DNA from: Leptospiria bacterium | GTDB taxonomy: Bacteria > Spirochaetota > Leptospiria > Turneriellales > CBDBES01 | Reading direction: 5' to 3' | DNA length: 64,000 bases | NCBI GenBank assembly: GCA_965261485.1 | Contig: CBDHCY010000005.1 | Location: 1,484,901 to 1,548,900 of the forward strand | Shown here: positions 1-64,000 of the stretch, piece by piece | How the letters are laid out: every line of letters begins with the position of its first letter | How positions within the stretch are numbered: position 1 is the stretch's first letter | Notes under the pieces: generated by a model | The model's database searches: none | What the model saw: only the letters and a program-made list of their open reading frames with translations | What the model was told of the DNA's origin: nothing | Translations under genes and position numbers: made by a program

Positions 1-2055
1 GTCAATATCAAAATCATATTTAACTCCTCCCTTTTTTTGTAAGTATGCCTTTATAATTTGAGTACTTTTAATAAGATTCTCTGTTTTTTTATCTTTAAGA
101 AGAAGTTGATAGCGATACTCATCTTTTATTTTTTCGATACTCGCTGGCATGGGGCCACAAACAGACTCAACACATATCGGGGGTTCATCTTTATCAAATA
201 TTGTTTTTTGAGAAGAGTTAAATTGAATAAATTCTTCTAAGTGATTACAAAATAAACGTAACTTCTCTAAGCTCTCACACCTCAAAAGAATTCTTACAAA
301 TCTTGAATAAGGTGGAAAGTTGGCGTATTTTCTCAATAGAAGCTCCTCCTTCAAAAATTCTTCATATTGATATGAAGATACTTTTTTCATAAGATCACTT
401 TCATTTTGCATCGTCTGCATAATAACCTCACCCATACTATACCTACCCGCTCTGCCAGATGCTTGAATTAAAAGCTGAGCGACTCTCTCAACAGCTCGAA
501 AATCAGGTAAGTTTAAACCAATATCGGCGTTAAGAATACCCACTAAAGTTACATTAGGTAAATCGAAGCCCTTGGCGATCATTTGTGTGCCAATTAAAAT
601 TTTAATTTTATTTTGCCTCATTGCCTCCAATACATCCACCACATAACCTTTACTTCTTGCATTATCTTGATCTAAACGAGCATACTCAACTTTAGGGAAG
701 TGAGCTTCAAGGGCATCTTCTACTTTTTGAATTCCCTTGCCCATCATGCTCAACGGTTTTTGACAAACAGCACAGTTTTTTTCAAATTGTGCTTCGTAAC
801 CACATAAATGGCATTTTACATAAAAATTTTTATGATTATGCTTGTTAAGGTTCGATCGGTGATATGTTAATGTTATTGAACATTTTTGACAAGAGATATT
901 TTTTTTGCAAGTCTCACAATATAAAAAATTACTATACCCTCGACGATTCAACAAAAGGAGAACCTGCTTATCATTTTTTAAATGTTCATCTATTTTAACT
1001 AATAGTGCCGGTGAGAAAATAGAGATACCTTCTGAGAAAATATTATGTGAGACTAAATGAATTTTAGGGAGTGGAAGTGCTGTTGCTCTTTTTTTAAGAT
1101 AGTAAATATAAATCGTTTTTTTTAATACACGTGCATAACTCTCTGCAGAAGGAGTTGCTGAGCCTAAAATTAATGTGTTGGGCTGTTTATTTTTTTTTGC
1201 GGCTTCTTTCAAACGAAACCATGCCACTGTTCGAGCATGATATTTAGGTGAGTGATTCTCTTTATAAGATATATCGTGCTCTTCATCAAGAATAATGAGC
1301 CCCAAATTCTGTACAGGGGCAAAAACTGCTGATCGAGTTCCTACGGCGAGCAAGGCTTCTCCATTTTGAAGTTTACGATACTCTCTTAATCGTTCACTTT
1401 TAGCTAAATTAGAATGTAAAACAACCATTTTTTCGCCATAATATGGCTTAAGCATCGTGACAAATTGATAAGTGAGGGCTATCTCAGGGAGTAAGAAGAT
1501 GCTCCCCACCTTTTTTTTTAAATTTTCATTAATAAGCTCTAGATAAATTCTCGTTTTACCTGAGCCAGTAATACCAAAGATTAGATGAGTAACAGGAGAT
1601 TGTTCAACGGAGACTTGTCTGGCTTGTAAAAGATTGATAATTTCTTTTTGTTCTTTAAGTAAAGGTTGCACCTTCATTTTTTCTATTGTGTTTTTTGATT
1701 CAGAGATATAGACACTTTCTCGCTTACCCGCGGGAATCATTTTAAATATCGCCTGCCCTATACTTGCGAGATAATATCGAGAGATAAATTCAGCGATAGA
1801 GAATTGTTCTTGATTTAAAATAGATTGTTGATCTATTATTTTTAATATTTCTTTTAATTGAACAACCCGAGCACCACTCTTACTTTTAAGATTGATTCGG
1901 TCTTTACTTAGTTTAAGTATTATACCTACTGTTTTAGTCTCTACTAATTCTACGTATACTCGTTGAAAAACTTGAATGGTGCTCTGCCATTTCTCAGGGA
2001 CAGCATAAGTAAAGCAGCACGGGTCTTTTTTATTAAATACAATCGTTGCCCACAT
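1..2055 (-). CDS. priA: primosomal replication protein N' (PriA helicase); the C-terminus runs off the window start
   Basis: Absent from the ORF track because there is no stop inside the window. Hand translation of the minus strand from the ATG at 2055-2053 gives MWATIVFNKKDP... It shows Walker A FGITGSGKT (about 1552-1579), helicase box LIILDEEHD (about 1273-1299), a Cys-rich zinc-binding block (CETCKK..CQKC..CHLCGY..CAVC) and a GRAGR motif. Confidence 0.85.
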   Translation of the reverse strand, partial: MWATIVFNKKDPCCFTYAVPEKWQSTIQVFQRVYVELVETKTVGIILKLSKDRINLKSKSGARVVQLKEILKIIDQQSILNQEQFSIAEFISRYYLASIGQAIFKMIPAGKRESVYISESKNTIEKMKVQPLLKEQKEIINLLQARQVSVEQSPVTHLIFGITGSGKTRIYLELINENLKKKVGSIFLLPEIALTYQFVTMLKPYYGEKMVVLHSNLAKSERLREYRKLQNGEALLAVGTRSAVFAPVQNLGLIILDEEHDISYKENHSPKYHARTVAWFRLKEAAKKNKQPNTLILGSATPSAESYARVLKKTIYIYYLKKRATALPLPKIHLVSHNIFSEGISIFSPALLVKIDEHLKNDKQVLLLLNRRGYSNFLYCETCKKNISCQKCSITLTYHRSNLNKHNHKNFYVKCHLCGYEAQFEKNCAVCQKPLSMMGKGIQKVEDALEAHFPKVEYARLDQDNARSKGYVVDVLEAMRQNKIKILIGTQMIAKGFDLPNVTLVGILNADIGLNLPDFRAVERVAQLLIQASGRAGRYSMGEVIMQTMQNESDLMKKVSSYQYEEFLKEELLLRKYANFPPYSRFVRILLRCESLEKLRLFCNHLEEFIQFNSSQKTIFDKDEPPICVESVCGPMPASIEKIKDEYRYQLLLKDKKTENLIKSTQIIKAYLQKKGGVKYDFDID

Positions 2056-2090
2056 ATTACATTTTTTTAAAGATAAAAGATAGACCTCCT

Positions 2091-2114
2091 AAAAAATTGA
2101 GTAACGATTACTCA
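2091..2114 (-). terminator. candidate intrinsic terminator downstream of paralog P1 and its tail array
   Basis: 7-bp inverted repeat TGAGTAA-cga-TTACTCA at 2098-2114. On the minus strand it is followed by a T6 run (A6 at 2091-2096 on the plus strand). The stem is short and AT-rich, so this is tentative. Confidence 0.4.
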
Positions 2115-2203
2115 TCCTATTAATAAATTTATGGATATACTGACAATGGGTTGCTAAAAATTCTTTTTGAGCGTTATCTTGCTCAAATTACCACGAACAA
2201 AGC

Positions 2204-2448
2204 CACCCATCAAATTGAAAATTCAAAGTTAAATTGAGGTTCAGCCTACTTTTTATTGTTATAGTGGCGGCATTGGCTGAGCTTCATAAGCACCCACTAA
2301 ATTCAAATTCAAATTCAAATTGAAAGTTGAAAGTGGAAAATTGAGGTTCAGCCCACCTTTTTATTGTGATAGTGGCGGCATTGGCTGAGCTTCATAAGCA
2401 CCTATCAAATTGAAAGTGGAAAATTGAGGTTCAGCCTACTTTTTATTG
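2204..2448 (-). repeat. 3'-tail cassette array A1 (a partial unit plus 2 full extra units) downstream of P1
   Basis: The motif TAGTGGCGGCATTGGCTGAGCTTCATAAGCACC recurs at about 2269 and 2369 and again as the true P1 gene end at 2449. Units are separated by CAAATT/GAAAGT-type hexamers. Confidence 0.85.
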
Positions 2449-4475
2449 TTATAGTGGCGGCATTGGCTGATACTCATAAGCACCCATGTCAATGAGAGGG
2501 CCTGCACTAGCAGACTTGCCCTTTACAATACGAGGCTTGCCGGCTAGGTCTAGGGCACCTGCTGGGAATAAAGGCGTCCCAGTAGGCCCATTACTACCCG
2601 CATCAATCGCAGGTGAACCCATCATTAAACTTAAATCATCATCGAGCGTGCCAAAAACATTATCAACACCATCGGCGTCTGCAAACAGAAGGTCATCATC
2701 AGCAGCGTCAATGTTATTACCAGTATTACCAGAAGCACAACTATTAGACCCCGTCCACCAATCGGTACTCACAGTACTATCACTACAATCTTGAATCAGG
2801 CTGTGTGAAATAGTAACTGTATCAGCAGAATCTCGATTACAAAAATTCATATTACCTTGGGGACTGCCTCCAGTACAAGCCGTCGCTGTATTGTCCCACA
2901 TAATGACATTGATCAAAATAAGACCAGAAGCGGTATTTACCATACCGCCACCGCCACCATTACTAGTGGCTGTATTGCCTGAAAAAATAACATTATTCAA
3001 AGTTACATCAGTACCATTATTACGCATACCGCCACTAGAAAAATCAGCCTTATTACCTGAGAAAATAACATTACTCAAAATAAAACGAAGACCAGTAATA
3101 ATAAATAGACCGCCTCCAGCATCATTAGACTTATTACCTGAGAAAATAACATTACTCAATGTTAAATCATCACTAGCACTACTAAACATACCGCCGCCAC
3201 CAGTAGCACTGCCAGCACTCAAACCAGCAGCACGATTACCTGAGAAAATAATATTACTTAATATTAAATTATTACCCTGTAAATTATAAAGACCGCCGCC
3301 ATTCGATCTCACTTGACCAGTACCATTTGATTGACCAGCTGTAATCGTAAACCCGTCTAAAGTTGTATTAGCCGCCCCTGTAACAACCGTATAAACATTG
3401 TTACCCTTAATATCGCTAGTAACTGTGGTGCTACCAGTCATAACTCGATTGGTCGTTTCTGTAACGCCATCAGCATTAACCGTGTCATTATTATCAATGT
3501 CACCGCTGAGAATAGTTTTATTCACCCGCCAGTTACGCTCACTTAATAAAGTATCTGCGACATCAAAACCACCATAGACCTTGACATTTGATTTCAATTG
3601 AAAAGTAGCATCTCTTCTATCAGAAGTTGTAGACGTAGGCTTATAAATACCTTTAGCCACCACAATCTTATTAGTGCCTGCAGAAGATGTTAACGCTAAG
3701 TTTAGAGAGCTATAAGCATTCGACCAACTCGTGCCATCATCCGTGCCATTCGCAGCAGCATTCACAAAAATAATTTTATCAGAGCTTTTCGTTGCTTCGA
3801 TCTCAACACCCGCGGCGTAATTATGGCTTGCATCATAAGCGAAGATTTTATAATAGTAGGCGGTGTTTACCGTTGCGGCACTAACGCCGAAATCAGAAGA
3901 ATTAGCACTCTGCACCACCTCTGAGCCACCAATATCACCACCAACCGTATATTCTTCACCAGCACTAGGCACGTCTACTATTGAGCTTGTATTTCTTAAG
4001 ATTAAAACACCAGAGAAATCAGCATCTGTCGGGTTTGCCCAAACAATCACGTTTAAGTCTCCAAAAGTAGCACCACTCACCACGGCTGGTGCCTCTGTAT
4101 CTGTTGGATCAGAATTTGTTCCACCGGGATTTGTTCCGCCGGGATTCTTGCCACCGGGATCTGTTGGGTCAGGATTTTTCCCGCCGGGCTCTATTGGCAC
4201 AGCCGGATCTTTAGCATCGTCGGAGCAAGAGACGTTAAAGGCAAAAAAAATAAGGATTAATAATAAACCTTGAGTAACCTTGAGTAACCTTGAGTAACCT
4301 TGAGTAACCTTGAGTAACCTTGAGTAACCTTGAGTAACCTTGAGTAACCTTGAGTAACCTTGAGTAACCTTGAGTAACCTTGAGTAACCTTGAGTAACCT
4401 TGAGTAACCTTGAGTAACCTTGAGTAACCTTGAGTAACCTTTGTGAGTTGATTTAAGTGCTTTTAATAGTTTCAT
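2449..4475 (-). CDS. P1: phase-variable Pmp-like / choice-of-anchor-Q-like beta-helix surface lipoprotein; leader and body currently out of frame (OFF)
   Basis: Body ORF 2449-4200 (583 aa) plus leader ORF 4257-4475 (MKLLKALKSTHK followed by repeat-encoded GYSRLLKVTQ...). Body features: lipobox segment GLLLILIFFAFNVSC|SDDAKDP readable upstream in the body frame; Pro/Gly linker PGGKNPDPTDPGG; Fn3-like block (ADFSGVLILRNT...YYYKIFAYDASHNY); repeated LSNVIFSGNxA...GGG[LM] beta-helix units; C-terminal DADGVDN..SPAIDAGS..DLAGKPRIV..IDMGAYE. The frame breaks only at the 17-unit decamer tract. Confidence 0.8.
4268..4441 (-). repeat. decamer tract, 17 perfect copies of CCTTGAGTAA (coding strand TTACTCAAGG)
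   Basis: Counted directly: units run from 4268 to 4437, then a partial CCTT. The tract lies between the ATG (4475) and the lipobox codons. Confidence 0.95.
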
Positions 4476-4479
4476 GTCT

Positions 4480-4508
4480 TCTTATCGTACACAAGGATAA
4501 TCTGTCAA
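4480..4508 (-). promoter_or_regulatory. candidate sigma70-type promoter of P1 (TTGACA-17 nt-ATAAGA, then 4 nt to the ATG)
   Basis: Minus strand reads TTGACAgattatccttgtgtacgATAAGAagacATG. The -35 is at 4508-4503 and the -10 at 4485-4480. The same architecture is conserved upstream of all five decamer-bearing paralogs. No Shine-Dalgarno sequence is visible. Confidence 0.35.
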
Positions 4509-4563
4509 TAAAAAAATGTTTTTTATAATTTATGAATACTTTGGAATTTAAAGACGTCTAATG

Positions 4564-5522
4564 AAATTCAAAGTTAAATTGAGGTTCGGCCTACTTTTTT
4601 ATTGTGATAGTGGCGGCATTGGCTGAAACCCATAAACACCCATCAAATTCAAATTCAAATTGACAATTGAAAATAGAAAATGGAAAATTGAGGTTCAGCC
4701 TACTTTTTTATTGTGATAGTGGCGGCATTGGCTGAAACCCATAAACACCCATCAAATTCAAATTCAAATTGACAATTGAAAATAGAAAATTGAGGTTCAG
4801 CCTACCTTTTTATTGTTATAGTGGCGGCATTGGCTGATACTCATAAGCACCCATCAAATAGAAAATGGAAAATTGAGGTTCAGCCTACTTTTTTATTGTG
4901 ATAGTGGCGGCATTGGCTGAGCTTCATAAGCACCCACCAAATTGACAATTGAAAATAGAAAATGGAAAATTGAGGTTCAGCCTACTTTTTTATTGTGATA
5001 GTGGCGGCATTGGCTGAGCTTCATAAGCACCCACCAAATTGACAATTGAAAATTGAGGTTCAGCCTACTTTTTTATTGTGATAGTGGCGGCATTGGCTGA
5101 GCTTCATAAGCACCCACCAAATAGAAAATGGAAAATTGAGGTTCGGCCTACCTTTTATTGTGATAGTGGCGGCATTGGCTGAGCTTCATAAGCACCCATC
5201 AAATTCAAATTCAAATTCAAATTCAAATTGAAAGTTGAAAATGGAAAATTAAAAGTTCAGCCTACTTTTTTATTGTTATAGTGGCGGCATTGCCTGAAAC
5301 CCATAAACACCCACCAAATTGAAAATTGAAAATTGAGGTTCGGCCTACCTTTTATTGTGATAGTGGCGGCATTGGCTGAGCTTCATAAGCACCCACCAAA
5401 TTGAAAATGGAAAATTGAGGTTCGGCCTACTTTTTATTGTGATAGTGGCGGCATTGCCTGAAACCCATAAACACCCACCAAATTGACAATTGAAAATTGA
5501 GGTTCAGCCTACTTTTTTATTG
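4564..5522 (-). repeat. 3'-tail cassette array A2 (10 extra units) between the P2 stop and the P1 promoter
   Basis: TAGTGGCGGCATTG starts at 4608, 4717, 4819, 4902, 4999, 5082, 5164, 5279, 5361 and 5443, and at the true gene end 5526. Unit lengths are 109, 102, 83, 97, 83, 82, 115, 82, 82 and 83 bp. Confidence 0.9.
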
Positions 5523-7446
5523 TTATAGTGGCGGCATTGGCTGAAACTCGTAAGCACCCATGTCAATGAGAGGGCCTGAACTAGCAGACTTGCCCTTTAC
5601 AATACGAGCCTTGCCGGCTAGGTCTAGGGCACCTGCTGGGAATAAAGGCGTCCCACTAGACCCATTACTACCCGCATCAATCGCAGGTGAAGTCGCCGTT
5701 AAACGTAAATCATCATCGAGCGTGCCAGCAACATTATCAACACCATCGGCGTCTGCAAACAGAGGGTCAGCGTCAATATTATTACCAGTATTACCAGAAG
5801 CACAACTATTAGCATGCCCTGATGCCCACCAATTGGTATCCGTGCTACAACCTTGAATCAGGCTGTGTGAAATAGTAACTATTCCAGAAGAACTGCCGTT
5901 GCAAAAATTAATATTACCTTTTGCTGTCCCTACAGGACAAGCTAGGGACATATTATCTGAAAAAATAACATTACTCAGTTTTAAACCAGTACCACTATTG
6001 AACAGACCGCCACCAACAGAATCAGACTTATTGCCTGAAAAAATAACGTTACTCAAAGTTGCATTAGTACTAGAATTAAAGAAACCGCCGCCAACAGTAA
6101 CAGCCCAATTGCCTGAGAAAATAACATTACTCAGTTTTAAACCAGTACCACCATTGAACAGACCGCCACCACCAAAACCGCCAGAACTATGATTACTGGC
6201 TGTATTGCCTGAGAAGATAACATTACTCAAAGTTAAATCCCCAGCAGCAGTATACATACCGCCGCCAGAATCGGCACTATTGCCTGAGAAGATAATATTA
6301 CTCAAAGTTAAATTATCACCACTACTATTATTATATATACCGCCACCAGAACTTCTACCACCACTAGAACCATTTGATAGACCAGCTGTAATCGTAAAGC
6401 CCTCTAAAGTTGTACCAGCCGCCCCTGTAACAACCGTATAAACATTGTTACCCTTAATATCGCTAGTAACTGTGGTGCTACCAGTCATAACTCGATTGGT
6501 CGTTTCTGTAACGCCATCAGCATTAACGATGTCATTATTATCAATGTCACCGCTGAGAATAGTTTTATTCACCAGCCAGTTACGCTCACTTAACGAGGCA
6601 TCTGCGACATCAAAACCACCATAGACCTTGACATTTGATTTCAATTGAAAAGTAGCACTTCTATCAGAAGTTGTAGACGTAGGCTTATAAACACCTTTAG
6701 CCACCACAATCTTATTAGTGACTGCAGAAGATGTTAACGCTGAGTTTAGAGAGCTATAAGCATTCGACCAACTCGTGCCATCACCCGTGCCACTCGCAGC
6801 AGCATTCACAAAAATAGTCTTATCAGAGCTTCTCGTTGCAGATATCTCAACACCCGCGGCGTAATTATGGCTTGCATCATAAGCGAAGATTTTATAATAG
6901 TAGGCGGTGTTTACCGTTGCGGCACTAACGCCGAAATCAGAAGAATTTGCACTCTGCACCACCTCTGAGCTACCAATATCACCACCAACCGTATATTCTT
7001 CACCAGCACTAGGCACGTCTACTATTGAGCTTGTATTTCTTAAGATTAAAACACCAGAGAAATCAGCATCTGTCGGGTTTGCCCAAACAATCACGTTTAA
7101 GTCTCCAAAAGTAGCACCACTCACCACGGCTGGTGCCTCTGTATCTGTTGAGACAGGAGTCGTTGGCATATTCGGATTTGTTCCGCCGGGATCTGTTGGG
7201 TCAGGGTTCTTTCCGCCGGGCTCTATTGGCACAGCCGGATCTTTAGCATCGTCAGAGCAAGAGACGTTAAAGGCAAAAAAAATAAGGATTAATAATAAAC
7301 CTTGAGTAACCTTGAGTAACCTTGAGTAACCTTGAGTAACCTTGAGTAACCTTGAGTAACCTTGAGTAACCTTGAGTAACCTTGAGTAACCTTGAGTAAC
7401 CTTGAGTAACCTTTTGAGTTGATTTAAGTGCTTTTAATAGTTTCAT
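5523..7446 (-). CDS. P2: phase-variable beta-helix surface lipoprotein paralog, currently OFF
   Basis: Body ORF 5523-7232 (569 aa) has the same architecture as P1. The ATG at 7446-7444 (MKLLKALKSTQK) is separated from the lipobox by an 11-unit decamer tract and is out of frame with the body. Confidence 0.8.
7300..7413 (-). repeat. decamer tract, 11 perfect copies of CCTTGAGTAA
   Basis: Counted directly: units run from 7300 to 7409, followed by CCTTTTGAG. Confidence 0.95.
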
Positions 7447-7450
7447 GTCT

Positions 7451-7479
7451 TCTTATCGTACACAAGGATAATCTGTCAA
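7451..7479 (-). promoter_or_regulatory. candidate promoter of P2 (TTGACA-17-ATAAGA)
   Basis: Identical sequence and spacing to the P1 promoter. The -10 is at 7456-7451 and the -35 at 7479-7474. Confidence 0.35.
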
Positions 7480-7534
7480 TAAAAAAATGTTTTTTATAAT
7501 TTATGAATACCTTGGAATCTAAAGACGTCTAATG

Positions 7535-8469
7535 AAATTCAAAGTTAAATTGAGGTTCAGCCTACTTTTTTATTGTGATAGTGGCGGCATTGCCTGAAAC
7601 CCATAAACACCCATCAAATTCAAATTCAAATTGACAATTAAAAATGGAAAATTAAAAGTTCAGCCTACTTTTTTATTGTTATAGTGGCGGCATTGCCTGA
7701 AACCCATAAACACCCATCAAATTCAAATTCAAATTGACAATTGAAAATAGAAAATTGAGGTTCAGCCTACCTTTTTATTATGATAGTGGCGGCATTGCCT
7801 GAAACCCATAAACACCCATCAAATTCAAATTCAAATTGACAATTGAAAATAGAAAATTGAGGTTCAGCCTACCTTTTTATTATGATAGTGGCGGCATTGG
7901 CTGAGCTTCATAAGCACCCATCAAATTGAAAGTTGAAATTGACAATTGAAAGTGGAAAATTAAAAATTCAGCCTACCTTTTTATTGTTATAGTGGCGGCA
8001 TTGCCTGAAACCCATAAACACCCATCAAATTCAAATTCAAATTCAAATTCAAATTGAAAGTTGAAAATGGAAAATTAAAAGTTCAGCCTACTTTTTTATT
8101 GTGATAGTGGCGGCATTGCCTGAAACCCATAAACACCCATCAAATTCAAATTAAAATTGACAATTGAAAGTGGAAAATTGAGGTTCAGCCTACCTTTTTA
8201 TTGTGATAGTGGCGGCATTGGCTGAGCTTCATAAGCACCTATCAAATTGAAAGTTGAAAGTGGAAAATTGAGGTTCAGCCTACTTTTTTATTGTTATAGT
8301 GGCGGCATTGGCTGAGCTTCATAAACACCCATCAAATTCAAATTCAAATTCAAATTGAAAATGGAAAATTGAGGTTCAGCCTACTTTTTATTGTTATAGT
8401 GGCGGCATTGGCTGAGCTTCATAAGCACCCACCAAATTGACAATTGAGGTTCAGCCTACCTTTTTATTG
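7535..8469 (-). repeat. 3'-tail cassette array A3 (9 extra units) between the P3 stop and the P2 promoter
   Basis: Nine copies of ATAGTGGCGGCATTG[GC]CTGA... precede the true P3 end at 8470. There are two tail alleles (GAGCTTCATAAGCACCC and GAAACCCATAAACACCC) and one hybrid (GAGCTTCATAAACACCC, about 8310). Confidence 0.9.
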
Positions 8470-10471
8470 TTATAGTGGCGGCATTGGCTGAAACTCGTAA
8501 GCACCCATGTCAATGAGAGGGCCTGCACTAGCAGACTTGCCCTTTACAATACGAGGCTTGCCGGCTAGGTCTAGGGCACCTGCTGGGAATAAAGGCGTCC
8601 CACTAGACCCATTACTACCCGCATCAATCGCAGGTGAACCCATCATTAAACTTAAATCATCATCGAGCGTGCCAAAAACATTATCAACACCATCAGCGTC
8701 TGCAAACAGAGGGTCAGCGTCAATGTTATTACCAGTATTACCAGAAGCACAACTATTAGCATGCGTTGATGCCCACCAATTGGTATCCGTGCTACAACCT
8801 TGAATCAGGCTGTGTGAAATAGTAACTGTTCCAGTAGAACTGCTGTTGCAAAAATTCATATTACCTTTTGTTGTCCCTACAGGACAATCTGAGGACATAT
8901 TATCTGAAAAAATAACATTACTCAGTTTTAAACCAGCACCACCATTAAACAGACCGCCACCAGCAGAATCAGACTTATTGCCTAAAAAAGTAACGTTACT
9001 CAAAGTTACATCCTCACCACCATTACGCATACCCCCACCAACAATCTTAGACTTATTGCCTGAGAAAATAACATTACTCAAAATTAAATCCTCACCACCA
9101 TTATTAGAGAACCCGCCGCCGCCCAAAAGGCCAGAACCATGATTACTGGCTGTATTGCCTGAAAAAATAACATTACTCAAAGTCATATTCATACCACCAC
9201 TATTATACATACCGCCGCCAGAATCGGCTAGATTGCCTGAGAAGATAATATTACTCAAAGTTACATTAGCACTACTACCACCATCATTATACAGACCGCC
9301 GCCAGCTGCAGCACTACTACTAGAACCATTTGATAGACCAGCTGTAATCGTAAAGCCCTCTAAAGTTGTATTAGACGCCCCTGTAACAACCGTATAAACA
9401 TTGTTACCCTTAATATCGCTAGTAACTGTGGTGCTACCAGTCATAACTCGATTGGTCGTTTCTGTAACGCCATCAGCATTAACCGTGTCATTATTATCAA
9501 TGTCACCGCTGAGAATAGTTTTATTCACCAGCCAGTTACGCTCACTTAATAAAGTATCTGCGACATCAAAACCACCATAGACCTTGACATTTGATTTCAA
9601 TTGAAAAGTAGCATTTCTCCCAGGAGTTGAAGACGTAGGCGTAGGCTTATAAATACCTTTAGCCACCACAATCTTATTAGTACCTGCAGAAGATGTTAAC
9701 GCTAAGTTTAGAGAGCTATAAGCATTCGACCAACTCGTGCCATCACCTGTACCACTCGCAGCAGCATTCACAAAAATAGTCTTATCAGAACTTTCTCTCG
9801 TTGCTTCGATCTCAACACCCGCGGCATAATTATGGCTTGCATCATAAGCGAAGATTTTATAATAGTAGGCGGTGCCTGCCGTTGTGGCACTAACGCCGAA
9901 ATCAGAAGAATTAGCACTCTGCACCACCTCTGAGCTACCAATATCACCACCAACCGTATATTCTACACCAGCACTAGGCACGTCTGCTATTGAGACTGTG
10001 TTTCTTAAGATTAAAACCCCAGAGAAATCAGCATCTGTCGGGTTTGCCCAAACAATCACGTTTAAGTCTCCAAAAGTAGCACCACTCACCCCAGCTGGTG
10101 CCTCTGTATCTGTTGGATCAGGAATCAACCCGCCGGGATTTTTCCCACTGGGATCTGTTGGGTCAGGGTTCTTTCCGCCGGGCTCTATTGGCACAGCCGG
10201 ATCTTTAGCATCGTCAGAGCAAGAGACGTTAAAGGCAAAAAAAATAAGGATTAATAATAAACCTTGAGTAACCTTGAGTAACCTTGAGTAACCTTGAGTA
10301 ACCTTGAGTAACCTTGAGTAACCTTGAGTAACCTTGAGTAACCTTGAGTAACCTTGAGTAACCTTGAGTAACCTTGAGTAACCTTGAGTAACCTTGAGTA
10401 ACCTTGAGTAACCTTTGAGTAACCTTTGAGTAACCTTTGTGAGTTGATTTAAGTGCTTTTAATAGTTTCAT
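8470..10471 (-). CDS. P3: phase-variable beta-helix surface lipoprotein paralog, currently OFF
   Basis: Body ORF 8470-10194 (574 aa) plus leader ORF 10229-10471 (MKLLKALKSTHKGYSKVTQRLLKV...). The leader frame ends in ...FIINPYFFCL*, which is the lipobox region read in the wrong frame. Confidence 0.8.
10262..10436 (-). repeat. decamer tract, 15 perfect copies plus two 11-bp variants (CCTTTGAGTAA)
   Basis: Counted directly: perfect units run from 10262 to 10411, with variant units at 10412-10433. Confidence 0.95.
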
Positions 10472-10475
10472 GTCT

Positions 10476-10504
10476 TCTTATCGTACACAAGGATAATCTG
10501 TCAA
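10476..10504 (-). promoter_or_regulatory. candidate promoter of P3 (TTGACA-17-ATAAGA)
   Basis: Same sequence and spacing as P1 and P2. The -10 is at 10481-10476 and the -35 at 10504-10499. Confidence 0.35.
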
Positions 10505-10756
10505 TAAAAAAATGTTTTTTATAATTTATGAATAAATGAAATGAGTAAAAAAATCAAATATAATAAAATTATATTTGATAAATTCCATGCATAAAATAAA
10601 ATGACTCGCATTATATATACTCATCTAAAATTAATCGTAAGAAAAGAGTATTTATAAAAGGAGTTAATAAAAGCGATAAAATTATCGCTTCATTAAAACT
10701 AAATTGACATAGTATTGTGATCATATTAGTTTTAATGAAGAAATAAAAGTAAATAG

Positions 10757-12787
10757 ATGCCCACTTTAAAAAAAACTAAAGAATCGTTACTCCCATGGAA
10801 AAAAGAATTTTTTAAAAATATTGGTGTTTTTGAATCATTGGGGTTGCCAAAAGAAAAAGCTCAAGAGCTTCTAAATGGTTTTTTACAACTAATCAATAAA
10901 AGAGGAATACCTAAAGTTTTAGACGTTCTTCATGATGTTTCTAAATTATCAAAATTAGGAACATATACAGAGCACGAAAAGGAAGTTAGAGGGTTTATGA
11001 GTAAATTTCTTTCGCCTTTTTTATCTAAATTTAAACTCAAAGGAGAAAAGAATCTTGAAATATTAGCACAACTGATTGGAAAATTTCCCATTACGATTGT
11101 AGCGAATCATATTAGTCATTTTGATGCTGGTGTACTATTTATGGTGCTTTATAAAGAAGGAGGTTTAGCCCGTAAATTAGCGGAAAATATGGTATTCATT
11201 GCTGGTAGGCCTGTTTTTCAAACACATTTTACCCGTGCTGCTTTAGGAATGCTTAATAGCCTTTTGGTTTGTTCTCGTAAAGATCTTGTAGATAATATGG
11301 GCGCTGCTGATATCATGACAAAAGTCAATATACATTCTTTTAGACATTCAAATAGACTCCAAAAAGAAGGCAAGATCATTGTCATATTTCCAGAAGGAAC
11401 AAGAAGTAGAACAGGTCAGTTGCTTAAATTTGTAGATACTGTTTATCATTATGTCGCCAATAAAATTGTGATTCCTATCTCTTTATCTGGAACCGATGAT
11501 GTTTTACCTCCAAATTCTTTTATCTTTAATTCAGTAGCTGGCAGTATCACGATCGATAAACCTGTTTTTATATCTAGTTCAAAAAATAAGATCCCTCCTG
11601 AATTACCTGATACAATTCATCAGATTTTCCCTACAGAAGATAAAAATAAAAAAACTTACTGTCTTGATTCTCTTGCAACGCTTATTGGAAAAAACCTAGA
11701 GATTCATCGTCATGGTGCGTATCGAAATTTATACCAAGATGACCTTAATGTAAGTGAAAAAAATGTTCTTATTCGGGTTAATAAAAAATCTAGCCAAAAT
11801 ATTGTAGTAATTGGGCATTCAAATTTTTCTACAGCGATTGCTTCTGTGCTTGCAAATAAAAAAAATGTTAATATTAAAATATTTATTCATGATAAAAAAA
11901 AGATAAATTCTTTTAATGCTGATCAGTATGATCTTGAAAACTATCCTTTTTTTAAATTACCTCCTAATATTAAATTTACTTCTGATATTGAGGCAATCAA
12001 AAAAGGAACAATTTTTATTCAAGCGGTTCAGCCATGGATGTTAGATATTTATTATGACAACTTAGTGCCTATTTTAAAAAATACTGAAGGAGCTATTATC
12101 AATGTTATGAAAGGCTTTACAAAATCTCAGTACGGACTCATTTTGTCTGATCTTGAAAAAATATATGGGTTAAAACGTAATAGATTGGTTGCTTTAGCGG
12201 GTTCTAATTATCCTGATCAAATTATGGAGAGAAAAATTACGGGTTTTGAATTAGCTGCTGGTGAGCCGAAGTTACTAAACGATTTAATTTATCTTTTTAA
12301 TACTGGTTATATCTCCACTCATCGAGCAGCTATTTCCAATGATATCAAAGGAGTTCAAATTGGTGGTTCTCTTCGCACTATTTATGCCATGTTAATTGGA
12401 ATGCTTGATGCTTATTACGAAAAAAGATTAGGCGGAAATAACGACAGCACTTTATTTCATTTATCAAATAAAATGTTTTTAGAGATGGTCACACTTGGAG
12501 TTAAAATGGGAGGTAAACGTGAAACTTTTTACGGGCTATCCGGATTAACCGACTTAATGCTTACTTGCTTTGGTTTTGATACACGAGATCGTCATTATGG
12601 CCATGAGTTTATTTTTGGTAGAGCAAATTCTCTCAAAAAATCTTCGGGAATAAGGAATCTTCAAACTTTAACACGTCTTCTAGAAACTGATATAAAAGAA
12701 TATCCCCTTTTATCGATTATCACTCAAATAATCTTAAATAAAGCAACTCCTGAGAAAGTCTTAAAAAGGATTCTTCTTTCGTACTGA
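10757..12787 (+). CDS. fusion protein: N-terminal lysophospholipid (PlsC-type) acyltransferase and C-terminal glycerol-3-phosphate dehydrogenase (GpsA)-like domain
   Basis: Acyltransferase HX4D motif NHISHFD and FPEGTRS in the N-terminal half. The C-terminal half aligns by eye with GpsA (DIKGVQIGGSLRTIYAM and GLSGLTDLMLTC..DTRDRHYG). Confidence 0.7.
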   Translation: MPTLKKTKESLLPWKKEFFKNIGVFESLGLPKEKAQELLNGFLQLINKRGIPKVLDVLHDVSKLSKLGTYTEHEKEVRGFMSKFLSPFLSKFKLKGEKNLEILAQLIGKFPITIVANHISHFDAGVLFMVLYKEGGLARKLAENMVFIAGRPVFQTHFTRAALGMLNSLLVCSRKDLVDNMGAADIMTKVNIHSFRHSNRLQKEGKIIVIFPEGTRSRTGQLLKFVDTVYHYVANKIVIPISLSGTDDVLPPNSFIFNSVAGSITIDKPVFISSSKNKIPPELPDTIHQIFPTEDKNKKTYCLDSLATLIGKNLEIHRHGAYRNLYQDDLNVSEKNVLIRVNKKSSQNIVVIGHSNFSTAIASVLANKKNVNIKIFIHDKKKINSFNADQYDLENYPFFKLPPNIKFTSDIEAIKKGTIFIQAVQPWMLDIYYDNLVPILKNTEGAIINVMKGFTKSQYGLILSDLEKIYGLKRNRLVALAGSNYPDQIMERKITGFELAAGEPKLLNDLIYLFNTGYISTHRAAISNDIKGVQIGGSLRTIYAMLIGMLDAYYEKRLGGNNDSTLFHLSNKMFLEMVTLGVKMGGKRETFYGLSGLTDLMLTCFGFDTRDRHYGHEFIFGRANSLKKSSGIRNLQTLTRLLETDIKEYPLLSIITQIILNKATPEKVLKRILLSY

Positions 12788-12804
12788 TATTTTAAAGATA
12801 AAGA

Positions 12805-13680
12805 ATGATGAGTTTAACTGGTACATTTACTGCACTTGTGACTCCCTTTAAAAAATCAGGGGATATTGATTGGAGCAGTTTTGAAAGATTAGTAAAAATT
12901 CAAGTGGAAAGTGGTATAGATGGTCTTGTTCCTTGTGGTACAACAGGAGAAAGCCCCACTTTAACTCATGATGAACACCGTGAAGTCATCGCTAAAGTAA
13001 CTACATGGGCAAAAAAAAGTAATTCAGATGTGATTATTATTGCAGGTACAGGTTCTAATTCTACGCTTGAGGCCATTGAACTCACTGAGTCGGCATCTAC
13101 CGAGGGTGCCGATTATTCACTTCAAGTAAATCCATATTATAATAAACCAACTCAGGAAGGGCTTTATCAACATTTTAAAAAAATTGCAGATGAATCAAAA
13201 ATTCCTATTGTTTTATATAATATTCCAGGAAGAACATCTGTAAAGATTGAATTTGAAACAATTAAAAATTTATCAAAACATAAAAAAATTGTTGGAATTA
13301 AAGAAGCTACAGGAGATTTGAACCTCATGACTGAAATTATAAATAATACAGAAAAAAATTTTACATTATTGTCAGGTGATGATAATTTACTTTTACCAAT
13401 TTTATCAATTGGCGGACAAGGCATCGTGAGTGTATGCTCCAATATCTTTCCAAAACAAATATGTCAAATTACACGTGATTGCCTTACTGGTAATTATAAA
13501 CGGGCTCAAGAGTCCTTTCATAAAATCTTCAATTTTTGCCAAAGTCTATTTTGTGAAACTAATCCAATACCTGTAAAATACGCACTGTCTGAAATGGGTG
13601 TTTGTGAGAATATTTTAAGATTACCACTCACACCTCTCTCAAAAAAATATGAAGATCTAATTAAAAGCCAACTTTCATGA
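12805..13680 (+). CDS. dapA: 4-hydroxy-tetrahydrodipicolinate synthase
   Basis: Typical DapA motifs: LVPCGTTGESPTLTHDEH, YNKPTQEGLYQHF and NIPGRT. Length 291 aa. Confidence 0.93.
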   Translation: MMSLTGTFTALVTPFKKSGDIDWSSFERLVKIQVESGIDGLVPCGTTGESPTLTHDEHREVIAKVTTWAKKSNSDVIIIAGTGSNSTLEAIELTESASTEGADYSLQVNPYYNKPTQEGLYQHFKKIADESKIPIVLYNIPGRTSVKIEFETIKNLSKHKKIVGIKEATGDLNLMTEIINNTEKNFTLLSGDDNLLLPILSIGGQGIVSVCSNIFPKQICQITRDCLTGNYKRAQESFHKIFNFCQSLFCETNPIPVKYALSEMGVCENILRLPLTPLSKKYEDLIKSQLS

Positions 13681-14477
13681 ATTTTGGTTTAGTAGGAGCT
13701 ATGGGAAAGATGGGGAGAACGATTTCCCATCTTTCCCACAGCTCAAAAGAACTACAATTAAATGCTGCTATAGAAAGATCAGATAATCCTTATATCGGTG
13801 AAAAATATGGTTCTTTGATTAACATTCAGCAATATGACTTCTCATTGATAACATCTGAGGAGCTTAACAAAGTTAATATTGAAGGTTTAATTGATTTTTC
13901 ATTCCCTACGTCAACATTGGTTATCCTCGAAAAAGCTTTAGAAAAGAAAATTCCTATTGTAATTGGTACAACGGGGTTCAAGCAGGAAGAAATAAAAAAA
14001 ATTAACGAGGCATCTAAACAAATTCCAATTTTACTCTCATCAAATATGTCATTAGGAGTAAATTTAATTTTCTGGCTAGTTAAAAAGGCAAGTCAAGTTT
14101 TAAAAAATTATTCATTTGATCCTGAACTTATTGAAATTCATCACAATCAAAAAAAAGATGCTCCTTCTGGAACAGCTAAAACATTAGAAGAAATTATTCT
14201 TAAAGAATATGGGTGGGATGAGAAAAGTTTATTACGTGGGAGATCAGGTCTACTGAAAGCTCGATCTGAAAAAGAATTGGGCTCACATTCTCTTAGAGGA
14301 GGAGATGTTGTTGGAGAGCACTCCACTTATTTTTTTGGTGAAGGAGAACGAATCACTCTTTCACATCAAGCAACAGATCGTAATATTTTTGCTTCAGGTG
14401 CATTAAATGCACTGATTTTTTTATCATCAAAGAATGCAGGGCTCTATAATATGCAAGATGTATTGTCTCTAACCTAA
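13677..14477 (+). CDS. dapB: 4-hydroxy-tetrahydrodipicolinate reductase
   Basis: EIHHNQKKDAPSGTA signature. ATGA start/stop overlap with dapA. Confidence 0.9.
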   Translation: MNFGLVGAMGKMGRTISHLSHSSKELQLNAAIERSDNPYIGEKYGSLINIQQYDFSLITSEELNKVNIEGLIDFSFPTSTLVILEKALEKKIPIVIGTTGFKQEEIKKINEASKQIPILLSSNMSLGVNLIFWLVKKASQVLKNYSFDPELIEIHHNQKKDAPSGTAKTLEEIILKEYGWDEKSLLRGRSGLLKARSEKELGSHSLRGGDVVGEHSTYFFGEGERITLSHQATDRNIFASGALNALIFLSSKNAGLYNMQDVLSLT

Positions 14478-14504
14478 TTTTTTCGAGTTTTAAAATATAT
14501 TTGT

Positions 14505-15824
14505 ATGAATCAGACAACATCTAGAGAGCACTTCATTATTGAAGGGAAAAATCAGATATCAGGTATCATTGAGCCTCAAGGCAATAAAAATGAAGCTCTT
14601 CCCATTTTATGTTGTAGTTTACTCAATAAAAATCAATTGAGTATATATAACATCCCCCTAATTACAGATATTCAACAATTACTTAAAATACTTAAATTTT
14701 TAGGAGCAGAGATTAAAATAATATCGAAGGAAAAGCCTTCTGAAATACAAATTAATACCTCTAATGTTCATTACTCAGATCTTCCGGCCGAATTAGTTCA
14801 GCTACTGAGAGGCTCAATTACTTTAATCGCTCCGATGCTGGCTAGATTTAAAAGAGTTGTTTTACCTAGGCCCGGTGGAGATAAAATTGGTCGCAGAAGG
14901 ATAGATACCCATCTATTAGCACTAAAAGCTTTAGGGGCTTCTGTTGAAGTTCTAAAAAATTCTTATCATCTGAAAGCAGAAAGGTTGATTGGTACATCAA
15001 TTTTATTAGATGAATGCTCTGTAACCGCTACTGAAAATACAATTATGGCCGCGGCTGTAGCGTGCGGAGAAACTATTATAGAAAATGCTGCATCAGAGCC
15101 ACATGTTCAAGGGCTTTGTAAGTTCCTTCAGAATCAGGGTGTGGATATTCGGGGTATTGGAAGTAATCAGCTTAAAATAACAGGTGTTGAAGATTATAAA
15201 AATCTGACCCCCGCAAAACATACTATTGCTCCAGATTATCTGGAGATTGGTGGTTTTATCTCTATGGCAGCTTTAACAAATGGTGAGCTTCTTATTAAGA
15301 ATGTCGTCAAACGCGACCTAAGAATGATTCAATTTGTATATCAAAAGTTAGGTATTGAAATAGAATATCGTAATTCAGATGTTTGGATTGGTAAAAATCA
15401 GATGTTAAAAATAAAATCTGATATTCATGGGGATATTCCTAAAATTGATGATGCCCCTTGGCCTGGGTTTCCTGCCGACCTAATTTCAAATGTACTCGTT
15501 ACTGCAACACAATGCCATGGTACTATGCTAATCTATGAAAAACTTTTTGAAAGTCGTCTTTTTTTTACAGATAGACTAATTAGTATGGGAGGGCGGCTGG
15601 TTCTCTGTGATCCACATCGTGTGATCACAATTGGTCCTTCAGAACTAAGTGGTTCTCGTATGGTATCGCCTGATATTAGAGCTGGAATGGCTCTGGTGAT
15701 TGCTGCCTTATGTGCAGAAGGTAAATCAGAGATTCACAATATTTTACAAATTGATCGTGGTTATGAAAATGTTGATAAAAGACTCTGTGGAATAGGAGCT
15801 AATATTCAAAGGATAAAAGAATAA
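14505..15824 (+). CDS. murA: UDP-N-acetylglucosamine 1-carboxyvinyltransferase
   Basis: GNKNEALP near the N-terminus and active-site loop LPRPGGDKIGRRRIDTH. Length 439 aa. Asp126 occupies the position of the catalytic Cys. Confidence 0.93.
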   Translation: MNQTTSREHFIIEGKNQISGIIEPQGNKNEALPILCCSLLNKNQLSIYNIPLITDIQQLLKILKFLGAEIKIISKEKPSEIQINTSNVHYSDLPAELVQLLRGSITLIAPMLARFKRVVLPRPGGDKIGRRRIDTHLLALKALGASVEVLKNSYHLKAERLIGTSILLDECSVTATENTIMAAAVACGETIIENAASEPHVQGLCKFLQNQGVDIRGIGSNQLKITGVEDYKNLTPAKHTIAPDYLEIGGFISMAALTNGELLIKNVVKRDLRMIQFVYQKLGIEIEYRNSDVWIGKNQMLKIKSDIHGDIPKIDDAPWPGFPADLISNVLVTATQCHGTMLIYEKLFESRLFFTDRLISMGGRLVLCDPHRVITIGPSELSGSRMVSPDIRAGMALVIAALCAEGKSEIHNILQIDRGYENVDKRLCGIGANIQRIKE

Positions 15825-15873
15825 ATAAAATACTTGCTTTGGGGTAATTGTTGTCGCTACCTCTACCCAACAA

Positions 15874-16315
15874 GCAAGGCACCACTCGTAACTGGCGGTC
15901 AACCACTCTCGCCCAAGCGAGCAAGGCACCACTCGTAACTGTTGGTCAACCACTCTCGCCCAGCGAGCAAGGCACCACTCGTAACTGGCGGTCAACCACT
16001 CTCGCCCAAGCGAGCAAGGCACCACTCGTAACTGGCGGTCAACCACTCTCGCCCAAGCGAGCAAGGCACCACTCGTAACTGTTGGTCAACCACTCTCGCC
16101 CAGCGAGCAAGGCACCACTCGTAACTGGCGGTCAACCACTCTCGCCCAAGCGAGCAAGGCACCACTCGCAACTGGCGGTCAACCACTCTCGCCCAGCGAG
16201 CAAGGTACCACTCGTAACTGGCGGTCAACCACTCTCGCCCAAGCGAGCAAGGCACCACTCGCAACTGGCGGTCAACCACTCTCGCCCAGCGAGCAAGGCA
16301 CCACTCGTAACTGTT
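15874..16315. repeat. GC-rich 46/47-bp tandem minisatellite (9 full units plus a partial unit)
   Basis: The unit is GCAAGGCACCACTCGTAACTGGCGGTCAACCACTCTCGCCCAAGCGA. Unit starts are at 15874, 15921, 15967, 16014, 16061, 16107, 16154, 16200, 16247 and 16293, giving lengths 47, 46, 47, 47, 46, 47, 46, 47 and 46. The array fills the convergent gap between murA and the 1150-aa surface protein gene. Confidence 0.9.
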
Positions 16316-16325
16316 GATTGTCCGT

Positions 16326-19300
16326 CTATCGTTGTTGCCCAGCGATCAGATCGCCGTATGACCCACACAAATCAGTGATGGATAGGGTGCTCGTATCAAC
16401 GGTTGAGACGCAAAGCTTAACCGCAGGCAACTGCTCGTCGGTTCCTAGCTCCCAAGCTTTTGTGTCATCCTCCATCATATCGTTAGGAGTCATATCATGA
16501 GGCAAACCATCAGGATGCATGCCACTTATGGCTTTTAGTTGCATTAACGTAAGGCCCGTCGCACCTGATACGTCCGTCACCATCACAACACCTCCCATTT
16601 CTGAAACCGCAGCATTACCCTGTGCCCGCTTGGGGCTTTGGGGAGTCACAGTCATTCCATTAGTTATTTCTTGAGATACCTCTGTATTCCAATAACTATC
16701 TGTAACTGTTAAAGAAGTCAAAGGATTATCAAAATAACCCACTAAACCGCCAGAATAAAGATTGGAGGATCCAGATCCAGACTCGGATTCAGACTCAGAT
16801 TCAGACTCAGATTCAGACTCAGATTCAGATTCAGAGGACCCAAAGGAATTAGAGGAAGAAATTTCAGCAGAACATGCCATCATGGAGGGGGGGCTGCTCA
16901 TAGAAGGGGGGCTGCTCACAGGAGGACAATCAAGCCCACCAAAATAACTATTCTCAATTGTCAAAAATTTAGAATAACCCACTAATCCACCAGAAGCAGC
17001 TTTAGAAGAAGAAGAAGAAGAGATTTTACCAAGACCAGTAAAATAACTATTCTCAATTGTCAAATTAGCACGCATGCCCGTTTCACCTACAATACCACCA
17101 GAATAAGAAGAAGAGGAAGAAGAGGAAAGAGGCTGAAAAGAAGAAGAAGATAAAATATTAATATCTCCACTAAAATAACTATTTTGAATTATTAAATCAG
17201 TTTCAGCATACCCAACGAGACCTCCAGAAGCAGAAAATCTATTAGTATTAAAAGATAATTTAGAAGAAGAGATTTCACTTTCATCACTACCAGAGAAAGA
17301 ACTATAACTATTGATAATTGTTATGGCAATATCAGCATCAGTCATTCTAGAGATTAATGTCTTACCCACCAGACCGCCAGCAGTAGAAGAAAAAGAAGAA
17401 GCAAGAGAAGTGATTTTATTGTTACCACTACCAGAGAAAGAACTATAACTATTGATAATTGTTATAGCAAAATTAGAGGTATTAGAATTATCCAATCCAG
17501 CTTGACCGATTAGCCCGCCAGATGAAGAACGAGAAGCAGAAGAAGAAATTTTTTTCTCACCATTACCAGAAAAAAAACTACGACTATTGTCAATTGTGAG
17601 ATTAATATTGACAGGGTTATCAGAACTGCAATCAGAGTTATCAGAATTGCAATCAGACATAAGTATTTGACCCATCAACCCACCAGATGAAGAACGAGAA
17701 ACAGAAGTGCTAGAAGAAGCAGAAGTGATTTTATGAGCATAATTACCAGAAAAAGAACTAAAACTATTCTTAATCATTATATCAGCATTCGTATTTGATA
17801 CCTCAGTGTGCCCTATTAAACCACCAGAAAAAGAAAGCTCTAAAGAGAAAGAAGAGATTTTATCATCATCATCACCAATACGAATACCAGAGAAAGAACT
17901 AGAACTGTTCTTAATCATTATATTGTTAGCCTTTCCCATAATCTTCAAAGATTTCACATTGCCCACCAAGCCACCGGAAAAAGAAGAGGAAGAAGAAGAA
18001 GAAATGATTTCATTACCAGAGAAAGAACTACCCGTTATCGTCAATGAACCAATTATACGACCTGCTAAACCACCTGAGTAAGCGAAAGATCGATCACGAC
18101 CAGCCATTACAACAGGAGCATAAGATAAGGCTCCGCCACCAGAAAAACTACTATTTGTGATCATCAAATTAACGAAAGCCCCCCCCACTAAACCGCCCGA
18201 ATAAGAATAAGAACAATTACCGTTAAAAGTAGAGATCAAACAAGCATCAACAGAAGACGAATAAGAAGAAACTTCATTAAATCCACTAAAAGTACAATTT
18301 TCGATCGCCAAAGAAGATTTAGCATAACCGACCAAACCACCTGAATAAGCAACACCAGAACTGAAAGCACGGGAATATATCGAACCCAAACTGACCTCCA
18401 CGTTGCGTATTTCAGATTCTCCACCATCGGTAGCACCAAACAGACCAGCGTAAACTTCATCTGACTGAGAACGAATATTCACCCATAGGTTGGTTATGGT
18501 ATGTCTATTACCTTCAAAAATACCCGTGAAGGGATTATTACCATCACCAATAGGTATCCAACTAATGTCTTTGTTTGTATCAATGACACTTACTTGATCA
18601 TTTGAGTCAGAAGTATTACTATTACCATTTTTATCAATGTCAACCATCGTTGTATCAATACCCCTACTTTTATTTGCATCAAGCAAACTCAAAAGATCAA
18701 TGTTCGTTGTCAACTCATAGCCTTTACAGACACCCGATGGGCAACCACCTGAAATACCAGGATCACTACTCGAAGTTTTATAGCTAGCACCCGATAAATC
18801 GTAGCGAATGTTGTGGAGCATTATATCATTATCAATTTCGATGAGACCATCGTGATCCATGTCAACCTCATCATTATTGATCAAAGAAAATGCAACCTCT
18901 TCAAGATTTGAAAAACTAACTTGGTTAAAATTTGAATCAGTCGTGGTTACACGATGTTTAAGAGTATAAAAAAAATCATAGCTCTTTTCAGAATCTTCGA
19001 GATAGCAAATTTCAATCTCTTTAGATATATTAAAATTTGTGGAATCAAAAGTAATACTTGTTGGGTCTATGCTTGGCATCACTCTAAAAGGTAGAATTGT
19101 CTCTGAATAAATCTCGATGGTGAGGTTAGTAATAGGTCTTTTATCCACCAAAGTTGATCTTGTTCTTGAATCAATCTCTATTGTGAAATCAGTATTCGTT
19201 TCTTCTAACAAACGTATTGAATAATGTCCGCAAGTTCCTCCTTCATTAAGGTTAATATTCCGTGCAGTTATTGTTACTCCTTTAAGTTTAAGTGAAGTAT

Positions 19301-19778
19301 TATTGATAAAATGAGCGATAAGGTTCGGAAAACGAGCAAAAGTCATTTGATTAAAGCTTGGCTGATTGCTTGCTATACGATGCTTTATGATATAATAAAA
19401 ATCATCATTTCTCACAGTATCTTCAGGGTAACCGATTACAACTGTTTGAGCTTTATTAAAATTGGTGACATTAAAAGTAATGCTTGTTGGGTTTATTCTT
19501 GGTATTACTCCAAAAGGTGGGGATGTATCTGAATAAATTTCAACAGTGAGGTCAGTACTAGGTTTTTTTGACAAACGTATTGAATAACCAACCTCAGTTC
19601 CCTTTTTGACGGTAATCTCTTGCATATTTAGTATCAGCCTGAGAGTAGTGCCCTTTTTAGCAATTTCGGGAGGTGGTACTACATTTGAACACCGAAGAAA
19701 AAAAAGACAAGTAAGGATAATAATAATAAATATCTGCTTTAGGTGAATAAGAATGAGATTTTTAATCGTCTGTTTCAT
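16326..19778 (-). CDS. large Ser-rich secreted/surface protein with GLUG-motif beta-helix repeats
   Basis: N-terminal hydrophobic signal; three ~100-aa related Ig/Calx-like modules (TVEIYSDTSPPFGVIPRINPTSITF, TIEIYSETILPFRVMPSIDPTSITF); a GLUG-type entry segment (WIPIGDGNNPFTGIFEGNRHTITNLWV...YAGLFG); many SGGL[VIM]G repeats separated by Ser-rich SSFSG modules; and an (SE)n run. Confidence 0.7.
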   Translation of the reverse strand: MKQTIKNLILIHLKQIFIIIILTCLFFLRCSNVVPPPEIAKKGTTLRLILNMQEITVKKGTEVGYSIRLSKKPSTDLTVEIYSDTSPPFGVIPRINPTSITFNVTNFNKAQTVVIGYPEDTVRNDDFYYIIKHRIASNQPSFNQMTFARFPNLIAHFINNTSLKLKGVTITARNINLNEGGTCGHYSIRLLEETNTDFTIEIDSRTRSTLVDKRPITNLTIEIYSETILPFRVMPSIDPTSITFDSTNFNISKEIEICYLEDSEKSYDFFYTLKHRVTTTDSNFNQVSFSNLEEVAFSLINNDEVDMDHDGLIEIDNDIMLHNIRYDLSGASYKTSSSDPGISGGCPSGVCKGYELTTNIDLLSLLDANKSRGIDTTMVDIDKNGNSNTSDSNDQVSVIDTNKDISWIPIGDGNNPFTGIFEGNRHTITNLWVNIRSQSDEVYAGLFGATDGGESEIRNVEVSLGSIYSRAFSSGVAYSGGLVGYAKSSLAIENCTFSGFNEVSSYSSSVDACLISTFNGNCSYSYSGGLVGGAFVNLMITNSSFSGGGALSYAPVVMAGRDRSFAYSGGLAGRIIGSLTITGSSFSGNEIISSSSSSSFSGGLVGNVKSLKIMGKANNIMIKNSSSSFSGIRIGDDDDKISSFSLELSFSGGLIGHTEVSNTNADIMIKNSFSSFSGNYAHKITSASSSTSVSRSSSGGLMGQILMSDCNSDNSDCSSDNPVNINLTIDNSRSFFSGNGEKKISSSASRSSSGGLIGQAGLDNSNTSNFAITIINSYSSFSGSGNNKITSLASSFSSTAGGLVGKTLISRMTDADIAITIINSYSSFSGSDESEISSSKLSFNTNRFSASGGLVGYAETDLIIQNSYFSGDINILSSSSFQPLSSSSSSSYSGGIVGETGMRANLTIENSYFTGLGKISSSSSSKAASGGLVGYSKFLTIENSYFGGLDCPPVSSPPSMSSPPSMMACSAEISSSNSFGSSESESESESESESESESESGSGSSNLYSGGLVGYFDNPLTSLTVTDSYWNTEVSQEITNGMTVTPQSPKRAQGNAAVSEMGGVVMVTDVSGATGLTLMQLKAISGMHPDGLPHDMTPNDMMEDDTKAWELGTDEQLPAVKLCVSTVDTSTLSITDLCGSYGDLIAGQQR
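16766..16838 (-). repeat. in-frame hexa/dodecanucleotide repeat encoding (SE)n-GSGS
   Basis: Iterations of TCAGACTCAGAT encode SESESESESESESESESGSGSS. Confidence 0.85.
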
Positions 19779-20008
19779 ATTTCAAATCGAGATAAATAGT
19801 CTTTTCATGAAAAAAGACTATTTTCTACTGCAATGCTAATGTAAATAATCAAAATTGCAAGAAAAAAATAAATAAAAATATATATTAGATGTGCAAGCCA
19901 AAGGATACCAGCGGGGGTAAATTATTAGATTTAGTTTAAATTTTTAAATTAAAGTAGAAAATATATTTTTTTACTTTACCTTAACTAAGGTAAAATAACT
20001 TTGCACTT

Positions 20009-21181
20009 ATGATGACTGAAAAAAAAATAACCACACCTAATATTTTCAATTTTGCAACCTCTGAGTTGTCACAAAATGCCATGATTGCCTATATTTTGGC
20101 ATGGGCTGATCCTAATACATACAGTGCTTACACCGCCGAGCACAAGTTAGGTAAAGCGTTATTAGATGCACTATTATCTCAGGCGATTAAAAATGATGAT
20201 AATGATAAAGCCATAAAAAAAGTCATAAAAAAACTTGAAATTAAGGAACTGCGAGTTGAAACACAAATTGATAGAATTGATATTTCTGTTATCATTAATG
20301 AATCTATATTTCTAATTATTGAAGACAAAGTAAACACTAAAGAACACTCCGATCAGATGGCTCGTTGCACAAAAGCAGTCGAAACCATGAAAAATAAAGA
20401 AGATGAACCTTTTAAACATATTTTGGTTGTCTATGTCAAAACTCGCAATGAATCAAAAAAATTTCGTCCAAAAAAAGACGACGGAAATCTTTATGCATGT
20501 TTCTATCGAAAAGATTTTCTTCTCGTGCTTAACAAAAATCTCTGCCCTGATAACAACATTATAGAGCAATTCAGCAACCATTTGCAGAAATGGGAAGAGG
20601 GTACCCAGAGTTTCAAAACCACACCGTCCGATGAATGGACTCGGCTCGAGTATGAGGGCTATTATTGTGCTTTGGAAAATGAGTTTTCGGAAGATGATCT
20701 CAGTGATTTGGAAATGAACTGGCATAAATTATCGAACCGTTCTGGTGGTGCTCACATTCTTTGGTGGTGGCCAAACAAAAAATATTTCCCCAAAAATAGA
20801 AAATATAAATTCTATAAAGATTGTAATTGTATATTCTACCTGCAAATTGATCAGGACAGAGGGTTGTTTATCCGTCTCGATGAAAGAAAGGACAATAATG
20901 GTAATTTAATCAAGATAAATACAGATCTCCTGTGGAAGGTATTGGAAGAAACACAAAAACACGCTAAAAAAATTGGTGGAGACATACAGGTCAAAAAACC
21001 TTCCTCTTATAGCCCCGGTTGGACAGCAAATGCCGCTCAAATTTACTTCAGCACAGAAAAAGATGACAAAGATCATTCCTACATAGCCACCAATCAGGAT
21101 GGCATAATTAATTTAAAAGCCACCGTAAAACGCCTTAAACTGGCAATAGAACTTTTAGGTCGTTTGTACGGCAAAAGTTAA
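20009..21181 (+). CDS. PD-(D/E)XK nuclease superfamily protein (orphan)
   Basis: N-terminal NIFNFATSELSQNAMIAYILAWADPN and core RIDISVIINESIFLIIEDKVNTKEHSDQ match the D...E-x-K pattern of this family as I recall it. No partner genes are adjacent. Confidence 0.5.
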   Translation: MMTEKKITTPNIFNFATSELSQNAMIAYILAWADPNTYSAYTAEHKLGKALLDALLSQAIKNDDNDKAIKKVIKKLEIKELRVETQIDRIDISVIINESIFLIIEDKVNTKEHSDQMARCTKAVETMKNKEDEPFKHILVVYVKTRNESKKFRPKKDDGNLYACFYRKDFLLVLNKNLCPDNNIIEQFSNHLQKWEEGTQSFKTTPSDEWTRLEYEGYYCALENEFSEDDLSDLEMNWHKLSNRSGGAHILWWWPNKKYFPKNRKYKFYKDCNCIFYLQIDQDRGLFIRLDERKDNNGNLIKINTDLLWKVLEETQKHAKKIGGDIQVKKPSSYSPGWTANAAQIYFSTEKDDKDHSYIATNQDGIINLKATVKRLKLAIELLGRLYGKS

Positions 21182-21365
21182 GAGTCCTGTAGGCGTGGCA
21201 CTGAGGTAACGAAGGTCACAAATCTTACTGTTGGTCGTAATTCAAGCAAGGTGGCTCGAATATAAAAAAACCTTACTGATAGAGATCTTCTACAAAACTT
21301 GTAATTTTAAAAAATATAAGTGGTGTCTTAACAAAATACAAATTTTGAATTAATAAATATTCTGT

Positions 21366-23141
21366 TCAACCCTCATACGATTCTAAACGTGAAAGTATTT
21401 TCTCTAAGGGAAGATGCTCTTTACTCATATTTTTTCTATTTTTAAGCTCCAATTCTCCTGATTCTAAAAATTTTTTACCAGAAATTATTTGCCAAGGAAA
21501 CCCAACTAAGTCTGCATCATTAAACTTGACCCCAACTCTTTCTTTTCTATCATCAAAATAAACATTAAATCCTTTTTTTTTGAGTATATGATAAACTTTC
21601 TCATGTTTTTTTAAATCTTCTTCTGTATTAAAAATTGGAATAAAATAAATACTGTAAGGAGATAAAGTCTCTGACCAAATAATACCATGTTTATCATAAT
21701 TCTGCTCTACATAGGCCTGAAGAGTTCTGTCAATACCAATACCATAACAACCCATTGTGGGGATAATATTTCTCCCACTTTGATTTAATACTGAAAAATT
21801 CATTTTCTTTGAATATTTTTGACCAATTTTAAAAATATGACCCAATTCAATACCTTTTTTTTCAACCAACGTTTGTCTTGTGTCGAGAGGACAAATGTCC
21901 CCCTCTTTAGCTTCTACTAAATCAACTCCTTCAGAGTCTTCATGAATCATAAAATCACGACCTTCTTCTAAATGAATACAATGTAGATCTTTCTGGTTTC
22001 CACCAGCAATCAGCTCTCCCCTCCCTTTCAAATTTCGATCATAATAAATAAGAATTTCTTTATTTATGGTTATTTCAGGAGAAGAAATCTTTAATTTTTG
22101 AGTGTGAGAAACTGGCAAATTATGTGGACCAATAAAACCAGGAGGAACTTGAACACCTTGACAAATTGTTTCATTTGATGCCATTTTAAGATTGAGTGAA
22201 CCAGAAATTTTATTAAGTTTTGTCAAAGAAAGATTACGATCTCCAGGAATAAATGCAATAACTATATTATAATCATCTTCATGAACAAGTGTTTTGATAA
22301 ACTGAGATTCTTTTTTATCAAGTAGTTTAGCCACATCCTCTACCGAAGAAACATTAGGAGTATCAACATATTTAACTGGAGAGGAAGATTTAACAACTGA
22401 ATATTTTACCGCTGGGATAAATTCCGTCTTCTCTTGATTAGCCTGATAAGAGCATAATTTCAAATCTTTAGCAAAAAGTAATGTAGATTCACCAATCTCA
22501 CTGGTAACCATAAATTCTTCCGAATGTGCACCTCCCATACCAGCTGAATCTGCCTGAACAGAGATAGTAGAAATACCACAGCGATTAAAAATAGACCGAT
22601 AGCACTCTCTCATCTTTTCATAAGTCTCATTTAAGGATATTTCGGTTTCATGAAAAGAATAGGCATCTTTCATTATAAACTCACGACAACGAATGAGTCC
22701 ATATCTAGGACGTATTTCATCTCGATATTTTGTGCCAATTTGGTATAAATTAATTGGAAGTTGTTTGTACGACTTCAAATAAGCTTTTGCAAATTGAGTA
22801 ATCGCTTCTTCGTGCGTAGGTGCTAAACAATAATCTTTTTCGTGGCGATCTTTTAAACGCATCATTTCATGACCCATCTCTGACCATCTACCTGATTTTT
22901 TCCAAACCTCCGCTTGTGTAAGAATCGGAAGTTTGATTTCAATCGCCCCAAATTTATTCATCTCTTCTTTAACGATCTGCTCTATTTTTTGATGCGTCAA
23001 TAAACCAAAAGGTAAATATGAATAAAGTCCAGATGCATGTTTATGAATATAACCTGCTTTTAAAAGTAATTGATGAGATTTAACCTGAGCCTCTTTAGAT
23101 ATTTCTTTACTTGTAAACAAAGGTATTTGTGAAGCTTTCAT
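21366..23141 (-). CDS. proS: proline--tRNA ligase (bacterial type with an insertion/editing domain)
   Basis: KSGRWSEMGHEMMRLKDRHEKDYCLAPTHEE, class II synthetase motifs, 591 aa. Confidence 0.93.
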   Translation of the reverse strand: MKASQIPLFTSKEISKEAQVKSHQLLLKAGYIHKHASGLYSYLPFGLLTHQKIEQIVKEEMNKFGAIEIKLPILTQAEVWKKSGRWSEMGHEMMRLKDRHEKDYCLAPTHEEAITQFAKAYLKSYKQLPINLYQIGTKYRDEIRPRYGLIRCREFIMKDAYSFHETEISLNETYEKMRECYRSIFNRCGISTISVQADSAGMGGAHSEEFMVTSEIGESTLLFAKDLKLCSYQANQEKTEFIPAVKYSVVKSSSPVKYVDTPNVSSVEDVAKLLDKKESQFIKTLVHEDDYNIVIAFIPGDRNLSLTKLNKISGSLNLKMASNETICQGVQVPPGFIGPHNLPVSHTQKLKISSPEITINKEILIYYDRNLKGRGELIAGGNQKDLHCIHLEEGRDFMIHEDSEGVDLVEAKEGDICPLDTRQTLVEKKGIELGHIFKIGQKYSKKMNFSVLNQSGRNIIPTMGCYGIGIDRTLQAYVEQNYDKHGIIWSETLSPYSIYFIPIFNTEEDLKKHEKVYHILKKKGFNVYFDDRKERVGVKFNDADLVGFPWQIISGKKFLESGELELKNRKNMSKEHLPLEKILSRLESYEG

Positions 23142-23148
23142 AATTCAA

Positions 23149-24342
23149 TTAAATTAATTTCTGAATAATTTCTCGTACCATTTTTATAACATAACTCTGT
23201 TGCTCAAGAGAAAAGCATTCATTATAAGAAAAACGAATAACTTCTAAAGCTTCTGTTTCACTTAAGCCAAGTGCTAATAAACCTGGTGAAGGTATCCTTG
23301 ATTTTGACTTACAAGAGGTGCCAGTTGATACAACAATATTAGCTTCATCAAGCCCAATTAAGAAAAAATCAATTGGAAGATTTTTAAAAATAACCATTGT
23401 AGTACCAGCAAGCCGAAGTAAATTTGTACCAATAATTTTAATATTGATTATATCTCTTAAAGCAACAATAAGAGAAGTTTCAAATGCCTGTGTAAGAAAA
23501 ATTAATTTATTATAATTTTTTTTTTTTACCCTTTCAGACAAAACTTTCTCAAAAGCAAGAATTGAAACAAGATTATGACTGCCTGGTCGAAGAGCATATT
23601 CTTGTCCACTTTCATAAAATGGAGTCAATGCACTTTGTTTTTGATCAGCAAACTCTAAAGGCATAATCATAATTCCTGCACCAAATCCTGCTCCTATTTT
23701 GTGCCCAGACATGGTAAAAAAAATAGATATCTTTTTAGAGACTGCAAATATGTCATATCTCAGATTAGAAGAAGCAACATTATTTTGTAAGCGAGAAACA
23801 ACTTGTACTACATCACAAATTAAAGGTATAGAAAATTTACTTAAAAGATTAAAAAATATTTCCCAAGGTTGGATGATACCTGTTTCATTATGGGCTAATG
23901 TACAAACCAAAAAATCAAACATTTTATTTTGAAAAGCATCTTCCAAATAAACTAAGTCAAGCTGCCCATTTTTATTTAAAGGTAAAATTATTATATCAAT
24001 TGCTATTTTTTTTTTCAATACTTCAATCGTAGAAGGATGTTCAAATGGAGAGACACCAACTAATAGCCGATCTTTTGCTTTAATTTTTTTTAAATAATTG
24101 TAAAGAAGGTGAATGGCTAAAAAATTAGCTTCCGTTGCCGATGATGTGAAAATAATTTGATGCTCTGAAACAGAAAAGATATTTCCTATTTTTTTTCTCG
24201 ATTTTTCAATCAGAGATTCACTTTTTTGTGAAAATGCAGATCGACCACTGGAGTTTCCATAACTTGAAATATAGGCCTTATGAGCGGATTCTATAATCTT
24301 TGCAAAAGGGGGGTGAGTCGCATTATAATCTAAATAAATCAT
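23149..24342 (-). CDS. cysteine desulfurase family protein (class V aminotransferase, NifS/IscS-like)
   Basis: N-terminal IYLDYNATHP, PLP-lysine context SGHKIGAG, and a C-terminal catalytic-Cys loop STGTSCKS. Confidence 0.8.
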   Translation of the reverse strand: MIYLDYNATHPPFAKIIESAHKAYISSYGNSSGRSAFSQKSESLIEKSRKKIGNIFSVSEHQIIFTSSATEANFLAIHLLYNYLKKIKAKDRLLVGVSPFEHPSTIEVLKKKIAIDIIILPLNKNGQLDLVYLEDAFQNKMFDFLVCTLAHNETGIIQPWEIFFNLLSKFSIPLICDVVQVVSRLQNNVASSNLRYDIFAVSKKISIFFTMSGHKIGAGFGAGIMIMPLEFADQKQSALTPFYESGQEYALRPGSHNLVSILAFEKVLSERVKKKNYNKLIFLTQAFETSLIVALRDIINIKIIGTNLLRLAGTTMVIFKNLPIDFFLIGLDEANIVVSTGTSCKSKSRIPSPGLLALGLSETEALEVIRFSYNECFSLEQQSYVIKMVREIIQKLI

Positions 24343-24364
24343 TGTCTTTTTAAAAATTAAAAGA

Positions 24365-25516
24365 TTATTCGTAAATAGATAATGTATTCATTAAACGTTC
24401 TGCTTGCTTCTTGTATAAGGGGTCAATTTTTTTTAAAGTCAAAACATCTTTGATCAAATTTTCCGCTATATTATACTCCTTTGATCTAAAAGCAGCCTCA
24501 GCTAATGAATAGAGATAAACTGGATTTGAGTTAACATTTTTAAATTTAAGTTTATAAAGAGAATGATACACAATACGACAATCATCAGGCCCAGATACTC
24601 GACAGCGATCTAACATTGCCTCACAATAATTATTAAGACTTTTCATATCTTGCTGAATAAGAAAATTTTTCCAACTTAGTTTTATTTTAGAGTTAACCTC
24701 ATGCGTAGAAGGAAAAGATCTTAAAAAAAACTGATGCAAAATTTTTGCGTAGTGCTTATCATTCTCTAAATTTTGCCTTGTCTTATTTTCTAATATGTCC
24801 GCTGGCATACCTTTGATATAGGTGTTTTTTTCTGCTAGATATTCTAAATAATTAATAGCCTTATACCATACTCCAATTACACGTAAAGGCATACAAGATG
24901 CTTGAAGAATATCTTCTCTCAACGTAATTACAGCATAATGATCAGGCTTTTTTTCCATCGAAAGCTCATAATAACTTTTATCAAGAAGCATAATCCATCT
25001 TCTTAATTCTTCAATAACTGAAGAGCTTATTTTTGGATATTTTCTATTTTTTTGAAGAACTTCAAAAGATTGATTTTTAGACCATTCGCTATATTTTATA
25101 TCTTTAATACGAGGTTTTTTACAAAGTAATCGCATGTCTCTTATGAGTGTCAGAGTCGCCTCAAGAAATACAGGATTAACATGATTTTGCCATTTAATAT
25201 TTTCTAAAATCTTGTGAGTTAATAATTTATGATTACCCTCGTTAACTGAGTAAAGATGAATCGCCTTTTCAATGAGTTTTTTTAAGCCTCTTTTATAGAT
25301 ATCTGTTGATTGAGATAAATTTTCTTCAAAACCATAGGGCCCCTTTGGCCATGTTGAGTGATTCGTGTATATTGGTCCAATATTTAAATATTGCACTAAA
25401 TTATAAATTTTATAGCGTGTACTATAAATTAAAAAAAATAAAAAAATTGCAAAAAATAAAAAAATTAAACCACGGAAAAATAAATTACCCCAAAGCTGTG
25501 AAAAAAGATATTTCAA
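24365..25516 (-). CDS. hypothetical membrane-anchored protein
   Basis: 383-aa ORF with an N-terminal TM helix (LIFLFFAIFLFFLIY). No recognisable motif. Confidence 0.5.
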   Translation of the reverse strand: MKYLFSQLWGNLFFRGLIFLFFAIFLFFLIYSTRYKIYNLVQYLNIGPIYTNHSTWPKGPYGFEENLSQSTDIYKRGLKKLIEKAIHLYSVNEGNHKLLTHKILENIKWQNHVNPVFLEATLTLIRDMRLLCKKPRIKDIKYSEWSKNQSFEVLQKNRKYPKISSSVIEELRRWIMLLDKSYYELSMEKKPDHYAVITLREDILQASCMPLRVIGVWYKAINYLEYLAEKNTYIKGMPADILENKTRQNLENDKHYAKILHQFFLRSFPSTHEVNSKIKLSWKNFLIQQDMKSLNNYCEAMLDRCRVSGPDDCRIVYHSLYKLKFKNVNSNPVYLYSLAEAAFRSKEYNIAENLIKDVLTLKKIDPLYKKQAERLMNTLSIYE

Positions 25517-25624
25517 GTTGGCGATTACATCCTATTATAATATTTAAAGTCAAGCAATTTTAGTTAGTATCAAAAATTATATCAATAGACTCAGCGATAA
25601 AAAATTTGATACCATAAATACTCC

Positions 25625-26812
25625 CTACTTGATAATATTTAAACGAGCACATATTTTATATAAATACATACTTCCGCAAATGAGATGAGCATACTTAAAT
25701 ATTTTTAAAAGATTACAAAATTCTTGTTCCGTTTTAACTGAAATTAAACTTAATTGAATATCATTCTCTAACTGATTAAACTTATAAAAATTACCTTTAC
25801 TATGAAAACAATCTAAAAAATAGATTCTTTCAATTTTATCTTTAGCGTAAAAATTTAAGTTAGCTAAAATACCTCTGAGTGATTTACTTTTAAGTGTATT
25901 CAAATACAGTATCCACTTTTGATCATTTTTTTGATCAGATAACCAAAATGAAAGCTCCCTTGCAGCAGGTTCATTATGTGCACTATCAAACACGATGTGC
26001 GGAAATTTTAGTAAGACCTCCAATCGGCCTTTAAAATGAGGTTTTATTATAGGAGGAGTTTTTTTAAAATATTCAGAATATATCCAATAACAAACATCTA
26101 AATTTTTTTCAATATAATTTTTTTTAATATATTTTTCATTTGGTGAATAAAATTTTAGTGAACCTTTATATTTAAGAGATTCTTGAATAAGAATCTCTGC
26201 CGCTTCGTTTTTCTGAGGGTAAGAAAAAACAATTTGAGAATTAATAATACCAGCCTTAGCAAAAGCAATTTTTTCAAGACTTTTCCCTAATATTTGTTGA
26301 TGATCTAATCCGATAGGAGTAATCACCGAAAAGCAAGTTTTCAGATTATTTGTTGAATCTTTTCTTCCACCAAGACCTGTTTCAATAACTGCCCAGTCAA
26401 CTTGCTTTTCTTTAAAATAAAGAAAAGCCATAACGCAGATGCAATCAAAAAAACTTAATGTTTTTAAATTACAATTTTTTTTCATAAATTGCCATAATTT
26501 TGATAAAGCATTATCTGATATTTCCTGATGATTAAGTTGAATTCGTTCATTAATTCGCAAAAGATGAGGAGAATAAAAACTTCCTACGCGAAAACCATCA
26601 ATCATTAACATTTGACTTAAGAATTTTACCGTACTTCCCTTAGCCACAGTACCTGCTACATGAATTGTCTTATAAAAATCTTGAGGTTTTAAAAAATTAT
26701 TCAAAACTTTTCTTACTGGTTCAGGAGAATATTCATATAAAAACTTATGTGACTTTTCAAAATTTTTCACTTCAAAATATTCTAAAATTTCTTGTTCAAG
26801 TACAGAAGCCAT
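25625..26812 (-). CDS. folC: bifunctional folylpolyglutamate synthase / dihydrofolate synthase
   Basis: P-loop-like HVAGTVAKGST and ETGLGGRKDSTN (Mur ligase family). Confidence 0.8.
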   Translation of the reverse strand: MASVLEQEILEYFEVKNFEKSHKFLYEYSPEPVRKVLNNFLKPQDFYKTIHVAGTVAKGSTVKFLSQMLMIDGFRVGSFYSPHLLRINERIQLNHQEISDNALSKLWQFMKKNCNLKTLSFFDCICVMAFLYFKEKQVDWAVIETGLGGRKDSTNNLKTCFSVITPIGLDHQQILGKSLEKIAFAKAGIINSQIVFSYPQKNEAAEILIQESLKYKGSLKFYSPNEKYIKKNYIEKNLDVCYWIYSEYFKKTPPIIKPHFKGRLEVLLKFPHIVFDSAHNEPAARELSFWLSDQKNDQKWILYLNTLKSKSLRGILANLNFYAKDKIERIYFLDCFHSKGNFYKFNQLENDIQLSLISVKTEQEFCNLLKIFKYAHLICGSMYLYKICARLNIIK

Positions 26813-26819
26813 GATATAT

Positions 26820-28577
26820 CTATTTAATAAGTTTTTTTTCTAATTTTTCCAATTGCCTTCGAATATTTTTTAATCGAATCACATTATTTTTATTTTTGAT
26901 CACTTTTTTTTTAAGTTCTTCTAAACTTACTCTAATCGTATCTGCATTAGGATCTATGTGTTCAACATTTGGATCATACGGTTTAATTGAAAAAGGTATA
27001 TGTAATACAGTGCTTTTCTTTTTACTTTTAGGATCTCTCGCTTGAATATGCAAATAATACCAACCTATTTTTAAATTAATCTTTAAGCTAATAATTCCAG
27101 TTTGAACAGCCAGCATTTTTCTTGGTTCATATTCAGACCTTTGGTTAATATTAACATAATAGTCAATGGGCAGTTGATTTTTAATATATAGCTTAATCAA
27201 ACCAGGGAGAAATGTTGATGGAGAAACTGTATTTAAAAAAATTACTTGAGGCTCAGGTGGCTCATAAAGCCAAAAAATTGGAATATGATATAAATATGAT
27301 TTTTTTTTAGTAATTGGATCAATTGCCTGCAGGTGAAATATATGATATCCATCTCGAACATTCATTATTTTAATTTTTTTACGAGGAAAAGAGATTAATT
27401 CTCCAACAGGTTCAGAATTATCATTATTATCTAACAAGTATTGATATAAATATTGTTTTTGATTATGTGTCTTCCATGAAACATTTAAAGAAGGCGGACT
27501 TTTTAAGTTAACTCTCCATTTAAAGTTATATAAATGTAATTTTTGACTATTCCAACTTTGTAAGTATAAATGATTTTTACTTATTTCCATCAGTATATGC
27601 AATTTATTTTTATGGCTTAATAAATTGATTCGCCTACTCAATAATACAGTATTACTGCGAAGATTACCAATTTTGATATTTCTAAAAAAATTACTAAATT
27701 TAATTCTCCATACTTTATTTAAAACATGACTTGATACAAAAAGATTAAATATTTTTTTATGTACGACTGGTATAATTTGATGAGCGTAGCGAAATCTACG
27801 GTTCGAAATAAGCTTAGCACTAAATAATTTATCGTGGGTTATATTAAATCTCCAAAGTACACCAGACAAATCAATACCCAATAAAAATGTTTTACGACCT
27901 ATCGCAAAAAAACGAGGAGCTAAAATATGAAAGGGTAATTTTAGTTGATAGTAATATCCCTTACTCCAAACTGACCAATAATAGTGGTTCCCAAGTTGGT
28001 GGAGCATATGTATTCTTTTATTTTTCCACTGAAAAAACATATAATCAATAGGATTTTCAATACGATAAATATCTTTAAGGACACCATCTTTCCATAATCC
28101 AATTGTATAATTATATTTTTCGTGGTAGTATAATAAACATAGTGGCTTTCCTTCTTCATTGACTCGAATATCCGCTAATTCAATATTAACTCCTACATTA
28201 AAAATTGTATCATAAATTTTTTTACCTCTTAGACTAAAAGCATTCAAACGTATTTTCTTACTTTTTTTAAAGATTGCGACAAAAAGATCACCCGACTTTA
28301 AAGTAAAGTGTTTAATAATATCAGGAGCTTTTGAATAATCATATATTTTATTTTTTTTAAGTTTATCTTTAGGAAAGCTCAATTTTATAAGTTCACCTTT
28401 ATCACTAATCGCAAAAAAATTTTTCTTCCAATAATAACGATGAGTATCAATAACCTTATAGCCATAAAGAGGCCATTCAATGGACTCTAAACCTATTGAT
28501 TTATTCGACAAAATTGGATATGCAAAAAAAATAGGTACGAGAATAAAAAGAACAAGGAAGGTAAGCTTTTGCATCAT
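26820..28577 (-). CDS. hypothetical secreted protein with Y_Y_Y-like Ig domains
   Basis: N-terminal signal sequence. Two C-terminal segments resemble the Y_Y_Y motif (GYHIFHLQAIDPITKKKS and GWYYLHIQARDPKSKKKS). 4-bp overlap with the upstream gene. Confidence 0.5.
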   Translation of the reverse strand: MMQKLTFLVLFILVPIFFAYPILSNKSIGLESIEWPLYGYKVIDTHRYYWKKNFFAISDKGELIKLSFPKDKLKKNKIYDYSKAPDIIKHFTLKSGDLFVAIFKKSKKIRLNAFSLRGKKIYDTIFNVGVNIELADIRVNEEGKPLCLLYYHEKYNYTIGLWKDGVLKDIYRIENPIDYMFFQWKNKRIHMLHQLGNHYYWSVWSKGYYYQLKLPFHILAPRFFAIGRKTFLLGIDLSGVLWRFNITHDKLFSAKLISNRRFRYAHQIIPVVHKKIFNLFVSSHVLNKVWRIKFSNFFRNIKIGNLRSNTVLLSRRINLLSHKNKLHILMEISKNHLYLQSWNSQKLHLYNFKWRVNLKSPPSLNVSWKTHNQKQYLYQYLLDNNDNSEPVGELISFPRKKIKIMNVRDGYHIFHLQAIDPITKKKSYLYHIPIFWLYEPPEPQVIFLNTVSPSTFLPGLIKLYIKNQLPIDYYVNINQRSEYEPRKMLAVQTGIISLKINLKIGWYYLHIQARDPKSKKKSTVLHIPFSIKPYDPNVEHIDPNADTIRVSLEELKKKVIKNKNNVIRLKNIRRQLEKLEKKLIK

Positions 28578-31147
28578 GATTTTAAAAAAGAATTTATATA
28601 AAAAGCAATGCGTCTATATTGTGAGATTCCAAAACCTAAAAAAAACAAGCCCAGCAAGCCTCCTCCATAAATTAATAATCGCCCTTCAAGAAAATACTTT
28701 TCTTCCACCAAAATTCGTTTATAGGCATAATCAGCTTTTTTACTCAATACCTTATTTTTAAATATAGGAAGAACAGTTAGATAGTAAACTCCAGGATTTA
28801 ATTGATAAACATATTCAGGCCCCCCTGTTGAATTGATTTCATCCAAATCAGGTATCTCTGGTTTACCTGTTAAGTGCCAACTATAACCTTTAAGTTTATT
28901 TTTATATTTTTTGTTACTGATCGAAAAAAATATTTCATATAAATTATTATTATAATCTAAAAGTTTTGCAGAAATTTTAGCTGTCAAAAAATTCTCTCGA
29001 ATAAATTTTGACTTTGGCTTAGATGAAATAATGTCTCTGATTCTTTTTTTAATTTCAGACTTTTTTTTTATAGTATGTGCACCCAAGTATTCAAATGAAT
29101 AGACTCTTGGCCTTCCCTTACGACCATTAACATAGTCAAAACCAAAAGAAATCGTATACAAACGCCTTTTTTTATAAGTCAACATGGGAATAAGTAAACG
29201 CTGCCCTTCTGATGTCTCCTCAGGAATAATAACTTTTCCTCGTTTGTAAGGGTCAACTTTTTTTGAATCCACAACGTAGTAAACCTGTTTTAATTTAGCT
29301 CCCGGTTCTGAATATAGATACTCTAATATAAAAAAAGAATCTCTCAGTTGTTGTGAGTTTAAATTAGTATATAAGCTAATATTATCTTCAGGATATATAA
29401 TTTCGATTCGATACGTCCCTATCTTGGAATAATTTCCAACTAAATCAACAGCTCGCACTTTGAAGAAATAAATATTTGGTGTAACATTAGTAAAAACAAG
29501 ATTTGATGATGATACTTTTTTTTTAAATTTATCCGCTCGATTTGTTGAAAATACATATTCATAATATGCAATAGCATTATCATCATATGCTTGAAATTGC
29601 AATGAAATATTTCTATTAATAGATTGGGCTTTTTCTTTATGAGTGCTTGAACTGATAATCGGAACACTTGGTTTTTCGCTATCTATATTAAAATTATAGT
29701 GTGTAACCTCTGACTCATTTTCAATATTATCTTTATAGCGAGCATGCAAATAATAATTACCACTTTTTAAATTATTTAAGGTAATTACTCTGTTTAAACC
29801 AGAAAAATTATACACTTCAGGAATACTGTGTGGAGATTGATCTTGAATCCAAGCAATTTTACTGACACCTGATGGGTCTCTAGGTATATTAAGCTTGAAT
29901 ACTCCTTTTGTATTTTTTGATGACTTATTTTGAAGATGCGTTTTTGATCGAATAGTTATTTTACTTGTATCAGAATCAATTTTCTTAAAATATAACTGAC
30001 CACCTGTTAAATAAAATAAGTAACCAGATTTTTTCCACTTGATAAGTTTGGGTATCTTTGCCAATCTTTTCTCTTTGGTTACATTATGTGATTTATTGAT
30101 TGTATCAATATTCTGCTTATCTAAAAAAATTGCATATATTTGAGAAGGATTTTCTCTAAAATCATGCCAAGTTACTACTCTTCCAAATTTTTTGATATAA
30201 ATAAGATTAGGAGAGTATGAATTAGTGCTAACATTTGTCAATTTTTTGGATTGACCTCCCGCAGAATGATAAATCGACCAAATATTATTTAAGCGTGCTT
30301 GCCAGACAAATTCAATTTTATTTTGGGTGAAAAACGCAAAAGGAGAAAAATCATTATGCATATTATTTGTCAGCCGCGTAGGAGTTGAAAATGATTGACC
30401 ATTATTAGTTGATCGAATATAAAAAATCTCGTCTTTATCTAAATTTATTGGTCTATTTTGATAAAATACTTCAATTTGATTATTATGCATAACAACAGAA
30501 GGAAAAAAAACACCATGTCCGATATCTTTGATACCATCAACCACCTCAGTAATATTGGAAAAAGAATTTCCATCTCCAGACGAATGAAACATTGTAAATT
30601 TTTTTGAATTAGTCTCTTTTTGATAAAAAAGATGAAATTTACCACGCTGATCAATAATGACCCTAGGTAAAATTGCTGTTTTGGAACCTTTGCTATCATC
30701 TAACTCACGAATAGCTAAAAAATTTTTACGCCCATTGGGGCTATAGAGCAATTTAATTCGGCTGCCAATTTGTGCTCCTAAATTTGTTTCTTGCCAAACG
30801 ATTAAAATTTTATTTTGATAAGATCCGATACTTAGATTAATAGGGAATAAAATTTTGGAAGGCTCCAATTTAATTCTAGTAACTTTGGTGCTTGTTATTG
30901 ACAAACCATTAAAACTGTGTAATTTTAATATAATTGTTGTTGCTTTATCTTTTTGCCATTTATGTTTCAAATGTGCTGTAATAATATAAAGCGTACTTTT
31001 TGATGAAAGATTGTTTTCGGTGACAGCATAATCAAGAACATTCTTAGCTACTTTCTTTTTTTGATACCAACCAAGAGGATTTGAAAAGGTTTGATATGAA
31101 AATAAAATAATAAGAAAATACGGACAAAAGAAAGGAATACCTTTCAT
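28574..31147 (-). CDS. BNR/Asp-box (sialidase-like beta-propeller) protein with Y_Y_Y-like domains and a C-terminal TM anchor
   Basis: Asp-box-like SSGDGNSFS and STNNGQSFS; GNYYLHARYKD and PNIYFFKVRAVDLVGNYS; C-terminal hydrophobic LLIYGGGLLGLFFLGFGI. Confidence 0.5.
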   Translation of the reverse strand: MKGIPFFCPYFLIILFSYQTFSNPLGWYQKKKVAKNVLDYAVTENNLSSKSTLYIITAHLKHKWQKDKATTIILKLHSFNGLSITSTKVTRIKLEPSKILFPINLSIGSYQNKILIVWQETNLGAQIGSRIKLLYSPNGRKNFLAIRELDDSKGSKTAILPRVIIDQRGKFHLFYQKETNSKKFTMFHSSGDGNSFSNITEVVDGIKDIGHGVFFPSVVMHNNQIEVFYQNRPINLDKDEIFYIRSTNNGQSFSTPTRLTNNMHNDFSPFAFFTQNKIEFVWQARLNNIWSIYHSAGGQSKKLTNVSTNSYSPNLIYIKKFGRVVTWHDFRENPSQIYAIFLDKQNIDTINKSHNVTKEKRLAKIPKLIKWKKSGYLFYLTGGQLYFKKIDSDTSKITIRSKTHLQNKSSKNTKGVFKLNIPRDPSGVSKIAWIQDQSPHSIPEVYNFSGLNRVITLNNLKSGNYYLHARYKDNIENESEVTHYNFNIDSEKPSVPIISSSTHKEKAQSINRNISLQFQAYDDNAIAYYEYVFSTNRADKFKKKVSSSNLVFTNVTPNIYFFKVRAVDLVGNYSKIGTYRIEIIYPEDNISLYTNLNSQQLRDSFFILEYLYSEPGAKLKQVYYVVDSKKVDPYKRGKVIIPEETSEGQRLLIPMLTYKKRRLYTISFGFDYVNGRKGRPRVYSFEYLGAHTIKKKSEIKKRIRDIISSKPKSKFIRENFLTAKISAKLLDYNNNLYEIFFSISNKKYKNKLKGYSWHLTGKPEIPDLDEINSTGGPEYVYQLNPGVYYLTVLPIFKNKVLSKKADYAYKRILVEEKYFLEGRLLIYGGGLLGLFFLGFGISQYRRIAFYINSFLKS

Positions 31148-32109
31148 AGTTTTAATTCTAAGCCCTCATATGCAGGTATAATTTTTAAATCTTGTTTAGG
31201 AGCCGTTATATCTTTATATCTAAGAGCTTGCAAAATTACTTCATCCATCTGTTCATCATCATAAGAGGGTTCGTGATGAAATAAAATGAGTTGTTTAACA
31301 TTACTTTTAACAGCAATATCAGTCGCAATAGAAGATGAACTATGGCCCCAATCAATTTTTTGCAATAATTCAACAAAAGTATATTGAGTATCAAAAACAA
31401 GTACATCAGCATCTTTAAAAAAATTGATATAGTCATTAATATTGTTTAAAGAATCTAAAGTAAATTCGGCATCTGAACAAAAAACAAATATTTTTTCTTT
31501 ACCATCAACGATCTCTTTAAATTTAAAAGTATAATTACCTCCAGGATGTCGAACTGATTTACTAATAAGTTCGACATTATTTACAATTAAAGGTTTTCCC
31601 TCTTCAAAGTGGTTAAATATAATATCTGCTGAAAATTCATCAAAAGTAATAGGAAAATGAGTTCTTTTTTGTTGATATCTCAAACGCTCTTCAATGTCAG
31701 GAAAGGTTGAATGAATGGTAATTTTATTACCTGAAATAAAAAGTGGTAAAAAAAACAAAAATCCTTGAATATGATCCCAATGTGAGTGTGTAAAGAATAA
31801 ATTCAAATTAGCCTTCCCTTTCATTCGCTCTTCAGTCATCAAAAATTTTCCTAAGCTTCGTATTCCACTACCAGCATCAATGATAAAAATGTCATTATTT
31901 TCGTTTCGCATCTCTAAACAAGTTGTATTTCCTCCATAAGTACCCCGCATGGACAGCGGTAGCCTTGAAATAAATTTATCAATAGACGCTTCAGTAAGAA
32001 TATCGCTAGGGCTTGCTTCACTAAGTACCCTACGAATTTTTTTTTCAATATCTTTAGCAGTAATCGCTGAAGAAACAGAACCTCGAACACCCCAAAAACG
32101 GACTAACAT
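31144..32109 (-). CDS. MBL-fold metallo-hydrolase
   Basis: HxHxDH motif FTHSHWDHIQG and IIDAGSG. Confidence 0.8.
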   Translation of the reverse strand: MLVRFWGVRGSVSSAITAKDIEKKIRRVLSEASPSDILTEASIDKFISRLPLSMRGTYGGNTTCLEMRNENNDIFIIDAGSGIRSLGKFLMTEERMKGKANLNLFFTHSHWDHIQGFLFFLPLFISGNKITIHSTFPDIEERLRYQQKRTHFPITFDEFSADIIFNHFEEGKPLIVNNVELISKSVRHPGGNYTFKFKEIVDGKEKIFVFCSDAEFTLDSLNNINDYINFFKDADVLVFDTQYTFVELLQKIDWGHSSSSIATDIAVKSNVKQLILFHHEPSYDDEQMDEVILQALRYKDITAPKQDLKIIPAYEGLELKL

Positions 32110-32201
32110 AACAGAATACGCATATTATAACTAAAACAAAATCAGTACAGAACTTTTTATTTCATGGGAGGAATATTTAAAATAGACAGGGCATACTATA
32201 T

Positions 32202-33200
32202 TTAAGACATATTGAATATAAGATTTACTTTATTTTTTTGACGTAATAATTTCTGAATACCTTTAGGAAGCTCAAAGAGCTCTCGACATTCGTTGGAGCA
32301 ACATTTTTTATATTTTTCTGCACATTTAGAACATTGTATCATTAAACAGTGGCATTGTTCATTTGCACAATTGGTATAATCATCTGATAGTTCATTGCAT
32401 TGATGGCAATATGAAATAGTTCCTTTTGAAATTTTTTCACCAAGCCTTTGATCAAATACAAAATTCTTACCAATAAATAAAGAAGGTAAATTATTTTCGA
32501 TAACTTCTCGAAAGTAATTAATAATACCTCCGCGAAGTTGGTATACTTTTGAAAAACCTTGATCTTTCAGGTAAATATTTGCCTTCTCACAACGAATGCC
32601 TCCCGTACAATAAAGTAGTATTGTTTTATCTTGTTTATTATCCAAAGCTAAAGGAAGTTCTTTGAGGGCTTCTCGATAAGTTTTTACAGGCAAGCAAATT
32701 GCTTTCTTAAAATGGCCAATTTCTGATTCATAATTATTCCGAAGGTCTATGACAACAGTATCATCTAAAGTAAGTAAGCGATTAAATTCTTCGGGAACTA
32801 CGTAATCATTTTGTTCTATACGACTAATATCAAATTTTTTAAAATCATCATTGACAATTTTTTTTCGATATTTAATTTTAAGCTTTAGAAAAGCATCATC
32901 CCTCCCTATTACAGAACGATTAAAATAAATAGATTTCAAAGATTCAAAAGAATCAATAACCTTTCGAAGAAGACCATAACAATTTTCAGGAATACTTATT
33001 TGAGCATTAATTCCTTCATTTGCGATATAAATACGACCCAGAGTTTTTATATTGAATAAACTTTTATAAAGTTCATCTCTAAATTGTTTAGGGTATTTAA
33101 TTGTGATATAACGATAAAAAGACAAGATAATTCTAGTATAAGCTTCCTCCCGAAGTTTATTTTCCAAAATAGAGCTAGAATAAATATTATGAAGATGCAT
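32202..33200 (-). CDS. trhO: rhodanese-domain protein of the UPF0176 / TrhO (tRNA U34 hydroxylase) family
   Basis: Rhodanese active-site loop LLYCTGGIRCEKA and a C-terminal Cys-rich tail. Confidence 0.8.
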   Translation of the reverse strand: MHLHNIYSSSILENKLREEAYTRIILSFYRYITIKYPKQFRDELYKSLFNIKTLGRIYIANEGINAQISIPENCYGLLRKVIDSFESLKSIYFNRSVIGRDDAFLKLKIKYRKKIVNDDFKKFDISRIEQNDYVVPEEFNRLLTLDDTVVIDLRNNYESEIGHFKKAICLPVKTYREALKELPLALDNKQDKTILLYCTGGIRCEKANIYLKDQGFSKVYQLRGGIINYFREVIENNLPSLFIGKNFVFDQRLGEKISKGTISYCHQCNELSDDYTNCANEQCHCLMIQCSKCAEKYKKCCSNECRELFELPKGIQKLLRQKNKVNLIFNMS

Positions 33201-33324
33201 TATTTACTTACCTTTTTCTATTATTCAGATACCTTTTATTCGATAAATTTAGTGATAGTATTATACATAAAGATAAATAGGAATAACTAAAATAACGATT
33301 TAAAAAATTCTGTTTATATATCAT

Positions 33325-34101
33325 TTAAACCTGACACCGCTTTATTATAGTAGATATCCTATGTTTATAATATTTTTTTCTTTTGGGGAAAATAGTAACA
33401 AATGTCGAATAAAGCATCTTCTCCCAATTCAAAATTTTCAGTAAAATGTCTGTTGCTCTTTTTTGAACCACAGTGTTATTGTTGAATATAATATGTCGAG
33501 TATTCAAATAATCAGTCTCTACCTCATTTACAATATTTTGAATATTGATAAGAGAAAGACCACCTCCTAAAGAAATAATCTTTTTCTTTTTTTTTATTTT
33601 TTTCGTAGATTCTTGAACAACCTTCATCACTTCTTTATCATTAATATCAAGCTGCATACTTTTAGAAAGGTCATCTCGACCAATCGTTACTTGTTGAATT
33701 TTTGCAAAAGCATTTACTTCAATAAGGCGATCTAATATTTGAGCTGCTGAAATTGTCTCCAAATTAAAAGCCAAACTTAATGGTTGATTATGCTCAATTT
33801 GTATCTCATCGACTGTTTCAACGAATTTATTTAGAGCATAAACAGATTCAATCATGGGAGCAAGTATACAGTCAATTTTTAAGGAAAGTGCAAAGCGAAT
33901 ATCTTGTCGTGCTTCGGCTCCTCCAATTTTAAGAATAAAAGGCATGACACCTAATGATATTTCACGCATTATTTTAATCTCGTGAGTATCCATATCTTCA
34001 ATCTCAGTACCTGTTTTGAGGCCGACGACACTATATCGATCTCTCAAATCAATGAGATCTTTTTTTAAATATGATAATTTTTTCTTTACATCAGAACACA
34101 T
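33325..34101 (-). CDS. putative HpcH/HpaI aldolase / citrate-lyase-beta-like TIM-barrel protein
   Basis: APMIES, NLETI and GRDDLS spacing resembles that family. This is a weak assignment. Confidence 0.4.
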   Translation of the reverse strand: MCSDVKKKLSYLKKDLIDLRDRYSVVGLKTGTEIEDMDTHEIKIMREISLGVMPFILKIGGAEARQDIRFALSLKIDCILAPMIESVYALNKFVETVDEIQIEHNQPLSLAFNLETISAAQILDRLIEVNAFAKIQQVTIGRDDLSKSMQLDINDKEVMKVVQESTKKIKKKKKIISLGGGLSLINIQNIVNEVETDYLNTRHIIFNNNTVVQKRATDILLKILNWEKMLYSTFVTIFPKRKKYYKHRISTIIKRCQV

Positions 34102-34139
34102 TTTTTTATACTACTACTGTATAATATATATTATTTCAT

Positions 34140-34298
34140 ATGAGGGAAATCATTAAATTAGAATCAACCGCTGGTACAGGTACTTTTTATACCACGACTA
34201 AAAATAAAAAGACTCAGACAAAAAAGTTTGAATTTAAGAAATATGATCATAAAATTCGAAAACACGTCATTTTTGTTGAAAAAAAGCTGACAAAATAG
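34140..34298 (+). CDS. rpmG: 50S ribosomal protein L33
   Basis: Hand translation: [52 protein letters not shown] (52 aa). Missing from the ORF track because it is under 60 aa. Confidence 0.9.
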
Positions 34299-34314
34299 CA
34301 AACGTTTAAAACTA

Positions 34315-34773
34315 TTATTGCTGACATTGTGAGCATAGCCCATATATTTCAAAAATATGACTCACGATCTGAAAACCTTTGTCTTTCGTCGGTTTCTTAG
34401 GTAATTCTTGAGAGAGGCAGTCTTCAATACAAAATGCACTTTCACAAGTAATGCATATAGCATGATGATGATGTTGATTATGTTGATGCTCAAAAAGAGA
34501 ATTTGCTTTAGTCTGAAACCTCAACTGACTAATAAAGCCTTGCTCTGCGAGCATAGAGAGATTTCGATATATCGTATCAAGACTAACAGGAGGATATTTT
34601 CTTTTGACTTCTTTATAGACCTCTTGAGCAGTTAGCGGACTTTGACTCTTCAGCATGACTTTATAAATGTCTGCTCTTTGTCGAGTTACTTTTTTTGAGC
34701 TTTTTCGTAGTAATTCAATTACTTCCATATTGGACCCAGATATTGAATACCTGTTTGAACTCTCATTTGTCAA
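34315..34773 (-). CDS. Fur family transcriptional regulator (Fur/Zur/PerR not distinguishable)
   Basis: Winged-helix segment LTAQEVYKEV...SLDTIYRNLSMLAEQGFI, a His-rich HQHNQHHHH stretch and CxxC pairs. Confidence 0.85.
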   Translation of the reverse strand: MTNESSNRYSISGSNMEVIELLRKSSKKVTRQRADIYKVMLKSQSPLTAQEVYKEVKRKYPPVSLDTIYRNLSMLAEQGFISQLRFQTKANSLFEHQHNQHHHHAICITCESAFCIEDCLSQELPKKPTKDKGFQIVSHIFEIYGLCSQCQQ

Positions 34774-34791
34774 TAATATTTTATATATAGC

Positions 34792-37488
34792 ATGAAAATT
34801 TATTTTATAAAGAATATCATATTAGCGGCAATTTATTATTTTTTAATTGTCCTAACTTCTTTATTTGTTTATGATAATCAACTTGATTCTTCTTATCAAA
34901 ACTACATTGGGAAAAAGATTACTCGTATTGATTTTTCTGGTAATAAATTTACATCAAATTTAGACCTGCTTGACTTGATCTACGCTCGTCCTGGGCTTAT
35001 TTTAACCAAAAAGATGGTCAATGAAGATATCAAAAAAATTTATGCAAATGGAGCATTTTCTAATGTATATCTAATTGCACAAAATTATAAGAGAGGTGTT
35101 AAAATTAAATTTGTGATAAATGAGAGATTATATATCAAATCAATTGAATTTAAGGGTTTAGATGAATTAATTGAAAAAGATGTTAAAGAAGCTATTTTAT
35201 TTGAAGAAGAAAGTATTTATGATGAAAAACTTATTTCAGAATCAATCGAAATATTAAAATTAAAATATGAAGAAAAAGGATTTTTTAATGCAATTATTAA
35301 AACAAAAGTAAAATTTATTAAAAATAATACTGCTCTTAATCTTATATTTTTAGTTGATGAAGGAGAAGAAATTAAAATTAGTAAAATTAAAGTCTTAGGT
35401 ACCAAGACACTTGATCCTGAAAAAATTATTGATAGCATAGAATTGGAAGAAGATGGTATCATTTCAGATGGTAAATTTCAAAGAAATCTATTTGAAGCAG
35501 ATAAAAGACAAATAATTGATTATATGCGTAGTGAAGGCTATTTAGATGCCGAACTAATTAAAGCTTCTTGGCTAATTAAATGGGCGGATAAAAAGAAGGA
35601 TGTACGTGGAATTGAAATCACTTTTGAAATTAAAGAAGGCGATCAATATTTTTTTGATGGTTATGAAATTGAATGGAATAAAGAAAGACTTAACCAAGAT
35701 ATTAAAAAGCCACTTTACAATAAAAATCAATTCTATAAGATTTTTGAATACACAGATAGTGATATTGGGGATATTTACAACCATAGTAAAATAAAAAATG
35801 ATAGTAACGTAATTAATCAACTTTATTCAAGAGAGGGCTACATTTTTACGAGAGTGCAACCTATTACAACTACAATTATTTTAAATAAAAAAGAACTTGC
35901 CAAGTGGAAAAATTCTGCTATACAAAAAAAAAATATACAAAAAGGAATTGATTATTATCGTCTTAAGATATTAGAAAATATTCTTAAGACAGAGCCTAAA
36001 ACAGAAGGTAGAAAATATATTCATACAAAATTTATCATCTCTGAAGGGGACAAGGGTTATATCGAAAATATTATAATCAAGGGTAATGAAAAAACTCATA
36101 CAGAAGTAATTCGAAGAGAGATACTTCTTACCGAAGGAGATCTTTTTAATGCCGCTCTCGTACAACGATCAAGAGAAAGAATTTTCAATCTTGGATTTTT
36201 TAAGGAAGTCGGTCTAGATATTCGACCAGGATCTGGCCCTAAAAAATTAGATCTAGTAATTGACATAAAAGAACAGCCAACCGGAAATATTAGTTTAGGA
36301 GGTGGTTATGGAACGCAAGCCGGTTTCACAATTTTTACGGAGCTCGCTGAAAACAACTTGAATGGTAAAGGTCAAAGGATTTCCGGTAAACTTGATTTGG
36401 GTCCTAGCCGAATTCTTATAAATACCTCATGGAGAGAGCCATGGTTATTTAATCGACCATGGTCTCTGTCTCTTTCACTCGCTTATAGTGATGATACATT
36501 GACTTCAAGAATTTCGACAATAGGCATTCAGGATAAAAACGAGACTTATCAAATTGAAAGCTTTGGATTTGCGACACAAGTCAATCATCAATTTGCAATT
36601 TTTTGGGGTCATTTTCATGGCTGGTTGCCCAGTATACAAAGAACTCACAACCCTTCTAGTTTAGCTAGCGACAGTCTCTACGCTCTAGTCAATCAAGGAT
36701 GGCGTTTTTCAAATAAAGTACGCAATGGTATTTTTTATGATGATCGTGATAATATAAGAAACCCTACTTCTGGTATGCGGGCAGAATTTCACATAACTAT
36801 GGTTGGGAGTATTTTTGCTGGTAATGATCATTTTATTCAATATCAACCAACCTATCTTTTATATTGGTGGCCTGCTGATTTTACTTTTGGGGGTCTTTTT
36901 AGAAAGTCAACTTTACGTAGATGGCGTTTTGTATTTGAACATCGAATTTCCTTAGGATTTACTCAAATTACGGGGCCCATTTATAATAAGCAACTTCGTA
37001 CTGAAGATCCCTATATTCAACCAGCCAATAATTTTTATCTTGGAGGTTATGAATCACTCAGAGGATGGTCTCCAAATGATTCTGACTATGAAATAGCTTG
37101 GCGAGATCGAGCAAGCCATCGCATTATTTTTGGGAGTGAATTAAGAATTCCAATTTTACCTAATATTTTATCATTTGTATTCTTTTTTGAAGGAGGAGCT
37201 CTTTTTGAAGATGTTAAAAATGCACTTATTGATTATAGGCCAATTGGCGATTTTGGTACAAAAGAGACACTAAACAGTATTCGCAACTCAGGCTTGGTTG
37301 CTGAAAATTTTAGAGCAGATTATTTTAAATATAGCTGGGGGTTTGGTTTTCGCCTTCAAATACCTATTTTCCCCATACGATTCTACCTTGCTAAAAAAGT
37401 AATTTGGGATACTAATTTAAACTTTTTTAGAGAAATACCAAATCAAAGTTTTCAAATAGTTTTTGGTATTGGAGATCAGCGTTTTTAA
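34792..37488 (+). CDS. bamA: outer membrane protein assembly factor BamA
   Basis: 898 aa. POTRA-like repeats are followed by a beta-barrel with RGW/GGY motifs (LGGYESLRGW) and a C-terminal Phe. Confidence 0.85.
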   Translation: MKIYFIKNIILAAIYYFLIVLTSLFVYDNQLDSSYQNYIGKKITRIDFSGNKFTSNLDLLDLIYARPGLILTKKMVNEDIKKIYANGAFSNVYLIAQNYKRGVKIKFVINERLYIKSIEFKGLDELIEKDVKEAILFEEESIYDEKLISESIEILKLKYEEKGFFNAIIKTKVKFIKNNTALNLIFLVDEGEEIKISKIKVLGTKTLDPEKIIDSIELEEDGIISDGKFQRNLFEADKRQIIDYMRSEGYLDAELIKASWLIKWADKKKDVRGIEITFEIKEGDQYFFDGYEIEWNKERLNQDIKKPLYNKNQFYKIFEYTDSDIGDIYNHSKIKNDSNVINQLYSREGYIFTRVQPITTTIILNKKELAKWKNSAIQKKNIQKGIDYYRLKILENILKTEPKTEGRKYIHTKFIISEGDKGYIENIIIKGNEKTHTEVIRREILLTEGDLFNAALVQRSRERIFNLGFFKEVGLDIRPGSGPKKLDLVIDIKEQPTGNISLGGGYGTQAGFTIFTELAENNLNGKGQRISGKLDLGPSRILINTSWREPWLFNRPWSLSLSLAYSDDTLTSRISTIGIQDKNETYQIESFGFATQVNHQFAIFWGHFHGWLPSIQRTHNPSSLASDSLYALVNQGWRFSNKVRNGIFYDDRDNIRNPTSGMRAEFHITMVGSIFAGNDHFIQYQPTYLLYWWPADFTFGGLFRKSTLRRWRFVFEHRISLGFTQITGPIYNKQLRTEDPYIQPANNFYLGGYESLRGWSPNDSDYEIAWRDRASHRIIFGSELRIPILPNILSFVFFFEGGALFEDVKNALIDYRPIGDFGTKETLNSIRNSGLVAENFRADYFKYSWGFGFRLQIPIFPIRFYLAKKVIWDTNLNFFREIPNQSFQIVFGIGDQRF

Positions 37489-38688
37489 TTGATGATAAAA
37501 AGTGGTAAAATTCTTATTCATGTAACGGGTTCAGATTATCCAGGTATACTTGCTCGACTTACTGATTTATTTGAGATGAATCATGTCACTATTTTAGATG
37601 TACAACAAACAACCACCTTAAAACAATTAAATCTATCCTTACTTTTAAGTATACCAAAAAATTATATCTTGGCAATTTTGAGAAAAGTTCACCAAATTAT
37701 GCGAGAAGAAGATCTTACTATACGTACAACGATCTTAAATAAAGAGCAAATCTTTCATAGAGAATCTAGATATAAATTTGCTTTGACCATCCTTTCTAAA
37801 GATATTAGAATTAATAATTTGAATTCACTAGTACAAATTATTGCTCAACACAATATCAATATTATAAAAATAAATCAGCTCGCTAAAGGCAAACTTCAGT
37901 GTATTGAGTTAATTATTTCAATGCATGAAAAAATATTCAAAAATTTTGAAGTACTGAGTCAATTTTTTTTCAAAAAAGCATTAGAGCAAGATTTTGACCT
38001 TGCTATTCAGCCAGAAAATTTCTTACGAAACTCAAAAAGGTTAATTGTCATGGACATGGATTCAACCCTCATTCAGCAAGAAGTTATTGATGAGCTAGCC
38101 GATATTGCTCAGGTAAAAGATCAAGTAGCTTCCATTACAAAAAAAACAATGGAAGGAGATATGTGCTTTAACAAATCATTAAGTCAAAGAGTGGCCCTTC
38201 TCAAGGGTTTAGAACAAGATGCCCTAGAAATTGTTAAAAATAGAATTACCTTAACTTCAGGTGCAGAGTTTTTGATTATTTTTTTAAAAAAGATGGGTTT
38301 TCGAATAGGGGTGATTTCAGGAGGTTTTACCTATTTTACTTCATTTTTACAAAAAAAACTTGATCTAGACTATAGTTTTGCAAATGAATTAGAAATAAAA
38401 GAAGGTAAACTAACAGGTAAAATTAATGGCGAAATTGTTGACCGTCAAAAAAAAGCTGAAATATTAAAAAAATTAGCTTCTCATGAAAAGATAAGACTAG
38501 ATCAAACTATCGCAATTGGAGATGGTGCCAACGACCTAGACATGCTTTCAATCGCTGGCTTAGGTATCGCTTTCAACGCAAAATTGAAAGTAAGAACAAA
38601 GGCAAAAGCTTCTTTGAGCTTGCCCGATTTAGTTTCTGTTTTATTTTTATTAGGTATTTCAGAAGAAGAAATTTTGGCGAATCAATAA
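37489..38688 (+). CDS. serB: phosphoserine phosphatase with N-terminal ACT-like domains
   Basis: HAD motifs VMDMDSTLIQQEVIDELA and GDGANDL. Confidence 0.88.
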   Translation: MMIKSGKILIHVTGSDYPGILARLTDLFEMNHVTILDVQQTTTLKQLNLSLLLSIPKNYILAILRKVHQIMREEDLTIRTTILNKEQIFHRESRYKFALTILSKDIRINNLNSLVQIIAQHNINIIKINQLAKGKLQCIELIISMHEKIFKNFEVLSQFFFKKALEQDFDLAIQPENFLRNSKRLIVMDMDSTLIQQEVIDELADIAQVKDQVASITKKTMEGDMCFNKSLSQRVALLKGLEQDALEIVKNRITLTSGAEFLIIFLKKMGFRIGVISGGFTYFTSFLQKKLDLDYSFANELEIKEGKLTGKINGEIVDRQKKAEILKKLASHEKIRLDQTIAIGDGANDLDMLSIAGLGIAFNAKLKVRTKAKASLSLPDLVSVLFLLGISEEEILANQ

Positions 38689-38690
38689 AA

Positions 38691-39455
38691 ATGGAAACAA
38701 ACACATTAGCTAAACGAATTATACCCTGCTTAGATATTAAAGATGGTAGAGTTGTTAAAGGCATTCAATTTTTAGATATGATAGATGCTGGTGACCCAGT
38801 TGAACACGCCCTCACTTATGAAAAGCAGGGTGCTGATGAGCTAATTTTTCTTGATATCACAGCTTCTTCAGATAAAAGAAAAATTATTCTTTCTTTAGTT
38901 AAACATGTATCTGAAAAAATTTTTATACCATATACAGTGGGAGGAGGGATACGCACTCTAGAGGATATCCGTGTGATTCTTCATGAAGGAGCAGATAAGG
39001 TCGCCATCAATACTGCTGGCTTTGAGAACCCTAAAATATTTGAAAAAGCCTCACGAATATTTGGGAGCCAATGTTTAGTTTGTGCAATTGATGCAAAATT
39101 TAATGGAAAGTTTTATGAAGTTTATCTCCATGGAGGAAGAACTCCAACAGGGAAAGATGCTAGCCTTTGGGCTAAAGAAGTTGAATCTTTGGGAGCAGGA
39201 GAAATACTACTAACCAGTATGAATCGTGATGGAACAAAACAAGGATATGAATTGGAACTTACACAAAAAATAATAGATCACGCTAATATACCAGTAATCG
39301 CCTCAGGTGGAGCAGGTTGTATAAATGATTTTGAAAAAATTTTTAAAATTGGTACAAGTGCCGCCTTGGCTGCATCTATTTTTCATTTTAATGAGATCAA
39401 TATCCAAAAATTAAAATCTCACCTCACACAAAAAGGAATTTTAATACGTAATTAA
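38691..39455 (+). CDS. hisF: imidazole glycerol phosphate synthase, cyclase subunit
   Basis: [23 protein letters not shown], and 254 aa length. Confidence 0.93.
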
Positions 39456-39475
39456 TAACCTTGATTTTTAAAATT

Positions 39476-41554
39476 TTAAGAGCAAGATTCTAAATACAGT
39501 CTAGCCGGAAGATCTTTTTTATTTATTTTGAGGACCTTCTCAAAATACTTTTTTGCAGATTTTTTGGCAGAATCTTTGAAAAGCTGAATACCTTTTTCAA
39601 AAGGCTCTAAAGTTTCCAAAAATAACTCTTTATTCTCTAGGTAACAATCTAAAATTTCATAAATAAGGATTACTTTTGATTTCCCTTTTGCCTGAAAATA
39701 GGCGATACGACGAAAAGAAAATTGATCCTTATCAGAAATTGCATTATAAGTAGCTTCAGATATCAATGCACGAGCTCCATAAGTTTTTGTCGCAGATTCA
39801 AGACGCGAGGCCAAATTTACTGCATCTGAAATGACCGTCGTATCTATTCGTTCAGACTCACCTATTGTGCCCATCGTTAATTGACCTAAATGTATTCCTA
39901 CACCAATTTGAATTGGCTGATCACCTTGTTCAATCACTCGATATTCATTATATTTCATCAATTGTTTATAAAAATCAATAGTTGCTCGAACCGCATCATC
40001 AGGTAAAATAGGAAAAAGAGCCATAATAGAATCACCAATATATTTATCAATAAATCCATTATTTTTTCGAATATATGGACCCATATTTTGCAAATAATTA
40101 TTAATAAAATCAAAATTTTCTCGAGAGGTCATTTTTTCTGAAAGTGTAGTAAAATTTCGGATATCAGAAAAAAATACTGTCATATTTCGCTCAATATGAT
40201 CTCCTAAATTAACCTCCATAATATCTTTTTTGTTAAGCAAAGATATAAATTGCTGAGGAATAAAACGGCGAAAAGAAATATTAAGTCTCTCTGATTTAGA
40301 AAGGTTTCTGGCAAATCGTTCCAATAATAGTAAATTATGAGCAATAATAATACCTAAAAATGCATATTTTCCAGAATAAAATGTATTGATAATAAGCCTA
40401 CTATGAAGAAGATCATTAATAAAACTTATAATTAAAAGAAAAAAGCTACCCATTATAATATATTTTCCTGATACCTCTCCCTCATTACTTGAGTGAAAAA
40501 TGGCAATAATTTGATAAATAAACAAAGCAAGAATTAGCGATTGATAATAAGTAATCAATGAAGTCATCTCAAACAATGGAAGTATAAAAGACAAAATAGA
40601 AAAGATGAAAGCAACTCCATAACTAGCATAAAGTATAAACTTATTAATTTTATTTTTGATGAGTATTGTGAAAAAATGAAAACCTACAGGTAGTGTCCAA
40701 AAAAAAGAAATATATTCCAACAAACGATATTGTTTATATTGAATGTTATGAAAAATATTTGTAATAATTTCTATATTAACAGCTAACTCTCTTAATAAAA
40801 AAAACATCGTAAAAAGTGAAAATATAACATAAATTTTATTTTTTCGATTAGACATAAAAATTAAAAGATTAGAGAGAATAACTAACAATAAAATTCCCAT
40901 GATAAAGCTATCAGCTAAATTCTCTCTAATGGTATAATTCAGTAAATCTTCATAAACACCAAGATAAATAGGTTTAACGAAACCGCCATCTCTATGTTTA
41001 AAGTTTGCTATTTGAACAATTAAATCAAAACTCTTATCAATCTCTGGTAGCGATAGAAGTGAATTTTTGAGACTGGCCTGATATTTACTTGCTTCGCTTG
41101 AGACTACTCCAGTTTCACCAATTATTTTATCATTAATAAATATTTTTGCAGAAGTATTCTGGCCTTTAAAAAAAAGAGCCAAAGGATTTTTTTTAATAAA
41201 ATTAATAAATTTTTTATCACTTGGAAGTATCACAGTAAGGGCAAAAGTAGCATATCCCTTTCCTCCTTTTTGATTAGCTAAATTCCACTTATTAGGCACA
41301 TTCAAATAGACATTTGTTTTACTTTGTTGAATTTCATTTTTAGAGCTCCAAAGTTTTTTCCAATAAAACTTCCAGTCACCTGTCAATGGTATCATTTTAT
41401 GACTTTTATAATTCCACGAAGAAAGATCGACTGTCCCATTTTTTGCATAATTTTGAATCCTCATGAAATCGCTAGAATGACAACTATTCATGATAAAGAG
41501 AAAGTACAAAATATGATAATATTTCATCTTCATCTTCATCTTCATCAAAGTCAA
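39476..41554 (-). CDS. 7TM-DISM receptor fused to a class III adenylate/guanylate cyclase
   Basis: Periplasmic domain, about 7 TM helices, and a cyclase core (MTVFFSDIRNFTTLSE...GDSIMALF...VNLASRLE). Confidence 0.85.
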   Translation of the reverse strand: MTLMKMKMKMKYYHILYFLFIMNSCHSSDFMRIQNYAKNGTVDLSSWNYKSHKMIPLTGDWKFYWKKLWSSKNEIQQSKTNVYLNVPNKWNLANQKGGKGYATFALTVILPSDKKFINFIKKNPLALFFKGQNTSAKIFINDKIIGETGVVSSEASKYQASLKNSLLSLPEIDKSFDLIVQIANFKHRDGGFVKPIYLGVYEDLLNYTIRENLADSFIMGILLLVILSNLLIFMSNRKNKIYVIFSLFTMFFLLRELAVNIEIITNIFHNIQYKQYRLLEYISFFWTLPVGFHFFTILIKNKINKFILYASYGVAFIFSILSFILPLFEMTSLITYYQSLILALFIYQIIAIFHSSNEGEVSGKYIIMGSFFLLIISFINDLLHSRLIINTFYSGKYAFLGIIIAHNLLLLERFARNLSKSERLNISFRRFIPQQFISLLNKKDIMEVNLGDHIERNMTVFFSDIRNFTTLSEKMTSRENFDFINNYLQNMGPYIRKNNGFIDKYIGDSIMALFPILPDDAVRATIDFYKQLMKYNEYRVIEQGDQPIQIGVGIHLGQLTMGTIGESERIDTTVISDAVNLASRLESATKTYGARALISEATYNAISDKDQFSFRRIAYFQAKGKSKVILIYEILDCYLENKELFLETLEPFEKGIQLFKDSAKKSAKKYFEKVLKINKKDLPARLYLESCS

Positions 41555-42276
41555 GATTCCACTGAAATTATTTTATGAGATAAGCCTTTGGCAAAAGACT
41601 CTATCGTACTCTGTTTTGCCACATAATAAAGTGCCAGACCTTTATTTAAGAATAAAGAAGCGGTAGTATTCCCCAAACAACATAAACGGTGTGAGATTCT
41701 ATTTAGTTTTTGATCAAGATAGCTTTTAACAGTAAGTGGAGAAGTGAACATCCATACCGACTCTTTAGCTAAAAATTCACCTAAACTACTCGCTTCTTTT
41801 TTCCAAACTGATGTTGAATTCTCAATAAGTAGAGAATATGATTGATAAGGCTGATGAAGATGTACGTCAAAACCCAAAGAACTTAGTTTGTTCACTCCCG
41901 TCATAACCCCACCTTTAGCACCTAACCATAAAATCGAACCTGATTTTATATATTTCATAAGTATACCAGCAACTGAAAGTGCATTATATACACTAGGCAC
42001 ATGCACACATGATAGTTGCCAAGCAGTCTTCATAAGAGCGGCTGTTTCAGGACCCACTGCAAACCATTTTTTTGTTTTAATTTTAGAGATATTGGGCAAA
42101 TGCCGTATCACACTCTGGGAGGCACATACAACAGCCGCATAATCTTTTTCCGTATCTATATTAATAGACAAAGGCTTTGTTGCAATAAGTGGTAAATGAT
42201 AAAAGCGATCATTAGGTTGTAAATTTATCTTTGAATCAATCTTTCTAGTAGAATGTCCGCAAAAGATATATCTCAT
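41551..42276 (-). CDS. putative uroporphyrinogen-III synthase (HemD-like)
   Basis: The two-lobe pattern (PLIATKPL..., WFAVGPETAALM) resembles HemD. Weak assignment. 4-bp overlaps with both neighbours. Confidence 0.45.
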   Translation of the reverse strand: MRYIFCGHSTRKIDSKINLQPNDRFYHLPLIATKPLSINIDTEKDYAAVVCASQSVIRHLPNISKIKTKKWFAVGPETAALMKTAWQLSCVHVPSVYNALSVAGILMKYIKSGSILWLGAKGGVMTGVNKLSSLGFDVHLHQPYQSYSLLIENSTSVWKKEASSLGEFLAKESVWMFTSPLTVKSYLDQKLNRISHRLCCLGNTTASLFLNKGLALYYVAKQSTIESFAKGLSHKIISVES

Positions 42277-42551
42277 GATGAAAGTTTATTTTTAGAATGT
42301 ATTTTTATTTGATACTTCTCCATAACTGGGTTATGAAGAAGAGACTCTGTTATTTTTTTTGATTCTTCAATGGCTTCTTTTTCAGAGGAAGCTTCAATTT
42401 GAAGAAGAATATGTTTACCCACTCTAATATTTTTAATTATATTTTTATTACTCTGAATTGCACTTCGTTGATAGCTTAGAATAATTGCCTGACCTTGTGG
42501 TTCTAAAACAGATTCTTTATAGGTAACAATGACTTCTACCGTAAATTTCAC
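42273..42551 (-). CDS. purS: phosphoribosylformylglycinamidine synthase subunit PurS
   Basis: 92 aa. VEVIVTYKESVLEPQGQAI is typical of PurS. Confidence 0.8.
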   Translation of the reverse strand: MKFTVEVIVTYKESVLEPQGQAIILSYQRSAIQSNKNIIKNIRVGKHILLQIEASSEKEAIEESKKITESLLHNPVMEKYQIKIHSKNKLSS

Positions 42552-42564
42552 TTTTTGTTATTAT

Positions 42565-43452
42565 TTAAGAGAGTTGCAATATTTTTCTTTGAATATTTTC
42601 ATAATTAATTTTAGTTTCTTCTAAAATATCTATAGGAAGTTTGGGTAAAGGAGGCTTTTTATTCCAATTAATTTTTTCAAGATAATTACGAATGATCTGT
42701 TTATCCATACTAGGTGGAGGCTGACCTTTTATAAACGAGAGTTCATATTTTTCTTTTTCGCAAAAACGTGAGGAATCAGGTGTAAGAACTTCATCAATTA
42801 AAATGAGTTCTTTTTTATAAAATCCAAATTCAAATTTTGTATCTAAAAGAATTATCCCTGTTTCTTTAAGTTTTTCATTAGCCCAATCATAAATTTTTAG
42901 TGAGACATCTCTTAATTGACAGGCGATTTTAGCTCCCAGTGATTTTTTTATTTCTTCTAAAGAAACAATTTCATCAGCACCAATATCACTTTTTGTAGTA
43001 GGAGTAAAAATTGCCTCTGGTAATTTTTCACCAAATTTAATATTTGGCGGTAACGAAATATCACAGACACTGCCTTTTTCTTGATACTCTTTATAACCAG
43101 ACCCAAGTAAATAACCCCTCACTACACATTCAAAATTAATTCTTTCAGCTTTATTCACCCAAACACTGTTCCCACAAAAATCTAAATCTTCACAAAACGG
43201 TTTTGGAAATTTTTTATAATCAATTTCAAGGAGATGATTTTTTATATTTTTGATGATTGAAAACCAATGATTTGAAATATTTGTAAGTATTTGACCCTTG
43301 CCAAGAATATTTTCTTTAAATACATGATCAAACGCAGAAACGCGATCGGATGTTTGTATGATCAGACTATCATGAAGATCATAGATATTTCGAATTTTAC
43401 CTCTAGATGAAGGCTTAATTCTTTTTTTATTTCTTTGAGATAAATTCAACAA
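42565..43452 (-). CDS. purC: phosphoribosylaminoimidazole-succinocarboxamide (SAICAR) synthase
   Basis: GKIRNIYD, DRVSAFD and LLDTKFEFG motifs. Confidence 0.9.
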   Translation of the reverse strand: MLNLSQRNKKRIKPSSRGKIRNIYDLHDSLIIQTSDRVSAFDHVFKENILGKGQILTNISNHWFSIIKNIKNHLLEIDYKKFPKPFCEDLDFCGNSVWVNKAERINFECVVRGYLLGSGYKEYQEKGSVCDISLPPNIKFGEKLPEAIFTPTTKSDIGADEIVSLEEIKKSLGAKIACQLRDVSLKIYDWANEKLKETGIILLDTKFEFGFYKKELILIDEVLTPDSSRFCEKEKYELSFIKGQPPPSMDKQIIRNYLEKINWNKKPPLPKLPIDILEETKINYENIQRKILQLS

Positions 43453-43478
43453 TTATTACACACCAATAAATTCTATTT

Positions 43479-44426
43479 TTAAAGATTCTTTACTCTTAAT
43501 TTTTTGTGCTGCCCTAATTTATCTAATAAGAACGCAATAATTGCACCCAGTATAATAAGTGCTACAATATAAATATGTAACGTATTAGGCAAAGTCTCTG
43601 AAGTCACATAAGAATAAGGCCAGATTTTCTTTAGACCACCCAACATAATACCAATCATTGAAGCGATAAGCATTGATCTATGATTATCGAGAAAATATTT
43701 CAAAACCCTCAAGAAGAAATAAAGACCAACTCCCATGCCAAGCATAAATATCAGAATAATAAAAAAATTTTTATTATGAAGTGCTTCCAAGATTATCTTA
43801 TATTCACCTAAAATAATTAGTATGTAAGCACCTGAAATTCCAGGAAGTATCATGGCACATATCCCTAAAGCTCCTGATAAAAAGATATAAAAAGGTTGAG
43901 TGCTACCCTCTAAATTTACACCACTAAAAAGAAGCATTAACATAAGGGAGGCAAAAAATACAATAATAAAAAAATTTTTAAAATCTCGATTGACTTCTCG
44001 AAAAAGGGGTGGCAACGAAAAAGTAATCAAGCCAAAGAAAAAAGAAAAACAATATTCGGGATAATGCTCTAATAAAGTAGACACAAATGTAGACATAAGT
44101 AAAATTGCTCCTCCAACCCCTCCGAATAGAAAAATTAGAAAAAACCAATTCACCTCTAATAAATTTTGCTTTGCTTTTTCTTTTTTAATTTTTTCGACAA
44201 AGGGATTAAAAAAATAATAGGCATCCACAATTTTAGAAACCTTGCATTGACTTAATGATTGAATTAAGTCATTATAAATTCCAGTAATCAAAGCAATGGT
44301 GCCACCAGAGACACCGGGTATGACATCAGCAACCCCCATACTAAAGCCTCGTAGAAAAATAAACAAAAATTTCAATACTTTTTGAAGCATATTGCGAATG
44401 CTTATAAATTGAATTTGTCTTGTCAA
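43479..44426 (-). CDS. DUF368-family integral membrane protein
   Basis: GVADVIPGVSGGTIALITGIY and a second PGISGAYILIILG repeat. Polytopic. Confidence 0.75.
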   Translation of the reverse strand: MTRQIQFISIRNMLQKVLKFLFIFLRGFSMGVADVIPGVSGGTIALITGIYNDLIQSLSQCKVSKIVDAYYFFNPFVEKIKKEKAKQNLLEVNWFFLIFLFGGVGGAILLMSTFVSTLLEHYPEYCFSFFFGLITFSLPPLFREVNRDFKNFFIIVFFASLMLMLLFSGVNLEGSTQPFYIFLSGALGICAMILPGISGAYILIILGEYKIILEALHNKNFFIILIFMLGMGVGLYFFLRVLKYFLDNHRSMLIASMIGIMLGGLKKIWPYSYVTSETLPNTLHIYIVALIILGAIIAFLLDKLGQHKKLRVKNL

Positions 44427-44442
44427 GTAACCTTATCTTTTT

Positions 44443-44922
44443 ATGTTTGGTCTGCTTATGGATAAAATTATTATTTCATCTTTTGAAGAATTTAAACAAT
44501 ATGAAGGCAAAGAGATCGGGGTTTCTGATTATATAACGATTGATCAAGATAGAATCAATAAATTTGCTGATGCGACATCAGATCATCAGTGGATTCATGT
44601 TGATCAAGAGAAAGCTAAAAAAGAATCTCCATTTGGGGTTACAATTGCACATGGTTATCTGACAATGTGTATGGCACCATATTTTTTATACGAGATGTTT
44701 GATTTTCCGGGCATAAAGTTACTGGTCAACTACGGTCTTGATAAAATGAAACTTATGCAGCCAGTGAAAGTAAATAGTAAAATTCGCCTTCGAGCAGAAC
44801 TTTTAAGCCTCAAGAACCTAAGAGGAACCATTAAATCAACAATGAAGCTTACCTTTGAGATTAAAGGGATTGATAAACCGGCATGTCAAGCCGAGGTTAC
44901 TTACTTATATCAATTTTCATAA
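44443..44922 (+). CDS. MaoC-like (R)-specific enoyl-CoA hydratase / dehydratase
   Basis: Hot-dog hydratase motif FADATSDHQWIHVDQEKA. Confidence 0.8.
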   Translation: MFGLLMDKIIISSFEEFKQYEGKEIGVSDYITIDQDRINKFADATSDHQWIHVDQEKAKKESPFGVTIAHGYLTMCMAPYFLYEMFDFPGIKLLVNYGLDKMKLMQPVKVNSKIRLRAELLSLKNLRGTIKSTMKLTFEIKGIDKPACQAEVTYLYQFS

Positions 44923-45127
44923 ATTTAAAAAGTTTTGTTTTAGCTTTTACATAAAAATAAAAAATTGTTTTCTTGTTATATTTTTTGTAGATTGGGTATA
45001 GATATCCTCAAAAATTTATAAAAAATCAATAGAATGCTGTCAGAGATATATCTCAAACATCTAAAAACCTAAATTATATATAATTTTTTTGAATTATAAT
45101 TGACAGATTTCAATATTTTTTTACTTA

Positions 45128-45721
45128 TTGCAAATGATTCTTAGTACCAATCAATATAGCTGTAAAGTTAATTATTTTAGCTTCACTTATGTTTTAATTT
45201 TTTGGCAAATTTTATTATTTCTTCCCTTTGTAGTGGATGCTCGACAATTGATATCACTCAAAGATGCTTTAAATTCAGCTTTTAAGAATTCTAAAAATTT
45301 CGAGAGAGAGGTTATCTATCTTAGCGAGAAGGAGTTAGAACAAATTCAAAGTATGAATAGCTCAAAAACTTTTAAAATTAAAAGTCAACTTGTAATTCGA
45401 TATAAAGCCATTCAAAAAGGCAATGTTATTGGTTATTCTTACATTGATACTCACCAAGTACGTACATTATCTGAGACAATTTTAGTCTCTGTTAACAAAA
45501 GTGGGCATGTCACCAGAATTGAAGTTCTTAATTTTAATGAACCAAGTGAATATTTGGCACCAAAGAAGTGGCTTGAACAATTTAGACAACAAAAAGTTCT
45601 TAATACAAAAATTATAAAAAGAGATATATACGGTATTACTGGTGCAAGCTTAACTGCAGAGGCTATAAAAAGAGCAGTTCTCAGAGTTTCAGTTTTACAC
45701 CACTTTATTCAAAATTTATGA
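45128..45721 (+). CDS. secreted FMN-binding domain protein (predicted ApbE flavinylation substrate)
   Basis: N-terminal signal/TM segment. C-terminal GITGASLTAEAIKRAV contains the [ST]GA[ST] flavinylation motif (about 45632-45660). Confidence 0.6.
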   Translation: MQMILSTNQYSCKVNYFSFTYVLIFWQILLFLPFVVDARQLISLKDALNSAFKNSKNFEREVIYLSEKELEQIQSMNSSKTFKIKSQLVIRYKAIQKGNVIGYSYIDTHQVRTLSETILVSVNKSGHVTRIEVLNFNEPSEYLAPKKWLEQFRQQKVLNTKIIKRDIYGITGASLTAEAIKRAVLRVSVLHHFIQNL

Positions 45722-47139
45722 AATTTAAAGATAAGTGGCAATACCACTTTCTTTGGATTTCAATTTTTTTTACCTCCATTACTGGAACTCTACTTTTGAT
45801 TATGAAGTATATTTTATCACCTATGGATATGTTTTCTGTTATTAATCATCCATGGCAGAGTATTACATTAAAACTTCATATTTTATTCGCACCATTTATG
45901 ATTTTTGGGCTTGGTTACACAACCGTCTTACACGTAATTCCCTATATAAAAGAGAATATGCGAAAATCTTTAAAAACAGGGCTTAGTGCTTTCATCATGC
46001 TTTGCCCTATGATACTCTCTGGATATTTTATTCAATGTTTAACGAACCAAAATTGGAATAAAATTGCATCAATTTTACATATTGCAACAAGTTTTGTTTT
46101 TCTTATTTCTTTTATAATTCATCAACTGATCTCTCATCGAGAAAAATTAATTATACATACTTGTATAATTTTTATTTTTTTATTCTTTTCATCTTTCCCC
46201 CTTTGGCCTATAAAGAAAACTCTTTCAACCAACAAACAACAAGATCAATTCTCTTCTAATCAAATTGAAAGAAGCTGGGTATTAATGGGCACTCTACTTT
46301 TAGTTCAGATTGAAACCAAGAATAAAGAGCTCGCAAAAGAGAAAGCAGAGATTATTTGGAAAGTAGTGAATGACCTAGATCAAAAGATGAGCACTCATAA
46401 AACAAATAGCGATATTTCGAGAATAAATCGACTTGCTGCCTTCAAAGAAATTTCTGTTGATAAGGACATATTTGAGGCTATTCAATTATCAAAACTTATT
46501 AGCGAACAAAGTCTCTTAGCTTTTGATATTACAACATCACCTCTAATTAAATTATGGAAAAAAGCTCAAAAAGAAAATCACTTGCCTTTAAAAACGAGTA
46601 ACCAAATGGCAAGAGGATATGTTGGTTCGTTCAATATTCAAATTAATCATAAAAAAAATTCAATATACTTTCTTAAAAAAGGTATGTCTATTAACATGGG
46701 TGCTATAGGGAAAGGCTTTGCTCTAGAAAAAGCGATCAATCAAATTAATGATGACACTCTATTTTGTGCTACTCTCAACTTTGGTGGTCAAATTGTCTAT
46801 ATCAAAAATCGACCTCATTGTAAAAGTAAAAGTTTTGCAGTGCAAAGAGTTAATCATAACCATAGACCAATTATATTTAAACTAGACTCGACACGCTCGT
46901 TAGCAACATCAAGTAATTCTGAACACTATTTTATTTACAAAGGGATGAGTTATGGTCACATACTAGACCCACGAACAGGTTTTCCCGCAAATAAGGTACT
47001 TTCGGTAACAGTTGCCCATCCATCACCCACACTCGCTGATGCATGGGCAACCGCACTTTTTGTTTTGGGGCCATCTCACGAAAAAAGAATTTTAAAACTG
47101 CATCCAAAAATGAAGGTTCGTTGGGTTTTAAATGATTAA
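45718..47139 (+). CDS. apbE: polytopic membrane domain fused to FAD:protein FMN transferase (ApbE)
   Basis: About 170 aa with 5 predicted TM helices, then an ApbE core (VLMGT..., GAIGKGFALEKA, HILDPRTG, ADAWATALFV). Confidence 0.8.
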   Translation: MKFKDKWQYHFLWISIFFTSITGTLLLIMKYILSPMDMFSVINHPWQSITLKLHILFAPFMIFGLGYTTVLHVIPYIKENMRKSLKTGLSAFIMLCPMILSGYFIQCLTNQNWNKIASILHIATSFVFLISFIIHQLISHREKLIIHTCIIFIFLFFSSFPLWPIKKTLSTNKQQDQFSSNQIERSWVLMGTLLLVQIETKNKELAKEKAEIIWKVVNDLDQKMSTHKTNSDISRINRLAAFKEISVDKDIFEAIQLSKLISEQSLLAFDITTSPLIKLWKKAQKENHLPLKTSNQMARGYVGSFNIQINHKKNSIYFLKKGMSINMGAIGKGFALEKAINQINDDTLFCATLNFGGQIVYIKNRPHCKSKSFAVQRVNHNHRPIIFKLDSTRSLATSSNSEHYFIYKGMSYGHILDPRTGFPANKVLSVTVAHPSPTLADAWATALFVLGPSHEKRILKLHPKMKVRWVLND

Positions 47140-49860
47140 TTATTCAAGTGCTCTCTGAATAATATCTTGTTGTTCTCTACTATGAATTTTAGCGAGACCA
47201 GCCGCAGGACTGGCTGAAGTTGGGCGGGAGATGCATTTAATATTAATATTTTTCTGTAAAAGCTCTTTTAGTTGAGTTTCTAAGAATAGCCAAGCCCCCA
47301 TATTAGCTGGCTCTTCTTGGAGCCAATAACACTCCTTGAGGTTTGAATATAATTTCAGGAGTTCTTTAATTTTATTCTCCGGAAAAGGATACAATTGTTC
47401 AACACGTACTAAAATAATATTAGTAATTTTTTTATCTTTGAGCATTTTATAAATTTCATAATAAATTTTTCCGCTCATGAGAATTAATCTCGTTACTTGT
47501 TTAGGAGTTTTACTTGAATCAATAATTATTTTTTCAAAACGACCATGAGTAATTTCTTTCATGCTCGATGAGGCCTCTGGGAGCCTTAATAAACTTTTTG
47601 GGCTCATTATGATCAAAGGTTTTTTAGATTTTCTTAAAATTTGTCTTCGTAGTAGGTGAAATATTTGAGCTGGAGTTGTAGGGTAACACACTTGCAAATT
47701 TTGTTCAGCACACATATGTAAAAAACGTTCTAAACGAGCACTTGAATGTTCGGGACCTTGCCCCTCATAACCATGGGGAAGTAACATGGTAAGACCACTC
47801 ATACGTAGCCATTTAACCTCAGAGCTACTCAAAAATTGATCAATAATAACTTGGGCACCATTTGCAAAGTCACCAAATTGTGCTTCCCATACGACTAGAG
47901 CATCAGGATCTGCAAGAGAATAGCCATATTCAAAACCCAAAACAGAGAACTCAGAGAGTGGAGAATTAACAATCTCTAATTTACTTTGATTCTCTGAAAT
48001 ATGATTAAGAGGAAACCATTTTTCTTCTGTTTCTCTGTCAACAAAACCAGCATGTCGGTGAGAAAAAGTACCACGAATACTATCTTGACCAACAAAACGT
48101 ATTTTATGTTGACTGTCTAAAATAGAACCCATCGCAAGAGCTTCGGCAAAACCCCAGTCAATTTCTATTTCTCCTTCATACATTTTTTTTCGATTTTCAA
48201 TCAATTTAATTAACTTCGGATGAATATTAAAAGAATCAGGTATCGAAAAAAGTGCATTCGCTACTTTCTTGAGTTGTTTTTTTAAAAGATTAGTATCAGG
48301 CTCTCCGGTCTCTTCTCTCGAATAAGAGGACCAACGATCTTTAAGGGTTTCAGCGACCATGTGTGTACGACCTTCTTTAACCTGTTTAAATGAATCGTCT
48401 AAGGTTTTTGTGGCATTAATTTTTATTTTTTCGATCTCTTCTTTTTTAATCTCAAGGTTTTGAATAATTTTTTCTTCATAGAGATCAACCACTGGTTTAT
48501 GTTTTCTAATTTTTTTATACATAGAAGGTTGTGTGAAGGCGGGTTCATCTGTTTCGTTATGACCTAGCTTGCGATAACAAACTAGGTCAAGTATTACATC
48601 TTTTTTAAATTTCTTTCGATAACTCATAGCAAGTTGTACAACACGAAAAACAGATTCTGGATCATCACCATTTACGTGAAAAATAGGAATTTGAAAACCT
48701 TTTGCTAAATCAGTCGCATAAAGAGTCGAGCGTGATTCCATGGGTAGGGTGGTAAAACCAATTTGATTATTAAATACAACGTGTAAAACACCTCCTGTGC
48801 TAAAGCTTTCTAAGTTCACAAGATTAAGACTCTCAGCAACAATACCTTGCCCAGCAAAAGCGGCATCACCATGAATTAAAAGAGCCATAAACTTATCTCG
48901 TTGATGATCTTTAGCCATTGTTTGACGGGCACGAACAGAACCCATCACAACCGGATTTACAGCCTCAAGATGACTCGGATTAAAAGCCAAAGAAAGTTTA
49001 ATTTTTTTTCCTGAACGTGTTATAACATGATTTGAATAGCCTAGATGATATTTAACATCCGCATAATCGAGAGTTTGAGGATCATAGTTTTCTTCAAACT
49101 CAGCAAAAATTTGACTAGCTGGTTTTTGTAAAGAGTTCACTAAAACATTTAATCGCCCTCGATGAGCCATACCCATTACAATACATTCTAAACCATCATC
49201 TGCCCCCTTCTCAATTATAGAGCTTAGTAAAGGAATAAATGATTCACCACCTTCAAGGGAAAAACGTTTTTTACCAATATATTTTTTAGCGAGAAAGTGC
49301 TCAAAAAAATCAGCATGCACGAGATTATCATAAAGTTCTAATTTAATATTTTTTGATAAATCTTGATTATGTTCAAAAGACTCAATTTGTGTTTGGAGCC
49401 ATAATCGTTCTTTTTCATTTACGATATAGTGATGCTCATAACCAATATTTCCACAGTAAATTTTTTCAAACCATGGTATAATATCTTTTAATTGTTTAGC
49501 TTTGAATCTAGAATCAAGAATAGAGAATTCAAGTAATAATTCTTTCTCTCCAATTAAGGCAAGTTTTTCTTCAATGATCTCTCTGGTAGGTTCATGAATA
49601 TTTAGCGGGTCTAGAGAAGCAGCGAGATGCCCATGGGCTCGATATGTGTTCAGAAGATTTTCGATGCCCATTGTCTTAAGTGTCATCGTATTTTGTAGCC
49701 TATCAATACGAGGCGGAAGGTTTGAATTATTATCAATAGTGGTAAAAAAATCAAGCCAAGCTTGATCTAATGCACTAGGGTTTGTTTCATATGTTTTATG
49801 AAGGTCTTCTAATATAGCAAGATTAGCACCACTTAAAGCAGAGTAAGTCAGTTGGTTCAT
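47140..49860 (-). CDS. sucA: 2-oxoglutarate dehydrogenase E1 component
   Basis: 906 aa with RGHL..A.LDPL, GHNETDEPAFTQP and LPHGYEGQGPEHSSARLERFL. Confidence 0.95.
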   Translation of the reverse strand: MNQLTYSALSGANLAILEDLHKTYETNPSALDQAWLDFFTTIDNNSNLPPRIDRLQNTMTLKTMGIENLLNTYRAHGHLAASLDPLNIHEPTREIIEEKLALIGEKELLLEFSILDSRFKAKQLKDIIPWFEKIYCGNIGYEHHYIVNEKERLWLQTQIESFEHNQDLSKNIKLELYDNLVHADFFEHFLAKKYIGKKRFSLEGGESFIPLLSSIIEKGADDGLECIVMGMAHRGRLNVLVNSLQKPASQIFAEFEENYDPQTLDYADVKYHLGYSNHVITRSGKKIKLSLAFNPSHLEAVNPVVMGSVRARQTMAKDHQRDKFMALLIHGDAAFAGQGIVAESLNLVNLESFSTGGVLHVVFNNQIGFTTLPMESRSTLYATDLAKGFQIPIFHVNGDDPESVFRVVQLAMSYRKKFKKDVILDLVCYRKLGHNETDEPAFTQPSMYKKIRKHKPVVDLYEEKIIQNLEIKKEEIEKIKINATKTLDDSFKQVKEGRTHMVAETLKDRWSSYSREETGEPDTNLLKKQLKKVANALFSIPDSFNIHPKLIKLIENRKKMYEGEIEIDWGFAEALAMGSILDSQHKIRFVGQDSIRGTFSHRHAGFVDRETEEKWFPLNHISENQSKLEIVNSPLSEFSVLGFEYGYSLADPDALVVWEAQFGDFANGAQVIIDQFLSSSEVKWLRMSGLTMLLPHGYEGQGPEHSSARLERFLHMCAEQNLQVCYPTTPAQIFHLLRRQILRKSKKPLIIMSPKSLLRLPEASSSMKEITHGRFEKIIIDSSKTPKQVTRLILMSGKIYYEIYKMLKDKKITNIILVRVEQLYPFPENKIKELLKLYSNLKECYWLQEEPANMGAWLFLETQLKELLQKNINIKCISRPTSASPAAGLAKIHSREQQDIIQRALE

Positions 49861-49982
49861 TTTTATTATCTTAATCTCTAAAAAATTATGGTAAGAATCT
49901 ATAAACTCTCTTTGACAAGTCTATTTTTTATTTTTTTATGAAAATAAATTTTTGAGTGAACCTTAAACTCTTAAGGAGCTCT

Positions 49983-50192
49983 CAAATGGAGGTTCAGCCT
50001 ACCTTTTTATTGTTATAGCGGTGGCATTGCCTGAAACTCATAAACACCCATCAAATTCAAATTGAAAGTTGAAAATGGAAAATTGAGGTTCAGCCTACTT
50101 TTTATTGTTATAGCGGCGGCATTGGCTGAGCTTCATAAGCACCCATCAAATTGAAAGTTGAAAATGGAAAATTGAAGGTTCAGATTACTTTT
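49983..50192 (-). repeat. 3'-tail cassette array A4 (2 units) downstream of P4
   Basis: Units at about 50012 (TATAGCGGTGGCATTGCCTGAAACTCATAAACACCC) and about 50108 (TATAGCGGCGGCATTGGCTGAGCTTCATAAGCACCC). Confidence 0.85.
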
Positions 50193-52122
50193 TTATTGAC
50201 TTTCGTAAGCACCCATATCTATGCTACTGCCTACAATACGAGCCTTGCCTGCTAGGTCGGTGGCACCTGCTGGGAATAAAGGCATCCCAGGAGGCCCATT
50301 ACTACCCGCATCAATCGCAGGTGAAGTCGCCATTAAACGTAAATCGTCATCAAACAGAGGGTCAGCGTCAATATTATTACCACCATCGCCATTATTGCCA
50401 GTGCTATCATCACCGTCATTATCGTCGCCACAACTACTAGTGCCCATTGCCCAAGTGGAACCACTAGCACCACAACCTTGAATCAAGCTGTGTGAAATAT
50501 TAATTATCCTATTATTAGTAGACGATCTGTTACTGCAAATATTCTGATTACCTCGGAAACTCCCTCCAGTACAAGTGCCCGCTGTATTGCCCCACATAAT
50601 GACATTAGTCAAGGTGACGGTATTTTCATTTTGAAAAAAAGCAGCTCCCCCAGCATCAGTAGCCGTATTATTTGAAAAGACAACATTATTTAAAGTGAAA
50701 TTAACAGCCGCCCTATCACTCTGCAGACCGCCACCATTAACATCAGACGTATTATCTGAAAAGACAACATTCTCTAAAATTCCATCATACCCCTCATTAT
50801 ACAGACCGCCGCCGCCCAGCCTAAAGCCGTTTGGGTCAACGCTTGCATTGCCTGAAAAAAAAACATTACTTAAATTAATAGTACTACCAACACTAGAAGA
50901 TAGTAATAGACCACCGCCACCATTAGCCGTATTACCGAAGAAAATAATATTACTCAAAGTTACATTATCATTATTTACATTACGCATACCGCCACCAAAA
51001 GCATTCCTTGGCACATTAATATCAGAACCATTTGATTGACCAGCTGTAATCGTAAAGCCCTCTAAAGTTGTATTAGACGCCCCTATAACAACCGTATAAC
51101 TATTACTACCCACAATGTGACTAGCATTTTCTATAATGCCATCATCATTAGAATCAGTATCGTCACCACCAATGTCACCGCTGAGAATAGTTTTATTCAC
51201 CCGCCAGTTACGCTGACTCAATGAATGCTCTGTACCCACGAAACCACCATAGACCTTGACCTTTGATACCAATTGAAAAGTAGCATTTCTATCAGAAGTT
51301 GTAGACGTAGGCTTATAAACACCTTTAGCCACCACAATCTTATTAGTGGCTACAGAAGATGTTAACGCTGAGTTTAGAGAGCTATAAGCATTCGACCAAC
51401 TCGTGCCATCACCCGTACCACTAGCAGCAGCATTCACAAAAATAATTTTACCTGATCGTCTTGTTGCTTCAATCTCAACACCCGCAGCGTAATTATGGCT
51501 TGCATCATAAGCAAAAATTTTATAATAGTAAGAAGTGCCTACCGTTGCGGTACTAACGCCGAAATCAGAAGAATTTGCACTCTGCACCACCTCTGAGCTA
51601 TCAATATCATCACCAACCGTATATTCTGTACCAGCACTAGGGGCGTCTACTATTGAGACTGTGTTTCTTAAGATTAAAACACCAGAGAAATCAGCATCCG
51701 CTGGGTTCATCCAAGTGATTACATTTAATAAGTCTCCAAAAGCAACGCCACTCACCACAGCTGGTGGCTCTGTATCTGTTGGATCAGGAATCGTTGGCAT
51801 ATTCGGATTTGTTCCGCCGGGATTCTTTCCACCGGGATTTGTTGGGTCAGGATTTTTCCCACTGGGCTCTATTGGCACAGCCGGACCTTTAGCATCGTCA
51901 GAGCAAGAGACGTTAAAGGCAAAAAAAATAAGGATTAATAATAAACCTTGAGTAACCTTGAGTAACCTTGAGTAACCTTGAGTAACCTTGAGTAACCTTG
52001 AGTAACCTTGAGTAACCTTGAGTAACCTTGAGTAACCTTGAGTAACCTTGAGTAACCTTGAGTAACCTTGAGTAACCTTGAGTAACCTTTTGAGTTGATT
52101 TAAGTGCTTTTAATAGTTTCAT
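50193..52122 (-). CDS. P4: phase-variable beta-helix surface lipoprotein paralog, currently OFF
   Basis: Body ORF 50193-51878 (561 aa, ends IDMGAYESQ*) plus leader ORF 51913-52122 (MKLLKALKSTQKVTQGYSRLLKV...FIINPYFFCL*). Confidence 0.8.
51946..52089 (-). repeat. decamer tract, 14 perfect copies of CCTTGAGTAA
   Basis: Counted directly: units run from 51946 to 52085, followed by CCTTTTGAG. Confidence 0.95.
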
Positions 52123-52126
52123 GTCT

Positions 52127-52155
52127 TCTTATCGTACACTAAAACAGTCTGTCAA
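52127..52155 (-). promoter_or_regulatory. candidate promoter of P4 (TTGACA-17-ATAAGA)
   Basis: Minus strand reads TTGACAgactgttttagtgtacgATAAGAagacATG. The -10 is at 52132-52127 and the -35 at 52155-52150. Confidence 0.35.
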
Positions 52156-52212
52156 TAAAAAAATGTTTTTTTGATAATTTCTGAATACTTTGAAATTTAA
52201 AGACATCTAATT

Positions 52213-52422
52213 AAATTCAAATGGAGGTTCAGCCTACTTTTTTATTGTTATAGTGGCGGCATTGGCAGAGCTTCATAAAGCATCCACCAAATTCAAATCG
52301 AAAGTGGAAAATTGAGAGTTCAGCCTACTTTTTTATTGTTATAGCGGTGGCATTGGCTGAGCTTCATAAGCACCCATCAAATTCAAATTGAAAATTGAAA
52401 ATGGAAGGTTCAGATTACTTTT
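52213..52422 (-). repeat. 3'-tail cassette array A5 (2 units) downstream of P5
   Basis: Units at about 52248 and about 52342 (TATAGTGGCGGCATTGGCAGAGCTTCATAAAGCATCC and TATAGCGGTGGCATTGGCTGAGCTTCATAAGCACCC). Confidence 0.85.
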
Positions 52423-54315
52423 TTATTGACTTTCGTAAGCACCCATATCTATGCTATTGCCTACAATACGAGCCTTGCCTGCTAGGTCTAGGGCACCAGT
52501 TGCGAATAAAGGCATTCCAGTAGGCCCATTACTACCCGCATCAATCGCGGGTGAACCCGCCTTTAAACGTAAACCATCATCGGCCGTACCAAAAATATTA
52601 TCAGCACCATTGGGGTCATCAGCGTCTGCAAACAGAGGGTTATTACTATCAATATTATTACCAGTATTACCAGAAGCACAACTATTAGCATGCGTTGATG
52701 CCCACCAATTGGTATCCGTGCTACAACCTTGAATCAGGCTGTGTGAAATAGTAACTGCAACAAGCATACCGCCGCTACAAAAATTAGCATTACCTTTGGC
52801 ACTGTTTCCAGTACAAGCCATCGCCGTATTGCCCCACATAATGACATTAGTCAAAGTAAGATCAGCAGAAGCATTTGACAGACCGCCACCAGTAGTACCA
52901 GACTCATTGCCTGAGAAAATAACATTACTCAAAGTTAAACGAGGACTAGCATTACGCATACCGCCACCAAAAACAGCAGACTTATTGTCTGAGAAAATAA
53001 TATTACTCAAAGTTAAACTGAAATCAGAACTAGACAAACCGCCGCCACCAAAAGAGCTAACACGCTGATTACTGGCTGTATTGCCCGAGAAAATAATATT
53101 ACTCAAAATTAAATTCCTACCAACATTGTACATACCGCCGCCAGAATCGGCTGTATTGCCTGAGAAAATAATATTACTCAAAATTAAATTATCACTAGAA
53201 CTATGCATACCGCCCCCCAGAATAACGACACCAATACCCCTACTGGCATTTGATTGACCAGCTGTAATCGTAAAGCCCTCTAAAGTTGTATCACCCGCCC
53301 CTGTAACAACCGTATAACTATTACTACCATTAATATCGCTAGTAGCTGTGGTGCTACCAGAACTAACTCGATTGGTCGTTTCTGTAACGCCATCAGCATT
53401 AACCGTGTCATTATTATCAATGTCACCGCTGAGAATAGTTTTATTCATCCGCCAGTTACGCTCACTTAATAAAGTATCTGCGACATCAAAACCACCATAG
53501 ACCTTGACCCCTGATATCAATTGAAAAGTAGCACTTCTATCAGAAACTGAAGGTGGAGACACTAAAGGCATCGCAAGTGTAGTAGGCTTATAAACACCTT
53601 TAGCCACCACAATTTTATCACCAGTGGTGGCGACGACTCCTTCAGCAGGAGGTTTTAACACCGACCGTAGATCGCTATAAGCATTCGACCAACTCGTGCC
53701 ATCACCCGTACCACTAGCAGCAGCATTCACAAAAATAGTCTTATCAGAACTTTTTGTTGCTTCGATCTCAACACCCGCGGCGTAATTATGGCTTGCATCA
53801 TATGCGAAGATTTTATAATAGTAAGAAGTGCCCATCGTTGCGGCACTAACGCCGAAATCAGAAGAATTTGCACTCTGCACCACCTCTGAGCTACCAATAT
53901 CACCACCAACCGTATATTCTTTACCAACACTAGGAGCGTCGTCTGTTATTGAGACTGTATTTCTTAAGATTAAAACCCCAGAGAAATCAGCATCTGTCGG
54001 GTTTGCCCAAACAATCACGTTTAAGTCTCCAAAAGTAGCACCACTCACCACAGCTGGTGGCTCTGTATCTGTTGGATCAGGAATCGTTGGCATATTCGGA
54101 TTTGTTCCGCCGGGATTCTTTCCACCGGGATCTGTTGGGTCAGGGTTCTTTCCGCCGGGCTGTGTTGGCACAGCCGGATCTTTAGCATCGTCAGAGCAAG
54201 AGACGTTAAAGGCAAAAAAAATAAGGATTAATAATAAACCTTGAGTAACCTTGAGTAACCTTGAGTAACCTTGAGTAACCTTTTGAGTTGATTTAAGTGC
54301 TTTTAATAGTTTCAT
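52423..54315 (-). CDS. P5: beta-helix surface lipoprotein paralog, intact and in frame (ON)
   Basis: Single 630-aa ORF: MKLLKALKSTQKVTQGYSRLLKVTQG-LLLILIFFAFNVSC|SDDAKDPAVPTQPGGKNPDP..., followed by the Fn3-like block, FSGN/GGG repeats and a C-terminal ...IDMGAYESQ*. The decamer tract has 4 units. Confidence 0.88.
   Translation of the reverse strand: MKLLKALKSTQKVTQGYSRLLKVTQGLLLILIFFAFNVSCSDDAKDPAVPTQPGGKNPDPTDPGGKNPGGTNPNMPTIPDPTDTEPPAVVSGATFGDLNVIVWANPTDADFSGVLILRNTVSITDDAPSVGKEYTVGGDIGSSEVVQSANSSDFGVSAATMGTSYYYKIFAYDASHNYAAGVEIEATKSSDKTIFVNAAASGTGDGTSWSNAYSDLRSVLKPPAEGVVATTGDKIVVAKGVYKPTTLAMPLVSPPSVSDRSATFQLISGVKVYGGFDVADTLLSERNWRMNKTILSGDIDNNDTVNADGVTETTNRVSSGSTTATSDINGSNSYTVVTGAGDTTLEGFTITAGQSNASRGIGVVILGGGMHSSSDNLILSNIIFSGNTADSGGGMYNVGRNLILSNIIFSGNTASNQRVSSFGGGGLSSSDFSLTLSNIIFSDNKSAVFGGGMRNASPRLTLSNVIFSGNESGTTGGGLSNASADLTLTNVIMWGNTAMACTGNSAKGNANFCSGGMLVAVTISHSLIQGCSTDTNWWASTHANSCASGNTGNNIDSNNPLFADADDPNGADNIFGTADDGLRLKAGSPAIDAGSNGPTGMPLFATGALDLAGKARIVGNSIDMGAYESQ
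54239..54282 (-). repeat. decamer tract, 4 perfect copies of CCTTGAGTAA
   Basis: Counted directly: units run from 54239 to 54278, followed by CCTTTTGAG. Confidence 0.95.
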
Positions 54316-54319
54316 GTCT

Positions 54320-54348
54320 TCTTATCGTACACTAAAACAGTCTGTCAA
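54320..54348 (-). promoter_or_regulatory. candidate promoter of P5 (TTGACA-17-ATAAGA)
   Basis: Same sequence as the P4 promoter. The -10 is at 54325-54320 and the -35 at 54348-54343. Confidence 0.35.
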
Positions 54349-54404
54349 TAAAAAAATGTTTTTTTGATAATTTCTGAATACTTTGAAATTTAAAGACATC
54401 TAAT

Positions 54405-54547
54405 TAAATTCAAATGGAGGTTCAGCCTACTTTTTATTGTGATAGTGGCGGCACATTGGCTGAGCTTCATAAAGCATCCACCAAATTCAAATTGAAAGTT
54501 CAAAATGGAAAATTGAAAGTTGAGAGTTCAGAGTTCAGATTACTTTT
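54405..54547 (-). repeat. 3'-tail cassette array A6 (1 unit) downstream of P6
   Basis: One unit at about 54441 (GATAGTGGCGGCACATTGGCTGAGCTTCATAAAGCATCC), followed by hexamer-rich spacer. Confidence 0.8.
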
Positions 54548-56656
54548 TTATTGACTTTCGTAAGCACCCATATCTATGCTACTGCCTACAATACGAGGGT
54601 TGCCGGCTAGGTCTAGGGCACCAGTTACGAATAAAACTTTCGTATTATCACTAGGATCAACATTACTACCCGCATCAATCGCGGGTGAACCCGCCCTTAA
54701 ACGTAAATCGTCATCAAACAGAGGGTCAGCGTCAATGTTATTACCACCATCAGTGCCGCATCTACTGAGATTAGTTGCTGAGCTCCAAATGGAAGAACCA
54801 CTAACACCACAATCTTGAATCAAGCTATGTGAAATAGTAGGCTGTACATTGAAGGTGCAAAAATTAACATTACCCTTAAAATTGTCTCCAGTACAAGCAG
54901 CCCCTGTATTGCCCCACATAATGACATTGGTCAAGATAGCAACAGCACTTCCAGTATTTTTGCGAATTTGACTTCCTCCACCTACATTAGTAGCTGTATT
55001 GTTTGAAAAAACAACATTAGTCAAGGTTAAATTAGCATCAACACTTTGTATACCGCCACCAAAACTGGCCATATTGCCTGAAAAAGCAACATTGGTTAAA
55101 ATAGCACCACCACCACGAATAGTAAGACCACCTCCACCCAAAATAGTAGCTGTATTGTTTGAAAAAACAATATTAGTTAAGGTTAAATTATCACTACCCT
55201 TAGCATAAAAACCGCCACCAACATTGGCTGCATTGCCTGAAAAAGTAATATTAGTTAAAGTTAAATTATGATTATCTATATTATACACGCCACCACCCCT
55301 ATTAATATAATTACCGGTACCTGCAGGAGCATTTGATTGACCAGCTGTAATCGTAAAACCGTCTAGAATGGCATCGCTCGCCCCTGTAACAACTGTATAA
55401 CTATTATTAGCGATTACAGTCATCATACCACCAGCATCCACCATTTCGGTACCCTTAATGTCATCAGCATTTTCTATAATGCCATCACGATTAGAATCAG
55501 TATCGTCACCACCAATGTCACCGCTGAGAATAGTTTTATTCACCCGCCAGTTACGCTCACTTAACGAGGCATCTGCGACATCAAAACCACCATAGACCTT
55601 GACATTTGATATCAATTGAAAGGTAGCATTTCTCCCAAGAGTTGAAAGTGTAGACCTAGGCTTATAAATACCTTTAGCCACCACAATCTGAACTGGTAGA
55701 GTCTCAGTCGCATCATCAGCTATTTTAGATTCTAACGCTGAGTTTAGGGAGCTGTAAGCATTCGACCAACTCGTGCCATCACCCGTGCCACTCGCAGCAA
55801 CATTCACAAAAATAATTTTATCAGAGATTTTCGTTGCAGAGATCTCAAAACCTGTGGCATAGTTACGGTTTGTATCATAAGTGAAGATTTTATAATAATA
55901 CTTTTTATAACGGTAAGGAATATTTTCTCCATCCTGTTCCCTTATATCTGTGAGGTCAAAGTCAAGAGATTTTGCATCGTGCACCACCTCTGAGGCACCA
56001 ATTGAAACACCAACCGTATATTCTTTACCAGCACTAGGGGCGTCTACTATTGAGCTTGTATTTCTTAAAATTAAAACTTTAGAGAAATCAGCATCTGTTG
56101 GGTTTAACCAAGTGATTTTGTTCGTGAAATCACTAAAAGTAACATCGCTCACCTCAGCTGGTGGCACTGTATCTGTCGGATTGGTTTTTGTCGAACCAGG
56201 TGTTTTGTAGTCAGCCAGTGCTGGTATATATTTATTAACCTTAGTCTGAACACCGTTGTTGTAGTAGAGATAAGTGTCACAGACAAAGATTTTATAAAAA
56301 TAAACGACATCCTCTACAACTTCTGTGTCTCTAAAAGTTGGTGCGGCTGCGTTATAGGCTACCCGTGAGGCTCCCATTGCGGTGAAGACAGGATAATCTC
56401 GCCAAGGTCTAGGAAAACCTTGGATAGCACTTGTATTCTTTAAGATTAGAACCTTATTGTAGATGTTACGGCCTCTACTCGCAGGATTCTTCCATGCTAG
56501 GGTTATCCCGCTTGAATTACGATTAACGGTAAGATCTGTGACTTCTGGTAGAGGGTCATCCAACCCATTCAAAAAATATGCACGACCAATTTTAGTGCAA
56601 TGCAGGAAAATCAGTAGGAAAAAAAAACTTATAAAAAATAGAAATCTTGAGTTCAT
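54548..56656 (-). CDS. P6: beta-helix surface protein paralog, long form with a duplicated Fn3-like domain and no decamer switch
   Basis: 702-aa intact ORF. It has a different signal peptide (MNSRFLFFISFFFLLIFLHC), two Fn3-like modules (…VYFYKIFVCDTYLYY and …YYYKIFTYDTNRNY), TLTN[IV]xFSxNxA..GGG repeats, and ends IDMGAYESQ*. Confidence 0.85.
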   Translation of the reverse strand: MNSRFLFFISFFFLLIFLHCTKIGRAYFLNGLDDPLPEVTDLTVNRNSSGITLAWKNPASRGRNIYNKVLILKNTSAIQGFPRPWRDYPVFTAMGASRVAYNAAAPTFRDTEVVEDVVYFYKIFVCDTYLYYNNGVQTKVNKYIPALADYKTPGSTKTNPTDTVPPAEVSDVTFSDFTNKITWLNPTDADFSKVLILRNTSSIVDAPSAGKEYTVGVSIGASEVVHDAKSLDFDLTDIREQDGENIPYRYKKYYYKIFTYDTNRNYATGFEISATKISDKIIFVNVAASGTGDGTSWSNAYSSLNSALESKIADDATETLPVQIVVAKGIYKPRSTLSTLGRNATFQLISNVKVYGGFDVADASLSERNWRVNKTILSGDIGGDDTDSNRDGIIENADDIKGTEMVDAGGMMTVIANNSYTVVTGASDAILDGFTITAGQSNAPAGTGNYINRGGGVYNIDNHNLTLTNITFSGNAANVGGGFYAKGSDNLTLTNIVFSNNTATILGGGGLTIRGGGAILTNVAFSGNMASFGGGIQSVDANLTLTNVVFSNNTATNVGGGSQIRKNTGSAVAILTNVIMWGNTGAACTGDNFKGNVNFCTFNVQPTISHSLIQDCGVSGSSIWSSATNLSRCGTDGGNNIDADPLFDDDLRLRAGSPAIDAGSNVDPSDNTKVLFVTGALDLAGNPRIVGSSIDMGAYESQ

Positions 56657-56846
56657 TTAAAGTTTTTAATAGACTTATACTCTCTATAAGCACAATCATC
56701 GTAGACTAAAATAGCCGGTCAAGAAAAAATATTTTTTTGATAATTTATGAATACCTTGGAATTTAAAGACATCTAATTAAAATAGTAATACCATTACTGG
56801 TTTATATAATAAAAAAATTATCTAAATCTACAGTTTGGTGGTATTA

Positions 56847-58979
56847 TTAATTCTCTAAGTGAAAGACTAATTGCATATTATCCCAATCAGATTTAATGTA
56901 TTGAACGTTGAGATCTTCACCAAACATGACCGTTTTACTATACTTTGTTAAAACAACCTGATATTCACTAGGACAAATCATCTTTGATCTGCCGTTAAAA
57001 CTACCCACGGGGATAAATCCTTCGATAAAAGGCGTATTTAACATAATAAATAAACCAGCTTGATTAAAACCAGTGAAACGAGCGATAAAAGACCTGCCTA
57101 TTTTATTTTTTAATAGATTGATCGATAATAATTTAAACATATCACGCTCTGCCTCCAAAGCTAATCGCTCTTTTTTAGATGCATGAAGCGAAATTTCTTT
57201 TAATTCACTCTCTTTATAAGAGAACTTTCTATTTTTTTGCCAAGTTAAAATTTGTCTGTGTAATACGAGATCAGAATATCTGCGGATGGGAGAAGTAAAA
57301 TGTGCATAATCTAAGAACCCTAAACCCCAGTGTCCTCTAGGCTTAGACTCGTAATTAGCCTGCATAAAAGAACGTAAAAGAGCATAAGAGAATATTTCTT
57401 TAAACTTTTGAGTTGTGAATGAATGCATTGCATCATTTAACGCACTATAATTTATATCTTTTAATTGAAAGCGGTTACCCAAAAGTTTGAGTAATTGATT
57501 AAGGCTAGATAACTTCGCTTTATCCATAGATTCATGCACTCTATAAATTGAAGAGATCTTACTAAATCGACATAATCTTGCAGCAGCAATATTAGCTATT
57601 AACATAAATTCTTCGATAAGCTGATGTGATTTCAATTGTTCCTTTTGTTCCACGGTAATAGGCTTATCTTGGCGATCAAAAACCATTTCAGAATCAGAAA
57701 TATTAAGGTTAATTCCGCCTTTTTTTAAACGAGCCGATCTTAATCTTTGGGCAAAATCCCAAAATATTTTAAGAGGTTTACTCTTACGCTTAATCTCTTT
57801 TTCCGCCTCGGAGTAAGTAAATCGCTGATCTATATAAACAATAGACCTATAGAAGGTTGAATTAATTACTTGAAGATTGCTATTGAAATTTATCTCACAA
57901 GTTAAAGTGAGACGTTTTGTTTTTGGTTTAAGGCTACAATATTCTTCTGAAAGTATATTAGGGAGCATAGGGAGTACAAAGGGTTTAAGATAATAAGAAT
58001 TACTTCGTTCAAAAGCCATAGTATCAAGCTCAGAACCCTTTTCTAAAAAATAAGAAACATCAGCAATGTGAACATATACTCGCGTATGACTCCCCTCTTT
58101 TTCTATAGAAATAGCATCGTCAAAGTCTTTAGCATCATCACCATCAATCGTACAAGTATAAAGTTTTTTTAGGTCTCTTCTCTCTTTATCTTTTAGCCCT
58201 GATTGAAATCGCTGACGGAGAGTTTTTTTAGTGGGGATTCCATTCTTTGAATAATTTAATTGGAGAGCATACTTTAAAGCGATTCTTCGCAAAGCAAGGC
58301 TGCTATGTTTAGAAGATAATTTTTCAACTAAAGAACAAGTGTGAATTTTTTGAATACGTGGACCAAAATCCATAGGTATAGGTGTAGAAACCATGTCATG
58401 TTCGACATATACTTCAAGATAATCTCCCTCTGTAAGCTTTACTTTTGGATTTATTTTTAAAGCTGAAAATGGTTGATCAGGCATATCGATCAAAGTTATA
58501 AGATAAAACTTTGCTGTTTTTTTAAAAACCTTACCTATAAAATTATTTGTAAAACTTTTAATAATTTTAACTACTTCACCTTCATAGCGATTTCTACTCT
58601 TATTTGTAATCTTGACCATGATTTGATCTCGTGCCTTCGCTCCGCCTCTTTTAAAATTTGAAATAAAAATATCAGAAATCCCATTGCTTAAACCAAAACC
58701 GGAGCCCGACCTAGAAACAGCCAGACTCGTTTGAACAAGAAAAGGTTTTTTAATTAAAAACTTTTTGGATCTTTTATCTACTAATTTAAAACTCATCAAC
58801 TCAGACATTAATATATTCAGATTGAAATCTTGAGATGAAGAATGTCTACTAAATTTAACTCTTTTTTTTCTTCTAAAAGAATATTCTTTTTCTAAACTTT
58901 GTTTGATCTCATGATAAGTTAGCTCCTCCCCTTGATGATTAGCCAGATAGTCTAAAACAAACTTATAACTCAAACTCAC
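56847..58979 (-). CDS. rnr: ribonuclease R
   Basis: RNB domain signature HFTSPIRRYSDLVLHR, an N-terminal winged-helix/CSD-like region and a C-terminal S1-like region. Length 710 aa. Confidence 0.9.
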   Translation of the reverse strand: MSLSYKFVLDYLANHQGEELTYHEIKQSLEKEYSFRRKKRVKFSRHSSSQDFNLNILMSELMSFKLVDKRSKKFLIKKPFLVQTSLAVSRSGSGFGLSNGISDIFISNFKRGGAKARDQIMVKITNKSRNRYEGEVVKIIKSFTNNFIGKVFKKTAKFYLITLIDMPDQPFSALKINPKVKLTEGDYLEVYVEHDMVSTPIPMDFGPRIQKIHTCSLVEKLSSKHSSLALRRIALKYALQLNYSKNGIPTKKTLRQRFQSGLKDKERRDLKKLYTCTIDGDDAKDFDDAISIEKEGSHTRVYVHIADVSYFLEKGSELDTMAFERSNSYYLKPFVLPMLPNILSEEYCSLKPKTKRLTLTCEINFNSNLQVINSTFYRSIVYIDQRFTYSEAEKEIKRKSKPLKIFWDFAQRLRSARLKKGGINLNISDSEMVFDRQDKPITVEQKEQLKSHQLIEEFMLIANIAAARLCRFSKISSIYRVHESMDKAKLSSLNQLLKLLGNRFQLKDINYSALNDAMHSFTTQKFKEIFSYALLRSFMQANYESKPRGHWGLGFLDYAHFTSPIRRYSDLVLHRQILTWQKNRKFSYKESELKEISLHASKKERLALEAERDMFKLLSINLLKNKIGRSFIARFTGFNQAGLFIMLNTPFIEGFIPVGSFNGRSKMICPSEYQVVLTKYSKTVMFGEDLNVQYIKSDWDNMQLVFHLEN

Positions 58980-58991
58980 AAAATCTAACCT

Positions 58992-61721
58992 TTAGGGATT
59001 ACTTTTCTTCAAAAGAAACTCTACTCTCCTGTTTCTACTGCGTTTATACCAATTTTTATTTGGTACAAGCGGAGAAACTTCACCAATCCCTTGATAGTCT
59101 AGACGCTCAGGCTCTGTGCCCAATTGAATTAAATAATCAACCACTGCCTTTGCTCTCTTCTCAGAAAGCAAAAGGTTAAAACTTTCTCCTCCGAGATCAT
59201 CAGTATGACCTTCCACTTTTATATTATAATGACTATATCGTTCTAACAGACGATGAATCTTTTTAATCAAAGCTCTAGTTTTATATTTTAACTTGGCTTT
59301 TCCTAAGTCAAACTCTATATTTGATATCCTTATTTTTAACCCTCTTTCGCTAACTAGAACCAAAATATCAGTATCAAATTGACCTTCCTTTGACTTCGCC
59401 TGATTACCATAACTATCGGTGGCTGTCAGATAGTATCTATACTCAGTAGCAGACTCTACGAGGCTCCCCTTATCAGATTTACCACTCCAATAAATTTCTT
59501 TAGGGTACTTAGCACCCCCTTTAAATTTTTTAAACAGAACTGTATGAGTTTTACCTTTATCATTTGAACTCACTTCTTTAATATAAAGTTGATAGCTCGT
59601 TATAGGGGAATAATCTTGAATAGATAAGCTAAAAACTTCTTCTTCGTCTTTACCATCACCATCAGGAGAGAAAATAGAAAGACTTGCCTTGACATTAACT
59701 TTTGGTTTTTGAGTATCAAGAATAATTTTTTTGAAGAGTGAATGTGGATGATTACCTGACGCATATTTTACAGAAAATTGAGCATAATAAATACCATCTT
59801 TTAAAGATTTACCATCTTTTTTTGTTCCATTCCATTTAATGGATGGAGGAATTTTACCCCCCCCCCATTTGACGAGAGCGTTTTTTGCATTTTTTATAGG
59901 CTCATCATAAACATCCTTACCTATGGTAAGCTTCCAGCTTATAATATTTTTTTGATTTGAGACCACGGGAGTCATCATCAATGTATCAAATTTTTTGTCA
60001 TGATTAGGGCTTAACCCTGTATTAGAAAGTTTCACATCAACAACATCAATACTTCTGATTAAAGAGATTGCCTGTGTTTCAGTTTGAGATTGGTTTCCCG
60101 ATAAATCATTAGCCGTAATTTTGTATGTATATAAACCTTCACTTACAGGCTTCCCTTTATCATCTTTTCCATCCCAAATTATTTTTTGAGGTATCGCTTT
60201 ACCATTCCATTTATAAGTTTTTACCACCTCGCCAGTAGAGTTAACAAAACTAGCTCTCCATCTATCATTTTTTGTAGCATTAAACTCTTGTAAAATGGTA
60301 ATTGTTTCTAAAATACCGTCACCATTTGGGCTAAAGAAAGAAGAAAGAGCACTAATTTTAATATCAGGTGATGTTGTATCAATTTCAAAAACTCCTGTGG
60401 AGGGTCTACTTACATTACCCCATTCGTCTGTAGCAACAAACTTATAAGAGTAAATACCATCTGACAAATTTTTATGAGCAATAGAATCAGCTTTCTCTAA
60501 TGCAATGGGGTCGACTGTTCCATCCCACCGAATTTGAGAAGGAACCGATAAATATTCTTGTTTTTTGAAGAAATAAATAAAAAAATCTTTGAAACCAAAC
60601 TCTTTTTCAAAGTCTCGTGTATCACTAGCGAATTTACGCACCACCCGACGCCTGCTGTTTAGTATAGAAAAATTCCAATCTTTTACTAAACTTGCATCTT
60701 CAACAAATATTTTAAAATTAATATAATCTTTTTCTCCATCCCAATTTGGAGAGAAATAATTTAAATCTTGCTTAATATGAACACGAGGTGGGGTCTTGTC
60801 AGCGTAGTCAATATCAAACCTTAGAAAAACAGTATGTAAATCACTATCAATATTTATACCAGTTTGAGCGAAAGCATAATTTAGAGAGACAGAAAGCTGC
60901 TTAACATTTAAGTTGACTCCTACTCCAAGTGTGAGACCATTAAGCAAGTCAGCCTCCTCACTCAGAGCGTAACCTATCCCAAAATTTAAAAATTTATACT
61001 GAAGAGTTAGCCCAAAACGAGCAGGTAAAGACGCATAAGTGCCAATGCCAATAATCTCTCCATTTACACCTACTCTAAAACCATAGTTTTTGTAAAAGAA
61101 AAATTGAGTTCCCAAATGAAGTGAGACGCGTGGACCTACTCCATTGGGATTAAAAATATTCACACCTAAATTATGAGATAGAAAATAAAAACTTAAATCA
61201 TAGAGCCCTAAACCAATTTTTGTACTAAACTCGCTCTTTGTATTATATAAAAATGCAGGCTCAATGGCTAACGAAAAAAAAGATACTGTATTTTCAACAG
61301 TAGCTAAGGCAGGTTTTAAATAGATCCCGAATGAAAATCGACTAGTAAATTGTCTGGCATAACCTACCGATAAAAAATAATATTCTTGAAATTGATTTGA
61401 CGGAATCTCTTTTGTTTTATCACCTAAAAAGCCACCATTGATACTCACGGTACCTACCGGACTAGGGATAAATGCTTGAGCCCAAAAAGCATCAACGAGC
61501 GCAACTTTTGCATACCCAAACCCACCACCTTGAATAGCAAGGCCTCCCATTAATGCAGCGTTTGAAATGCTTGATTCATTTGGAAGTAGCATATTTGTAG
61601 AACTTCCCCCCGAACCTAAGTTCGCCGGAATATGCGTTGACTCTAACAAACCACGGATCGAGCCAAAAGAAATTTCACTAAAAAGTAATAGTAATAAAAA
61701 AAATCGAAACTTGATCATCAT
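58992..61721 (-). CDS. OmpA-family outer membrane protein with an N-terminal beta-barrel-like region and multiple FlgD-Ig-like repeats
   Basis: Signal peptide; Gly/aromatic-rich barrel-like N-terminal 300 aa; four FSPN[GW]DG(x)D/E modules; C-terminal OmpA domain (VEGHTDDLGGESFNLLLSEKRAKAVVDYL...NRRVEF). Confidence 0.8.
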   Translation of the reverse strand: MMIKFRFFLLLLLFSEISFGSIRGLLESTHIPANLGSGGSSTNMLLPNESSISNAALMGGLAIQGGGFGYAKVALVDAFWAQAFIPSPVGTVSINGGFLGDKTKEIPSNQFQEYYFLSVGYARQFTSRFSFGIYLKPALATVENTVSFFSLAIEPAFLYNTKSEFSTKIGLGLYDLSFYFLSHNLGVNIFNPNGVGPRVSLHLGTQFFFYKNYGFRVGVNGEIIGIGTYASLPARFGLTLQYKFLNFGIGYALSEEADLLNGLTLGVGVNLNVKQLSVSLNYAFAQTGINIDSDLHTVFLRFDIDYADKTPPRVHIKQDLNYFSPNWDGEKDYINFKIFVEDASLVKDWNFSILNSRRRVVRKFASDTRDFEKEFGFKDFFIYFFKKQEYLSVPSQIRWDGTVDPIALEKADSIAHKNLSDGIYSYKFVATDEWGNVSRPSTGVFEIDTTSPDIKISALSSFFSPNGDGILETITILQEFNATKNDRWRASFVNSTGEVVKTYKWNGKAIPQKIIWDGKDDKGKPVSEGLYTYKITANDLSGNQSQTETQAISLIRSIDVVDVKLSNTGLSPNHDKKFDTLMMTPVVSNQKNIISWKLTIGKDVYDEPIKNAKNALVKWGGGKIPPSIKWNGTKKDGKSLKDGIYYAQFSVKYASGNHPHSLFKKIILDTQKPKVNVKASLSIFSPDGDGKDEEEVFSLSIQDYSPITSYQLYIKEVSSNDKGKTHTVLFKKFKGGAKYPKEIYWSGKSDKGSLVESATEYRYYLTATDSYGNQAKSKEGQFDTDILVLVSERGLKIRISNIEFDLGKAKLKYKTRALIKKIHRLLERYSHYNIKVEGHTDDLGGESFNLLLSEKRAKAVVDYLIQLGTEPERLDYQGIGEVSPLVPNKNWYKRSRNRRVEFLLKKSNP

Positions 61722-61877
61722 TCTTTTTTACCAGTGTATTTTTTAGCGAAAAAGTGCTCAAAAGAATAAAGCCAAGCTTGATCTGATGCACCAGGGTTTA
61801 TTTCATATTTTTTAGGAATATCTGCTAATATAGAAAGATTAGCACCACTTAAAGTAAGGTAGGTCAATTGATTCATT
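61718..61877 (-). pseudogene. decayed, internally deleted 5' fragment of sucA (duplicate of 49284-49860)
   Basis: Minus-strand translation is MNQLTYLTLSGANLSILADIPKKYEINPGASDQAWLYSFEHFFAKKYTGKKE*, compared with SucA MNQLTYSALSGANLAILEDLHKTYETNPSALDQAWLDFF...FFEHFLAKKYIGKKRF. The adjacent 61878-61990 matches the sucA upstream region 49861-49975. Confidence 0.85.
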
Positions 61878-61993
61878 AAAAAATTACGGTAAAATCCTAA
61901 TTATAGTAGAAATCTATAAACTCTCTTGACAAGTCTATTTTTTATTTTTTTATAAAAATAAACTTTTGAGTGAATCTCAAATTTTTTAATTAA

Positions 61994-62084
61994 ACTATTT
62001 TTTATTGTTATAGTGGCGACATTGGCTGAAACTCATAAACACCCATTAAATTGAAAGTTGAAAATTGAAAGTTCAGACTATTTT
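61994..62084 (-). repeat. 3'-tail cassette array A7 (1 unit) downstream of P7
   Basis: TATAGTGGCGACATTGGCTGAAACTCATAAACACCC at about 62008, followed by hexamer spacer. Confidence 0.8.
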
Positions 62085-64000
62085 TTATTGGCCTTCATAA
62101 GCACCCATATCTATGCGATCGTTTACAATACGAGGGTTGCCGGCTAGGTCGGTGGTTATCTCAGCGGGTAGCCCACCATTGTCGGCCGTACTACCCACAT
62201 CAATCGCAGGTGAACCCGTATTTAAACGTAAATTGTCATCAAGCGTACCAACAACATTATCAGCACCATCGGCGTCTACAAACATTGGATAATTAGCATA
62301 ACCAGCAGCTGTCGGGTCACCATCAATATTATTACCACCATCGCCATTATTGCCAGTGCTATCATCACCATCATTATCGTCGCCACAACTGCTAACACCC
62401 GTTGCCCAAGTGGAACCACTAACACCACAACCTTGAATCAAGCTGTGTGAAATATTAATTGTCCTGGTATCACCAGACAATTTGCTACTGCAAATATTCT
62501 GATTACCTCGGGAATTCGCTCCAGTACAAGTGCCCGCTGTATTGCCCCACATAATGACATTGATCAAGATAATACTTCCAGCTCCATAAATACTACTTCC
62601 TCCACCTCCATCAGCAGTAGCTGTATTGTTTGAAAAAACAACATTAGTCAAGGTTAAATTAGCATGAGTACTCCGTGTACCGCCACCAAAAGGGGCCATA
62701 TTGCCTGAAAAAGCAACATTGGTTAAAATAGCACTACTACGAAAATTAGTAAGACCACCACCACCTAGATTGGAAGCAGTGTTCCCAAAAAAAAGAATAT
62801 TAGTTAATATTAAATTATTACTATTTCTACTATACACACCGCCGCCACCACCGGCTGCATTGCCTGAAAAAGTAATATTAGTTAAGGTTAAATTATGATT
62901 ATCTATATTATACACGCCACCACCCCTATTAGTATGGTTAAAGGTACCAGTAGGACCATTTGATTGACCAGCTGTAATCGTAAAACCATCTAAAATGGCA
63001 TCACTCGCCCCTGTAACAACTGTATAACTATTATTAGCGATTACAGTCATCATACCACCAGCATCCGCCATTTCGGTACCCTTAATGTCATCAGCATTTT
63101 CTGTAACGCCGGCAGCATTAACAGTGTCGTCACCACCAAGATCACCGCTTAAAATGGGTTTGTTCACCCGCCAGTTACGCTCACTTAATGAGGTCTCTGT
63201 ACCACTAAAACCACCATAGACCCTGACATGTGATATCAATTGAAAAGTAGCATCTCGATCAGAAACTAAAGACGTAGGCTTGTAAACACCTGCAGCCACC
63301 ACAATTTGAACTGGTAGAGCCGAGGTCGCGGCAGTGGCTGTAGAAGATGTTAACGCTGAGCTTAAATCGCTAAAAGCATTCGACCAACTCGTGCCATCAC
63401 TCGAACCACTCGCACCACCCGCAGCATTAACAAAAATAGTCTTATTAGTATTTTTCGTTGCAGAGATTTCAACACCCGCGGCATAATTACGGCTTGCATC
63501 ATAAGCGAAGATTTTATAAAAATAAAGAGTGCCCGCCGTTGCCGCTCTAACGCTGAAATCAGGAGAATTGGCATTGTACACCACCCGTGAAGTACCAATT
63601 GAAGCATCAACTATATATTCTTCACCAGCACTAGGGCCATCTATTATTGAGATTGTATCTCTTAAGATTAAAACCTTAGAGAAATCAGCATCCGCTGGGT
63701 TTATCCAAGTAATTACATTTAATAAGTCTCTAAAAGTAACATCGCTCACCTCAGCTGGTGATTGTGTATCAGCTGGTGGTGGTATATATTTATTAACCTT
63801 AGTCTGAACGCCGAAATTGTAATAAAGATAAGTGTCAGAGACAAAGACTTTATAAAAATAAACGACATCCTCTACAACTTCTGTGTCTCTAAAAGTTGGT
63901 GCGGCTGCGTTATAGACTACCCGTGAGACTCCCATTGTGGTGGAGACAGGATAATCTCGCCAATGTTTAGGAAAATCTTGGATAGCACTTGTATTCTTTA
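62085..64000 (-). CDS. P7: beta-helix surface protein paralog (long form like P6); the N-terminus lies beyond the window end
   Basis: ORF track 62085-63935. The frame stays open to 64000: hand translation gives ...KNTSAIQDFPKHWRDYPVSTTMGVS, parallel to P6 KNTSAIQGFPRPWRDYPVFTAMGAS. Ends IDMGAYEGQ*. Confidence 0.85.
   Translation of the reverse strand, partial: KNTSAIQDFPKHWRDYPVSTTMGVSRVVYNAAAPTFRDTEVVEDVVYFYKVFVSDTYLYYNFGVQTKVNKYIPPPADTQSPAEVSDVTFRDLLNVITWINPADADFSKVLILRDTISIIDGPSAGEEYIVDASIGTSRVVYNANSPDFSVRAATAGTLYFYKIFAYDASRNYAAGVEISATKNTNKTIFVNAAGGASGSSDGTSWSNAFSDLSSALTSSTATAATSALPVQIVVAAGVYKPTSLVSDRDATFQLISHVRVYGGFSGTETSLSERNWRVNKPILSGDLGGDDTVNAAGVTENADDIKGTEMADAGGMMTVIANNSYTVVTGASDAILDGFTITAGQSNGPTGTFNHTNRGGGVYNIDNHNLTLTNITFSGNAAGGGGGVYSRNSNNLILTNILFFGNTASNLGGGGLTNFRSSAILTNVAFSGNMAPFGGGTRSTHANLTLTNVVFSNNTATADGGGGSSIYGAGSIILINVIMWGNTAGTCTGANSRGNQNICSSKLSGDTRTINISHSLIQGCGVSGSTWATGVSSCGDDNDGDDSTGNNGDGGNNIDGDPTAAGYANYPMFVDADGADNVVGTLDDNLRLNTGSPAIDVGSTADNGGLPAEITTDLAGNPRIVNDRIDMGAYEGQ

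Follow-up and report, generated by a model that had tools for sequence, protein, structure and literature searches.

A decanucleotide tract in the leader of a putative surface-lipoprotein gene as a probable phase-variation switch in a Leptospirales-related spirochaete

The decanucleotide tract at the 5' end of the P3 gene is probably a simple-sequence-repeat contingency switch, by which slipped-strand changes of the reading frame would phase-vary a family of putative surface lipoproteins; we put the probability of this reading at roughly 80%. P3 is one of five tract-bearing paralogs in the 64,000-nt stretch of DNA analysed here (the window). As in contingency loci, a perfect repeat whose unit is not a multiple of three lies inside the open reading frame, a change in unit number toggles the predicted product, and tract length is polymorphic while the flanks are conserved. 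The tracts of the window hold 17, 11, 15 (+2), 14 and 4 units, those of conspecific contigs 10, 8 and 1.

The genome is a single contig of 2,133,161 bp with ~30% G+C. Its ProRS is 52-56% identical to its closest matches, Spirochaetia, Leptospiraceae and Turneriella MAG proteins, and the host is thus an uncultured Leptospirales-related spirochaete with a small genome.

Anatomy and reading frame of the P3 tract

The tract follows the start codon and leader and precedes the hydrophobic core and Cys of a signal peptide (LLLILIFFAFNVSC), behind which comes the 596-codon body (Table 1). The start codon at 10471 is confirmed by the repeat-free paralogs, which also open with MKLLKxLK. Tandem Repeats Finder delimits the array at 10260-10437 (period 10, 17.6 copies, 98% matches). 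Copies of the unit dimer number 56 in the window and zero in 100 dinucleotide-preserving shuffles, so chance is excluded. The 15 perfect units would be the hypermutable core of the switch.

Table 1. Features of P3 and of the other tract-bearing paralogs in the window
Feature	Position	Strand	Description
P1 tract	4266..4435	-	STHK leader, 17 perfect units; OFF (needs +1 or -2)
P2 tract	7298..7407	-	STQK leader, 11 perfect units; OFF (needs -1 or +2)
P3 perfect 10-bp units	10260..10409	-	15 units ACTCAAGGTT (+2 variant), STHK leader; OFF (needs -1 or +2)
P3 11-bp variant units	10410..10431	-	ACTCAAAGGTT twice, one additional A each, at the ATG-proximal tract edge
P3 leader with start codon	10432..10471	-	40 nt, ATGAAACTATTAAAAGCACTTAAATCAACTCACAAAGGTT; opens MKLLKALKSTHK… / MKLLKALKSTHKG..
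P3 leader 3' end		-	Degenerate 13-nt unit ACTCACAAAGGTT, 'STHK' allele
P3 start codon	10471-10469	-	ATG
P3 current OFF-state ORF	10229..10471	-	80 codons, C-terminus ..RFIINPYFFCL, then TAA 10229-10231
P3 body frame	8470..10260	-	596 codons, intact, no usable start; begins TTA TTA TTA ATC…
P3 putative ribosome-binding site	10479-10473	-	Purine-rich
P3 TTGACA	10504-10499	-	In upstream block
P3 upstream block	10472..10530	-	AAAAAACATTTTTTTATTGACAGA..GTGTACGATAAGAAGAC; conserved across all paralogs and strains by alignment
P4 tract	51944..52083	-	STQK leader, 14 perfect units; OFF (needs -1 or +2)
P5 tract	54237..54276	-	STQK leader, 4 perfect units; ON

The original prediction described 15 perfect units and, at the ATG-proximal end, two 11-bp variants, and this is what the sequence contains. 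The location that it gave for the variants, 10412-10433 (CCTTTGAGTAA on the plus strand), is exact and corresponds to 10431-10410 when the register is moved by 2 nt. The STHK leader was likewise correctly described as exceeding the STQK leader (ACTCAAAAGGTT) by 1 nt, and is common only to P1 and P3. The sum of 38+22+150 = 210 nt (10471-10262) is correct; translation of the body begins one base later, which brings the distance from ATG to body to 211 nt.

Incomplete homogenisation of the tracts had also been proposed. This holds for the ATG-proximal edge, where P3 carries the 11-bp units that are absent from the four other tracts of the window and from two conspecific contigs (L081 and L093), and does not hold for the interior: all 61 interior 10-bp units of the window are identical to each other, as are the 20 in the relatives. 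In the assembly the two edge units are real and confined to P3; they change the ON register of this copy, but are a minor detail of it.

With 211 nt between ATG and body (211 mod 3 = 1), P3 is out of frame, and its OFF product is limited to 80 residues. The 10-bp unit length is not divisible by three, and deleting one perfect unit in silico yields a continuous ORF of 663 aa (14 units), as the original prediction expected of a one-unit loss. Long ORFs also result from 17 perfect units, a gain of two (673 aa), and from 11 units (653 aa), while tracts of 12, 13, 15, 16, 18 or 19 units give products of 66-90 aa (80 for 15 units, 76 for 16). Since 11 mod 3 = 2, the frame is restored as well when both 11-bp units are removed or when one is added. 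The different ON register predicted for P3 was confirmed: the number n of perfect units must be 0 mod 3 in P1 and 1 mod 3 in P2, P4 and P5, and the two 11-bp units give P3 a private ON register of n = 2 mod 3.

None of the three sense frames is interrupted within the P3 tract, and each wrong frame meets a stop 3 or 10 codons past it. The body frame contains no ATG, GTG or TTG from the beginning of the tract to the Cys codon, so the OFF state is expected to be tight. Initiation within the gene was considered for the OFF state and rejected, the first body-frame start candidate being a GTG at 10194, past the signal peptide. In the ON products, the repeat adds VTQGYSRLLK decapeptides to the positively charged n-region, whose length in ON alleles is predicted to range from ~16 to ~70 residues depending on the tract.

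Single-stranded DNA folding of the P3 leader and tract found no self-structure (MFE 0, z = +3.9). Hairpin-driven instability of the tract was rejected on this ground, and slippage would thus be a simple out-of-register realignment.

Upstream of the gene, ~60 nt 5' of the ATG are almost invariant in an alignment of all paralogs. A sigma-70/terminator consensus scan called no canonical promoter pair for P3, where the conserved TTGACA is only 13 nt away from the best -10-like hexamer. Divergently transcribed from P3 is a 676-aa ORF (10757-12787), an apparent fusion of a PlsC-like acyltransferase N-terminal part and GpsA (NAD(P)H glycerol-3-phosphate dehydrogenase).

The encoded protein and its paralogs

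The P3 body comprises the signal-peptide h-region and Cys, a Pro-rich linker, an FN3-like region, beta-helix repeats and a C-terminal choice-of-anchor Q domain. The latter is recognized by NCBIfam NF041518 in P3 (29.9 bits) and P5 (38.2 bits), above the curated cut-off of 25 bits. The bodies contain GGGx…(L/I)SN(V/I)IFSGN repeats akin to those of the Chlamydia Pmp proteins. The gathering threshold of Pfam PF02415 (Chlam_PMP, 20.6 bits) is passed by P4 (26.2 bits), with P3 (15.4) and P5 (12.3) remaining below it. By these profile scores, the family carries Pmp-like repeats and is not assigned to Pmp.

The AlphaFold model has a mean pLDDT of 65, with a confident beta-helix core at approximately residues 330-530. 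Foldseek against the PDB returned only non-significant matches to right-handed beta-helices (polygalacturonase, tailspikes, pectate lyase). A PDB sequence search gave no match, and the protein had no hit to an Opa or beta-barrel family.

The N-terminus is kept in all paralogs and strains, with a charged n-region, a LLLILIFFAF core and ..NVSC-SDD. In the Cys motif F-N-V-S-C, the Asn at -3 lies outside the strict PROSITE-type lipobox; spirochaetal lipoboxes are looser than the strict pattern. The N-terminus looks like a spirochaetal lipoprotein signal peptide, and because the Asn breaks the strict lipobox, we only infer its lipidation. The P3 product is thus a putative lipoprotein, presumably surface-exposed, of a beta-helix ('choice-of-anchor Q', Pmp-like) family.

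The ACTCAAGGTT unit is found at the identical position in all five paralogs. P5 is the sole copy in frame (630-aa ORF, 52423-54315). One ON copy out of five does not differ from the one-third expected under random phases, which fits a switch and also neutral drift.

P1 and P3 (4266-4475 and 10260-10471) have the STHK leader and an equal total of 17 units; P2, located between them, differs in both respects, with STQK and 11 units. The pattern points to a recent duplication or to gene conversion, between non-adjacent copies, of the 5' end. The 11-bp edge units would then have been formed in P3 by the insertion of a single A, followed by duplication.

The paralogs have a mosaic structure: identity reaches 95-99% in some 150-nt blocks, which different pairs have in common, and drops to 51-69% in the central beta-helix region. 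Such a mosaic with a hypervariable beta-helix centre would be expected for a variable surface antigen or adhesin. The genome encodes at least 12 family members, of which P0007, P0010, P0013 and P0014, located outside the window, may have a tract. Two further members in the window (54548-56656, P0016-like; 62085-64000, P0015-like) have a repeat-free leader (MNSRFLFFISFFFLLIFLHC) and an additional N-terminal domain; the repeat switch therefore does not cover all paralogs.

Other repeats accompany the family. Directly after the Cys, in-frame 15/30-bp repeats (4099-4197, 51805-51866, 54105-54159) encode the Pro-rich linker (PGGKNPDPTDP…); their copy number varies among paralogs, a second length polymorphism that keeps the frame. 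On the 3' side of each paralog (2210-2484, 4576-5560, 7547-8507, 49984-50198, 52219-52428), tandem arrays of 82-108-bp units are found. Each unit is a copy of the gene's last ~40 nt (..GAYE[YF]QPMPPL-stop) and the subsequent CAATAAAAAGTAGGCTGAACCTCAATTT. Repeated recombination or duplication at the 3' ends of the genes may have left these arrays behind; alternatively, they may represent a terminator module in several copies.

Conspecific strains and rival explanations

Five contigs of one ENA assembly (ERZ26693861) carry the family. Four of them (L081, L082, L093 and L094) match the window at 95-98.7% identity in their housekeeping flanks and therefore represent conspecific strains; their family genes are only ~73-87% identical. 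Synteny identifies the P3 ortholog in L093: it occupies the interval from plsC/gpsA to priA that houses P3-P2-P1 in the window. It has the STQK leader and 8 perfect units, lacks 11-bp units and is out of frame. The tract at the RNB-sucA locus numbers 10 units in L081, where the gene (P0004, 675 aa) is in frame, and is reduced to a single unit in L082. ON alleles are thus known with 1, 4 and 10 units.

Comparison of the STHK and STQK leaders in relatives had been proposed and was carried out. All tract-bearing leaders of the relatives (three conspecific contigs) are STQK, which is likely the ancestral leader. Because of this, and because the P3 ortholog in L093 has no 11-bp units, the STHK allele (a C insertion) and the two AAA units are derived and private to the window genome. 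Repeat-free paralogs have a single proto-unit at the corresponding place in the signal peptide, either TCA ACT CAA GGT TAC… (STQGYLLI) or the form encoding STQGLLLI, with decayed versions STSGY and STWGY. The tract therefore arose when native leader sequence was amplified where the n-region of the signal peptide meets the h-region.

The number of paralogs varies between strains as well. From priA to plsC/gpsA (window 2449-10471), the window has three tandem paralogs (P1-P3) and L093 one; from the RNB gene to sucA (window 50193-56656), it has three (P0016-like, P5 and P4), and L081 and L082 have one each. Both loci are recombination hot spots.

The four out-of-frame copies, P3 included, might instead be dead duplicates, decaying pseudogenes in which the repeat is an incidental minisatellite without regulatory role. 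Four of the five copies in the window are indeed out of frame, and annotation pipelines call these as 5'-truncated proteins (P0002, P0003, P0005 and P0008). However, all five bodies are uninterrupted over 583-605 codons and tract phase is the only lesion in the OFF copies. Decay also accounts poorly for the single promoter, RBS and leader block that is conserved in all copies and strains, for the ON alleles with 4 and 10 units, and for the perfect homogeneity of the tracts, which would not be preserved under decay. Pseudogene decay is thus a very unlikely explanation. An artefact must likewise be regarded as improbable: the 11-bp units, and possibly the exact unit counts, would be assembly or consensus errors, and the true P3 would have STHK and 17 perfect units like P1. 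The equal unit totals of P1 (17) and P3 (2+15 = 17), their common leader and the fact that this is a single-contig assembly of an uncultured organism speak in its favour. Yet a context-dependent homopolymer error would be expected in all units, whereas only the first two are affected and 61 others are perfect. Even without both A's, P3 would still be OFF (209 nt, 209 mod 3 = 2), which leaves the switch reading unchanged.

The phase of the DNA would not be decisive if the OFF copies were rescued at the level of RNA or the ribosome, with the repeat causing transcriptional slippage or a programmed frameshift. In favour of this, the mRNA of the repeat is predicted to have no structure and each 11-bp unit has a short A run. 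Against this stand the lack of a slippery heptamer and of a stimulatory structure, an Rfam search without any match across the whole window (and hence without a frameshift element), and the termination of both wrong frames straight after the tract. The A runs in the units are moreover only 2-3 nt long, far shorter than the lengths that cause transcriptional slippage. We consider such a rescue extremely improbable.

Proposed mechanism, known systems and distribution

As a contingency switch, the P3 tract would work as follows. Slipped-strand mispairing during replication would add or remove 10-bp units, at a high frequency as suggested by the comparative data, although the differences in tract length among paralogs and strains could also have accumulated slowly. 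Each gain or loss would shift the frame and turn translation of the putative surface lipoprotein ON or OFF. Tract-bearing paralogs would flip independently, and a population would then present varying combinations of beta-helix proteins. The additional n-region would presumably be removed with the signal peptide, in which case tract length sets only ON or OFF. Against the switch stand the missing canonical promoter call and the long ON tracts, whose precursors would have n-regions of up to ~67 residues and may no longer function as lipoprotein signal peptides. An unlikely, more speculative proposal is that the tract acts as a graded 'volume control' of export, its length tuning Sec targeting or the rate of lipoprotein maturation. 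The 10-bp (10 mod 3 = 1) and 11-bp (11 mod 3 = 2) units of P3 would constitute two independent slippage moduli, and identical tracts and leaders could in addition serve as recombination anchors by which mosaic paralogs are reshuffled between loci and strains.

The contingency switch has parallels in several known systems. The Chlamydia pmp genes encode beta-helix surface proteins with GGxx/FxxN-type repeats, turned ON and OFF by poly-G frameshifts. The present family resembles them in its beta-helix proteins, its proposed frameshift-based switching and the P4 score against Chlam_PMP. It differs in that its members are non-autotransporters with a lipoprotein-type leader, a choice-of-anchor Q C-terminus and a decanucleotide rather than a homopolymer. 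Among spirochaetes, the tpr genes of Treponema pallidum and other poly-G tracts vary the expression of surface-protein genes with repeat length. Those homopolymers mostly act on transcription, in promoter regions, whereas here a coding decanucleotide array would act on the frame.

The contingency loci of Haemophilus influenzae, Neisseria and Campylobacter have mono- to tetranucleotide tracts near the 5' ends of ORFs. Slipped-strand mispairing in these loci results in translational ON/OFF switching (reviewed in PMC11868660). The polymorphism of tract length among strains is common to both, but in those loci unrelated genes carry the tracts, while here all belong to a single paralogous family. 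A 10-nt unit is at the very upper limit of SSR/phasome screens (PMC5231331). In the Neisseria opa genes, CTCTT repeats lie in the coding sequence of the leader peptide, and the gain or loss of units sets the frame (PMC3745409). Both opa and the present family have perfect non-3n repeats within the signal-peptide coding region of a multigene family, each copy with its own number and phase. The unit is 10 nt long here and 5 in opa, and it encodes a decapeptide of the charged n-region (VTQGYSRLLK) instead of part of the hydrophobic core. The product, a putative beta-helix lipoprotein of a Leptospirales-like spirochaete, is unrelated to the Opa beta-barrel. The P3 switch would thus work like opa, but it is no member of the opa group, given its ACTCAAGGTT unit and non-Opa product.

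A scan of GTDB species-representative contigs with the P5 protein detected only distant homologs (at most 42% identity), in MAGs of Chloroflexota, Planctomycetota and Bacteroidota; neither the source species nor a near relative is among these representatives. At the 80 distant loci (531 kb), no comparable tract was present, and the switch is therefore lineage-specific. Scanning JGI metagenomes for the unit dimer gave ten unrelated G+C-rich loci with 2-4 copies and no relatives. A protein search with an artificial long ON leader yielded no candidates, and when the 80-aa OFF peptide was searched for exhaustively, the matches were all repetitive ORFs that have similar decapeptides but no relationship to the family. 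In the literature, we found no direct precedent for decanucleotide phase variation and no report of SSR phase variation in Leptospira or relatives. The mechanism itself is textbook; the present case departs from known ones in the 10-nt unit, the position in the n-region of a lipoprotein-type leader, the confinement of all tracts to one paralogous beta-helix family, and the new host lineage.

If the tracts switch, a spirochaete with a small genome possesses a set of independently phase-variable surface proteins from one paralogous family, which would point to fluctuating selection at the cell surface by a host, phage or predator. SSR phase variation would be extended to the order of Leptospira, and a 10-nt unit, at the cut-off of common phasome screens (PMC5231331), would suffice for switching. 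The 5'-truncated gene calls imply that such families are systematically mis-annotated in metagenome-assembled genomes.

A further array was observed at 15866-16313, in the gap where murA and a 1150-aa ORF with GLUG motifs converge. A G+C-rich 46/47-bp unit (CCCAAGCGAGCAAGGCACCACTCGTAACTGGCGGTCAACCACTCTCG) is repeated there 9.6 times in an otherwise ~30% G+C genome. The array is interrupted by stop codons in every frame, matches nothing in Rfam, and numbers only ~2.7 copies in the conspecific L094 (2250-2376).

Follow-up and report, generated by a model that had tools for sequence, protein, structure and literature searches.

In Helicobacter pylori, oipA/hopH and sabA carry CT dinucleotide repeats in the 5′ signal-sequence region and are switched on and off at the level of translation by slippage, and in Haemophilus influenzae the lic and hgp genes, which encode surface structures, are tetranucleotide contingency loci. 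The Pmp proteins of Chlamydia form a paralogous family of beta-helix surface proteins with repeats of the GGA(I/L/V)/FxxN type, and some members of this family switch by slippage in a poly-G tract. Diverged tandem cassettes with conserved repeats at the cassette ends are found in the pilE/pilS system of Neisseria, with vlsE in Borrelia and with tprK in Treponema, where they give rise to mosaic variants. With the Opa proteins of Neisseria, CTCTT pentamers lie within the part of the gene that encodes the leader peptide; each of the multiple paralogs switches on its own, at a rate of ~1e-3 per generation, and the copies are further diversified by recombination (PMC3960869; PMC3899988). The enrichment of such simple repeats at gene N-termini has been discussed (PMC3315296), repeat units of 1-5 nt are the norm among those described, with units of 6-9 nt being rare (PMC4692102), and the instability of a repeat is mainly determined by its purity and by the number of units (PMC3899988).

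Here, we describe a gene, P4, located in a stretch of DNA of 64,000 nucleotides that was analyzed as a whole (the window). We propose, with a probability of roughly 0.7, that P4 is a decanucleotide on/off switch operating by slippage, located in the leader n-region of a tandem family of beta-helix lipoproteins.

Organization of the P4 locus

P4 is encoded on the minus strand, where the ATG at 52122 is followed by a 39-nt prefix, by 14 copies of the decamer ACTCAAGGTT, and then by TATTATTAATCC... The prefix has the sequence ATGAAACTATTAAAAGCACTTAAATCAACTCAAAAGGTT. The features of the locus, listed in the direction of translation, are as follows:

52123..52290, minus strand: upstream region, with TTGACA at 52155-52150 and the purine-rich AAGAAGAC directly 5′ of the ATG
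52084..52122, minus strand: start codon (ATG 52122-52120) and prefix, 39 nt, encoding MKLLKALKSTQKV, the positively charged n-region of the signal peptide
51944..52083, minus strand: candidate switch tract, 14 perfect ACTCAAGGTT units
51913..51943, minus strand: OFF read-through tail (...FIINPYFFCL) and stop codon (51913-51915), which close an open reading frame at 51913..52122
51903..51944, minus strand: hydrophobic core and lipobox, LLLILIFFAFNVSC, with the Cys codon at 51905-51903, in frame +1 relative to the ATG
50193..51944, minus strand: body, 583 codons and a stop, comprising a Pro/Gly-rich linker, an N-terminal domain, a predicted right-handed beta-helix and a choice-of-anchor Q C-terminus
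49984..50198, minus strand: array 3′ of P4, with ~95-nt units that repeat the 3′ end of the gene

A perfect repeat with a unit length not divisible by three thus begins 39 nt after the P4 ATG, which is an arrangement expected of a simple sequence repeat contingency locus. Reading from this ATG, the frame passes through the tract and terminates at 51913-51915, giving a product of 69 aa, and the body, which is shifted by +1 from the ATG frame, extends from LLLILIFFAFNVSC-SDDAK... as far as its stop at 50193. The ACTCAAGGTT units translate as (VTQGYSRLLK)n in all three frames, and the P4 tract contains no stop codon and no ATG, GTG or TTG. We also looked for a downstream, in-frame start that could bypass the OFF state, and rejected this possibility: in the body frame no ATG, GTG or TTG occurs before the lipobox, with the first candidate, a GTG at 51878, lying 3′ of the Cys codon. 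The OFF state therefore cannot be bypassed by internal initiation.

Our analysis of the whole window with TRF identified five arrays of AACCTTGAGT, i.e., the plus-strand form of the unit, all of which are present in minus-strand genes:

4266-4441, in a minus-strand gene: 100% pure
7298-7413, in a minus-strand gene: 100% pure
10260-10437, in a minus-strand gene: 98% pure
51944-52089, in a minus-strand gene (P4): 10-nt array of 14.6 copies, 100% matches
54237-54282, in a minus-strand gene: 100% pure

Five occurrences of a perfect 10-mer tract at the matching site in paralogous genes is far beyond chance. An earlier note on this DNA had placed a switch of 14 units at 51946-52122; the tract it described is real, with its count of 37+140 nt representing the same object in the TTACTCAAGG register. 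That note had further described the prefix and junction of P4 as identical to those of the neighboring copy P5 (ATG at 54315), and our comparison bears this out, with 39 of 39 prefix nucleotides and the first 56 nt 3′ of the tract being identical in the two genes.

The prefix is also identical in a third copy, P2. Examination of the region upstream of P4 showed it to be 95-100% identical to that of P5, with an identical stretch of ~170 nt shared by both genes in addition to the prefix, and the last ~80 nt 5′ of the ATG are conserved in all five tract-bearing paralogs and on three contigs from other strains. A consensus scan of the minus strand 5′ of P4 found no canonical -10 box at a spacing of 16-18 nt, and no canonical sigma-70 -35/-10 pair, and we regard this region as a putative promoter only.

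The paralog family and its frame states

The paralogs in the window are arranged in two tandem clusters, P3-P2-P1 at 10471-2449 and P6-P5-P4 at 56656-50193, with a seventh paralog, P0015, located at 62085-64000 and running off the window. The six complete paralogs have 55-76% protein identity with P5. Their positions, tracts and frame states are as follows, with n being the number of units:

2449..4475, minus strand: P1, 40-nt prefix, 17 units (4435-4266), OFF; ON at n ≡ 0 mod 3, needs +1 unit; body of 605 codons, intact
5523..7446, minus strand: P2, 39-nt prefix, 11 units (7407-7298), OFF; ON at n ≡ 1 mod 3, needs -1 unit; body of 591 codons, intact
8470..10471, minus strand: P3, 62-nt prefix that includes two 11-nt variant units, 15 units (10409-10260), OFF; ON at n ≡ 2 mod 3, needs -1 unit; body of 596 codons, intact
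50193..52122, minus strand: P4, 39-nt prefix, 14 units, OFF; ON at n ≡ 1 mod 3, needs -1 unit; body of 583 codons, intact
52423..54315, minus strand: P5, 39-nt prefix, 4 units (54276-54237), ON; n ≡ 1 mod 3; 630 aa
54548..56656, minus strand: P6, no tract, 702 aa, with a different lipoprotein-like leader and constitutively in frame

We enumerated the frame for every unit number, and this demonstrated that P4 is ON when n ≡ 1 mod 3 (1, 4, 7, 10, 13, 16...), with the frame regained by the loss of one unit or the gain of two. At the out-of-frame counts, termination occurs 2 or 14 codons 3′ of the tract, and the resulting OFF peptide is 59-80 aa in length. The frame offset of 1 that the earlier note had assigned to P4, and its statement that the loss of one unit restores the frame, are therefore confirmed by the enumeration, and its assignments for the OFF copies (+1 for P1, and -1 for P2, P3 and P4) are correct, so that the scheme holds for all five copies, P5 being ON.

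The same note had argued that the OFF copies are maintained as switchable genes, and are not decaying, because each is a single unit away from ON. This argument is void. Since 10 mod 3 = 1, every OFF count is exactly +1 or -1 unit from ON at any tract length; the maximum distance to ON is one unit, and finding each of the four OFF loci a single step away has a probability of 1, as a mathematical necessity. The statistical test that had been suggested for this distance, using tract-length distributions, cannot discriminate, with its outcome always being 1, and the distance to ON is in fact uninformative for any repeat with a unit length not divisible by three. The distribution of states is uninformative as well: three -1 copies vs one +1 copy gives a two-sided p=0.63, and for the number of ON copies, one of five, the probability of one or fewer is 0.46 under an expectation of 1/3. 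The conclusion that the OFF copies are maintained is nevertheless probably right, on the other evidence that we set out below.

Predicted features of the encoded proteins

Following the leader, the proteins contain a Pro/Gly-rich linker composed of 15/30-nt repeats, a conserved N-terminal domain, a region of GGG...N..TL.N..F.GN repeats, and a choice-of-anchor Q C-terminus. NF041518 (choice-of-anchor Q) scored 38.2 and 38.4 bits on P5 and P6, respectively, with a cut-off of 25, and our paralog alignment showed that the C-terminus of P4 is the same as in P5 and P6. The AF2 model of P5 has a mean pLDDT of 69 and is confident over approximately residues 190-530. The PDB neighbors of this model are all right-handed parallel beta-helices, including Rhombotarget A, pectate lyases and tailspikes, with weak E-values (1e-3 at best), and the fold of P5 as modeled is a right-handed beta-helix. 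In our Pfam scan, PF02415 (Chlamydia PMP repeat) scored 16.6 on P6, which is below the cut-off of 20.6, and gave no match to P5; the precomputed Pfam table gives PF02415 for P0008, the entry corresponding to the body of P4, and for many homologues. Pfam and NCBIfam scans of P5 and P6 gave no match to an Opa family.

The leader has the pattern MKLLKALKS...LLLILIFFAFNVS-C-SDD, with a charged n-region, a hydrophobic core and a lipobox Cys (NVS-C), and by this pattern it appears to resemble a lipoprotein signal peptide. The tract lies between the n-region and the hydrophobic core, and 5′ of the lipobox Cys, and its product would therefore be cleaved off with the signal peptide. With 13 units, the n-region of the signal peptide would be ~55 residues long. 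A beta-helix followed by a choice-of-anchor Q C-terminus would suit a surface protein, and we consider it probable that these proteins are exposed at the surface and face fluctuating selection, which a host, a phage or a predator may exert.

Related strains and the origin of the tract

The window has a GC content of 34%. Its SucA (2-oxoglutarate dehydrogenase E1) is 54-57% identical to proteins of Leptospira/Leptospiraceae, and 76-79% identical to proteins encoded on three metagenome contigs, which points to an uncultured, small-genome relative of Leptospira as the source of this DNA. We found the family to be present on four contigs of ENA assembly ERZ26693861 (L079-L082), with the strain contigs being of low coverage, 3-4x judging from their names. 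The housekeeping genes flanking the family on L079, L080 and L081 are 97-98.7% identical to those in the window, and these three contigs are therefore from other strains of the same species.

Comparison of the two loci between these strains showed that both gene number and tract length vary. The interval between RNase R and SucA contains three genes in the window (P6, P5 and P4) vs one each in L079, where the gene (P0004) has 10 units and is in frame, encoding 675 aa, and in L080, where the gene (P0006) has one unit and is also in frame. The acyltransferase/GPDH-priA interval contains three genes in the window (P3, P2 and P1) vs one in L081, which has 8 units and is out of frame. Gene bodies that occupy the same locus in different strains share only 74-87% identity. 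Elsewhere in the genome, there are four further paralogs (P0007, P0010, P0013 and P0014) that have been called from an internal start only (MPIEP or MPTQP).

Several paralogs contain no tract, i.e., P0006, P0011, P0012, P0017 and the third gene of L082. The leaders of these genes read MKLLKTLKSTQG-LLLIL..., and include one copy of ACTCAAGGTT or a near variant. The presence of a single copy of the unit in these tract-less signal peptides shows that the tract arose by amplification of a 10-nt segment of the signal peptide, making this a clean natural example of a repeat that is traceable to a single-copy segment of an ancestral signal peptide.

A scan of the representative-genome collection with the family alignment found distant homologues only, in other phyla and with at most 34% full-length identity, and two sister-species contigs (those with a SucA 76-79% identical to that in the window) have no family member beside sucA and a different synteny. 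A protein database search with the N-terminal repeat peptide returned no tract-length variants or OFF peptides, and an Rfam scan of the window gave no match. One JGI metagenome sequence matched 2.4 units of the tract; this match is located on a contig of 63% GC, in an unrelated context, and was treated as chance.

Condition of the OFF copies and alternative explanations

Several features of the OFF copies bear on whether they are still switchable. All 61 units in the window are perfect, and across the 190 nt adjoining the tracts the paralogs differ from one another by an average of 6.3%; this purity of the tracts despite diverged flanks argues for rapid turnover and homogenization of the tracts. 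Unit numbers are 17, 11, 15, 14 and 4 in P1 to P5, amid near-identical flanks, and unit number and frame state vary between strains as well (10 and 1 units in frame, 8 units out of frame). The four OFF bodies contain no stop codon in 583-605 codons, and the remaining two sense frames contain 29-41 and 83-95 stops (for P4, none vs 33 and 95). When neutral mutation was simulated, an open frame was kept in 6% of sequences at 5% divergence and in 0.2% at 10%; divergence among the paralog bodies is 10-26%. Family-invariant residues are kept in the OFF bodies, the length differences between the aligned paralog proteins are all whole-codon indels, and ON and OFF copies alike have retained the leader, the ATG and ~80-170 nt of the sequence upstream of it. 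As read from the sequence, this evidence supports a live switch at the OFF copies.

A different explanation for the OFF copies is that they are young pseudogenes, i.e., redundant duplicates in which the leader repeat has drifted out of frame and decay is starting, with no selection for switchability. We consider this unlikely, although it has several observations in its favor. Just one of the five tract-bearing copies is in frame. The dN/dS values among paralogs, 0.63-0.93, would be compatible with diversifying selection, but also with relaxed constraint. The difference between strains of three genes vs one at both loci indicates that copies are dispensable, and four paralogs elsewhere in the genome were called from an internal start only. 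The earlier note held that nonsense or frameshift lesions accumulating in related strains, along with randomly drifting tract lengths, would speak for decay, and we found one such lesion: the OFF allele in L081 has an extra C in the (CCTGATCCAATGATT)3 linker repeat, which places the body in yet another frame, but the name of this contig implies ~3x coverage, and this 1-nt insertion may be a sequencing error. Against decay are the four OFF bodies that carry neither stop nor frameshift at their level of mutual divergence, the retention of all family-invariant residues, upstream regions, start codons and signal peptides kept at 95-100% identity, the perfect purity of the tracts, and the existence, in L079, of an in-frame allele with a long tract (10 units).

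The OFF copies could also serve mainly as silent donors for gene conversion into an expressed copy, in the manner of pilS, vls and tprK, with their frame state being incidental. The identity between paralogs is indeed mosaic: our sliding-window analysis showed that over alignment columns 900-1100 P4 is 62-65% identical to P5 and 82-98% identical to P1-P3, and that P5 and P1 share 98-99% identity in columns 500-600 and 1100-1200, which argues for gene conversion among the copies. Each copy is flanked by arrays in which gene 3′ ends are repeated, and these could anchor recombination; cassettes at the same locus differ strongly between strains where the flanks are ~98% identical. Every copy is, however, a complete gene that has its own ATG, an entire signal peptide and conserved sequence upstream, and a role as donor would be compatible with switching by the tract, not an alternative to it; as the main function of the OFF copies, we regard it as quite improbable. 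We attach very little probability to the possibility that the unit counts are artefacts of the assembly consensus, with the OFF call for P4 being unreliable or reflecting the majority state of a mixed population. The identical ~170 nt upstream of P4 and P5, together with their identical prefix, the 40-170 nt of perfect repeat in the tracts, and the 3-4x coverage suggested by the names of the strain contigs would favor this reading, but five distinct tract lengths are present within a single 2.13-Mb contig, the gene caller used for this genome independently began the OFF copies at internal starts, and a mixed population is itself a prediction of phase variation.

Proposed mechanism of switching

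Under the slippage switch that we favor, slipped-strand mispairing during replication, or unequal recombination, would add or remove 10-nt units, and each change of one unit would move the frame by one, so that one count in three would join the ATG to the signal peptide and the body. The mature protein would be independent of tract length, as (VTQGYSRLLK)n would be removed with the signal peptide. In the sequenced consensus, P4 is OFF at 14 units, and among the tract-bearing copies in the window P5 alone is ON. One observation that speaks against a switch is that P5 also has the shortest tract, with 4 units vs 11-17 in the OFF copies; long tracts could be tolerated only when the gene is off. 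Gene conversion of segments between paralogs would add sequence variation to the on/off switching. The tract as single-stranded DNA is essentially unstructured (MFE -1.8 kcal/mol, z=+3); on this basis we rejected instability driven by a hairpin, with out-of-register re-pairing of the 10-nt units, or unequal exchange, being the likely route. The organization of the genes, their frames, the purity of the tracts, the intact bodies and the variation in unit number and frame state among paralogs and strains are seen directly in the sequences; from these we infer the slippage mechanism, its reversibility and the switching rate, and likewise the export, lipidation, surface exposure and any selective benefit of the proteins.

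A more elaborate proposal is a variation system of two layers, where the tracts would select which of ~9 paralogs are exported, and the repeated 3′ ends and homogenized 5′ ends would anchor recombination by which cassettes are shuffled, deleted and amplified; the length of (VTQGYSRLLK)n might additionally grade export. We think it rather improbable that this full scheme applies; if true, it would be the first description of such a machinery for antigenic variation in the lineage of Leptospira.

If the tracts do switch, phase variation would be extended to an uncultured, Leptospira-related lineage with a small genome (2.13 Mb), an unusually long unit of 10 nt would be added to repeat-mediated phase variation, and beta-helix lipoproteins with a choice-of-anchor Q domain would be a new phase-variable family. 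Our literature search, which was of incomplete coverage, found no switch based on a decamer, and, with the same coverage, no slippage-based phase variation for Leptospira or for this Leptospira-related lineage.

Comparison with known systems

The paralogs share with the silent-cassette systems a tandem arrangement of diverged copies, mosaics, and repeats at the gene ends. They differ in that each copy has its own upstream region, ATG and leader, with the frame being set by the tract and not by the absence of an expression site. With the Pmp proteins of Chlamydia, the likeness is that of a paralogous beta-helix family; PF02415 is given in the precomputed entry for P0008 (the P4 body), and in our scan it was below its cut-off on P6 and had no match to P5. 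Pmps, however, are autotransporters with a C-terminal beta-barrel and a homopolymer switch, whereas the proteins described here have a choice-of-anchor Q domain and a lipobox. The Helicobacter and Haemophilus loci resemble P4 in that slippage occurs, or for P4 would occur, in a 5′ intragenic simple repeat of a gene for a surface structure, but their units are 2-4 nt in length, they are mostly single loci, and they are found in established pathogens.

Opa offers further points of comparison. In both systems the repeat is located in the signal-peptide coding region, directly after the start codon, and every third unit number is ON; there are several paralogous loci, each with its own tract and frame state; and the residues encoded by the repeat leave with the leader, with recombination among paralogs adding variation, as would be predicted here by analogy. 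The two systems differ in unit length (10 nt here vs 5 nt in Opa), and in what the repeat encodes, which here is an extension of the charged n-region and not the hydrophobic core. The proteins themselves are also different, a lipoprotein-type beta-helix with a choice-of-anchor Q domain here vs an 8-stranded beta-barrel in Opa, and the genes described here occur as tandem paralog arrays in an uncultured relative of Leptospira, where switching is predicted, whereas in Opa it has been measured. P4 would therefore, by analogy, work like Opa but is not a member of the Opa family: what is new here is the 10-nt unit, the protein family and the lineage, and the proposed mechanism itself matches that of Opa.

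Strain-dependent copy number and 3′-end arrays

The copy number of the paralogous putative lipoprotein genes P1 to P6 is strain dependent, with three genes present at each of two loci in the window versus one in other strains of the same species. This comparison set window 50193-56656 against L079:10001-12028 and L080:10001-11851, and window 2449-10471 against L081:420-2387 (L079 to L081 being contigs of these strains in ENA assembly ERZ26693861). At both loci the window and the other strains share 97-98.7% identity in the flanking housekeeping genes but only 74-87% in the cassette that resides between them.

Downstream of each paralog, the intergenic region is a tandem array with units of 76-109 nt. 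Arrays of gene 3′ ends, and repeats in the Pro/Gly-rich linker, are located as follows.

Repeat features of the paralog loci (window paralogs on the minus strand)
2210-2484, 3′-end array
4576-5560, 3′-end array
7547-8507, 3′-end array
49984-50198, 3′-end array
52219-52428, 3′-end array
L082:3340-3580 (same assembly, outside the window), 3′-end array
4099-4197, linker repeats
51805-51866, linker repeats
54105-54159, linker repeats

Read on the minus strand, each array unit comprises the last ~10 codons of the gene, the stop codon and ~20 nt further (AYE[AF]QPMPPL* ... AATAAAAAAGTAGGCTGAAC), and in each unit this 3′-end copy is followed by AT-rich repeats of the AAATTGA type. We counted 25 3′-end copies in the window; the real 3′ end of each P1-P3-type gene is the first copy that follows it, and no other copy is a real 3′ end. 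Unequal recombination may have left these arrays behind as footprints, or may use them as anchors.

Repeats within the paralogs

Repeats of 15/30 nt make up the Pro/Gly-rich linker that follows the lipobox, and the paralogs differ in linker length by whole codons; at the linker position of L081 (~640-700) there is another 15-nt repeat, CCTGATCCAATGATT, in three copies and with a 1-nt insertion. Between the ATG and the perfect decamer tract, the P3 prefix (10409-10471) contains two 11-nt variant units (ACTCAAAGGTT) preceding 15 perfect units, and P1 and P3 share a prefix variant that is 1 nt longer (CTCACAAAGGTT). Owing to these prefix differences, the unit numbers that place the ATG in frame (ON) differ among paralogs (n ≡ 0, 1 or 2 mod 3).

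About five tandem copies of the same decamer also occur in an unrelated JGI metagenome contig of 63% GC (L083:2379-2402), where they break an apparent dehydroquinate-synthase-like coding region; this occurrence is probably coincidental.

Repeats at a neighboring open reading frame

The minus-strand ORF 16326-19778 (1150 aa) contains several in-frame repeats at 16768-18003, namely 11 copies of GATTCA, runs of AGA/GAA and 2.4 copies of a 141-nt unit, and these suggest a repetitive, possibly length-variable protein. Directly downstream of this ORF, at 15866-16313, lies an array of the 47-nt unit CCCAAGCGAGCAAGGCACCACTCGTAACTGGCGGTCAACCACTCTCG (9.6 copies, 94% identity), GC-rich in appearance against the 34% GC of the window.

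Follow-up and report, generated by a model that had tools for sequence, protein, structure and literature searches.

Recombination and mosaic structure in a family of predicted beta-helix lipoproteins from an uncultured Leptospira-related spirochete

Why do seven related genes that agree at both ends differ so widely in between, and why do pieces of their sequence recur from gene to gene in different combinations? The stretch of DNA analysed here (64 kb, hereafter the window), from an uncultured Leptospira-related spirochete, carries on its minus strand seven paralogues of the beta-helix lipoprotein type: P1 (2449–4200), P2 (5523–7232), P3 (8470–10194), P4 (50193–51878), P5 (52423–54315), P6 (54548–56656) and P7 (62085 to beyond 64000), the last of which leaves the window (full product P0015, 709 aa). 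Their neighbours in the window are housekeeping genes, and the genome as a whole holds a dozen or so members of the family (~12 paralogues). Open frames of 560–700 codons are kept in all seven window genes, every copy is full-length with its own 5′ region, and tblastn detected no family fragments in the window outside these genes. As the initial annotation had stated, the Fn3-like block and the C-terminal SPAIDAGS...DLAG..RIV...DMGAYE block are common to the family, all seven proteins aligning over both.

In each protein, a putative lipobox leader is followed by a Pro/Thr/Gly linker, one or two Fn3 domains (two Fn3-like domains in P6), a right-handed beta-helix of five coils and a choice-of-anchor Q C-terminus. 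P4, P5 and P6 scored 39.4, 38.2 and 38.4 bits, respectively, against the choice-of-anchor Q model (NF041518), all above its cutoff of 25 bits. Against the Chlam_PMP repeat (PF02415, cutoff 20.6), P4 scored 26.5 bits, P1, P6 and P7 fell under the cutoff and P5 gave no match; each of the seven paralogues nevertheless shows FSGN and GGG motifs. No autotransporter domain was detected with Pfam, and the proteins terminate at the choice-of-anchor Q module. Structure prediction, the check proposed for the beta-helix, supported both the helix and the Fn3 fold. The AF2 model of the helix had pLDDT values of mostly 80–95 over residues 190–500, with one 10-residue block at 66–75, and its best PDB matches were all right-handed beta-helices, although they scored weakly (best E 6.7e-3, TM 0.2–0.46, rmsd ~9–10 Å). 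The Fn3 model had a pLDDT of 82, with Fn3 domains in nearly all of its top 50 PDB matches. Putative leader ends, read from the sequence, are ...LILIFFAFNVSC/SDD in P5 and ...LLIFLHC/TK in P6. Going by the leader sequence, the proteins would be processed as lipoproteins and exposed at the surface, and the family is probably a lineage-specific multigene set of secreted, surface-exposed lipoproteins.

Variability is periodic along the proteins: the scaffold is conserved, the loops are hypervariable, and entropy averages 1.37 bits over the coils compared with 0.48 over Fn3. Scaffold positions of the helix (L-x-L-x-N-V-I-F-S-G-N and GGG) are fixed; between them the loops differ and are reassorted, as are whole core cassettes. 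The core had been described as differing in both sequence and repeat number. The first part stood, since coil length (25–34 aa) and loop sequence are what varies among the window paralogues, and the second did not, each of the seven having exactly five N-x-x-F-x-x-N coils; six occur in P0013, a paralogue from another part of the genome. Diversifying selection was not demonstrated, because no pair had a dN/dS clearly above 1 (pairwise values 0.5–1.0). The family genes are also richer in GC, as had been noticed, with 0.39–0.42 compared with ~0.25–0.36 in most other 1-kb bins. This excess lies mostly at second codon positions (GC2 0.50 versus 0.32), owing to amino-acid composition, and GC3 is raised as well (0.31 versus 0.22). 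One unrelated 1-kb bin, 16001–17000, reaches a GC content of 0.51.

The four pairwise shared blocks of the initial annotation were recovered at the nucleotide level. The P1/P3 block DNVFGTLDDDLSLMMGSPAIDAGSNG matches at 78 of 78 nt and the P4/P5 linker at 71 of 72 nt, each being confined to its pair. The P4/P7 block matches at 69 of 72 nt (93.9% over 131 nt, 50380–50510 versus 62335–62465) and the P6/P7 block at 102 of 105 nt (96.6% over 118 nt, 55343–55460 versus 62970–63087). Taken at greater length on the minus strand, the P4/P7 block, NVIMWGNTAGTCTG...SSCGDDNDGDDSTGNNGDGGNNID, spans 50358–50619 with ~91% identity to ~62313–62574, and the P6/P7 block, IKGTEM.DAGGMMTVIANNSYTVVTGASDAILDGFTITAGQSN plus the first coils, spans 55187–55492 with ~92% identity to ~62814–63119. 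Several tracts are exact. The longest, of 179 nt, joins P1 and P2 (3928–4106 versus 6972–7150), and one of 154 nt joins P1 and P3 (3373–3526 versus 9376–9529). On the minus strand, P4 shares 91 nt with P5 (linker GGTNPNMPTIPDPTDTEPPAVVSG and flanks, 51748–51838 with 54041–54131) and 68 nt with P6 (51147–51214 with 55490–55557). Three exact tracts, of 103, 86 and 84 nt, join the two loci, the first linking P5 at 52655–52757 (minus strand) to P3 at 8726–8828, 44 kb away.

The closest relative changes along the genes P4, P5 and P6. For P4, it is P5 at 51714–51848 (96%), P2 at 51351–51422 (98%), P6 at 51123–51224 (97%, the runner-up having 84%) and P7 at 50358–50619 (91% versus 73%), and the P4 core at ~50620–50930 is without a close relative in the window. 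For P5, it is P4 at 54037–54141 (99%), P1/P3 at ~53356–53502 (98%) and P3 at 52564–52737 (95–100%). For P6, it is P7 at 56225–56386 (93% versus 39%), P2 at 55523–55627 (98%), P4 at 55451–55567 (97% versus 84%) and P7 again at 55187–55492 (92% versus 68%). Across 15 sequence blocks and 18 family members, four-gamete violations were found; cap types C and D, for instance, are each combined with tail type 1 in some members and tail type 2 in others.

Formal tests gave the same picture. The PHI statistic for the whole gene was z = −12.8, a value reached by none of 2000 permutations, and the signal persisted with the coil core excluded (z = −11.9) and at third codon positions only (z = −5.7). Inside the coil core alone it was weak (z = −1.6, p ~0.05), and the core appears to be exchanged as a unit, without fine shuffling. 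Runs of matching polymorphic sites were significant in many pairs (p <= 0.0005). Trees of the N-terminal, core and C-terminal segments, whose congruence without breakpoints would speak against exchange, conflict at 97–100% bootstrap: {P6,P7} is supported at 100% in Fn3, helix-N and core, and {P4,P7} at 100% in alignment columns 621–700; {P2,P3,P5} is supported at 97–99% in core and helix-C, and {P1,P2,P3} at 100% in the C-terminus. Within one gene pair, dS was 0.02–0.06 in the Fn3, cap and C-terminal segments but 0.42–0.60 in the core, and neighbouring segments of a single pair differ 10–30-fold in synonymous divergence. The PHI test, the tract tests and the strong heterogeneity of dS along single pairs indicate recombination, not uneven selective constraint, and bear out the proposal that the patchwork arose by recombination among paralogues. 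The mosaicism, and the statistical evidence that it is recombinational, are plain in these data.

A second source of variation is suggested by the leaders. Five of the seven window genes (P1–P5) carry a 10-bp repeat in their signal-peptide codons, in 4 to 17 copies. In P4, the repeat ACTCAAGGTT occupies 51944–52089 on the minus strand (14.6 copies); the other arrays lie at 54237–54282 in P5 (4.6 copies), 4266–4441 in P1 (17.6), 7298–7413 in P2 (11.6) and 10260–10437 in P3 (17.6). The frame states are 0 for P5, 1 for P4, P3 and P2, and 2 for P1. P5, with 4 repeat units and an intact putative lipoprotein leader (MKLL...FFAFNVSC), is the only in-frame gene among the leader-repeat paralogues of the window; P4 (14 units, out of frame with the ATG at 52122), P3 (15 perfect units), P2 (11 units) and P1 (17 units) are out of frame. 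In all five, the 5′ regions are near-identical and the reading frames are open past the repeat. The leader of P6 derives from the same ancestral 5′ region, but its ATG is shifted and only a single, decayed repeat unit is present. No sigma-70 promoter with convincing spacing was detected upstream, where TTGACA and the TACGAT that follows it are only 13 nt apart. Since the repeat lies in signal-peptide codons and P5 alone is in frame, slipped-strand changes should toggle the genes individually, and we infer that single genes are switched on and off.

For comparison between isolates, the data comprised consensus assemblies, namely one complete genome and a few strain contigs, of 3–4x coverage by contig names. 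In L081, L082 and L083, the flanks are 96.5–98.7% identical to the window, yet a single gene stands in place of P6-P5-P4 and another in place of P3-P2-P1. These single genes are themselves patchworks of the window paralogues, the one at the P1–P3 locus containing a P6-like tract, and the 10-bp repeat numbers in the strain contigs are 1, 8 and 10. The cross-isolate check thus found differently assembled mosaics and another gene number between near-identical flanks.

Taken together, we consider it probable, at roughly 0.85, that this is a lineage-specific lipoprotein family diversified, in an Opa-like manner, by homologous recombination and repeat-driven switching. Short-tract, apparently non-reciprocal exchange would shift blocks, from tens of nt up to a few hundred in size, not only among adjacent copies of a tandem array but also from one locus to the other, ~45 kb away; the near-invariant motifs DGTSWSNA, VYGGF, FTITAGQ, NVIMWGNT, ISHSLIQGC and SPAIDAGSN appear to be its anchors. 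Unequal crossing-over of tandem copies may alter gene number, three versus one at both loci, and slippage in the 10-bp repeat would turn single genes on or off.

A possible, if less probable, source of the mosaics is the import of alleles from other strains, by transformation or other horizontal exchange with homologous replacement, in place of intragenomic conversion. Strains with 97–99% identical flanks hold same-slot alleles that are only 73–80% identical, some strain-gene cores are without a close match among the window paralogues, and L081 and L082, which are different haplotypes, come from a single sample; all of this favours import. However, paralogues of the same genome share long exact tracts even 44 kb apart, as in P3/P5, and the 5′ regions at a given locus have been homogenised; intragenomic exchange is therefore needed at some stage, and the two routes are not exclusive. 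That the patchwork was made in assembly, by joining reads of similar paralogues or strains at shared k-mers, appears improbable. The genome is metagenome-derived, the family is highly repetitive and the coverage of the strain contigs is low, but the window sits in a 2.13-Mb contig that resolves 17-copy 10-bp and ~11-copy 100-bp arrays, which short-read graph assembly rarely does. In addition, the long open frames are intact in all seven genes, blocks are shared at many scales among 18 independent sequences, and the third-position PHI and dS patterns are coherent.

A dedicated system, whether a diversity-generating retroelement, a site-specific shufflon or an expression site fed by silent cassettes, is very improbable, although one feature could fit it. 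Each copy is followed by a conserved tandem array built from gene 3′ ends, which could be a guide or anchor sequence, comparable with the repeats flanking pil or vls cassettes. Downstream of P5 (52219–52428, minus strand), the unit consists of the last ~13 codons (GAYE.QPMPPL stop) and ~50 nt; similar arrays lie at 49984–50198, 2210–2484, 4576–5560 (~11 copies) and 7547–8507 (~10 copies). As RNA, the 3′-end array folded no better than shuffled sequence. Against a dedicated system, a scan of a subset of the window ORFs, several of them without a family match, turned up neither a reverse transcriptase nor an invertase, integrase or transposase. Core mismatches between paralogues cover all base types, only 41–55% involving A, and together with the lack of a reverse transcriptase among the scanned ORFs this led us to reject a diversity-generating retroelement. 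A silent-cassette system of the vls, pil or tprK type was rejected on the 5′ regions present at all copies and the lack of truncated promoterless donors in the window. With no silent cassettes in the window and no reverse transcriptase or recombinase among the ORFs scanned, the mechanism is likely to be ordinary homologous recombination among complete genes. Finally, constraint varying along an old duplicated gene would yield conserved ends and a variable core without any recombination, and protein-level scaffold motifs are indeed conserved while loops are free to vary, but its probability is close to negligible, as it cannot explain the abrupt synonymous steps between adjacent segments, the third-position PHI signal or fully supported groupings that are mutually incompatible.

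Recombination among complete genes that should be individually switchable places the family, as a predicted functional class, with Opa-like contingency genes: complete paralogues, a non-triplet repeat in the signal-peptide codons of P1–P5, varying copy number and variable regions reassorted by recombination are all present. Neisseria opa comprises about a dozen complete paralogues, dispersed or clustered, in which a non-triplet repeat in the signal-peptide coding region sets each gene on or off and hypervariable regions are reassorted by recombination among paralogues and strains (PMC4534519). The two families are alike in paralogue number, leader repeat and recombined variable regions. In contrast, Opa is a small beta-barrel protein of the outer membrane and its repeat is a CTCTT pentamer, whereas the window family consists of ~600–700 aa beta-helix lipoproteins with a 10-bp unit, and opa switching has been seen experimentally while the window family is known from sequence alone. 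Homology to Opa was rejected: Opa is an eight-stranded beta-barrel, the fold predicted here is Fn3 plus right-handed beta-helix, and there is no sequence or fold relationship.

In Staphylococcus aureus, the tandem lpl lipoprotein paralogues recombine homologously at a conserved intra-ORF sequence (Tsuru and Kobayashi 2008, PMC2568036), trees of their 5′ and 3′ parts disagree, and strains differ in how many genes they carry and how these are arranged (PMC2568036). The window family resembles them in all these respects, but lpl is an unrelated protein family without a leader repeat switch and has one central conserved region between two variable ones, whereas several anchors and several variable blocks occur here. 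Chlamydial Pmps, with phase-variation-like expression reported (PMC5025070), are paralogous beta-helix proteins with GGA/FxxN-type repeats, of which P4 alone among the window paralogues named above has a match over the PF02415 cutoff; they are autotransporters with a C-terminal beta-barrel, unlike the barrel-less window proteins with putative lipobox leader, Fn3 and choice-of-anchor Q. Segmental transfer of variable blocks at conserved junctions is shared with vlsE (Borrelia), pilE/pilS (Neisseria) and tprK (Treponema pallidum), vlsE and tprK also being spirochete systems, but these use one expression site and promoterless partial donors, in contrast to full genes with their own 5′ regions and no fragments in the window. 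The SPAIDAG...DLAG.PR...D.GAYE module is common to choice-of-anchor Q proteins (NF041518), and distant relatives (30–42% identity) with the helix and this end occur in Chloroflexota, Planctomycetota and Bacteroidota; these are mostly single, longer (900–1100 aa) and fitted with other added domains. Judged from match tables, the leader repeat, the Fn3 head and expansion to about a dozen recombining copies were found in this lineage only.

The frame states and the difference in gene number between strains are direct observations. The exchange may depend on RecA, host immunity, phage or grazers may be the selective agent, and that the variation is antigenic is a conjecture. Recombination and switching together would give this spirochete a combinatorial repertoire of surface variants, like that of Neisseria opa.

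Seven long ORFs on the minus strand of the window are clear paralogs: P1 (2449-4200), P2 (5523-7232) and P3 (8470-10194) at one locus, P4 (50193-51878), P5 (52423-54315) and P6 (54548-56656) at a second, and P7, which starts at 62085 and extends past the window end. Their overall DNA identity to one another ranges from 69% to 91%. The full-length form, represented by P5, begins with the leader MKLL...LILIFFAFNVSC, followed by a Pro/Thr/Gly linker, a beta-sandwich of approximately 100 residues, a helix region with five N-x-x-F-x-x-N/GGG coils, and the end SPAIDAGS...DLAG..RIV...DMGAYE. In P6 and P7, the leader looks different and the N-terminal part contains an additional beta-sandwich. The C-terminus was identified by NCBIfam as a choice-of-anchor Q domain (38-39 bits; cutoff 25), and the predicted proteins are, by homology, choice-of-anchor Q beta-helix proteins. 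Matches to the Chlam_PMP repeat of Pfam were weak, exceeding the cutoff in P4 alone; because the barrel of the Pmp autotransporters is absent, the window proteins are not members of that group.

The initial annotation had guessed at a beta-helix and an Fn3-like domain, and both guesses were borne out by structural models. In the AlphaFold model of P5, residues 190-500 have a pLDDT of mostly 80-95, with one 10-residue block at 66-75, and all of the best PDB matches are right-handed parallel beta-helices; these matches score weakly (best E 6.7e-3, TM 0.2-0.46, rmsd about 9-10 A), and the support for a beta-helix in P5 is therefore qualitative. For the beta-sandwich, modelled separately (pLDDT 82), fibronectin type III domains are present in almost every one of the 50 best matches. 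The repeat number of the core had also been described as differing between paralogs. All seven, however, possess five coils; the core does vary, in loop sequence and in coil length (25-34 residues), while coil number is constant. This variability is periodic along the helix, with scaffold residues almost invariant and hypervariable positions after G-N and after G-G-G, and the mean entropy is 1.37 bits in the coils compared with 0.48 in the Fn3 segment. The pattern is consistent with a fixed helix bearing variable loops.

Four blocks had been named as shared in different combinations, and each proved to be confined to its two named paralogs with near-identical DNA: 78/78 nt for P1/P3, 71/72 nt for P4/P5, 69/72 nt for P4/P7 (93.9% over 131 nt at 50380-50510 and 62335-62465) and 102/105 nt for P6/P7 (96.6% over 118 nt at 55343-55460 and 62970-63087). 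By sliding-window comparison, the nearest relative switches several times along every gene. For P4, it is P5 at 51714-51848 (96%), P2 at 51351-51422 (98%), P6 at 51123-51224 (97% versus 84% for the next best) and P7 at 50358-50619 (91% versus 73%), with no relative closer than about 50-80% in the core. Exact common tracts extend to 179 nt (P1/P2), 154 nt (P1/P3) and 91 nt (P4/P5), and those shared between the two loci, which lie 44 kb apart, to 103 nt (P3/P5), 86 nt (P2/P5) and 84 nt (P1/P5). When the presence or absence of 15 blocks was tabulated across 18 family members, several block pairs showed all four combinations. Only a few stretches are invariant in all seven genes, namely, 26 nt at DGTSWSNA, 15 nt at VYGGF and 19 nt at FTITAGQ. 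The block boundaries of P4 and P6 lie close to these stretches, a position that fits homology-dependent exchange anchored at conserved motifs.

Recombination among the paralogs, which had been suggested from the patchwork alone, was supported statistically. On the codon alignment, the pairwise homoplasy index gave z = -12.8, with 0 of 2000 permutations as low; the signal persisted without the hard-to-align coil core (z = -11.9) and at third codon positions alone (z = -5.7). In the coil core alone it was weak (z = -1.6), which suggests that the core is usually exchanged whole. Neighbour-joining phylogenies of successive segments, which the annotation had proposed to check for congruence, gave incompatible, fully supported groupings: {P6,P7} at 100% in the Fn3, helix-N and core segments versus {P4,P7} at 100% in columns 621-700, and {P2,P3,P5} at 97-99% in the core and helix-C versus {P1,P2,P3} at 100% in the C-terminus. 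Many pairs also had significant runs of identical polymorphic sites (p <= 0.0005 per pair). Between P1 and P2, synonymous divergence rises from 0.02-0.06 in the Fn3, cap and C-terminal segments to 0.42-0.60 in the core, and between P4 and P7 it falls from 0.90 in the core to 0.14 in the next segment. Such swings within one pair cannot be produced by protein constraint but can be by exchange of DNA. Crude pairwise dN/dS was 0.5-1.0 and never clearly above 1, and diversifying selection is therefore not demonstrated by these values.

We also compared the loci with four contigs from related strains (L081-L084), all from one ENA sample (ERZ26693861) and with a coverage of only 3-4x according to the contig names. 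L081 and L082, two haplotypes in one sample with flanks 95.5% identical to each other, are 98.1-98.7% identical to the window across the genes for an OmpA-like protein, RNase R, OGDH E1 (2-oxoglutarate dehydrogenase) and ApbE. Between RNase R and OGDH, a single family gene on both contigs takes the place of the window's P6, P5 and P4, and the alleles of these contigs at the P7 position are only 73-80% identical, with a different N-terminal architecture. L083 matches the window at 96.5% upstream of P3 and 97.1% downstream of P1, and one gene replaces P3-P2-P1; L084 represents a third tandem array. The comparison across isolates that had been called for thus revealed gene numbers of one versus three at both loci and single strain genes that are themselves patchworks. 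The nearest relatives along the L082 gene are, in order, P5, P1/P2, P5, P6, P3, P7/P4 and P6/P5, the second P5-like stretch matching 75/75 nt in the KPPAEGVVATTGD insertion, and a P6-like tract occurs in the L083 gene, at the P1-P3 locus. Beside nearly identical housekeeping DNA, both the content and the number of family genes turn over, as would be expected from unequal crossing-over and ectopic conversion.

The 5' regions of P1-P5, whose leaders begin with MKLL, are almost identical overall and identical within a locus. Within their signal-peptide codons lies a tandem array of the 10-bp unit ACTCAAGGTT (coding strand), present in 17.6 copies in P1 (4266-4441; 17 perfect), 11.6 in P2 (7298-7413; 11 perfect), 17.6 in P3 (10260-10437; 15 perfect), 14.6 in P4 (51944-52089; 14 perfect) and 4.6 in P5 (54237-54282; 4 perfect). 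Among these five genes, the ATG is in frame only in P5. Past the repeat, P1-P4 stay open for 560-580 codons despite being out of frame, which argues for maintained, reversibly silenced genes and not decaying pseudogenes. Genes on the strain contigs have 1, 8 and 10 repeat units. A scan upstream of the leaders detected no sigma-70 promoter, the TTGACA and TACGAT elements being only 13 nt apart.

The 5' region of P6 (56600-56740) is recognizably derived from the same ancestral leader. Its ancestral ATG is now ATA, the start has shifted to ATGAACTCAAGATTT and one decayed repeat unit is left; P6 looks like a copy locked on. A T9 run is present in its signal-peptide codons. On L084, a G8 homopolymer (1531-1538) directly precedes the ATG of another family gene, P0012, and the L082 equivalent has GTGTGGGT at this position; the G8 tract is possibly a switch of a second type.

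Every family gene is followed downstream by a tandem array of 82-110-bp units in 2 to approximately 11 copies (2210-2484, 4576-5560, 7547-8507, 49984-50198, 52219-52428 and about 54400-54550). Each unit consists of the last 13 or so codons (GAYE.QPMPPL and stop) plus approximately 50 nt of 3' flank, and genes now ending in YESQ have QPMPPL-type relics behind them. Neither an RNA structure nor a terminator accounts for the arrays: shuffled sequences folded equally well (z about 0), and the terminator scan was at background.

General homologous recombination among complete paralogs would be the simplest mechanism for the block exchange, with slipped-strand changes at the leader repeat switching genes on and off. 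The Neisseria opa family (PMC4534519) follows the same logic of recombination among complete paralogs plus slipped-strand switching, and the S. aureus lpl cluster (PMC2568036) shows the same tandem-array dynamics. The window proteins are not Opa proteins; by analogy of mechanism, the family is a putative Opa-like contingency family. A more far-reaching reading, which we consider unlikely, is that of high-frequency, semi-programmed variation: out-of-frame genes would act as a standing pool of donors for one or two genes in frame, the 3'-end arrays and invariant motifs would serve as anchors, and new mosaics and on/off combinations would arise within populations on ecological time scales. Silent cassettes as donors are rejected, since all copies are complete genes and tblastn found no family fragments in the window outside the genes, their own leaders excepted. 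A diversity-generating retroelement or shufflon is likewise rejected: core mismatches between paralogs are not adenine-specific, and the window ORFs scanned (part of the total, several without a family match) yielded no reverse transcriptase, invertase, integrase or transposase.

The family genes had been described as more GC-rich than the surrounding genes, and this holds. The excess lies mostly at second codon positions (GC2 0.50 versus 0.32), owing to the Gly/Ala/Ser/Thr-rich composition, and GC3 is also higher (0.31 versus 0.22). By segment, GC3 is 0.43 in the linker, 0.35 in the C-terminus, 0.33 in the cap and 0.32 in Fn3, all frequently exchanged blocks, compared with 0.24-0.25 in the divergent coil core and 0.22 in other genes. 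The raised GC3 in exchanged blocks is compatible with a local footprint of GC-biased gene conversion, for which it is a candidate.

Two further compositional features were noted. At 15866-16313, in the interval from an aroA-like gene to the stop codon of a 1150-aa ORF, a 46/47-bp tandem repeat (9.6 copies, 94-96% matches) appears by eye far more GC-rich than the surrounding genome of about 31% GC; its combined 93-bp period would equal 31 codons. The ORF itself (16326-19778, minus strand) has a GLUG-motif match only, internal repeats and, at its 3' end, a 1-kb stretch with 51% GC; it is compositionally odd as well and probably surface-related.

The housekeeping neighbour OGDH E1 is 55-57% identical to Leptospira proteins and 76-79% identical to proteins from metagenome contigs; the genomes nearest by this protein have no family gene adjoining it. 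The OmpA-like neighbour best matches a Leptospira adhesin model, below the cutoff of that model. A family search identified at least five further paralogs (P0007, P0010, P0011, P0013 and P0014) outside the window on its 2,133,161-bp contig. Outside this genome and the ENA sample, even the nearest relatives share only 30-42% identity, and in those examined the match covers about 50-70% of the query, in the C-terminal part (helix and end); the expansion is therefore specific to the lineage of this uncultured spirochete, a relative of Leptospira. A scan of species-representative genomes turned up distant relatives alone, none above 42% identity. A metagenome scan with a 19-mer of the 3'-end unit returned 15 single matches, all attributable to chance and without blastn or tblastn similarity to the family, and Rfam gave nothing at gathering score within the window. 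A literature search, not exhaustive, found neither a description of this family nor a phase-variable or repeat-switched lipoprotein family in Leptospira relatives.

Multigene families of surface proteins that combine repeat switching with block reshuffling are a classic route of evasion from immunity, phage or niche constraints, known mainly from a few cultured pathogens. The present family seems to be a clean case with good statistical support, in an uncultured Leptospira relative whose genome contig measures only 2.13 Mb. The principle is already known and not surprising, and the case is a sound and rather complete example for spirochete biology. If the semi-programmed, high-frequency variation is real, the Leptospira lineage would gain its first system of this kind, with a beta-helix lipoprotein as the scaffold. 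For the choice-of-anchor Q beta-helix lipoproteins, a protein type so far uncharacterized, the findings offer a function-related handle as a variable, probably exposed surface layer. Strain-level turnover is evident from three genes versus one at two loci beside 98% identical housekeeping genes. Tract lengths, anchor motifs and possibly GC-biased conversion in bacteria could be tested on this family in a natural setting, and the 3'-end arrays, together with the higher GC3 in exchanged blocks than in the core, may add more than the known principle.

Follow-up and report, generated by a model that had tools for sequence, protein, structure and literature searches.

The paralogous genes P1 to P5 are, with a probability that we put at about 0.78, contingency genes: judging from the sequence, slipped-strand mispairing at a decanucleotide repeat would cause translational phase variation of a probable surface lipoprotein family with a Pmp-like beta-helix. 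The genes lie on the minus strand of the window, i.e., the whole stretch of 64,000 nucleotides that was analysed, which has a G+C content of 34%. Tracts were detected with TRF and regular expressions over the whole window. Five perfect decamer arrays were found, each of them in one of the minus-strand paralogs. The unit reads AACCTTGAGT on the plus strand, corresponding to ACTCAAGGTT on the coding minus strand. The arrays, together with the two elements that enclose the tract in P5, were located as follows.

4266-4435, minus strand: P1 tract, 17 units
7298-7407, minus strand: P2 tract, 11 units
10260-10409, minus strand: P3 tract, 15 units, preceded by two imperfect 11-mers (10410-10431)
51944-52083, minus strand: P4 tract, 14 units
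54237-54276, minus strand: P5 tract, (ACTCAAGGTT)x4, encoding part of the signal-peptide n-region (..TQGYSRLLKVTQG..)
54277..54315, minus strand: P5 leader of 39 nt with the ATG at 54313-54315, its end being the imperfect first unit ACTCAAAAGGTT
54196..54236, minus strand: P5 post-tract signal-peptide core LLLILIFFAFNVSC, 41 nt identical in all five genes, with the Cys codon at 54196-54198

The tract is preceded by the leader ATGAAACTATTAAAAGCACTTAAATCAACTCA in all five paralogs and directly followed by TATTATTAATCCTTATTTTTTTTGCCTTTAACGTCTCTTGC, encoding LLLILIFFAFNVSC, again in five of five. The 39-nt leader is identical in P2, P4, and P5; P1 and P3 carry ACTCACAAAGGTT, which is one base longer. 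The tract is placed between the shared ATG leader and the hydrophobic core of the signal peptide with its Cys, and it starts 39-62 nt past the ATG. The segment 54239-54315, which had been singled out in the first-pass annotation, does cover the P5 leader and tract. Long tracts were 100% pure according to TRF, which would fit continuing turnover, and chance alone falls far short of explaining perfect decamer arrays of 40-170 bp. A published rule for phase-variation screening asks for more than two copies for units of 4-10 nt (PMC5231331). The (ACTCAAGGTT)4-17 arrays surpass this rule, with 10 nt being the upper limit of published rules. Each array is a perfect repeat of a unit whose length is not divisible by three, situated inside an ORF and near its 5' end, as is expected of a contingency locus.

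The ATG is joined to the signal-peptide frame only when ATG and post-tract sequence are separated by a distance of 1 modulo 3. This value was 1 in P5, 2 in P2, P3, and P4, and 0 in P1. The genes were assigned to ON and OFF states on this basis.

52423..54315, minus strand: P5 (ON), single ATG ORF, 630-aa precursor, identical to protein P0001
50193..52122, minus strand: P4 (OFF), ATG at 52122, body ORF 50193..51878
8470..10471, minus strand: P3 (OFF), ATG at 10471, body ORF 8470..10194
5523..7446, minus strand: P2 (OFF), ATG at 7446, body ORF 5523..7232
2449..4475, minus strand: P1 (OFF, other wrong frame), ATG at 4475, body ORF 2449..4200

The first-pass annotation, which had P5 as the only one in frame among the five switch-bearing paralogs of the window and reading through its four units as a 630-aa precursor, holds on both points. 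In the ORF listing each of P1 to P4 appears as two ORFs, one for the leader (49-80 aa) and one for the body (561-583 aa). The frames opened by the ATG in these copies meet a stop 5 to 14 codons past the tract, which applies to both wrong frames. The signal-peptide frame of the OFF copies has a stop at most 7 codons from the ATG position, and no ATG, GTG, or TTG was found in it before the Cys codon. Since this frame is closed and lacks a start, no signal-peptide-bearing product is possible from the OFF copies. Every one of them is a single unit away from ON. For the leader type of P2, P4, and P5, the ON lengths are n = 1, 4, 7, 10, and so on, i.e., every third number. Because 10 is not divisible by 3, adding or removing one unit changes whether the ATG is read in phase with the hydrophobic core, the Cys, and the mature protein, and three additional units insert ten residues (YSRLLKVTQG) into the n-region. 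The added residues sit in a peptide that would be cleaved, and the mature protein would therefore be independent of tract length.

The proportion of ON copies is ordinary for independent random frames. With p=1/3 for each copy, the probability of exactly one ON copy out of five is 0.33 and that of at most one is 0.46, with 1.7 ON copies expected; when two tracts from sister strains are included, two of seven are ON. It had been proposed earlier, from the one ON and four OFF copies, that the family is expressed one or a few members at a time. We rejected a one-at-a-time rule, as one ON copy in five ranks as the single most probable result when frames are random and independent, and the ratio says nothing on coordinated or one-at-a-time expression. 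The supposed link between the ON state and a short tract was not upheld, as a sister strain has a P5-like gene that counts 10 units and is in frame. In other systems the switching rate depends on repeat number (De Bolle 2000; Bayliss 2012; both cited in PMC11868660); from such systems it would follow that a 4-unit tract slips less often than tracts of 11-17 units. P5 is also not the sole family member that can be produced, since the neighbouring 702-aa paralog, P0015, and P0011 lack a tract altogether and so never leave their frame. The first two of these belong to the window.

54548..56656, minus strand: tract-free paralog (702 aa, P0016) whose upstream module and leader are degenerate copies and whose signal peptide differs (..FLLIFLHC), always in frame
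62085..64000, minus strand: tract-free paralog continuing past the window end, corresponding to P0015 (709 aa), always in frame

Each switch-bearing gene has its own conserved sequence upstream of the leader, which in P5 comprises the following module.

54316..54400, minus strand: conserved module upstream of P5, containing TTGACA (54343-54348) and TACGAT (54324-54329)

P4 and P5 agree in every one of the 120 bases that precede the ATG, and those of P1 and P2 are nearly identical. The core TTGAC...GTGTACGA is invariant in all copies, and TTGAC together with GT.TACGA is invariant across 10 aligned upstream sequences, sister strains included. Between the last conserved box and the ATG lie 8 nt, and the P5 upstream region (54316..54400) lacks a Shine-Dalgarno sequence; these two features suggest that the 5' UTR is very short or absent. 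The module was not called a promoter in a sigma-70 consensus scan. It is therefore claimed here only as a conserved module, with its assignment as a promoter unproven. The first-pass annotation had listed a leader, a promoter, and a lipobox as common to all five genes. The leader, the signal-peptide core, and the upstream module are indeed shared, but the promoter has no sigma-70 call and the sequence FNVSC fails a PROSITE-type lipobox pattern.

In the P5 protein a signal peptide is followed by a linker rich in Pro, Gly, Asn, and Asp, then by a ~100-aa module of repeat type and a parallel beta-helix, with a choice-of-anchor Q domain at the C-terminus. The n-region is positively charged (K, R) and the hydrophobic core reads LLLILIFFAF. 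FNVSC is conserved in all five switch-bearing copies, and the tract-free paralogs have FSVSC or FLHC in its place. The lipobox criterion was [LVI][ASTVI][GAS]C, which FNVSC does not match because of the N at position -3. Spirochaetal lipoboxes are reportedly looser (Setubal et al. 2006, SpLip). For this reason we rate P1 to P5 as probable lipoproteins although the PROSITE-type pattern fails. The NCBIfam model NF041518 (choice-of-anchor Q) matches P5 residues 582-630 with 38.2 bits at a cut-off of 25, and is matched by two tract-free paralogs as well. AlphaFold gave a right-handed parallel beta-helix at about residues 190-530, with pLDDT mostly 80-94, and all Foldseek matches to this model were right-handed beta-helix proteins. 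P5 contains four FxxN motifs in the beta-helix and five GGG[ML]; GGA[ILV] was absent from P5 in the motif scan. A Pfam search of P5 gave no match, PF02415 (Chlamydia Pmp repeat) included. The 702-aa paralog reached 16.6 bits with PF02415, below the cut-off of 20.6, and many distant homologs bear this domain. When the first 190 residues of P5 were searched exhaustively with HMMER, only the ~100-aa module was matched outside the species, never the leader or tract; the module was found repeated, in up to 21 copies, in giant proteins elsewhere. A protein search with the leader-plus-tract peptide returned no candidates, and the relatives in the scanned genome representatives were at most 42% identical (38% for the best-ranked).

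The set of five switch genes assumed in the first-pass annotation is correct for the window, yet it is a window count. The proteins P0007, P0010, P0013, and P0014, all from the same 2.13-Mb contig, start at the internal GTG (MPIEPGG/MPTQPGG) that is used by the truncated calls of the OFF genes. Because of this shared start the genome probably holds at least nine switch genes, with at least four OFF-looking ones outside the window. The paralogs P0006, P0012, and P0017 have a single unit, with the leader MKLLKTLK(S/F)TQG followed by LLLILIFF, and this leader is the putative ancestral form from which the array grew. Tandem arrays of another kind follow every paralog.

2210-2484, 4576-5560, 7547-8507, 49984-50198, 52219-52428, and 54400..54550, no strand assigned: tandem arrays with a unit of 82-109 nt (TRF)

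Each of these 82-109-nt units opens with a copy of the last codons of the gene, and the arrays are probably a substrate for unequal crossing-over. The intergenic repeat unit showed no stable RNA fold (z = -0.26) and no Rfam match, and Rfam and tRNA scans of the whole window found nothing. As to the neighbourhood, SucA (47140..49860) is 55% identical to SucA of Leptospira and 76-79% identical to proteins from metagenome contigs. For a neighbouring OmpA-like protein, the Leptospira Lsa66 model gave a match below its cut-off, and a related contig bears the Leptospira-typical domain DUF1577. From these matches the host was assigned to the Leptospirales, as an uncultured member of the order. Relatives with 76-79% identical SucA had no family member beside sucA and no decamer tract.

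Contigs from sister strains were obtained from the ENA metagenome ERZ26693861, with core genes 98.4-98.9% identical to the window. These are metagenome assemblies with a coverage of only 3-4x for the sister-strain contigs, so unit counts taken from them could be off. The interval from RNase R to sucA contains three paralogs in the window (the 702-aa gene, P5, and P4). In this interval contig L001/L098 carries a single chimeric gene, P0004, which has 10 units, is in frame, and is 95.9% identical to P5 in its 5' part. This 10-unit ON allele implies an n-region of 46 residues. L083 has a single gene in the interval, P0006, with one unit and hence no repeat. At the second locus, where the window has P3, P2, and P1, L082 has a single gene with the upstream flank of P3 and 8 units, out of frame. 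Unit numbers of 4, 10, and 1 were thus counted for the P5 locus, and of 15+2 and 8 for the P3 locus. As these differing counts stand beside flanks that are 98.4-98.9% identical, tract length varies between near-identical strains, which is the pattern of a contingency locus, seen here on low-coverage sister contigs. Whole paralogs are also gained or lost between strains, and one sister contig ends no more than about 400 bp downstream of a paralog, among intergenic repeats. In JGI metagenomes the tract junction pattern had 0 matches, and a two-unit pattern had 10 matches, all of them in unrelated high-GC sequence.

The OFF copies could be read in other ways. P1 to P4 might be decaying pseudogenes and the arrays non-adaptive expansions, so that only P5 and the tract-free paralogs would matter. 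That four of the five copies are OFF agrees with such decay, as does the fact that one gene suffices in the sister strains where the window strain has three. The dN/dS values among paralogs, 0.6-0.9, can be counted on the same side; these values, and a variation concentrated in the beta-helix coils, fit diversifying surface proteins and are also compatible with relaxed constraint. Conservation over the first 190 residues is mostly 84-95%, falling to 70% in the linker window. However, the bodies of P1 to P4 are intact over ~1.75 kb each, with no stop and no frameshift, and all indels between paralogs are in frame despite a dS of 0.10-0.37, i.e., 10-37% synonymous divergence. In the OFF alleles the ORF past the tract is intact and an alternative start is lacking, as in contingency loci. 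Among the copies there is hardly any difference in upstream module, leader, or signal peptide, the tracts are perfectly pure, and the 10-unit tract of the sister strain is in frame. We regard decay as quite unlikely. Intact bodies, in-frame indels, near-identical module, leader, and signal peptide, and pure tracts argue for OFF states that are reversible rather than decayed.

The unit counts could alternatively be mis-assembled, or be the consensus of a mixed population, in which case the ON and OFF calls would fit no single cell. The sister contigs are metagenomic, are labelled with 3-7x, and include the one that ends among intergenic repeats; the 2.13-Mb source contig of the window is probably metagenomic too, and if so, what was taken earlier as a sequenced clone is a population consensus. 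Against an artefact of this type, four independent contigs show the same architecture with clean flanks, the 40-bp tract of P5 is trivial to assemble, and arrays of up to 170 bp are well within long-read length, which makes this explanation unlikely. The OFF genes could also give full-length proteins by ribosomal frameshifting or transcriptional slippage, with tract length tuning the amount. Nothing direct speaks for such a bypass, apart from the repeat giving one periodic peptide in all three frames. ACTCAAGGTT contains neither a slippery X_XXY_YYZ heptamer nor a homopolymer run, the stops soon after the tract terminate both wrong frames, and upstream stops close the signal-peptide frame, so that we consider a bypass very improbable.

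Phase variation by slipped-strand mispairing would, in the five genes, proceed as follows. Each gene has its own upstream module and ATG leader, with the tract (ACTCAAGGTT)n in the part coding for the putative n-region. Mispairing at replication would alter the number of units independently in each gene, and a change by one unit would join the ATG to, or uncouple it from, the frame of the signal-peptide core and mature protein. The OFF copies would be blocked at translation, giving products of 49-80 aa and having no usable alternative start. A population would then hold mixed combinations of expressed variants. The tandem copies would also recombine with each other, as may be reflected in the one chimeric gene of sister strains where the window has three. 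Combined, switching and recombination would give variation at the cell surface. The selection behind it might come from host immunity, from phage or predator receptors, or from adhesion. The on/off switch design proposed in the first-pass annotation agrees with a unit length not divisible by three, a tract within the predicted cleaved peptide, intact OFF bodies, a module for each gene, and the length differences between strains.

The mechanism itself is already known; it is for the decamer switch and the setting in the Leptospira lineage that no description was found. Full-text literature searches gave no description of a decanucleotide or 10-bp phase-variable repeat system, nor of repeat-driven phase variation in Leptospira or relatives. 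We tentatively suggest that this may be the first Opa-like phase-variable set in the order Leptospirales. It would comprise perhaps at least nine decamer-switched lipoprotein genes genome-wide, joined by an OmpA/Lsa66-like gene and a sister subfamily that have poly-G tracts, with intergenic arrays adding or removing paralogs between strains and a unit among the longest for frame switching; the 2.13-Mb contig, a small genome if near-complete, might point to a host-associated or heavily phage-preyed lifestyle. If the tracts slip, an uncultured leptospire varies its surface in the manner of classic mucosal pathogens. The four annotated "truncated" proteins and the leader ORFs would then form a set of switchable full-length lipoproteins. 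Tools for phase-variation screening should retain units of 10 nt, and the locus is a ready marker of strain-level and within-population heterogeneity in long-read metagenomes.

Several known systems resemble the one described here. In Helicobacter pylori, CT repeats in the signal-sequence region of oipA, sabA, and babB set the frame of outer-membrane adhesins; these are dinucleotide units in single genes, not a tandem family with one shared leader as in P1 to P5. Among spirochaetes the cases on record are those of Treponema pallidum, in which candidate outer-surface proteins are under simple-repeat switches, namely poly-G tracts in the promoters of tpr genes and tp0126 (PMC7864442). Those are homopolymers in promoters and act on transcription, whereas the decamer of P1 to P5 is inside the ORF and would act on translation. 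Poly-G runs nearer to the Treponema type were observed at window positions 59857-59866 and in L097. The Pmps of Chlamydia, for which on/off switching resembling phase variation has been described (PMC8326573), likewise form a big paralogous family; they are beta-helix proteins of the surface in which the motifs FxxN and GGx[ILVM] occur. They are autotransporters with a C-terminal beta-barrel, whereas the P1 to P5 family ends in choice-of-anchor Q and apparently has an N-terminal lipid anchor; P5 also stays below the PF02415 cut-off and is without GGA[ILV].

The closest likeness in construction is to opa of Neisseria gonorrhoeae and N. meningitidis. There, CTCTT repeats lie in the part of the gene that codes for the leader peptide, and slipped-strand mispairing switches the reading frame at a rate of about 1e-3 per cell and generation (PMC3960869). 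Both are multi-copy families of surface proteins, each copy with its own promoter (here the conserved upstream module). In both, a repeat that is not a multiple of three lies in the leader-peptide region and its number sets the frame with the mature protein unchanged. The opa copies switch independently, as P1 to P5 would, and in both systems paralogs recombine into mosaics (PMC3960869 for opa). The unit differs, being 5 nt in opa and 10 nt in P1 to P5, and so does what it encodes, the hydrophobic core in opa and the charged n-region (QGYSRLLKVT) here. The proteins are unrelated, since Opa is an 8-stranded beta-barrel and P1 to P5 are probable beta-helix lipoproteins. With no Pfam match for P5, a parallel beta-helix fold, and a decamer unit, the family falls outside Opa: P1 to P5 are built like opa, not homologous to it.

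The OmpA/Lsa66-like gene of the window, which codes for 909 aa, carries a homopolymer in its coding strand.

59857-59866: poly-G tract, G10 in the coding (minus) strand and hence C10 when the plus strand is read, within the ORF 58992..61721(-)

The G10 run encodes ..KWGGGKIP... At the same site, the sister-strain contig L083 has G13 in a gene of 910 aa that is in frame, and in the sister-strain contig L098 the run is interrupted (GGGGAGGGGG). Being length-polymorphic, this tract makes the gene a second candidate phase-variable surface gene within the window. Two further runs, unusual given the base composition, were found in a gene for a repeat-rich putative lipoprotein, which is presently in frame. 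This gene and a murA-like gene flank a tandem repeat, which is G+C-rich compared with a genome of 34% G+C; an Rfam scan of the window gave no match to the repeat.

18179-18186 and 16887-16893: C8 and G7, respectively, within the ORF 16326..19778(-), 1150-aa putative surface protein
15866-16313: intergenic 47-nt tandem repeat, 9.6 copies, 94-96% matches

A poly-G run was also found in the family of P1 to P5 itself, the probable lipoproteins, on L097 (contig ctg79496 of metagenome ERZ26693861), where three paralogs of an "MNLLK" subfamily stand in tandem, each with a single ACTCAAGGTT unit only.

L097 1520-1545 and 3620-3645: G8 run, between a conserved ..CCGATA box and the ATG

The surrounding sequence, ..ccgataGGGGGGGGtATG.., occurs twice, and the single-unit paralog P0017 of L083 has GATAGTGTGGGTATG at the matching position. 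The G8 run may be a second switch, of poly-G type, in the same family. As a side observation, a relative from the same metagenome with 79% identical SucA (L096) carries a Cas12a (Cpf1) gene at 20899-22721.

All five switch-bearing paralogs of the window, P1 to P5, share an upstream module.

54316-54400 (P5), with equivalents 5' of P1 to P4: upstream module, last conserved box ending 8 nt before the ATG

No Shine-Dalgarno sequence was found in P1 to P5, and likewise none at sucA, the OmpA-like gene and plsC-gpsA. The mRNA may be leaderless or nearly so. Every paralog is followed by an intergenic array.

2210-2484, 4576-5560, 7547-8507, 49984-50198, 52219-52428, 54400-54550: tandem arrays, unit of 82-109 nt, at most about 10 copies

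The unit opens with a duplicate of the paralog's last codons (GAYE.Q) and contains a weak inverted repeat, TCAGCC..GGCTGA; its RNA fold was not significant, and the Rfam scan of the window gave no match to it.

Copy number of the paralogs differs between strains. The loci at 50193-56656 and 2449-10471 each hold three paralogs, versus one in the sister strains (L001/L098, L083, L082), with flanks about 99% identical, at both loci, and the lone sister-strain genes are chimeras of the window paralogs.

Follow-up and report, generated by a model that had tools for sequence, protein, structure and literature searches.

A block of about 2.9 kb, consisting of a P-family gene, its tail, the sucA promoter region and the 5' end of sucA, was copied into the 4-bp overlap between the genes for a DegT-type aminotransferase and an OmpA-family protein (ompA below), as a comparison of the donor locus with occupied and empty target sites shows. 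The explanation favored here, in which this copy-and-insert event also supplied a promoter to ompA and the adjacent exoribonuclease gene rnr, is moderately probable when taken as a whole. Positions refer to the window, the whole 64,000-nucleotide stretch of DNA that was analyzed, and all features placed by coordinates below are on the minus strand.

The donor locus contains an intact sucA gene (47140–49860) with the Pfam domains E1_dh, Transket_pyr, OxoGdeHyase_C and 2-oxogl_dehyd_N; it is 100% identical to P0014, and the ApbE/FMN_bind synteny downstream of it is common to relatives. At 61724–61989, the sucA upstream region and the sucA 5' end recur as a unique, colinear copy. When 61724–61990 was compared with the rest of the window by BLASTN, two significant colinear matches to the sucA locus were found: 61750–61981 matches 49735–49967 (81.9% over 238 nt, E = 1.1e-60) and 61724–61767 matches 49267–49310 (90.9% over 44 nt, E = 2.3e-12). 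Elsewhere in the window there were just AT-rich matches of 15–28 nt with E values of at least 0.013. With the neighboring tail included, 61724–62084 matches 49267–50107, and the genome thus has two copies of the segment, with the parent sucA gene intact.

Between the two colinear matches, the copy has an in-frame deletion of 441 bp (147 codons) relative to sucA. In sucA, the missing segment is bordered by two identical 9-bp repeats, GATTTTTTT (Asp-Phe-Phe), the proximal one at 49744–49752 (sucA nt 109–117, codons 37–39) and the distal one at 49303–49311 (nt 550–558, codons 184–186), while the copy retains a single, mutated version of the repeat, TATTCTTTT, at the deletion junction (61760–61768). 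The short distal coding segment was placed by BLAST and by codons, as it ended up in the wrong position under global MAFFT alignment. A previous, sequence-only reading of this DNA saw in 61727–61990 a diverged, internally deleted copy of the sucA 5' end and the sequence upstream of it. This agrees with both the BLASTN result and the junction mapping, and its estimate of the deletion (about 437 bp, 49311–49747) was close to the mapped one.

On its other side, the copied sucA region adjoins a single tail cassette (61995–62084), a pseudo-3' end of a P gene that was copied within the block, followed by the P-family gene P7 (62085–64000), which runs past the end of the window. The same arrangement is found at the real sucA locus, where about 2.3 copies of the cassette (49976–50192) lie between the sucA upstream region and the paralogue P4 (50193–52122), the donor-type neighbor. 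This parallel had already been pointed out, and it holds: 61999–62084 is 91% identical to the sucA-proximal cassette, a member of a cassette family found downstream of all P genes. P7 and P4 match NF041518, a C-terminal choice-of-anchor Q domain, with 39.0 and 39.4 bits, respectively (curated cut-off 25); a literature search on "choice-of-anchor Q" found no papers.

The P genes are mosaics of one another, vary in copy number and have frame-shifting short repeats in the 5' part of the coding region. Genes of this family are phase-variable: P1 through P4 are out of frame, P4 behind 14 copies of a 10-nt repeat, and P5 is in frame. Because of the mosaicism, the suggested closest resemblance of the 3' third of P7 to P4 holds only in part: in a sliding identity profile, 62351–62650 alone is P4-like (89%), whereas the 5' and middle parts of P7 are P6-like (80–96%) and the last 180 nt or so match the allele of another strain (97%). 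Between strains, the P7 slot is only about 73% identical, compared to 98.7% for the flanks and the stub region. The more unusual biology of the region is this variation in the nearby P family, in which 10-nt repeats shift the reading frame, tail cassettes form arrays and genes are replaced from strain to strain.

The recipient, located behind the sucA stub, is the OmpA-family gene (58992–61721), which encodes a Lsa66-like protein of 909 aa with the Pfam domains OmpA, FlgD_ig, Big_13 and CHU_C. Its best NCBIfam match is Lsa66, under the cut-off of that model, and its orthologues are P0001–P0004. The rnr gene (56847–58979), encoding an exoribonuclease with a Pfam RNB domain, is found 12 bp downstream, and the ompA–rnr pair is present in all relatives. 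Three related species (L082, L083 and L084), whose OmpA-family proteins are 61–65% identical, have an empty site with neither a P gene nor a piece of sucA. In all three, the stop codon of the DegT-type aminotransferase gene overlaps the ompA start by 4 bp, and spacers are short throughout the HPPK/panB–DegT–ompA–rnr cluster. The site is occupied in three of three strains of the species itself (the window, L081 and L085). Since three relatives lack the block and three conspecific strains have it, the insertion can be placed exactly at the DegT/ompA overlap. The claim that a block had been copied to a second site is borne out by this synteny, which supplies the pre-duplication state.

At the right junction, a 2-nt filler, GA (61722–61723), separates the last sucA-derived base from the ATGATG of ompA, giving GGTAAAAAA followed by GA and ATGATGATC; at this point, sucA itself continues with CGTTTT, and the relatives have TC or CTC before ATG or GTG. 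The sequence-only reading had placed this junction within a few bp of the OmpA-family start, and the distance to the ATG is in fact 2 nt. The left junction is beyond the window's end and was read from other strains only. In L081, the ancestral DegT end, ...GAA(T)AAATTTCATG, is kept and is followed by P-upstream sequence. Both junctions correspond to a single target point, the left one keeping ...ATTTCATG (L081) and the right one starting with ATGATGATC, with no more than 3 bp (ATG) shared or duplicated. A scan of genome contigs with the RNB exoribonuclease gave only proteins of about 30% identity from unrelated phyla, patterns too generic to be informative on synteny, a scan of metagenome contigs with the OmpA-family orthologue alignment gave one irrelevant OmpA-domain match, and an exact-protein look-up of the window's OmpA-family protein and P0013 returned no match.

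These observations show the following course of events. In the ancestor of the species, a block that begins about 60 nt ahead of a P-family gene and reaches roughly codon 198 of sucA was copied and inserted, in the same orientation, into the tightly packed ancestral HPPK/panB–DegT–ompA–rnr cluster. The copied sucA piece lost 441 bp by slippage or recombination between the 9-bp repeats, and the inserted P gene has been overwritten repeatedly by gene conversion from its paralogues. The most likely route is one round of copying and insertion, by illegitimate or template-switch recombination, rather than transposition. The block ends are a P promoter region and the middle of the sucA coding sequence, and in the window, L081 and L085 the block has no transposase ORF, its contents being just the P gene and a 52-aa ORF; no transposase domain was found either. 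IS-mediated transposition was therefore rejected, for lack of a transposase and of any regular target-site duplication beyond the possible 3-bp ATG.

A tandem duplication of a unit running from ompA and rnr through a P gene and tail to the sucA 5' end could have produced the same sucA'/ompA junction if the first ompA–rnr copy was later deleted. Two P–tail–sucA(5') units do flank ompA–rnr as direct repeats, an rnr–P–sucA adjacency is found in the species, and promoter capture at the junctions of tandem duplications is a well-documented phenomenon (PMC6614815, PMC11111574). However, this route requires a second deletion with a left breakpoint about 3 nt or less from the first junction, at the ompA ATG; one insertion already accounts for both junctions, and there is no two-copy ompA–rnr intermediate among the three strains. 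It is therefore considered unlikely. An assembly artefact, with the repeated P genes having led to a chimeric contig of the ompA locus and reads from next to sucA, is barely conceivable. P genes and tail cassettes are the kind of repeats that can mislead assemblers, and the L081 contig does end within the sucA 5' region. However, the copy is 13–18% diverged from the real sucA locus and has its own deletion, so it is not a mis-join of the same DNA, and the structure recurs in the independent contigs of L081 and L085, making three in all. The divergence, together with the L085 contig, which has both the stub and a full sucA, led to the rejection of this explanation.

Copy-and-insertion has left a remnant ORF of 52 codons, sucA' (61718–61876), with 133 of 153 nt (87%) identical to sucA. 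It consists of the copy of sucA codons 1–36 (61769–61876; 93 of 108 nt identical to 49753–49860, with 10 amino-acid changes), the mutated DFF repeat and the copy of codons 187–198 (61724–61768 with the deletion junction; 40 of 44 nt identical to 49267–49310), followed by a Glu codon and a stop codon. The Glu codon, GAA, is made from the junction filler GA and the A of the ompA ATG, and the TGA overlaps that ATG (GAATGATGATC), as the sequence-only reading had noticed. The stop thereby recreates at the ompA start the ATGA overlap that DegT and ompA have in the relatives; ATGA overlaps also occur in several other gene pairs of the window.

The fragment is descended from sucA but, by its sequence, is no functional member of the SucA family: its 52 codons include neither PF16078 nor the catalytic E1_dh/Transket_pyr domains. 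As a piece of SucA it is dead, a drifting pseudogene without amino-acid constraint. The product might conceivably act as a small protein, binding the E2/E3 components as a free N-terminal piece of SucA and thereby modulating 2-oxoglutarate dehydrogenase, since the ORF is intact in three of three strains (and called as a gene in L081 and L085), has kept the sucA start codon and retains 26 of the first 36 residues. However, dN/dS between the remnant and sucA is 0.73 (15 nonsynonymous and 5 synonymous changes), and all five changes between strains are nonsynonymous. The LLE(E/D) motif has lost its acidic residue, a Glu or Asp at position 18 in 13 of 13 SucA orthologues, and the remnant has no Pfam match even at E ≤ 10, whereas residues 1–52 of the real SucA match PF16078 with 33.5 bits (cut-off 27). 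Such a peptide is thus very improbable, and it was rejected on the dN/dS value and the loss of both the acidic residue and PF16078. A protein search with the 52-aa ORF found just its own three-member cluster and no deeper carriers. An open 51-codon frame after 20 substitutions has a chance expectation of 30–60%; the ORF is open and the ATGA overlap present in three of three strains, which are only about 1–3% diverged. Taken jointly, the open frame, the in-frame deletion and the frame match at the TGA reach only about P = 0.03–0.07.

Ahead of the remnant lies the copy of the putative sucA promoter region (61877–61989), derived from 49861–49975. Its core (61913–61985), which contains AAAAATAAAAAATAGACTTGTCAA, is 92% identical to 49899–49971, while the ATG-proximal leader (61877–61912) is scrambled, with 58% identity and indels. 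The copy has kept intact the sequence AAAAATAAAAAATAnnCTTGTCAA, which is found about 75 nt upstream of the sucA ATG in the relatives L086 and L087, whose upstream genes differ. Within the window, CTTGTCAA shows no enrichment and thus cannot be called a general promoter element. The copy includes the hexamers TTGTCA (61932–61927), TACTAT (61908–61903) and TATAAT (61905–61900). A candidate sigma-70-like pair, TTGTCA-18-TACTAT, was flagged in the copy only; TACTAT in this 18-nt alternative reads TACTAC in L085, and the 21-nt spacing from TTGTCA to TATAAT is non-canonical. The motif at 61913–61985 has the same orientation as ompA, with its ATG at 61721, with no terminator-like site between them and no intrinsic terminator predicted between the copied promoter and ompA. 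RNA folding of the P7-to-sucA' and P4-to-sucA intergenic regions gave neither structure beyond shuffled controls (z = 0.14 and −1.05) nor terminators, and no known Rfam family was found anywhere in the window.

The insertion would have cut ompA and rnr off from direct co-transcription and coupling with DegT and placed a phase-variable type of gene ahead of them. Since P genes are phase-variable, a separate promoter after the P gene would be useful. The retention in the block of an upstream sucA motif with cross-species conservation makes promoter capture plausible. At least some of the ompA/rnr transcription most likely comes from the copied sucA promoter, located about 150–210 nt before the ompA ATG and directed toward it. 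The open remnant ORF ending in ATGA may also bring ribosomes to the ompA start, as DegT once did. Shine-Dalgarno sites are rarely used in this genome, and the missing one before ompA is thus uninformative on whether coupling is needed. Read-through from the P7 promoter or from the upstream operon could suffice for ompA and rnr.

It is somewhat unlikely, yet possible, that the duplication happened as described and left a neutral scar, with an inert promoter and mini-ORF, a decaying stub, and ompA and rnr expressed by read-through or from an unrecognized promoter. At 92%, conservation of the core does not significantly exceed that of the dead coding part (86–91%) and may thus reflect the age of the copy alone, and the openness of the ORF fits chance. 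The scrambling of the ATG-proximal leader, the change of the best −10 candidate in L085 and the lack of a predicted terminator after P7, which makes read-through possible, point the same way. Against this, an insertion of more than 2 kb with a gene of a phase-variable family would expose ompA and rnr to polarity unless a promoter follows, the complete sucA upstream motif, conserved across species, is retained facing ompA, and the stub region is far better conserved among strains than the adjacent P7 slot. At the other extreme, the stub might be a domesticated expression module, with selection keeping both the sucA promoter and the open leader ORF ending in ATGA, a doubtful reading. If it were true, transcription of the genes for the Lsa66-like protein and the RNB exoribonuclease would follow sucA-type control (TCA cycle or carbon status), and their translation would be coupled to that of the leader. 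They would also be insulated from the on/off switching of the inserted P gene, a natural, fixed operon repair by a captured promoter and a pseudogene-derived leader.

The event is a clearly resolved case of an ordinary class of bacterial genome rearrangement and involves no new mechanism. The donor and the empty target site are known, as are the two junctions and a secondary deletion at microhomology, making it a fully resolved natural example of a recombining surface-protein family that drags neighboring DNA around the genome, and of how an insertion that breaks up an operon can bring a replacement promoter with it. Should the captured promoter be active, a gene for an adhesin-like outer-membrane protein and one for an RNA-decay enzyme would come under a promoter of central metabolism.

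In the long-term evolution experiment with E. coli, the rnk-citT module is reportedly a case of promoter capture at a duplication junction; PMC6614815 cites it as ref. 32. As in events of that type, a duplicated segment with a promoter and a 5' gene stub has come to lie immediately ahead of a second gene, both pointing the same way, without long homology at the junctions, and the gene fragment remains as a scar. Activation and promoter-capture events at microhomology duplication junctions have been described elsewhere (PMC6614815, PMC11111574). The present event differs from these in its great age (about 13% divergence) and its fixation in a natural species, and the promoter role is putative. 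The simplest view of it is a dispersed copy inserted about 10 kb away in the window strain, rather than a tandem duplication, and the recipient was not silent but part of an operon split by the same insertion.

The stub also resembles the truncated pseudogene remnants of bacteria, being a 5' fragment of a housekeeping gene under relaxed constraint, with a deletion between short direct repeats and an intact parent elsewhere. Unlike typical remnants, it keeps its start codon, open frame and promoter region, and its end coincides exactly with the following gene's start codon, so that the ancestral ATGA overlap is restored. The geometry of TGA and ATG is that of translationally coupled upstream ORFs, although here the upstream ORF is a decaying pseudogene instead of a gene, and the coupling is putative.

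Chlamydia Pmp, Neisseria pilE/pilS and Treponema tprK are recombining, phase-variable families of surface-protein paralogues. The P genes resemble them in their mosaic structure, strain differences within near-identical flanks, copy-number variation and frame-shifting 5' repeats. In sequence, P4 has one weak match to the Pfam Chlam_PMP repeat.

The genes discussed here all lie on the minus strand: sucA (47140-49860; 906 aa, with E1_dh, Transket_pyr, OxoGdeHyase_C and 2-oxogl_dehyd_N domains), an OmpA-domain gene (ompA, 58992-61721; 909 aa), an RNB-domain exoribonuclease gene (rnr, 56847-58979), the paralogous P genes and a short stub just upstream of ompA. The sequence-only reading took 61727-61990 for a diverged copy of the sucA 5' end and its upstream region. 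A BLASTN search of the remaining window with 61724-61990 gave two colinear matches, both at the sucA locus: 61750-61981 to 49735-49967 (81.9% over 238 nt, E 1.1e-60) and 61724-61767 to 49267-49310 (90.9% over 44 nt, E 2.3e-12). Because only short AT-rich noise was found outside that locus, the copy is real and far above chance.

The remnant ORF (61718-61876) encodes MNQLTYLTLSGANLSILADIPKKYEINPGASDQAWL-YSF-EHFFAKKYTGKK-E and a stop. Its codons 1-36 are sucA codons 1-36, followed by one kept repeat and then sucA codons 187-198. Relative to intact sucA, 441 bp (147 codons, in frame) are absent, a gap bounded in the intact gene by identical 9-bp repeats, GATTTTTTT (Asp-Phe-Phe), at 49744-49752 and 49303-49311. 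The internal deletion proposed earlier is thus borne out; it is a textbook case of sequence lost between short direct repeats. The sucA homology stops at GGTAAAAAA, after which come two bases (GA) and the ATGATG start of ompA; the TGA of the remnant overlaps this ATG (ATGA), as had also been claimed. The tail cassette beside the stub is single (61999-62084) and 91% identical to the sucA-proximal one.

Synteny comparison, suggested as a check, revealed the pre-duplication state. The OmpA-family protein has one relative at 99% and three at 61-65% identity in public assemblies. In three related species (L082, L083 and L084), the gene order is HPPK/panB, DegT-type aminotransferase, OmpA-family, RNB, with spacers of 27-32 bp and 9-18 bp in the cluster. 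In all three, the stop of DegT and the start of the OmpA-family gene share 4 bp (ATGA or GTGA), and neither a P gene nor a sucA piece lies between these two genes. Two other strains of the window's species (L081 and L085) have, in this order, DegT, a P gene, the 52-aa ORF, OmpA-family, RNB, a P gene and sucA. L081 is 98.7% identical to the window across 5.3 kb, and L085 carries the stub and intact sucA on one contig. Since the site is empty in the three species and occupied in both strains, a block made of a P gene, a tail cassette, the sucA promoter and the sucA 5' end was inserted into the DegT/ompA overlap after the lineage had parted from the 61-65% relatives but before its strains diverged.

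The left junction of the block (L081 7604-7640; L085 about 610-650) lies beyond the window end and reads ...GTAGAATAAATTTCATG / CTATCACCGTACA / CTAAGTATTTTTTTATTGA... in L081. It retains DegT's ancestral end together with the old ATG (compare ...GAAAATATTTCATGATG in L084), followed by the 13-nt filler CTATCACCGTACA and the conserved P-gene upstream region, which in L081 begins some 60 nt ahead of the P gene's start codon. DegT has a premature TAA three codons ahead of its ancestral stop at this junction (L081/L085). About 40 nt farther downstream, the P promoter region contains GTGTACGATAG; the filler resembles its reverse complement, as if copied in inverted form, and this likeness could be the signature of a template switch. 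With the DegT end and old ATG on the left and the ATGATG of ompA on the right, both junctions fall on one target point, sharing the ATG, at most 3 bp. No transposase was found in the block. The simplest route is one in which illegitimate or template-switch recombination copied and inserted the block in a single event. Tandem duplication from ompA to the sucA 5' end, followed by loss of the first ompA-rnr copy, is an alternative, but would require breakpoints that coincide within about 3 nt.

At sucA, the relatives compared keep the downstream ApbE/FMN_bind neighbours, while the upstream gene differs per genome (SelR, SLT or eIF-1a-like). None has a P gene there, so the adjacency of P gene, tail and sucA is itself confined to this lineage. 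One relative (L086) has a Cas12a (Cpf1)-type gene with REC1, RuvC and NUC domains (20899-22721) about 8 kb downstream of sucA.

P1-P5 carry perfect 10-nt repeats right behind the ATG (4266-4441, 7298-7413, 10260-10437, 51944-52089 and 54237-54282; plus-strand unit AACCTTGAGT), within a signal-peptide region that ends ...FNVSC. P1, P2, P3 and P4, with 17, 11, 15 and 14 copies of the unit (ACTCAAGGTT in gene sense), are out of frame and P5, with 4, is in frame, on which grounds the family is judged to be phase-variable. The copy number of the repeats also varies between strains (L081), and the pattern looks like phase variation by strand slippage in a lipoprotein-like family. Elsewhere, a G+C-rich 47-bp tandem repeat (15866-16313; 9.6 copies, 94% match; CCCAAGCGAGCAAGGCACCACTCGTAACTGGCGGTCAACCACTCTCG) lies just downstream of a 1150-aa ORF (16326-19778, minus strand) in a window that is otherwise 34% G+C. 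Downstream of every P gene is a tail-cassette array (2210-2484, 4576-5560, 7547-8507, 49984-50198, 52219-52428, 54427-54548 and 61995-62090) of tandem 82-109 bp units, reaching about 9-10 copies behind P2 and P3. Each unit repeats the final ~30 nt of the P ORF (...MGAYExQ) together with 3' flank and encodes an alternative ending, MGVYEFQAMPPL and a stop. The cassettes could be recombination landing pads or leftovers of unequal crossing-over.

P7, which adjoins the stub, is a mosaic of paralogues. The claim that its 3' third most resembles P4, the neighbour of sucA, holds for 62351-62650 (89% identical) and fails elsewhere: 64000-63851 (95%) and 63175-62650 (80-96%) match P6, and the last ~180 nt match the L085 allele (97%). 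The P4-like segment is plausibly original to the block, since its divergence resembles that of the sucA pieces. The P7 slot is about 73% identical between strains, with flanks at 98.7-98.9%, and where the window has the tail cassette, L081 and L085 carry another 3' flank. When 50080-56700 and 61990-64000 were compared with these strains, identity switched at 61989/61990 and about 50079. Between rnr and sucA, the window has three P genes (P6-P5-P4) versus one in L085 and probably one in L081, the contig of which stops within the 5' region of sucA. P7 is thus a weak guide to where the block came from; the block's robust markers are the sucA stub, promoter and cassette.

The remnant ORF differs from sucA at 20 of 153 nt (15 nonsynonymous, 5 synonymous; dN/dS 0.73), and the three strains differ from one another by five changes, every one nonsynonymous. 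It has lost the acidic LLE(E/D) residue present in each of the 13 aligned orthologues, and PF16078 gives no signal even at E<=10, compared with 33.5 bits for the corresponding 52 residues of real SucA. Judged on these features, the stub is not alive as a protein. The case for a maintained open frame is weak: the chance of remaining stop-free after 20 substitutions is 0.3-0.6, and a deletion that preserves the frame, like the match of frames at the TGA, is expected about one time in three. The 52-aa ORF cluster is confined to this species in protein searches.

Upstream of the remnant ORF, the sucA upstream region is copied at 61877-61989. The window and two relatives (L086 and L087) share a motif some 75 nt ahead of the sucA ATG, AAAAATAAAAAATA(nn)CTTGTCAA, with an A/T-rich hexamer (CAATAA or CATAAT) about 20 nt later; their upstream genes differ, yet the motif is shared, and it is intact in the copy. 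CTTGTCAA also recurs at 44419-44426, where it precedes the ATG of a plus-strand ORF (44443-44922) by about 20 nt, with no overall enrichment in the window. The 36 nt of the copy nearest the ATG are scrambled, with indels and 58% identity. Farther upstream, a core of 73 nt (61913-61985) matches the original at 92%, and its conservation does not significantly exceed that of the defunct coding segments (86-91%). Through the loss of 1 nt and a C-to-T change, the copy has gained TTGTCA-18 nt-TACTAT, overlapping a perfect TATAAT; this is the sole minus-strand sigma-70-like site flagged by the scanner in the copied region; the original, with a 19-nt spacer, was not flagged. One strain has TACTAC in place of TACTAT.

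The insertion split ompA/rnr from DegT and set a P gene immediately upstream; having their own promoter would be an advantage to genes behind a phase-variable P gene. As the copied sucA promoter faces ompA, with no terminator predicted in between, it probably contributes to ompA/rnr transcription. The main rival is that the stub is purely a neutral scar and ompA/rnr are transcribed by read-through, with which the unexceptional conservation of the core is compatible. The leader, ending in ATGA, may in addition restore the coupling of the ancestral arrangement. The missing Shine-Dalgarno sequence before ompA is uninformative, because this genome rarely uses such sites. Across the window, very few gene starts have a Shine-Dalgarno-like motif, and several neighbouring pairs overlap by 4 bp (ATGA), which suggests SD-independent initiation in this lineage. 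The lineage itself appears related to Leptospira, since its SucA is 55% identical to that of Leptospira, the best NCBIfam match of the OmpA-family gene (under its cut-off) is Leptospira adhesin Lsa66, and DUF1577 is present in a relative.

The rnk-citT case is reportedly one of promoter capture at a duplication junction. Such capture, with microhomology, has been described in laboratory evolution (PMC6614815; PMC11111574) and is the closest known kind to the stub insertion, which more broadly belongs among truncated gene remnants from segmental duplication and brings no new mechanism. Unlike the laboratory cases, however, it is an old event that has become fixed in a natural species, its copy is dispersed and not tandem, it broke and possibly repaired an operon in a single step, and it ends precisely at the start codon of the recipient gene.
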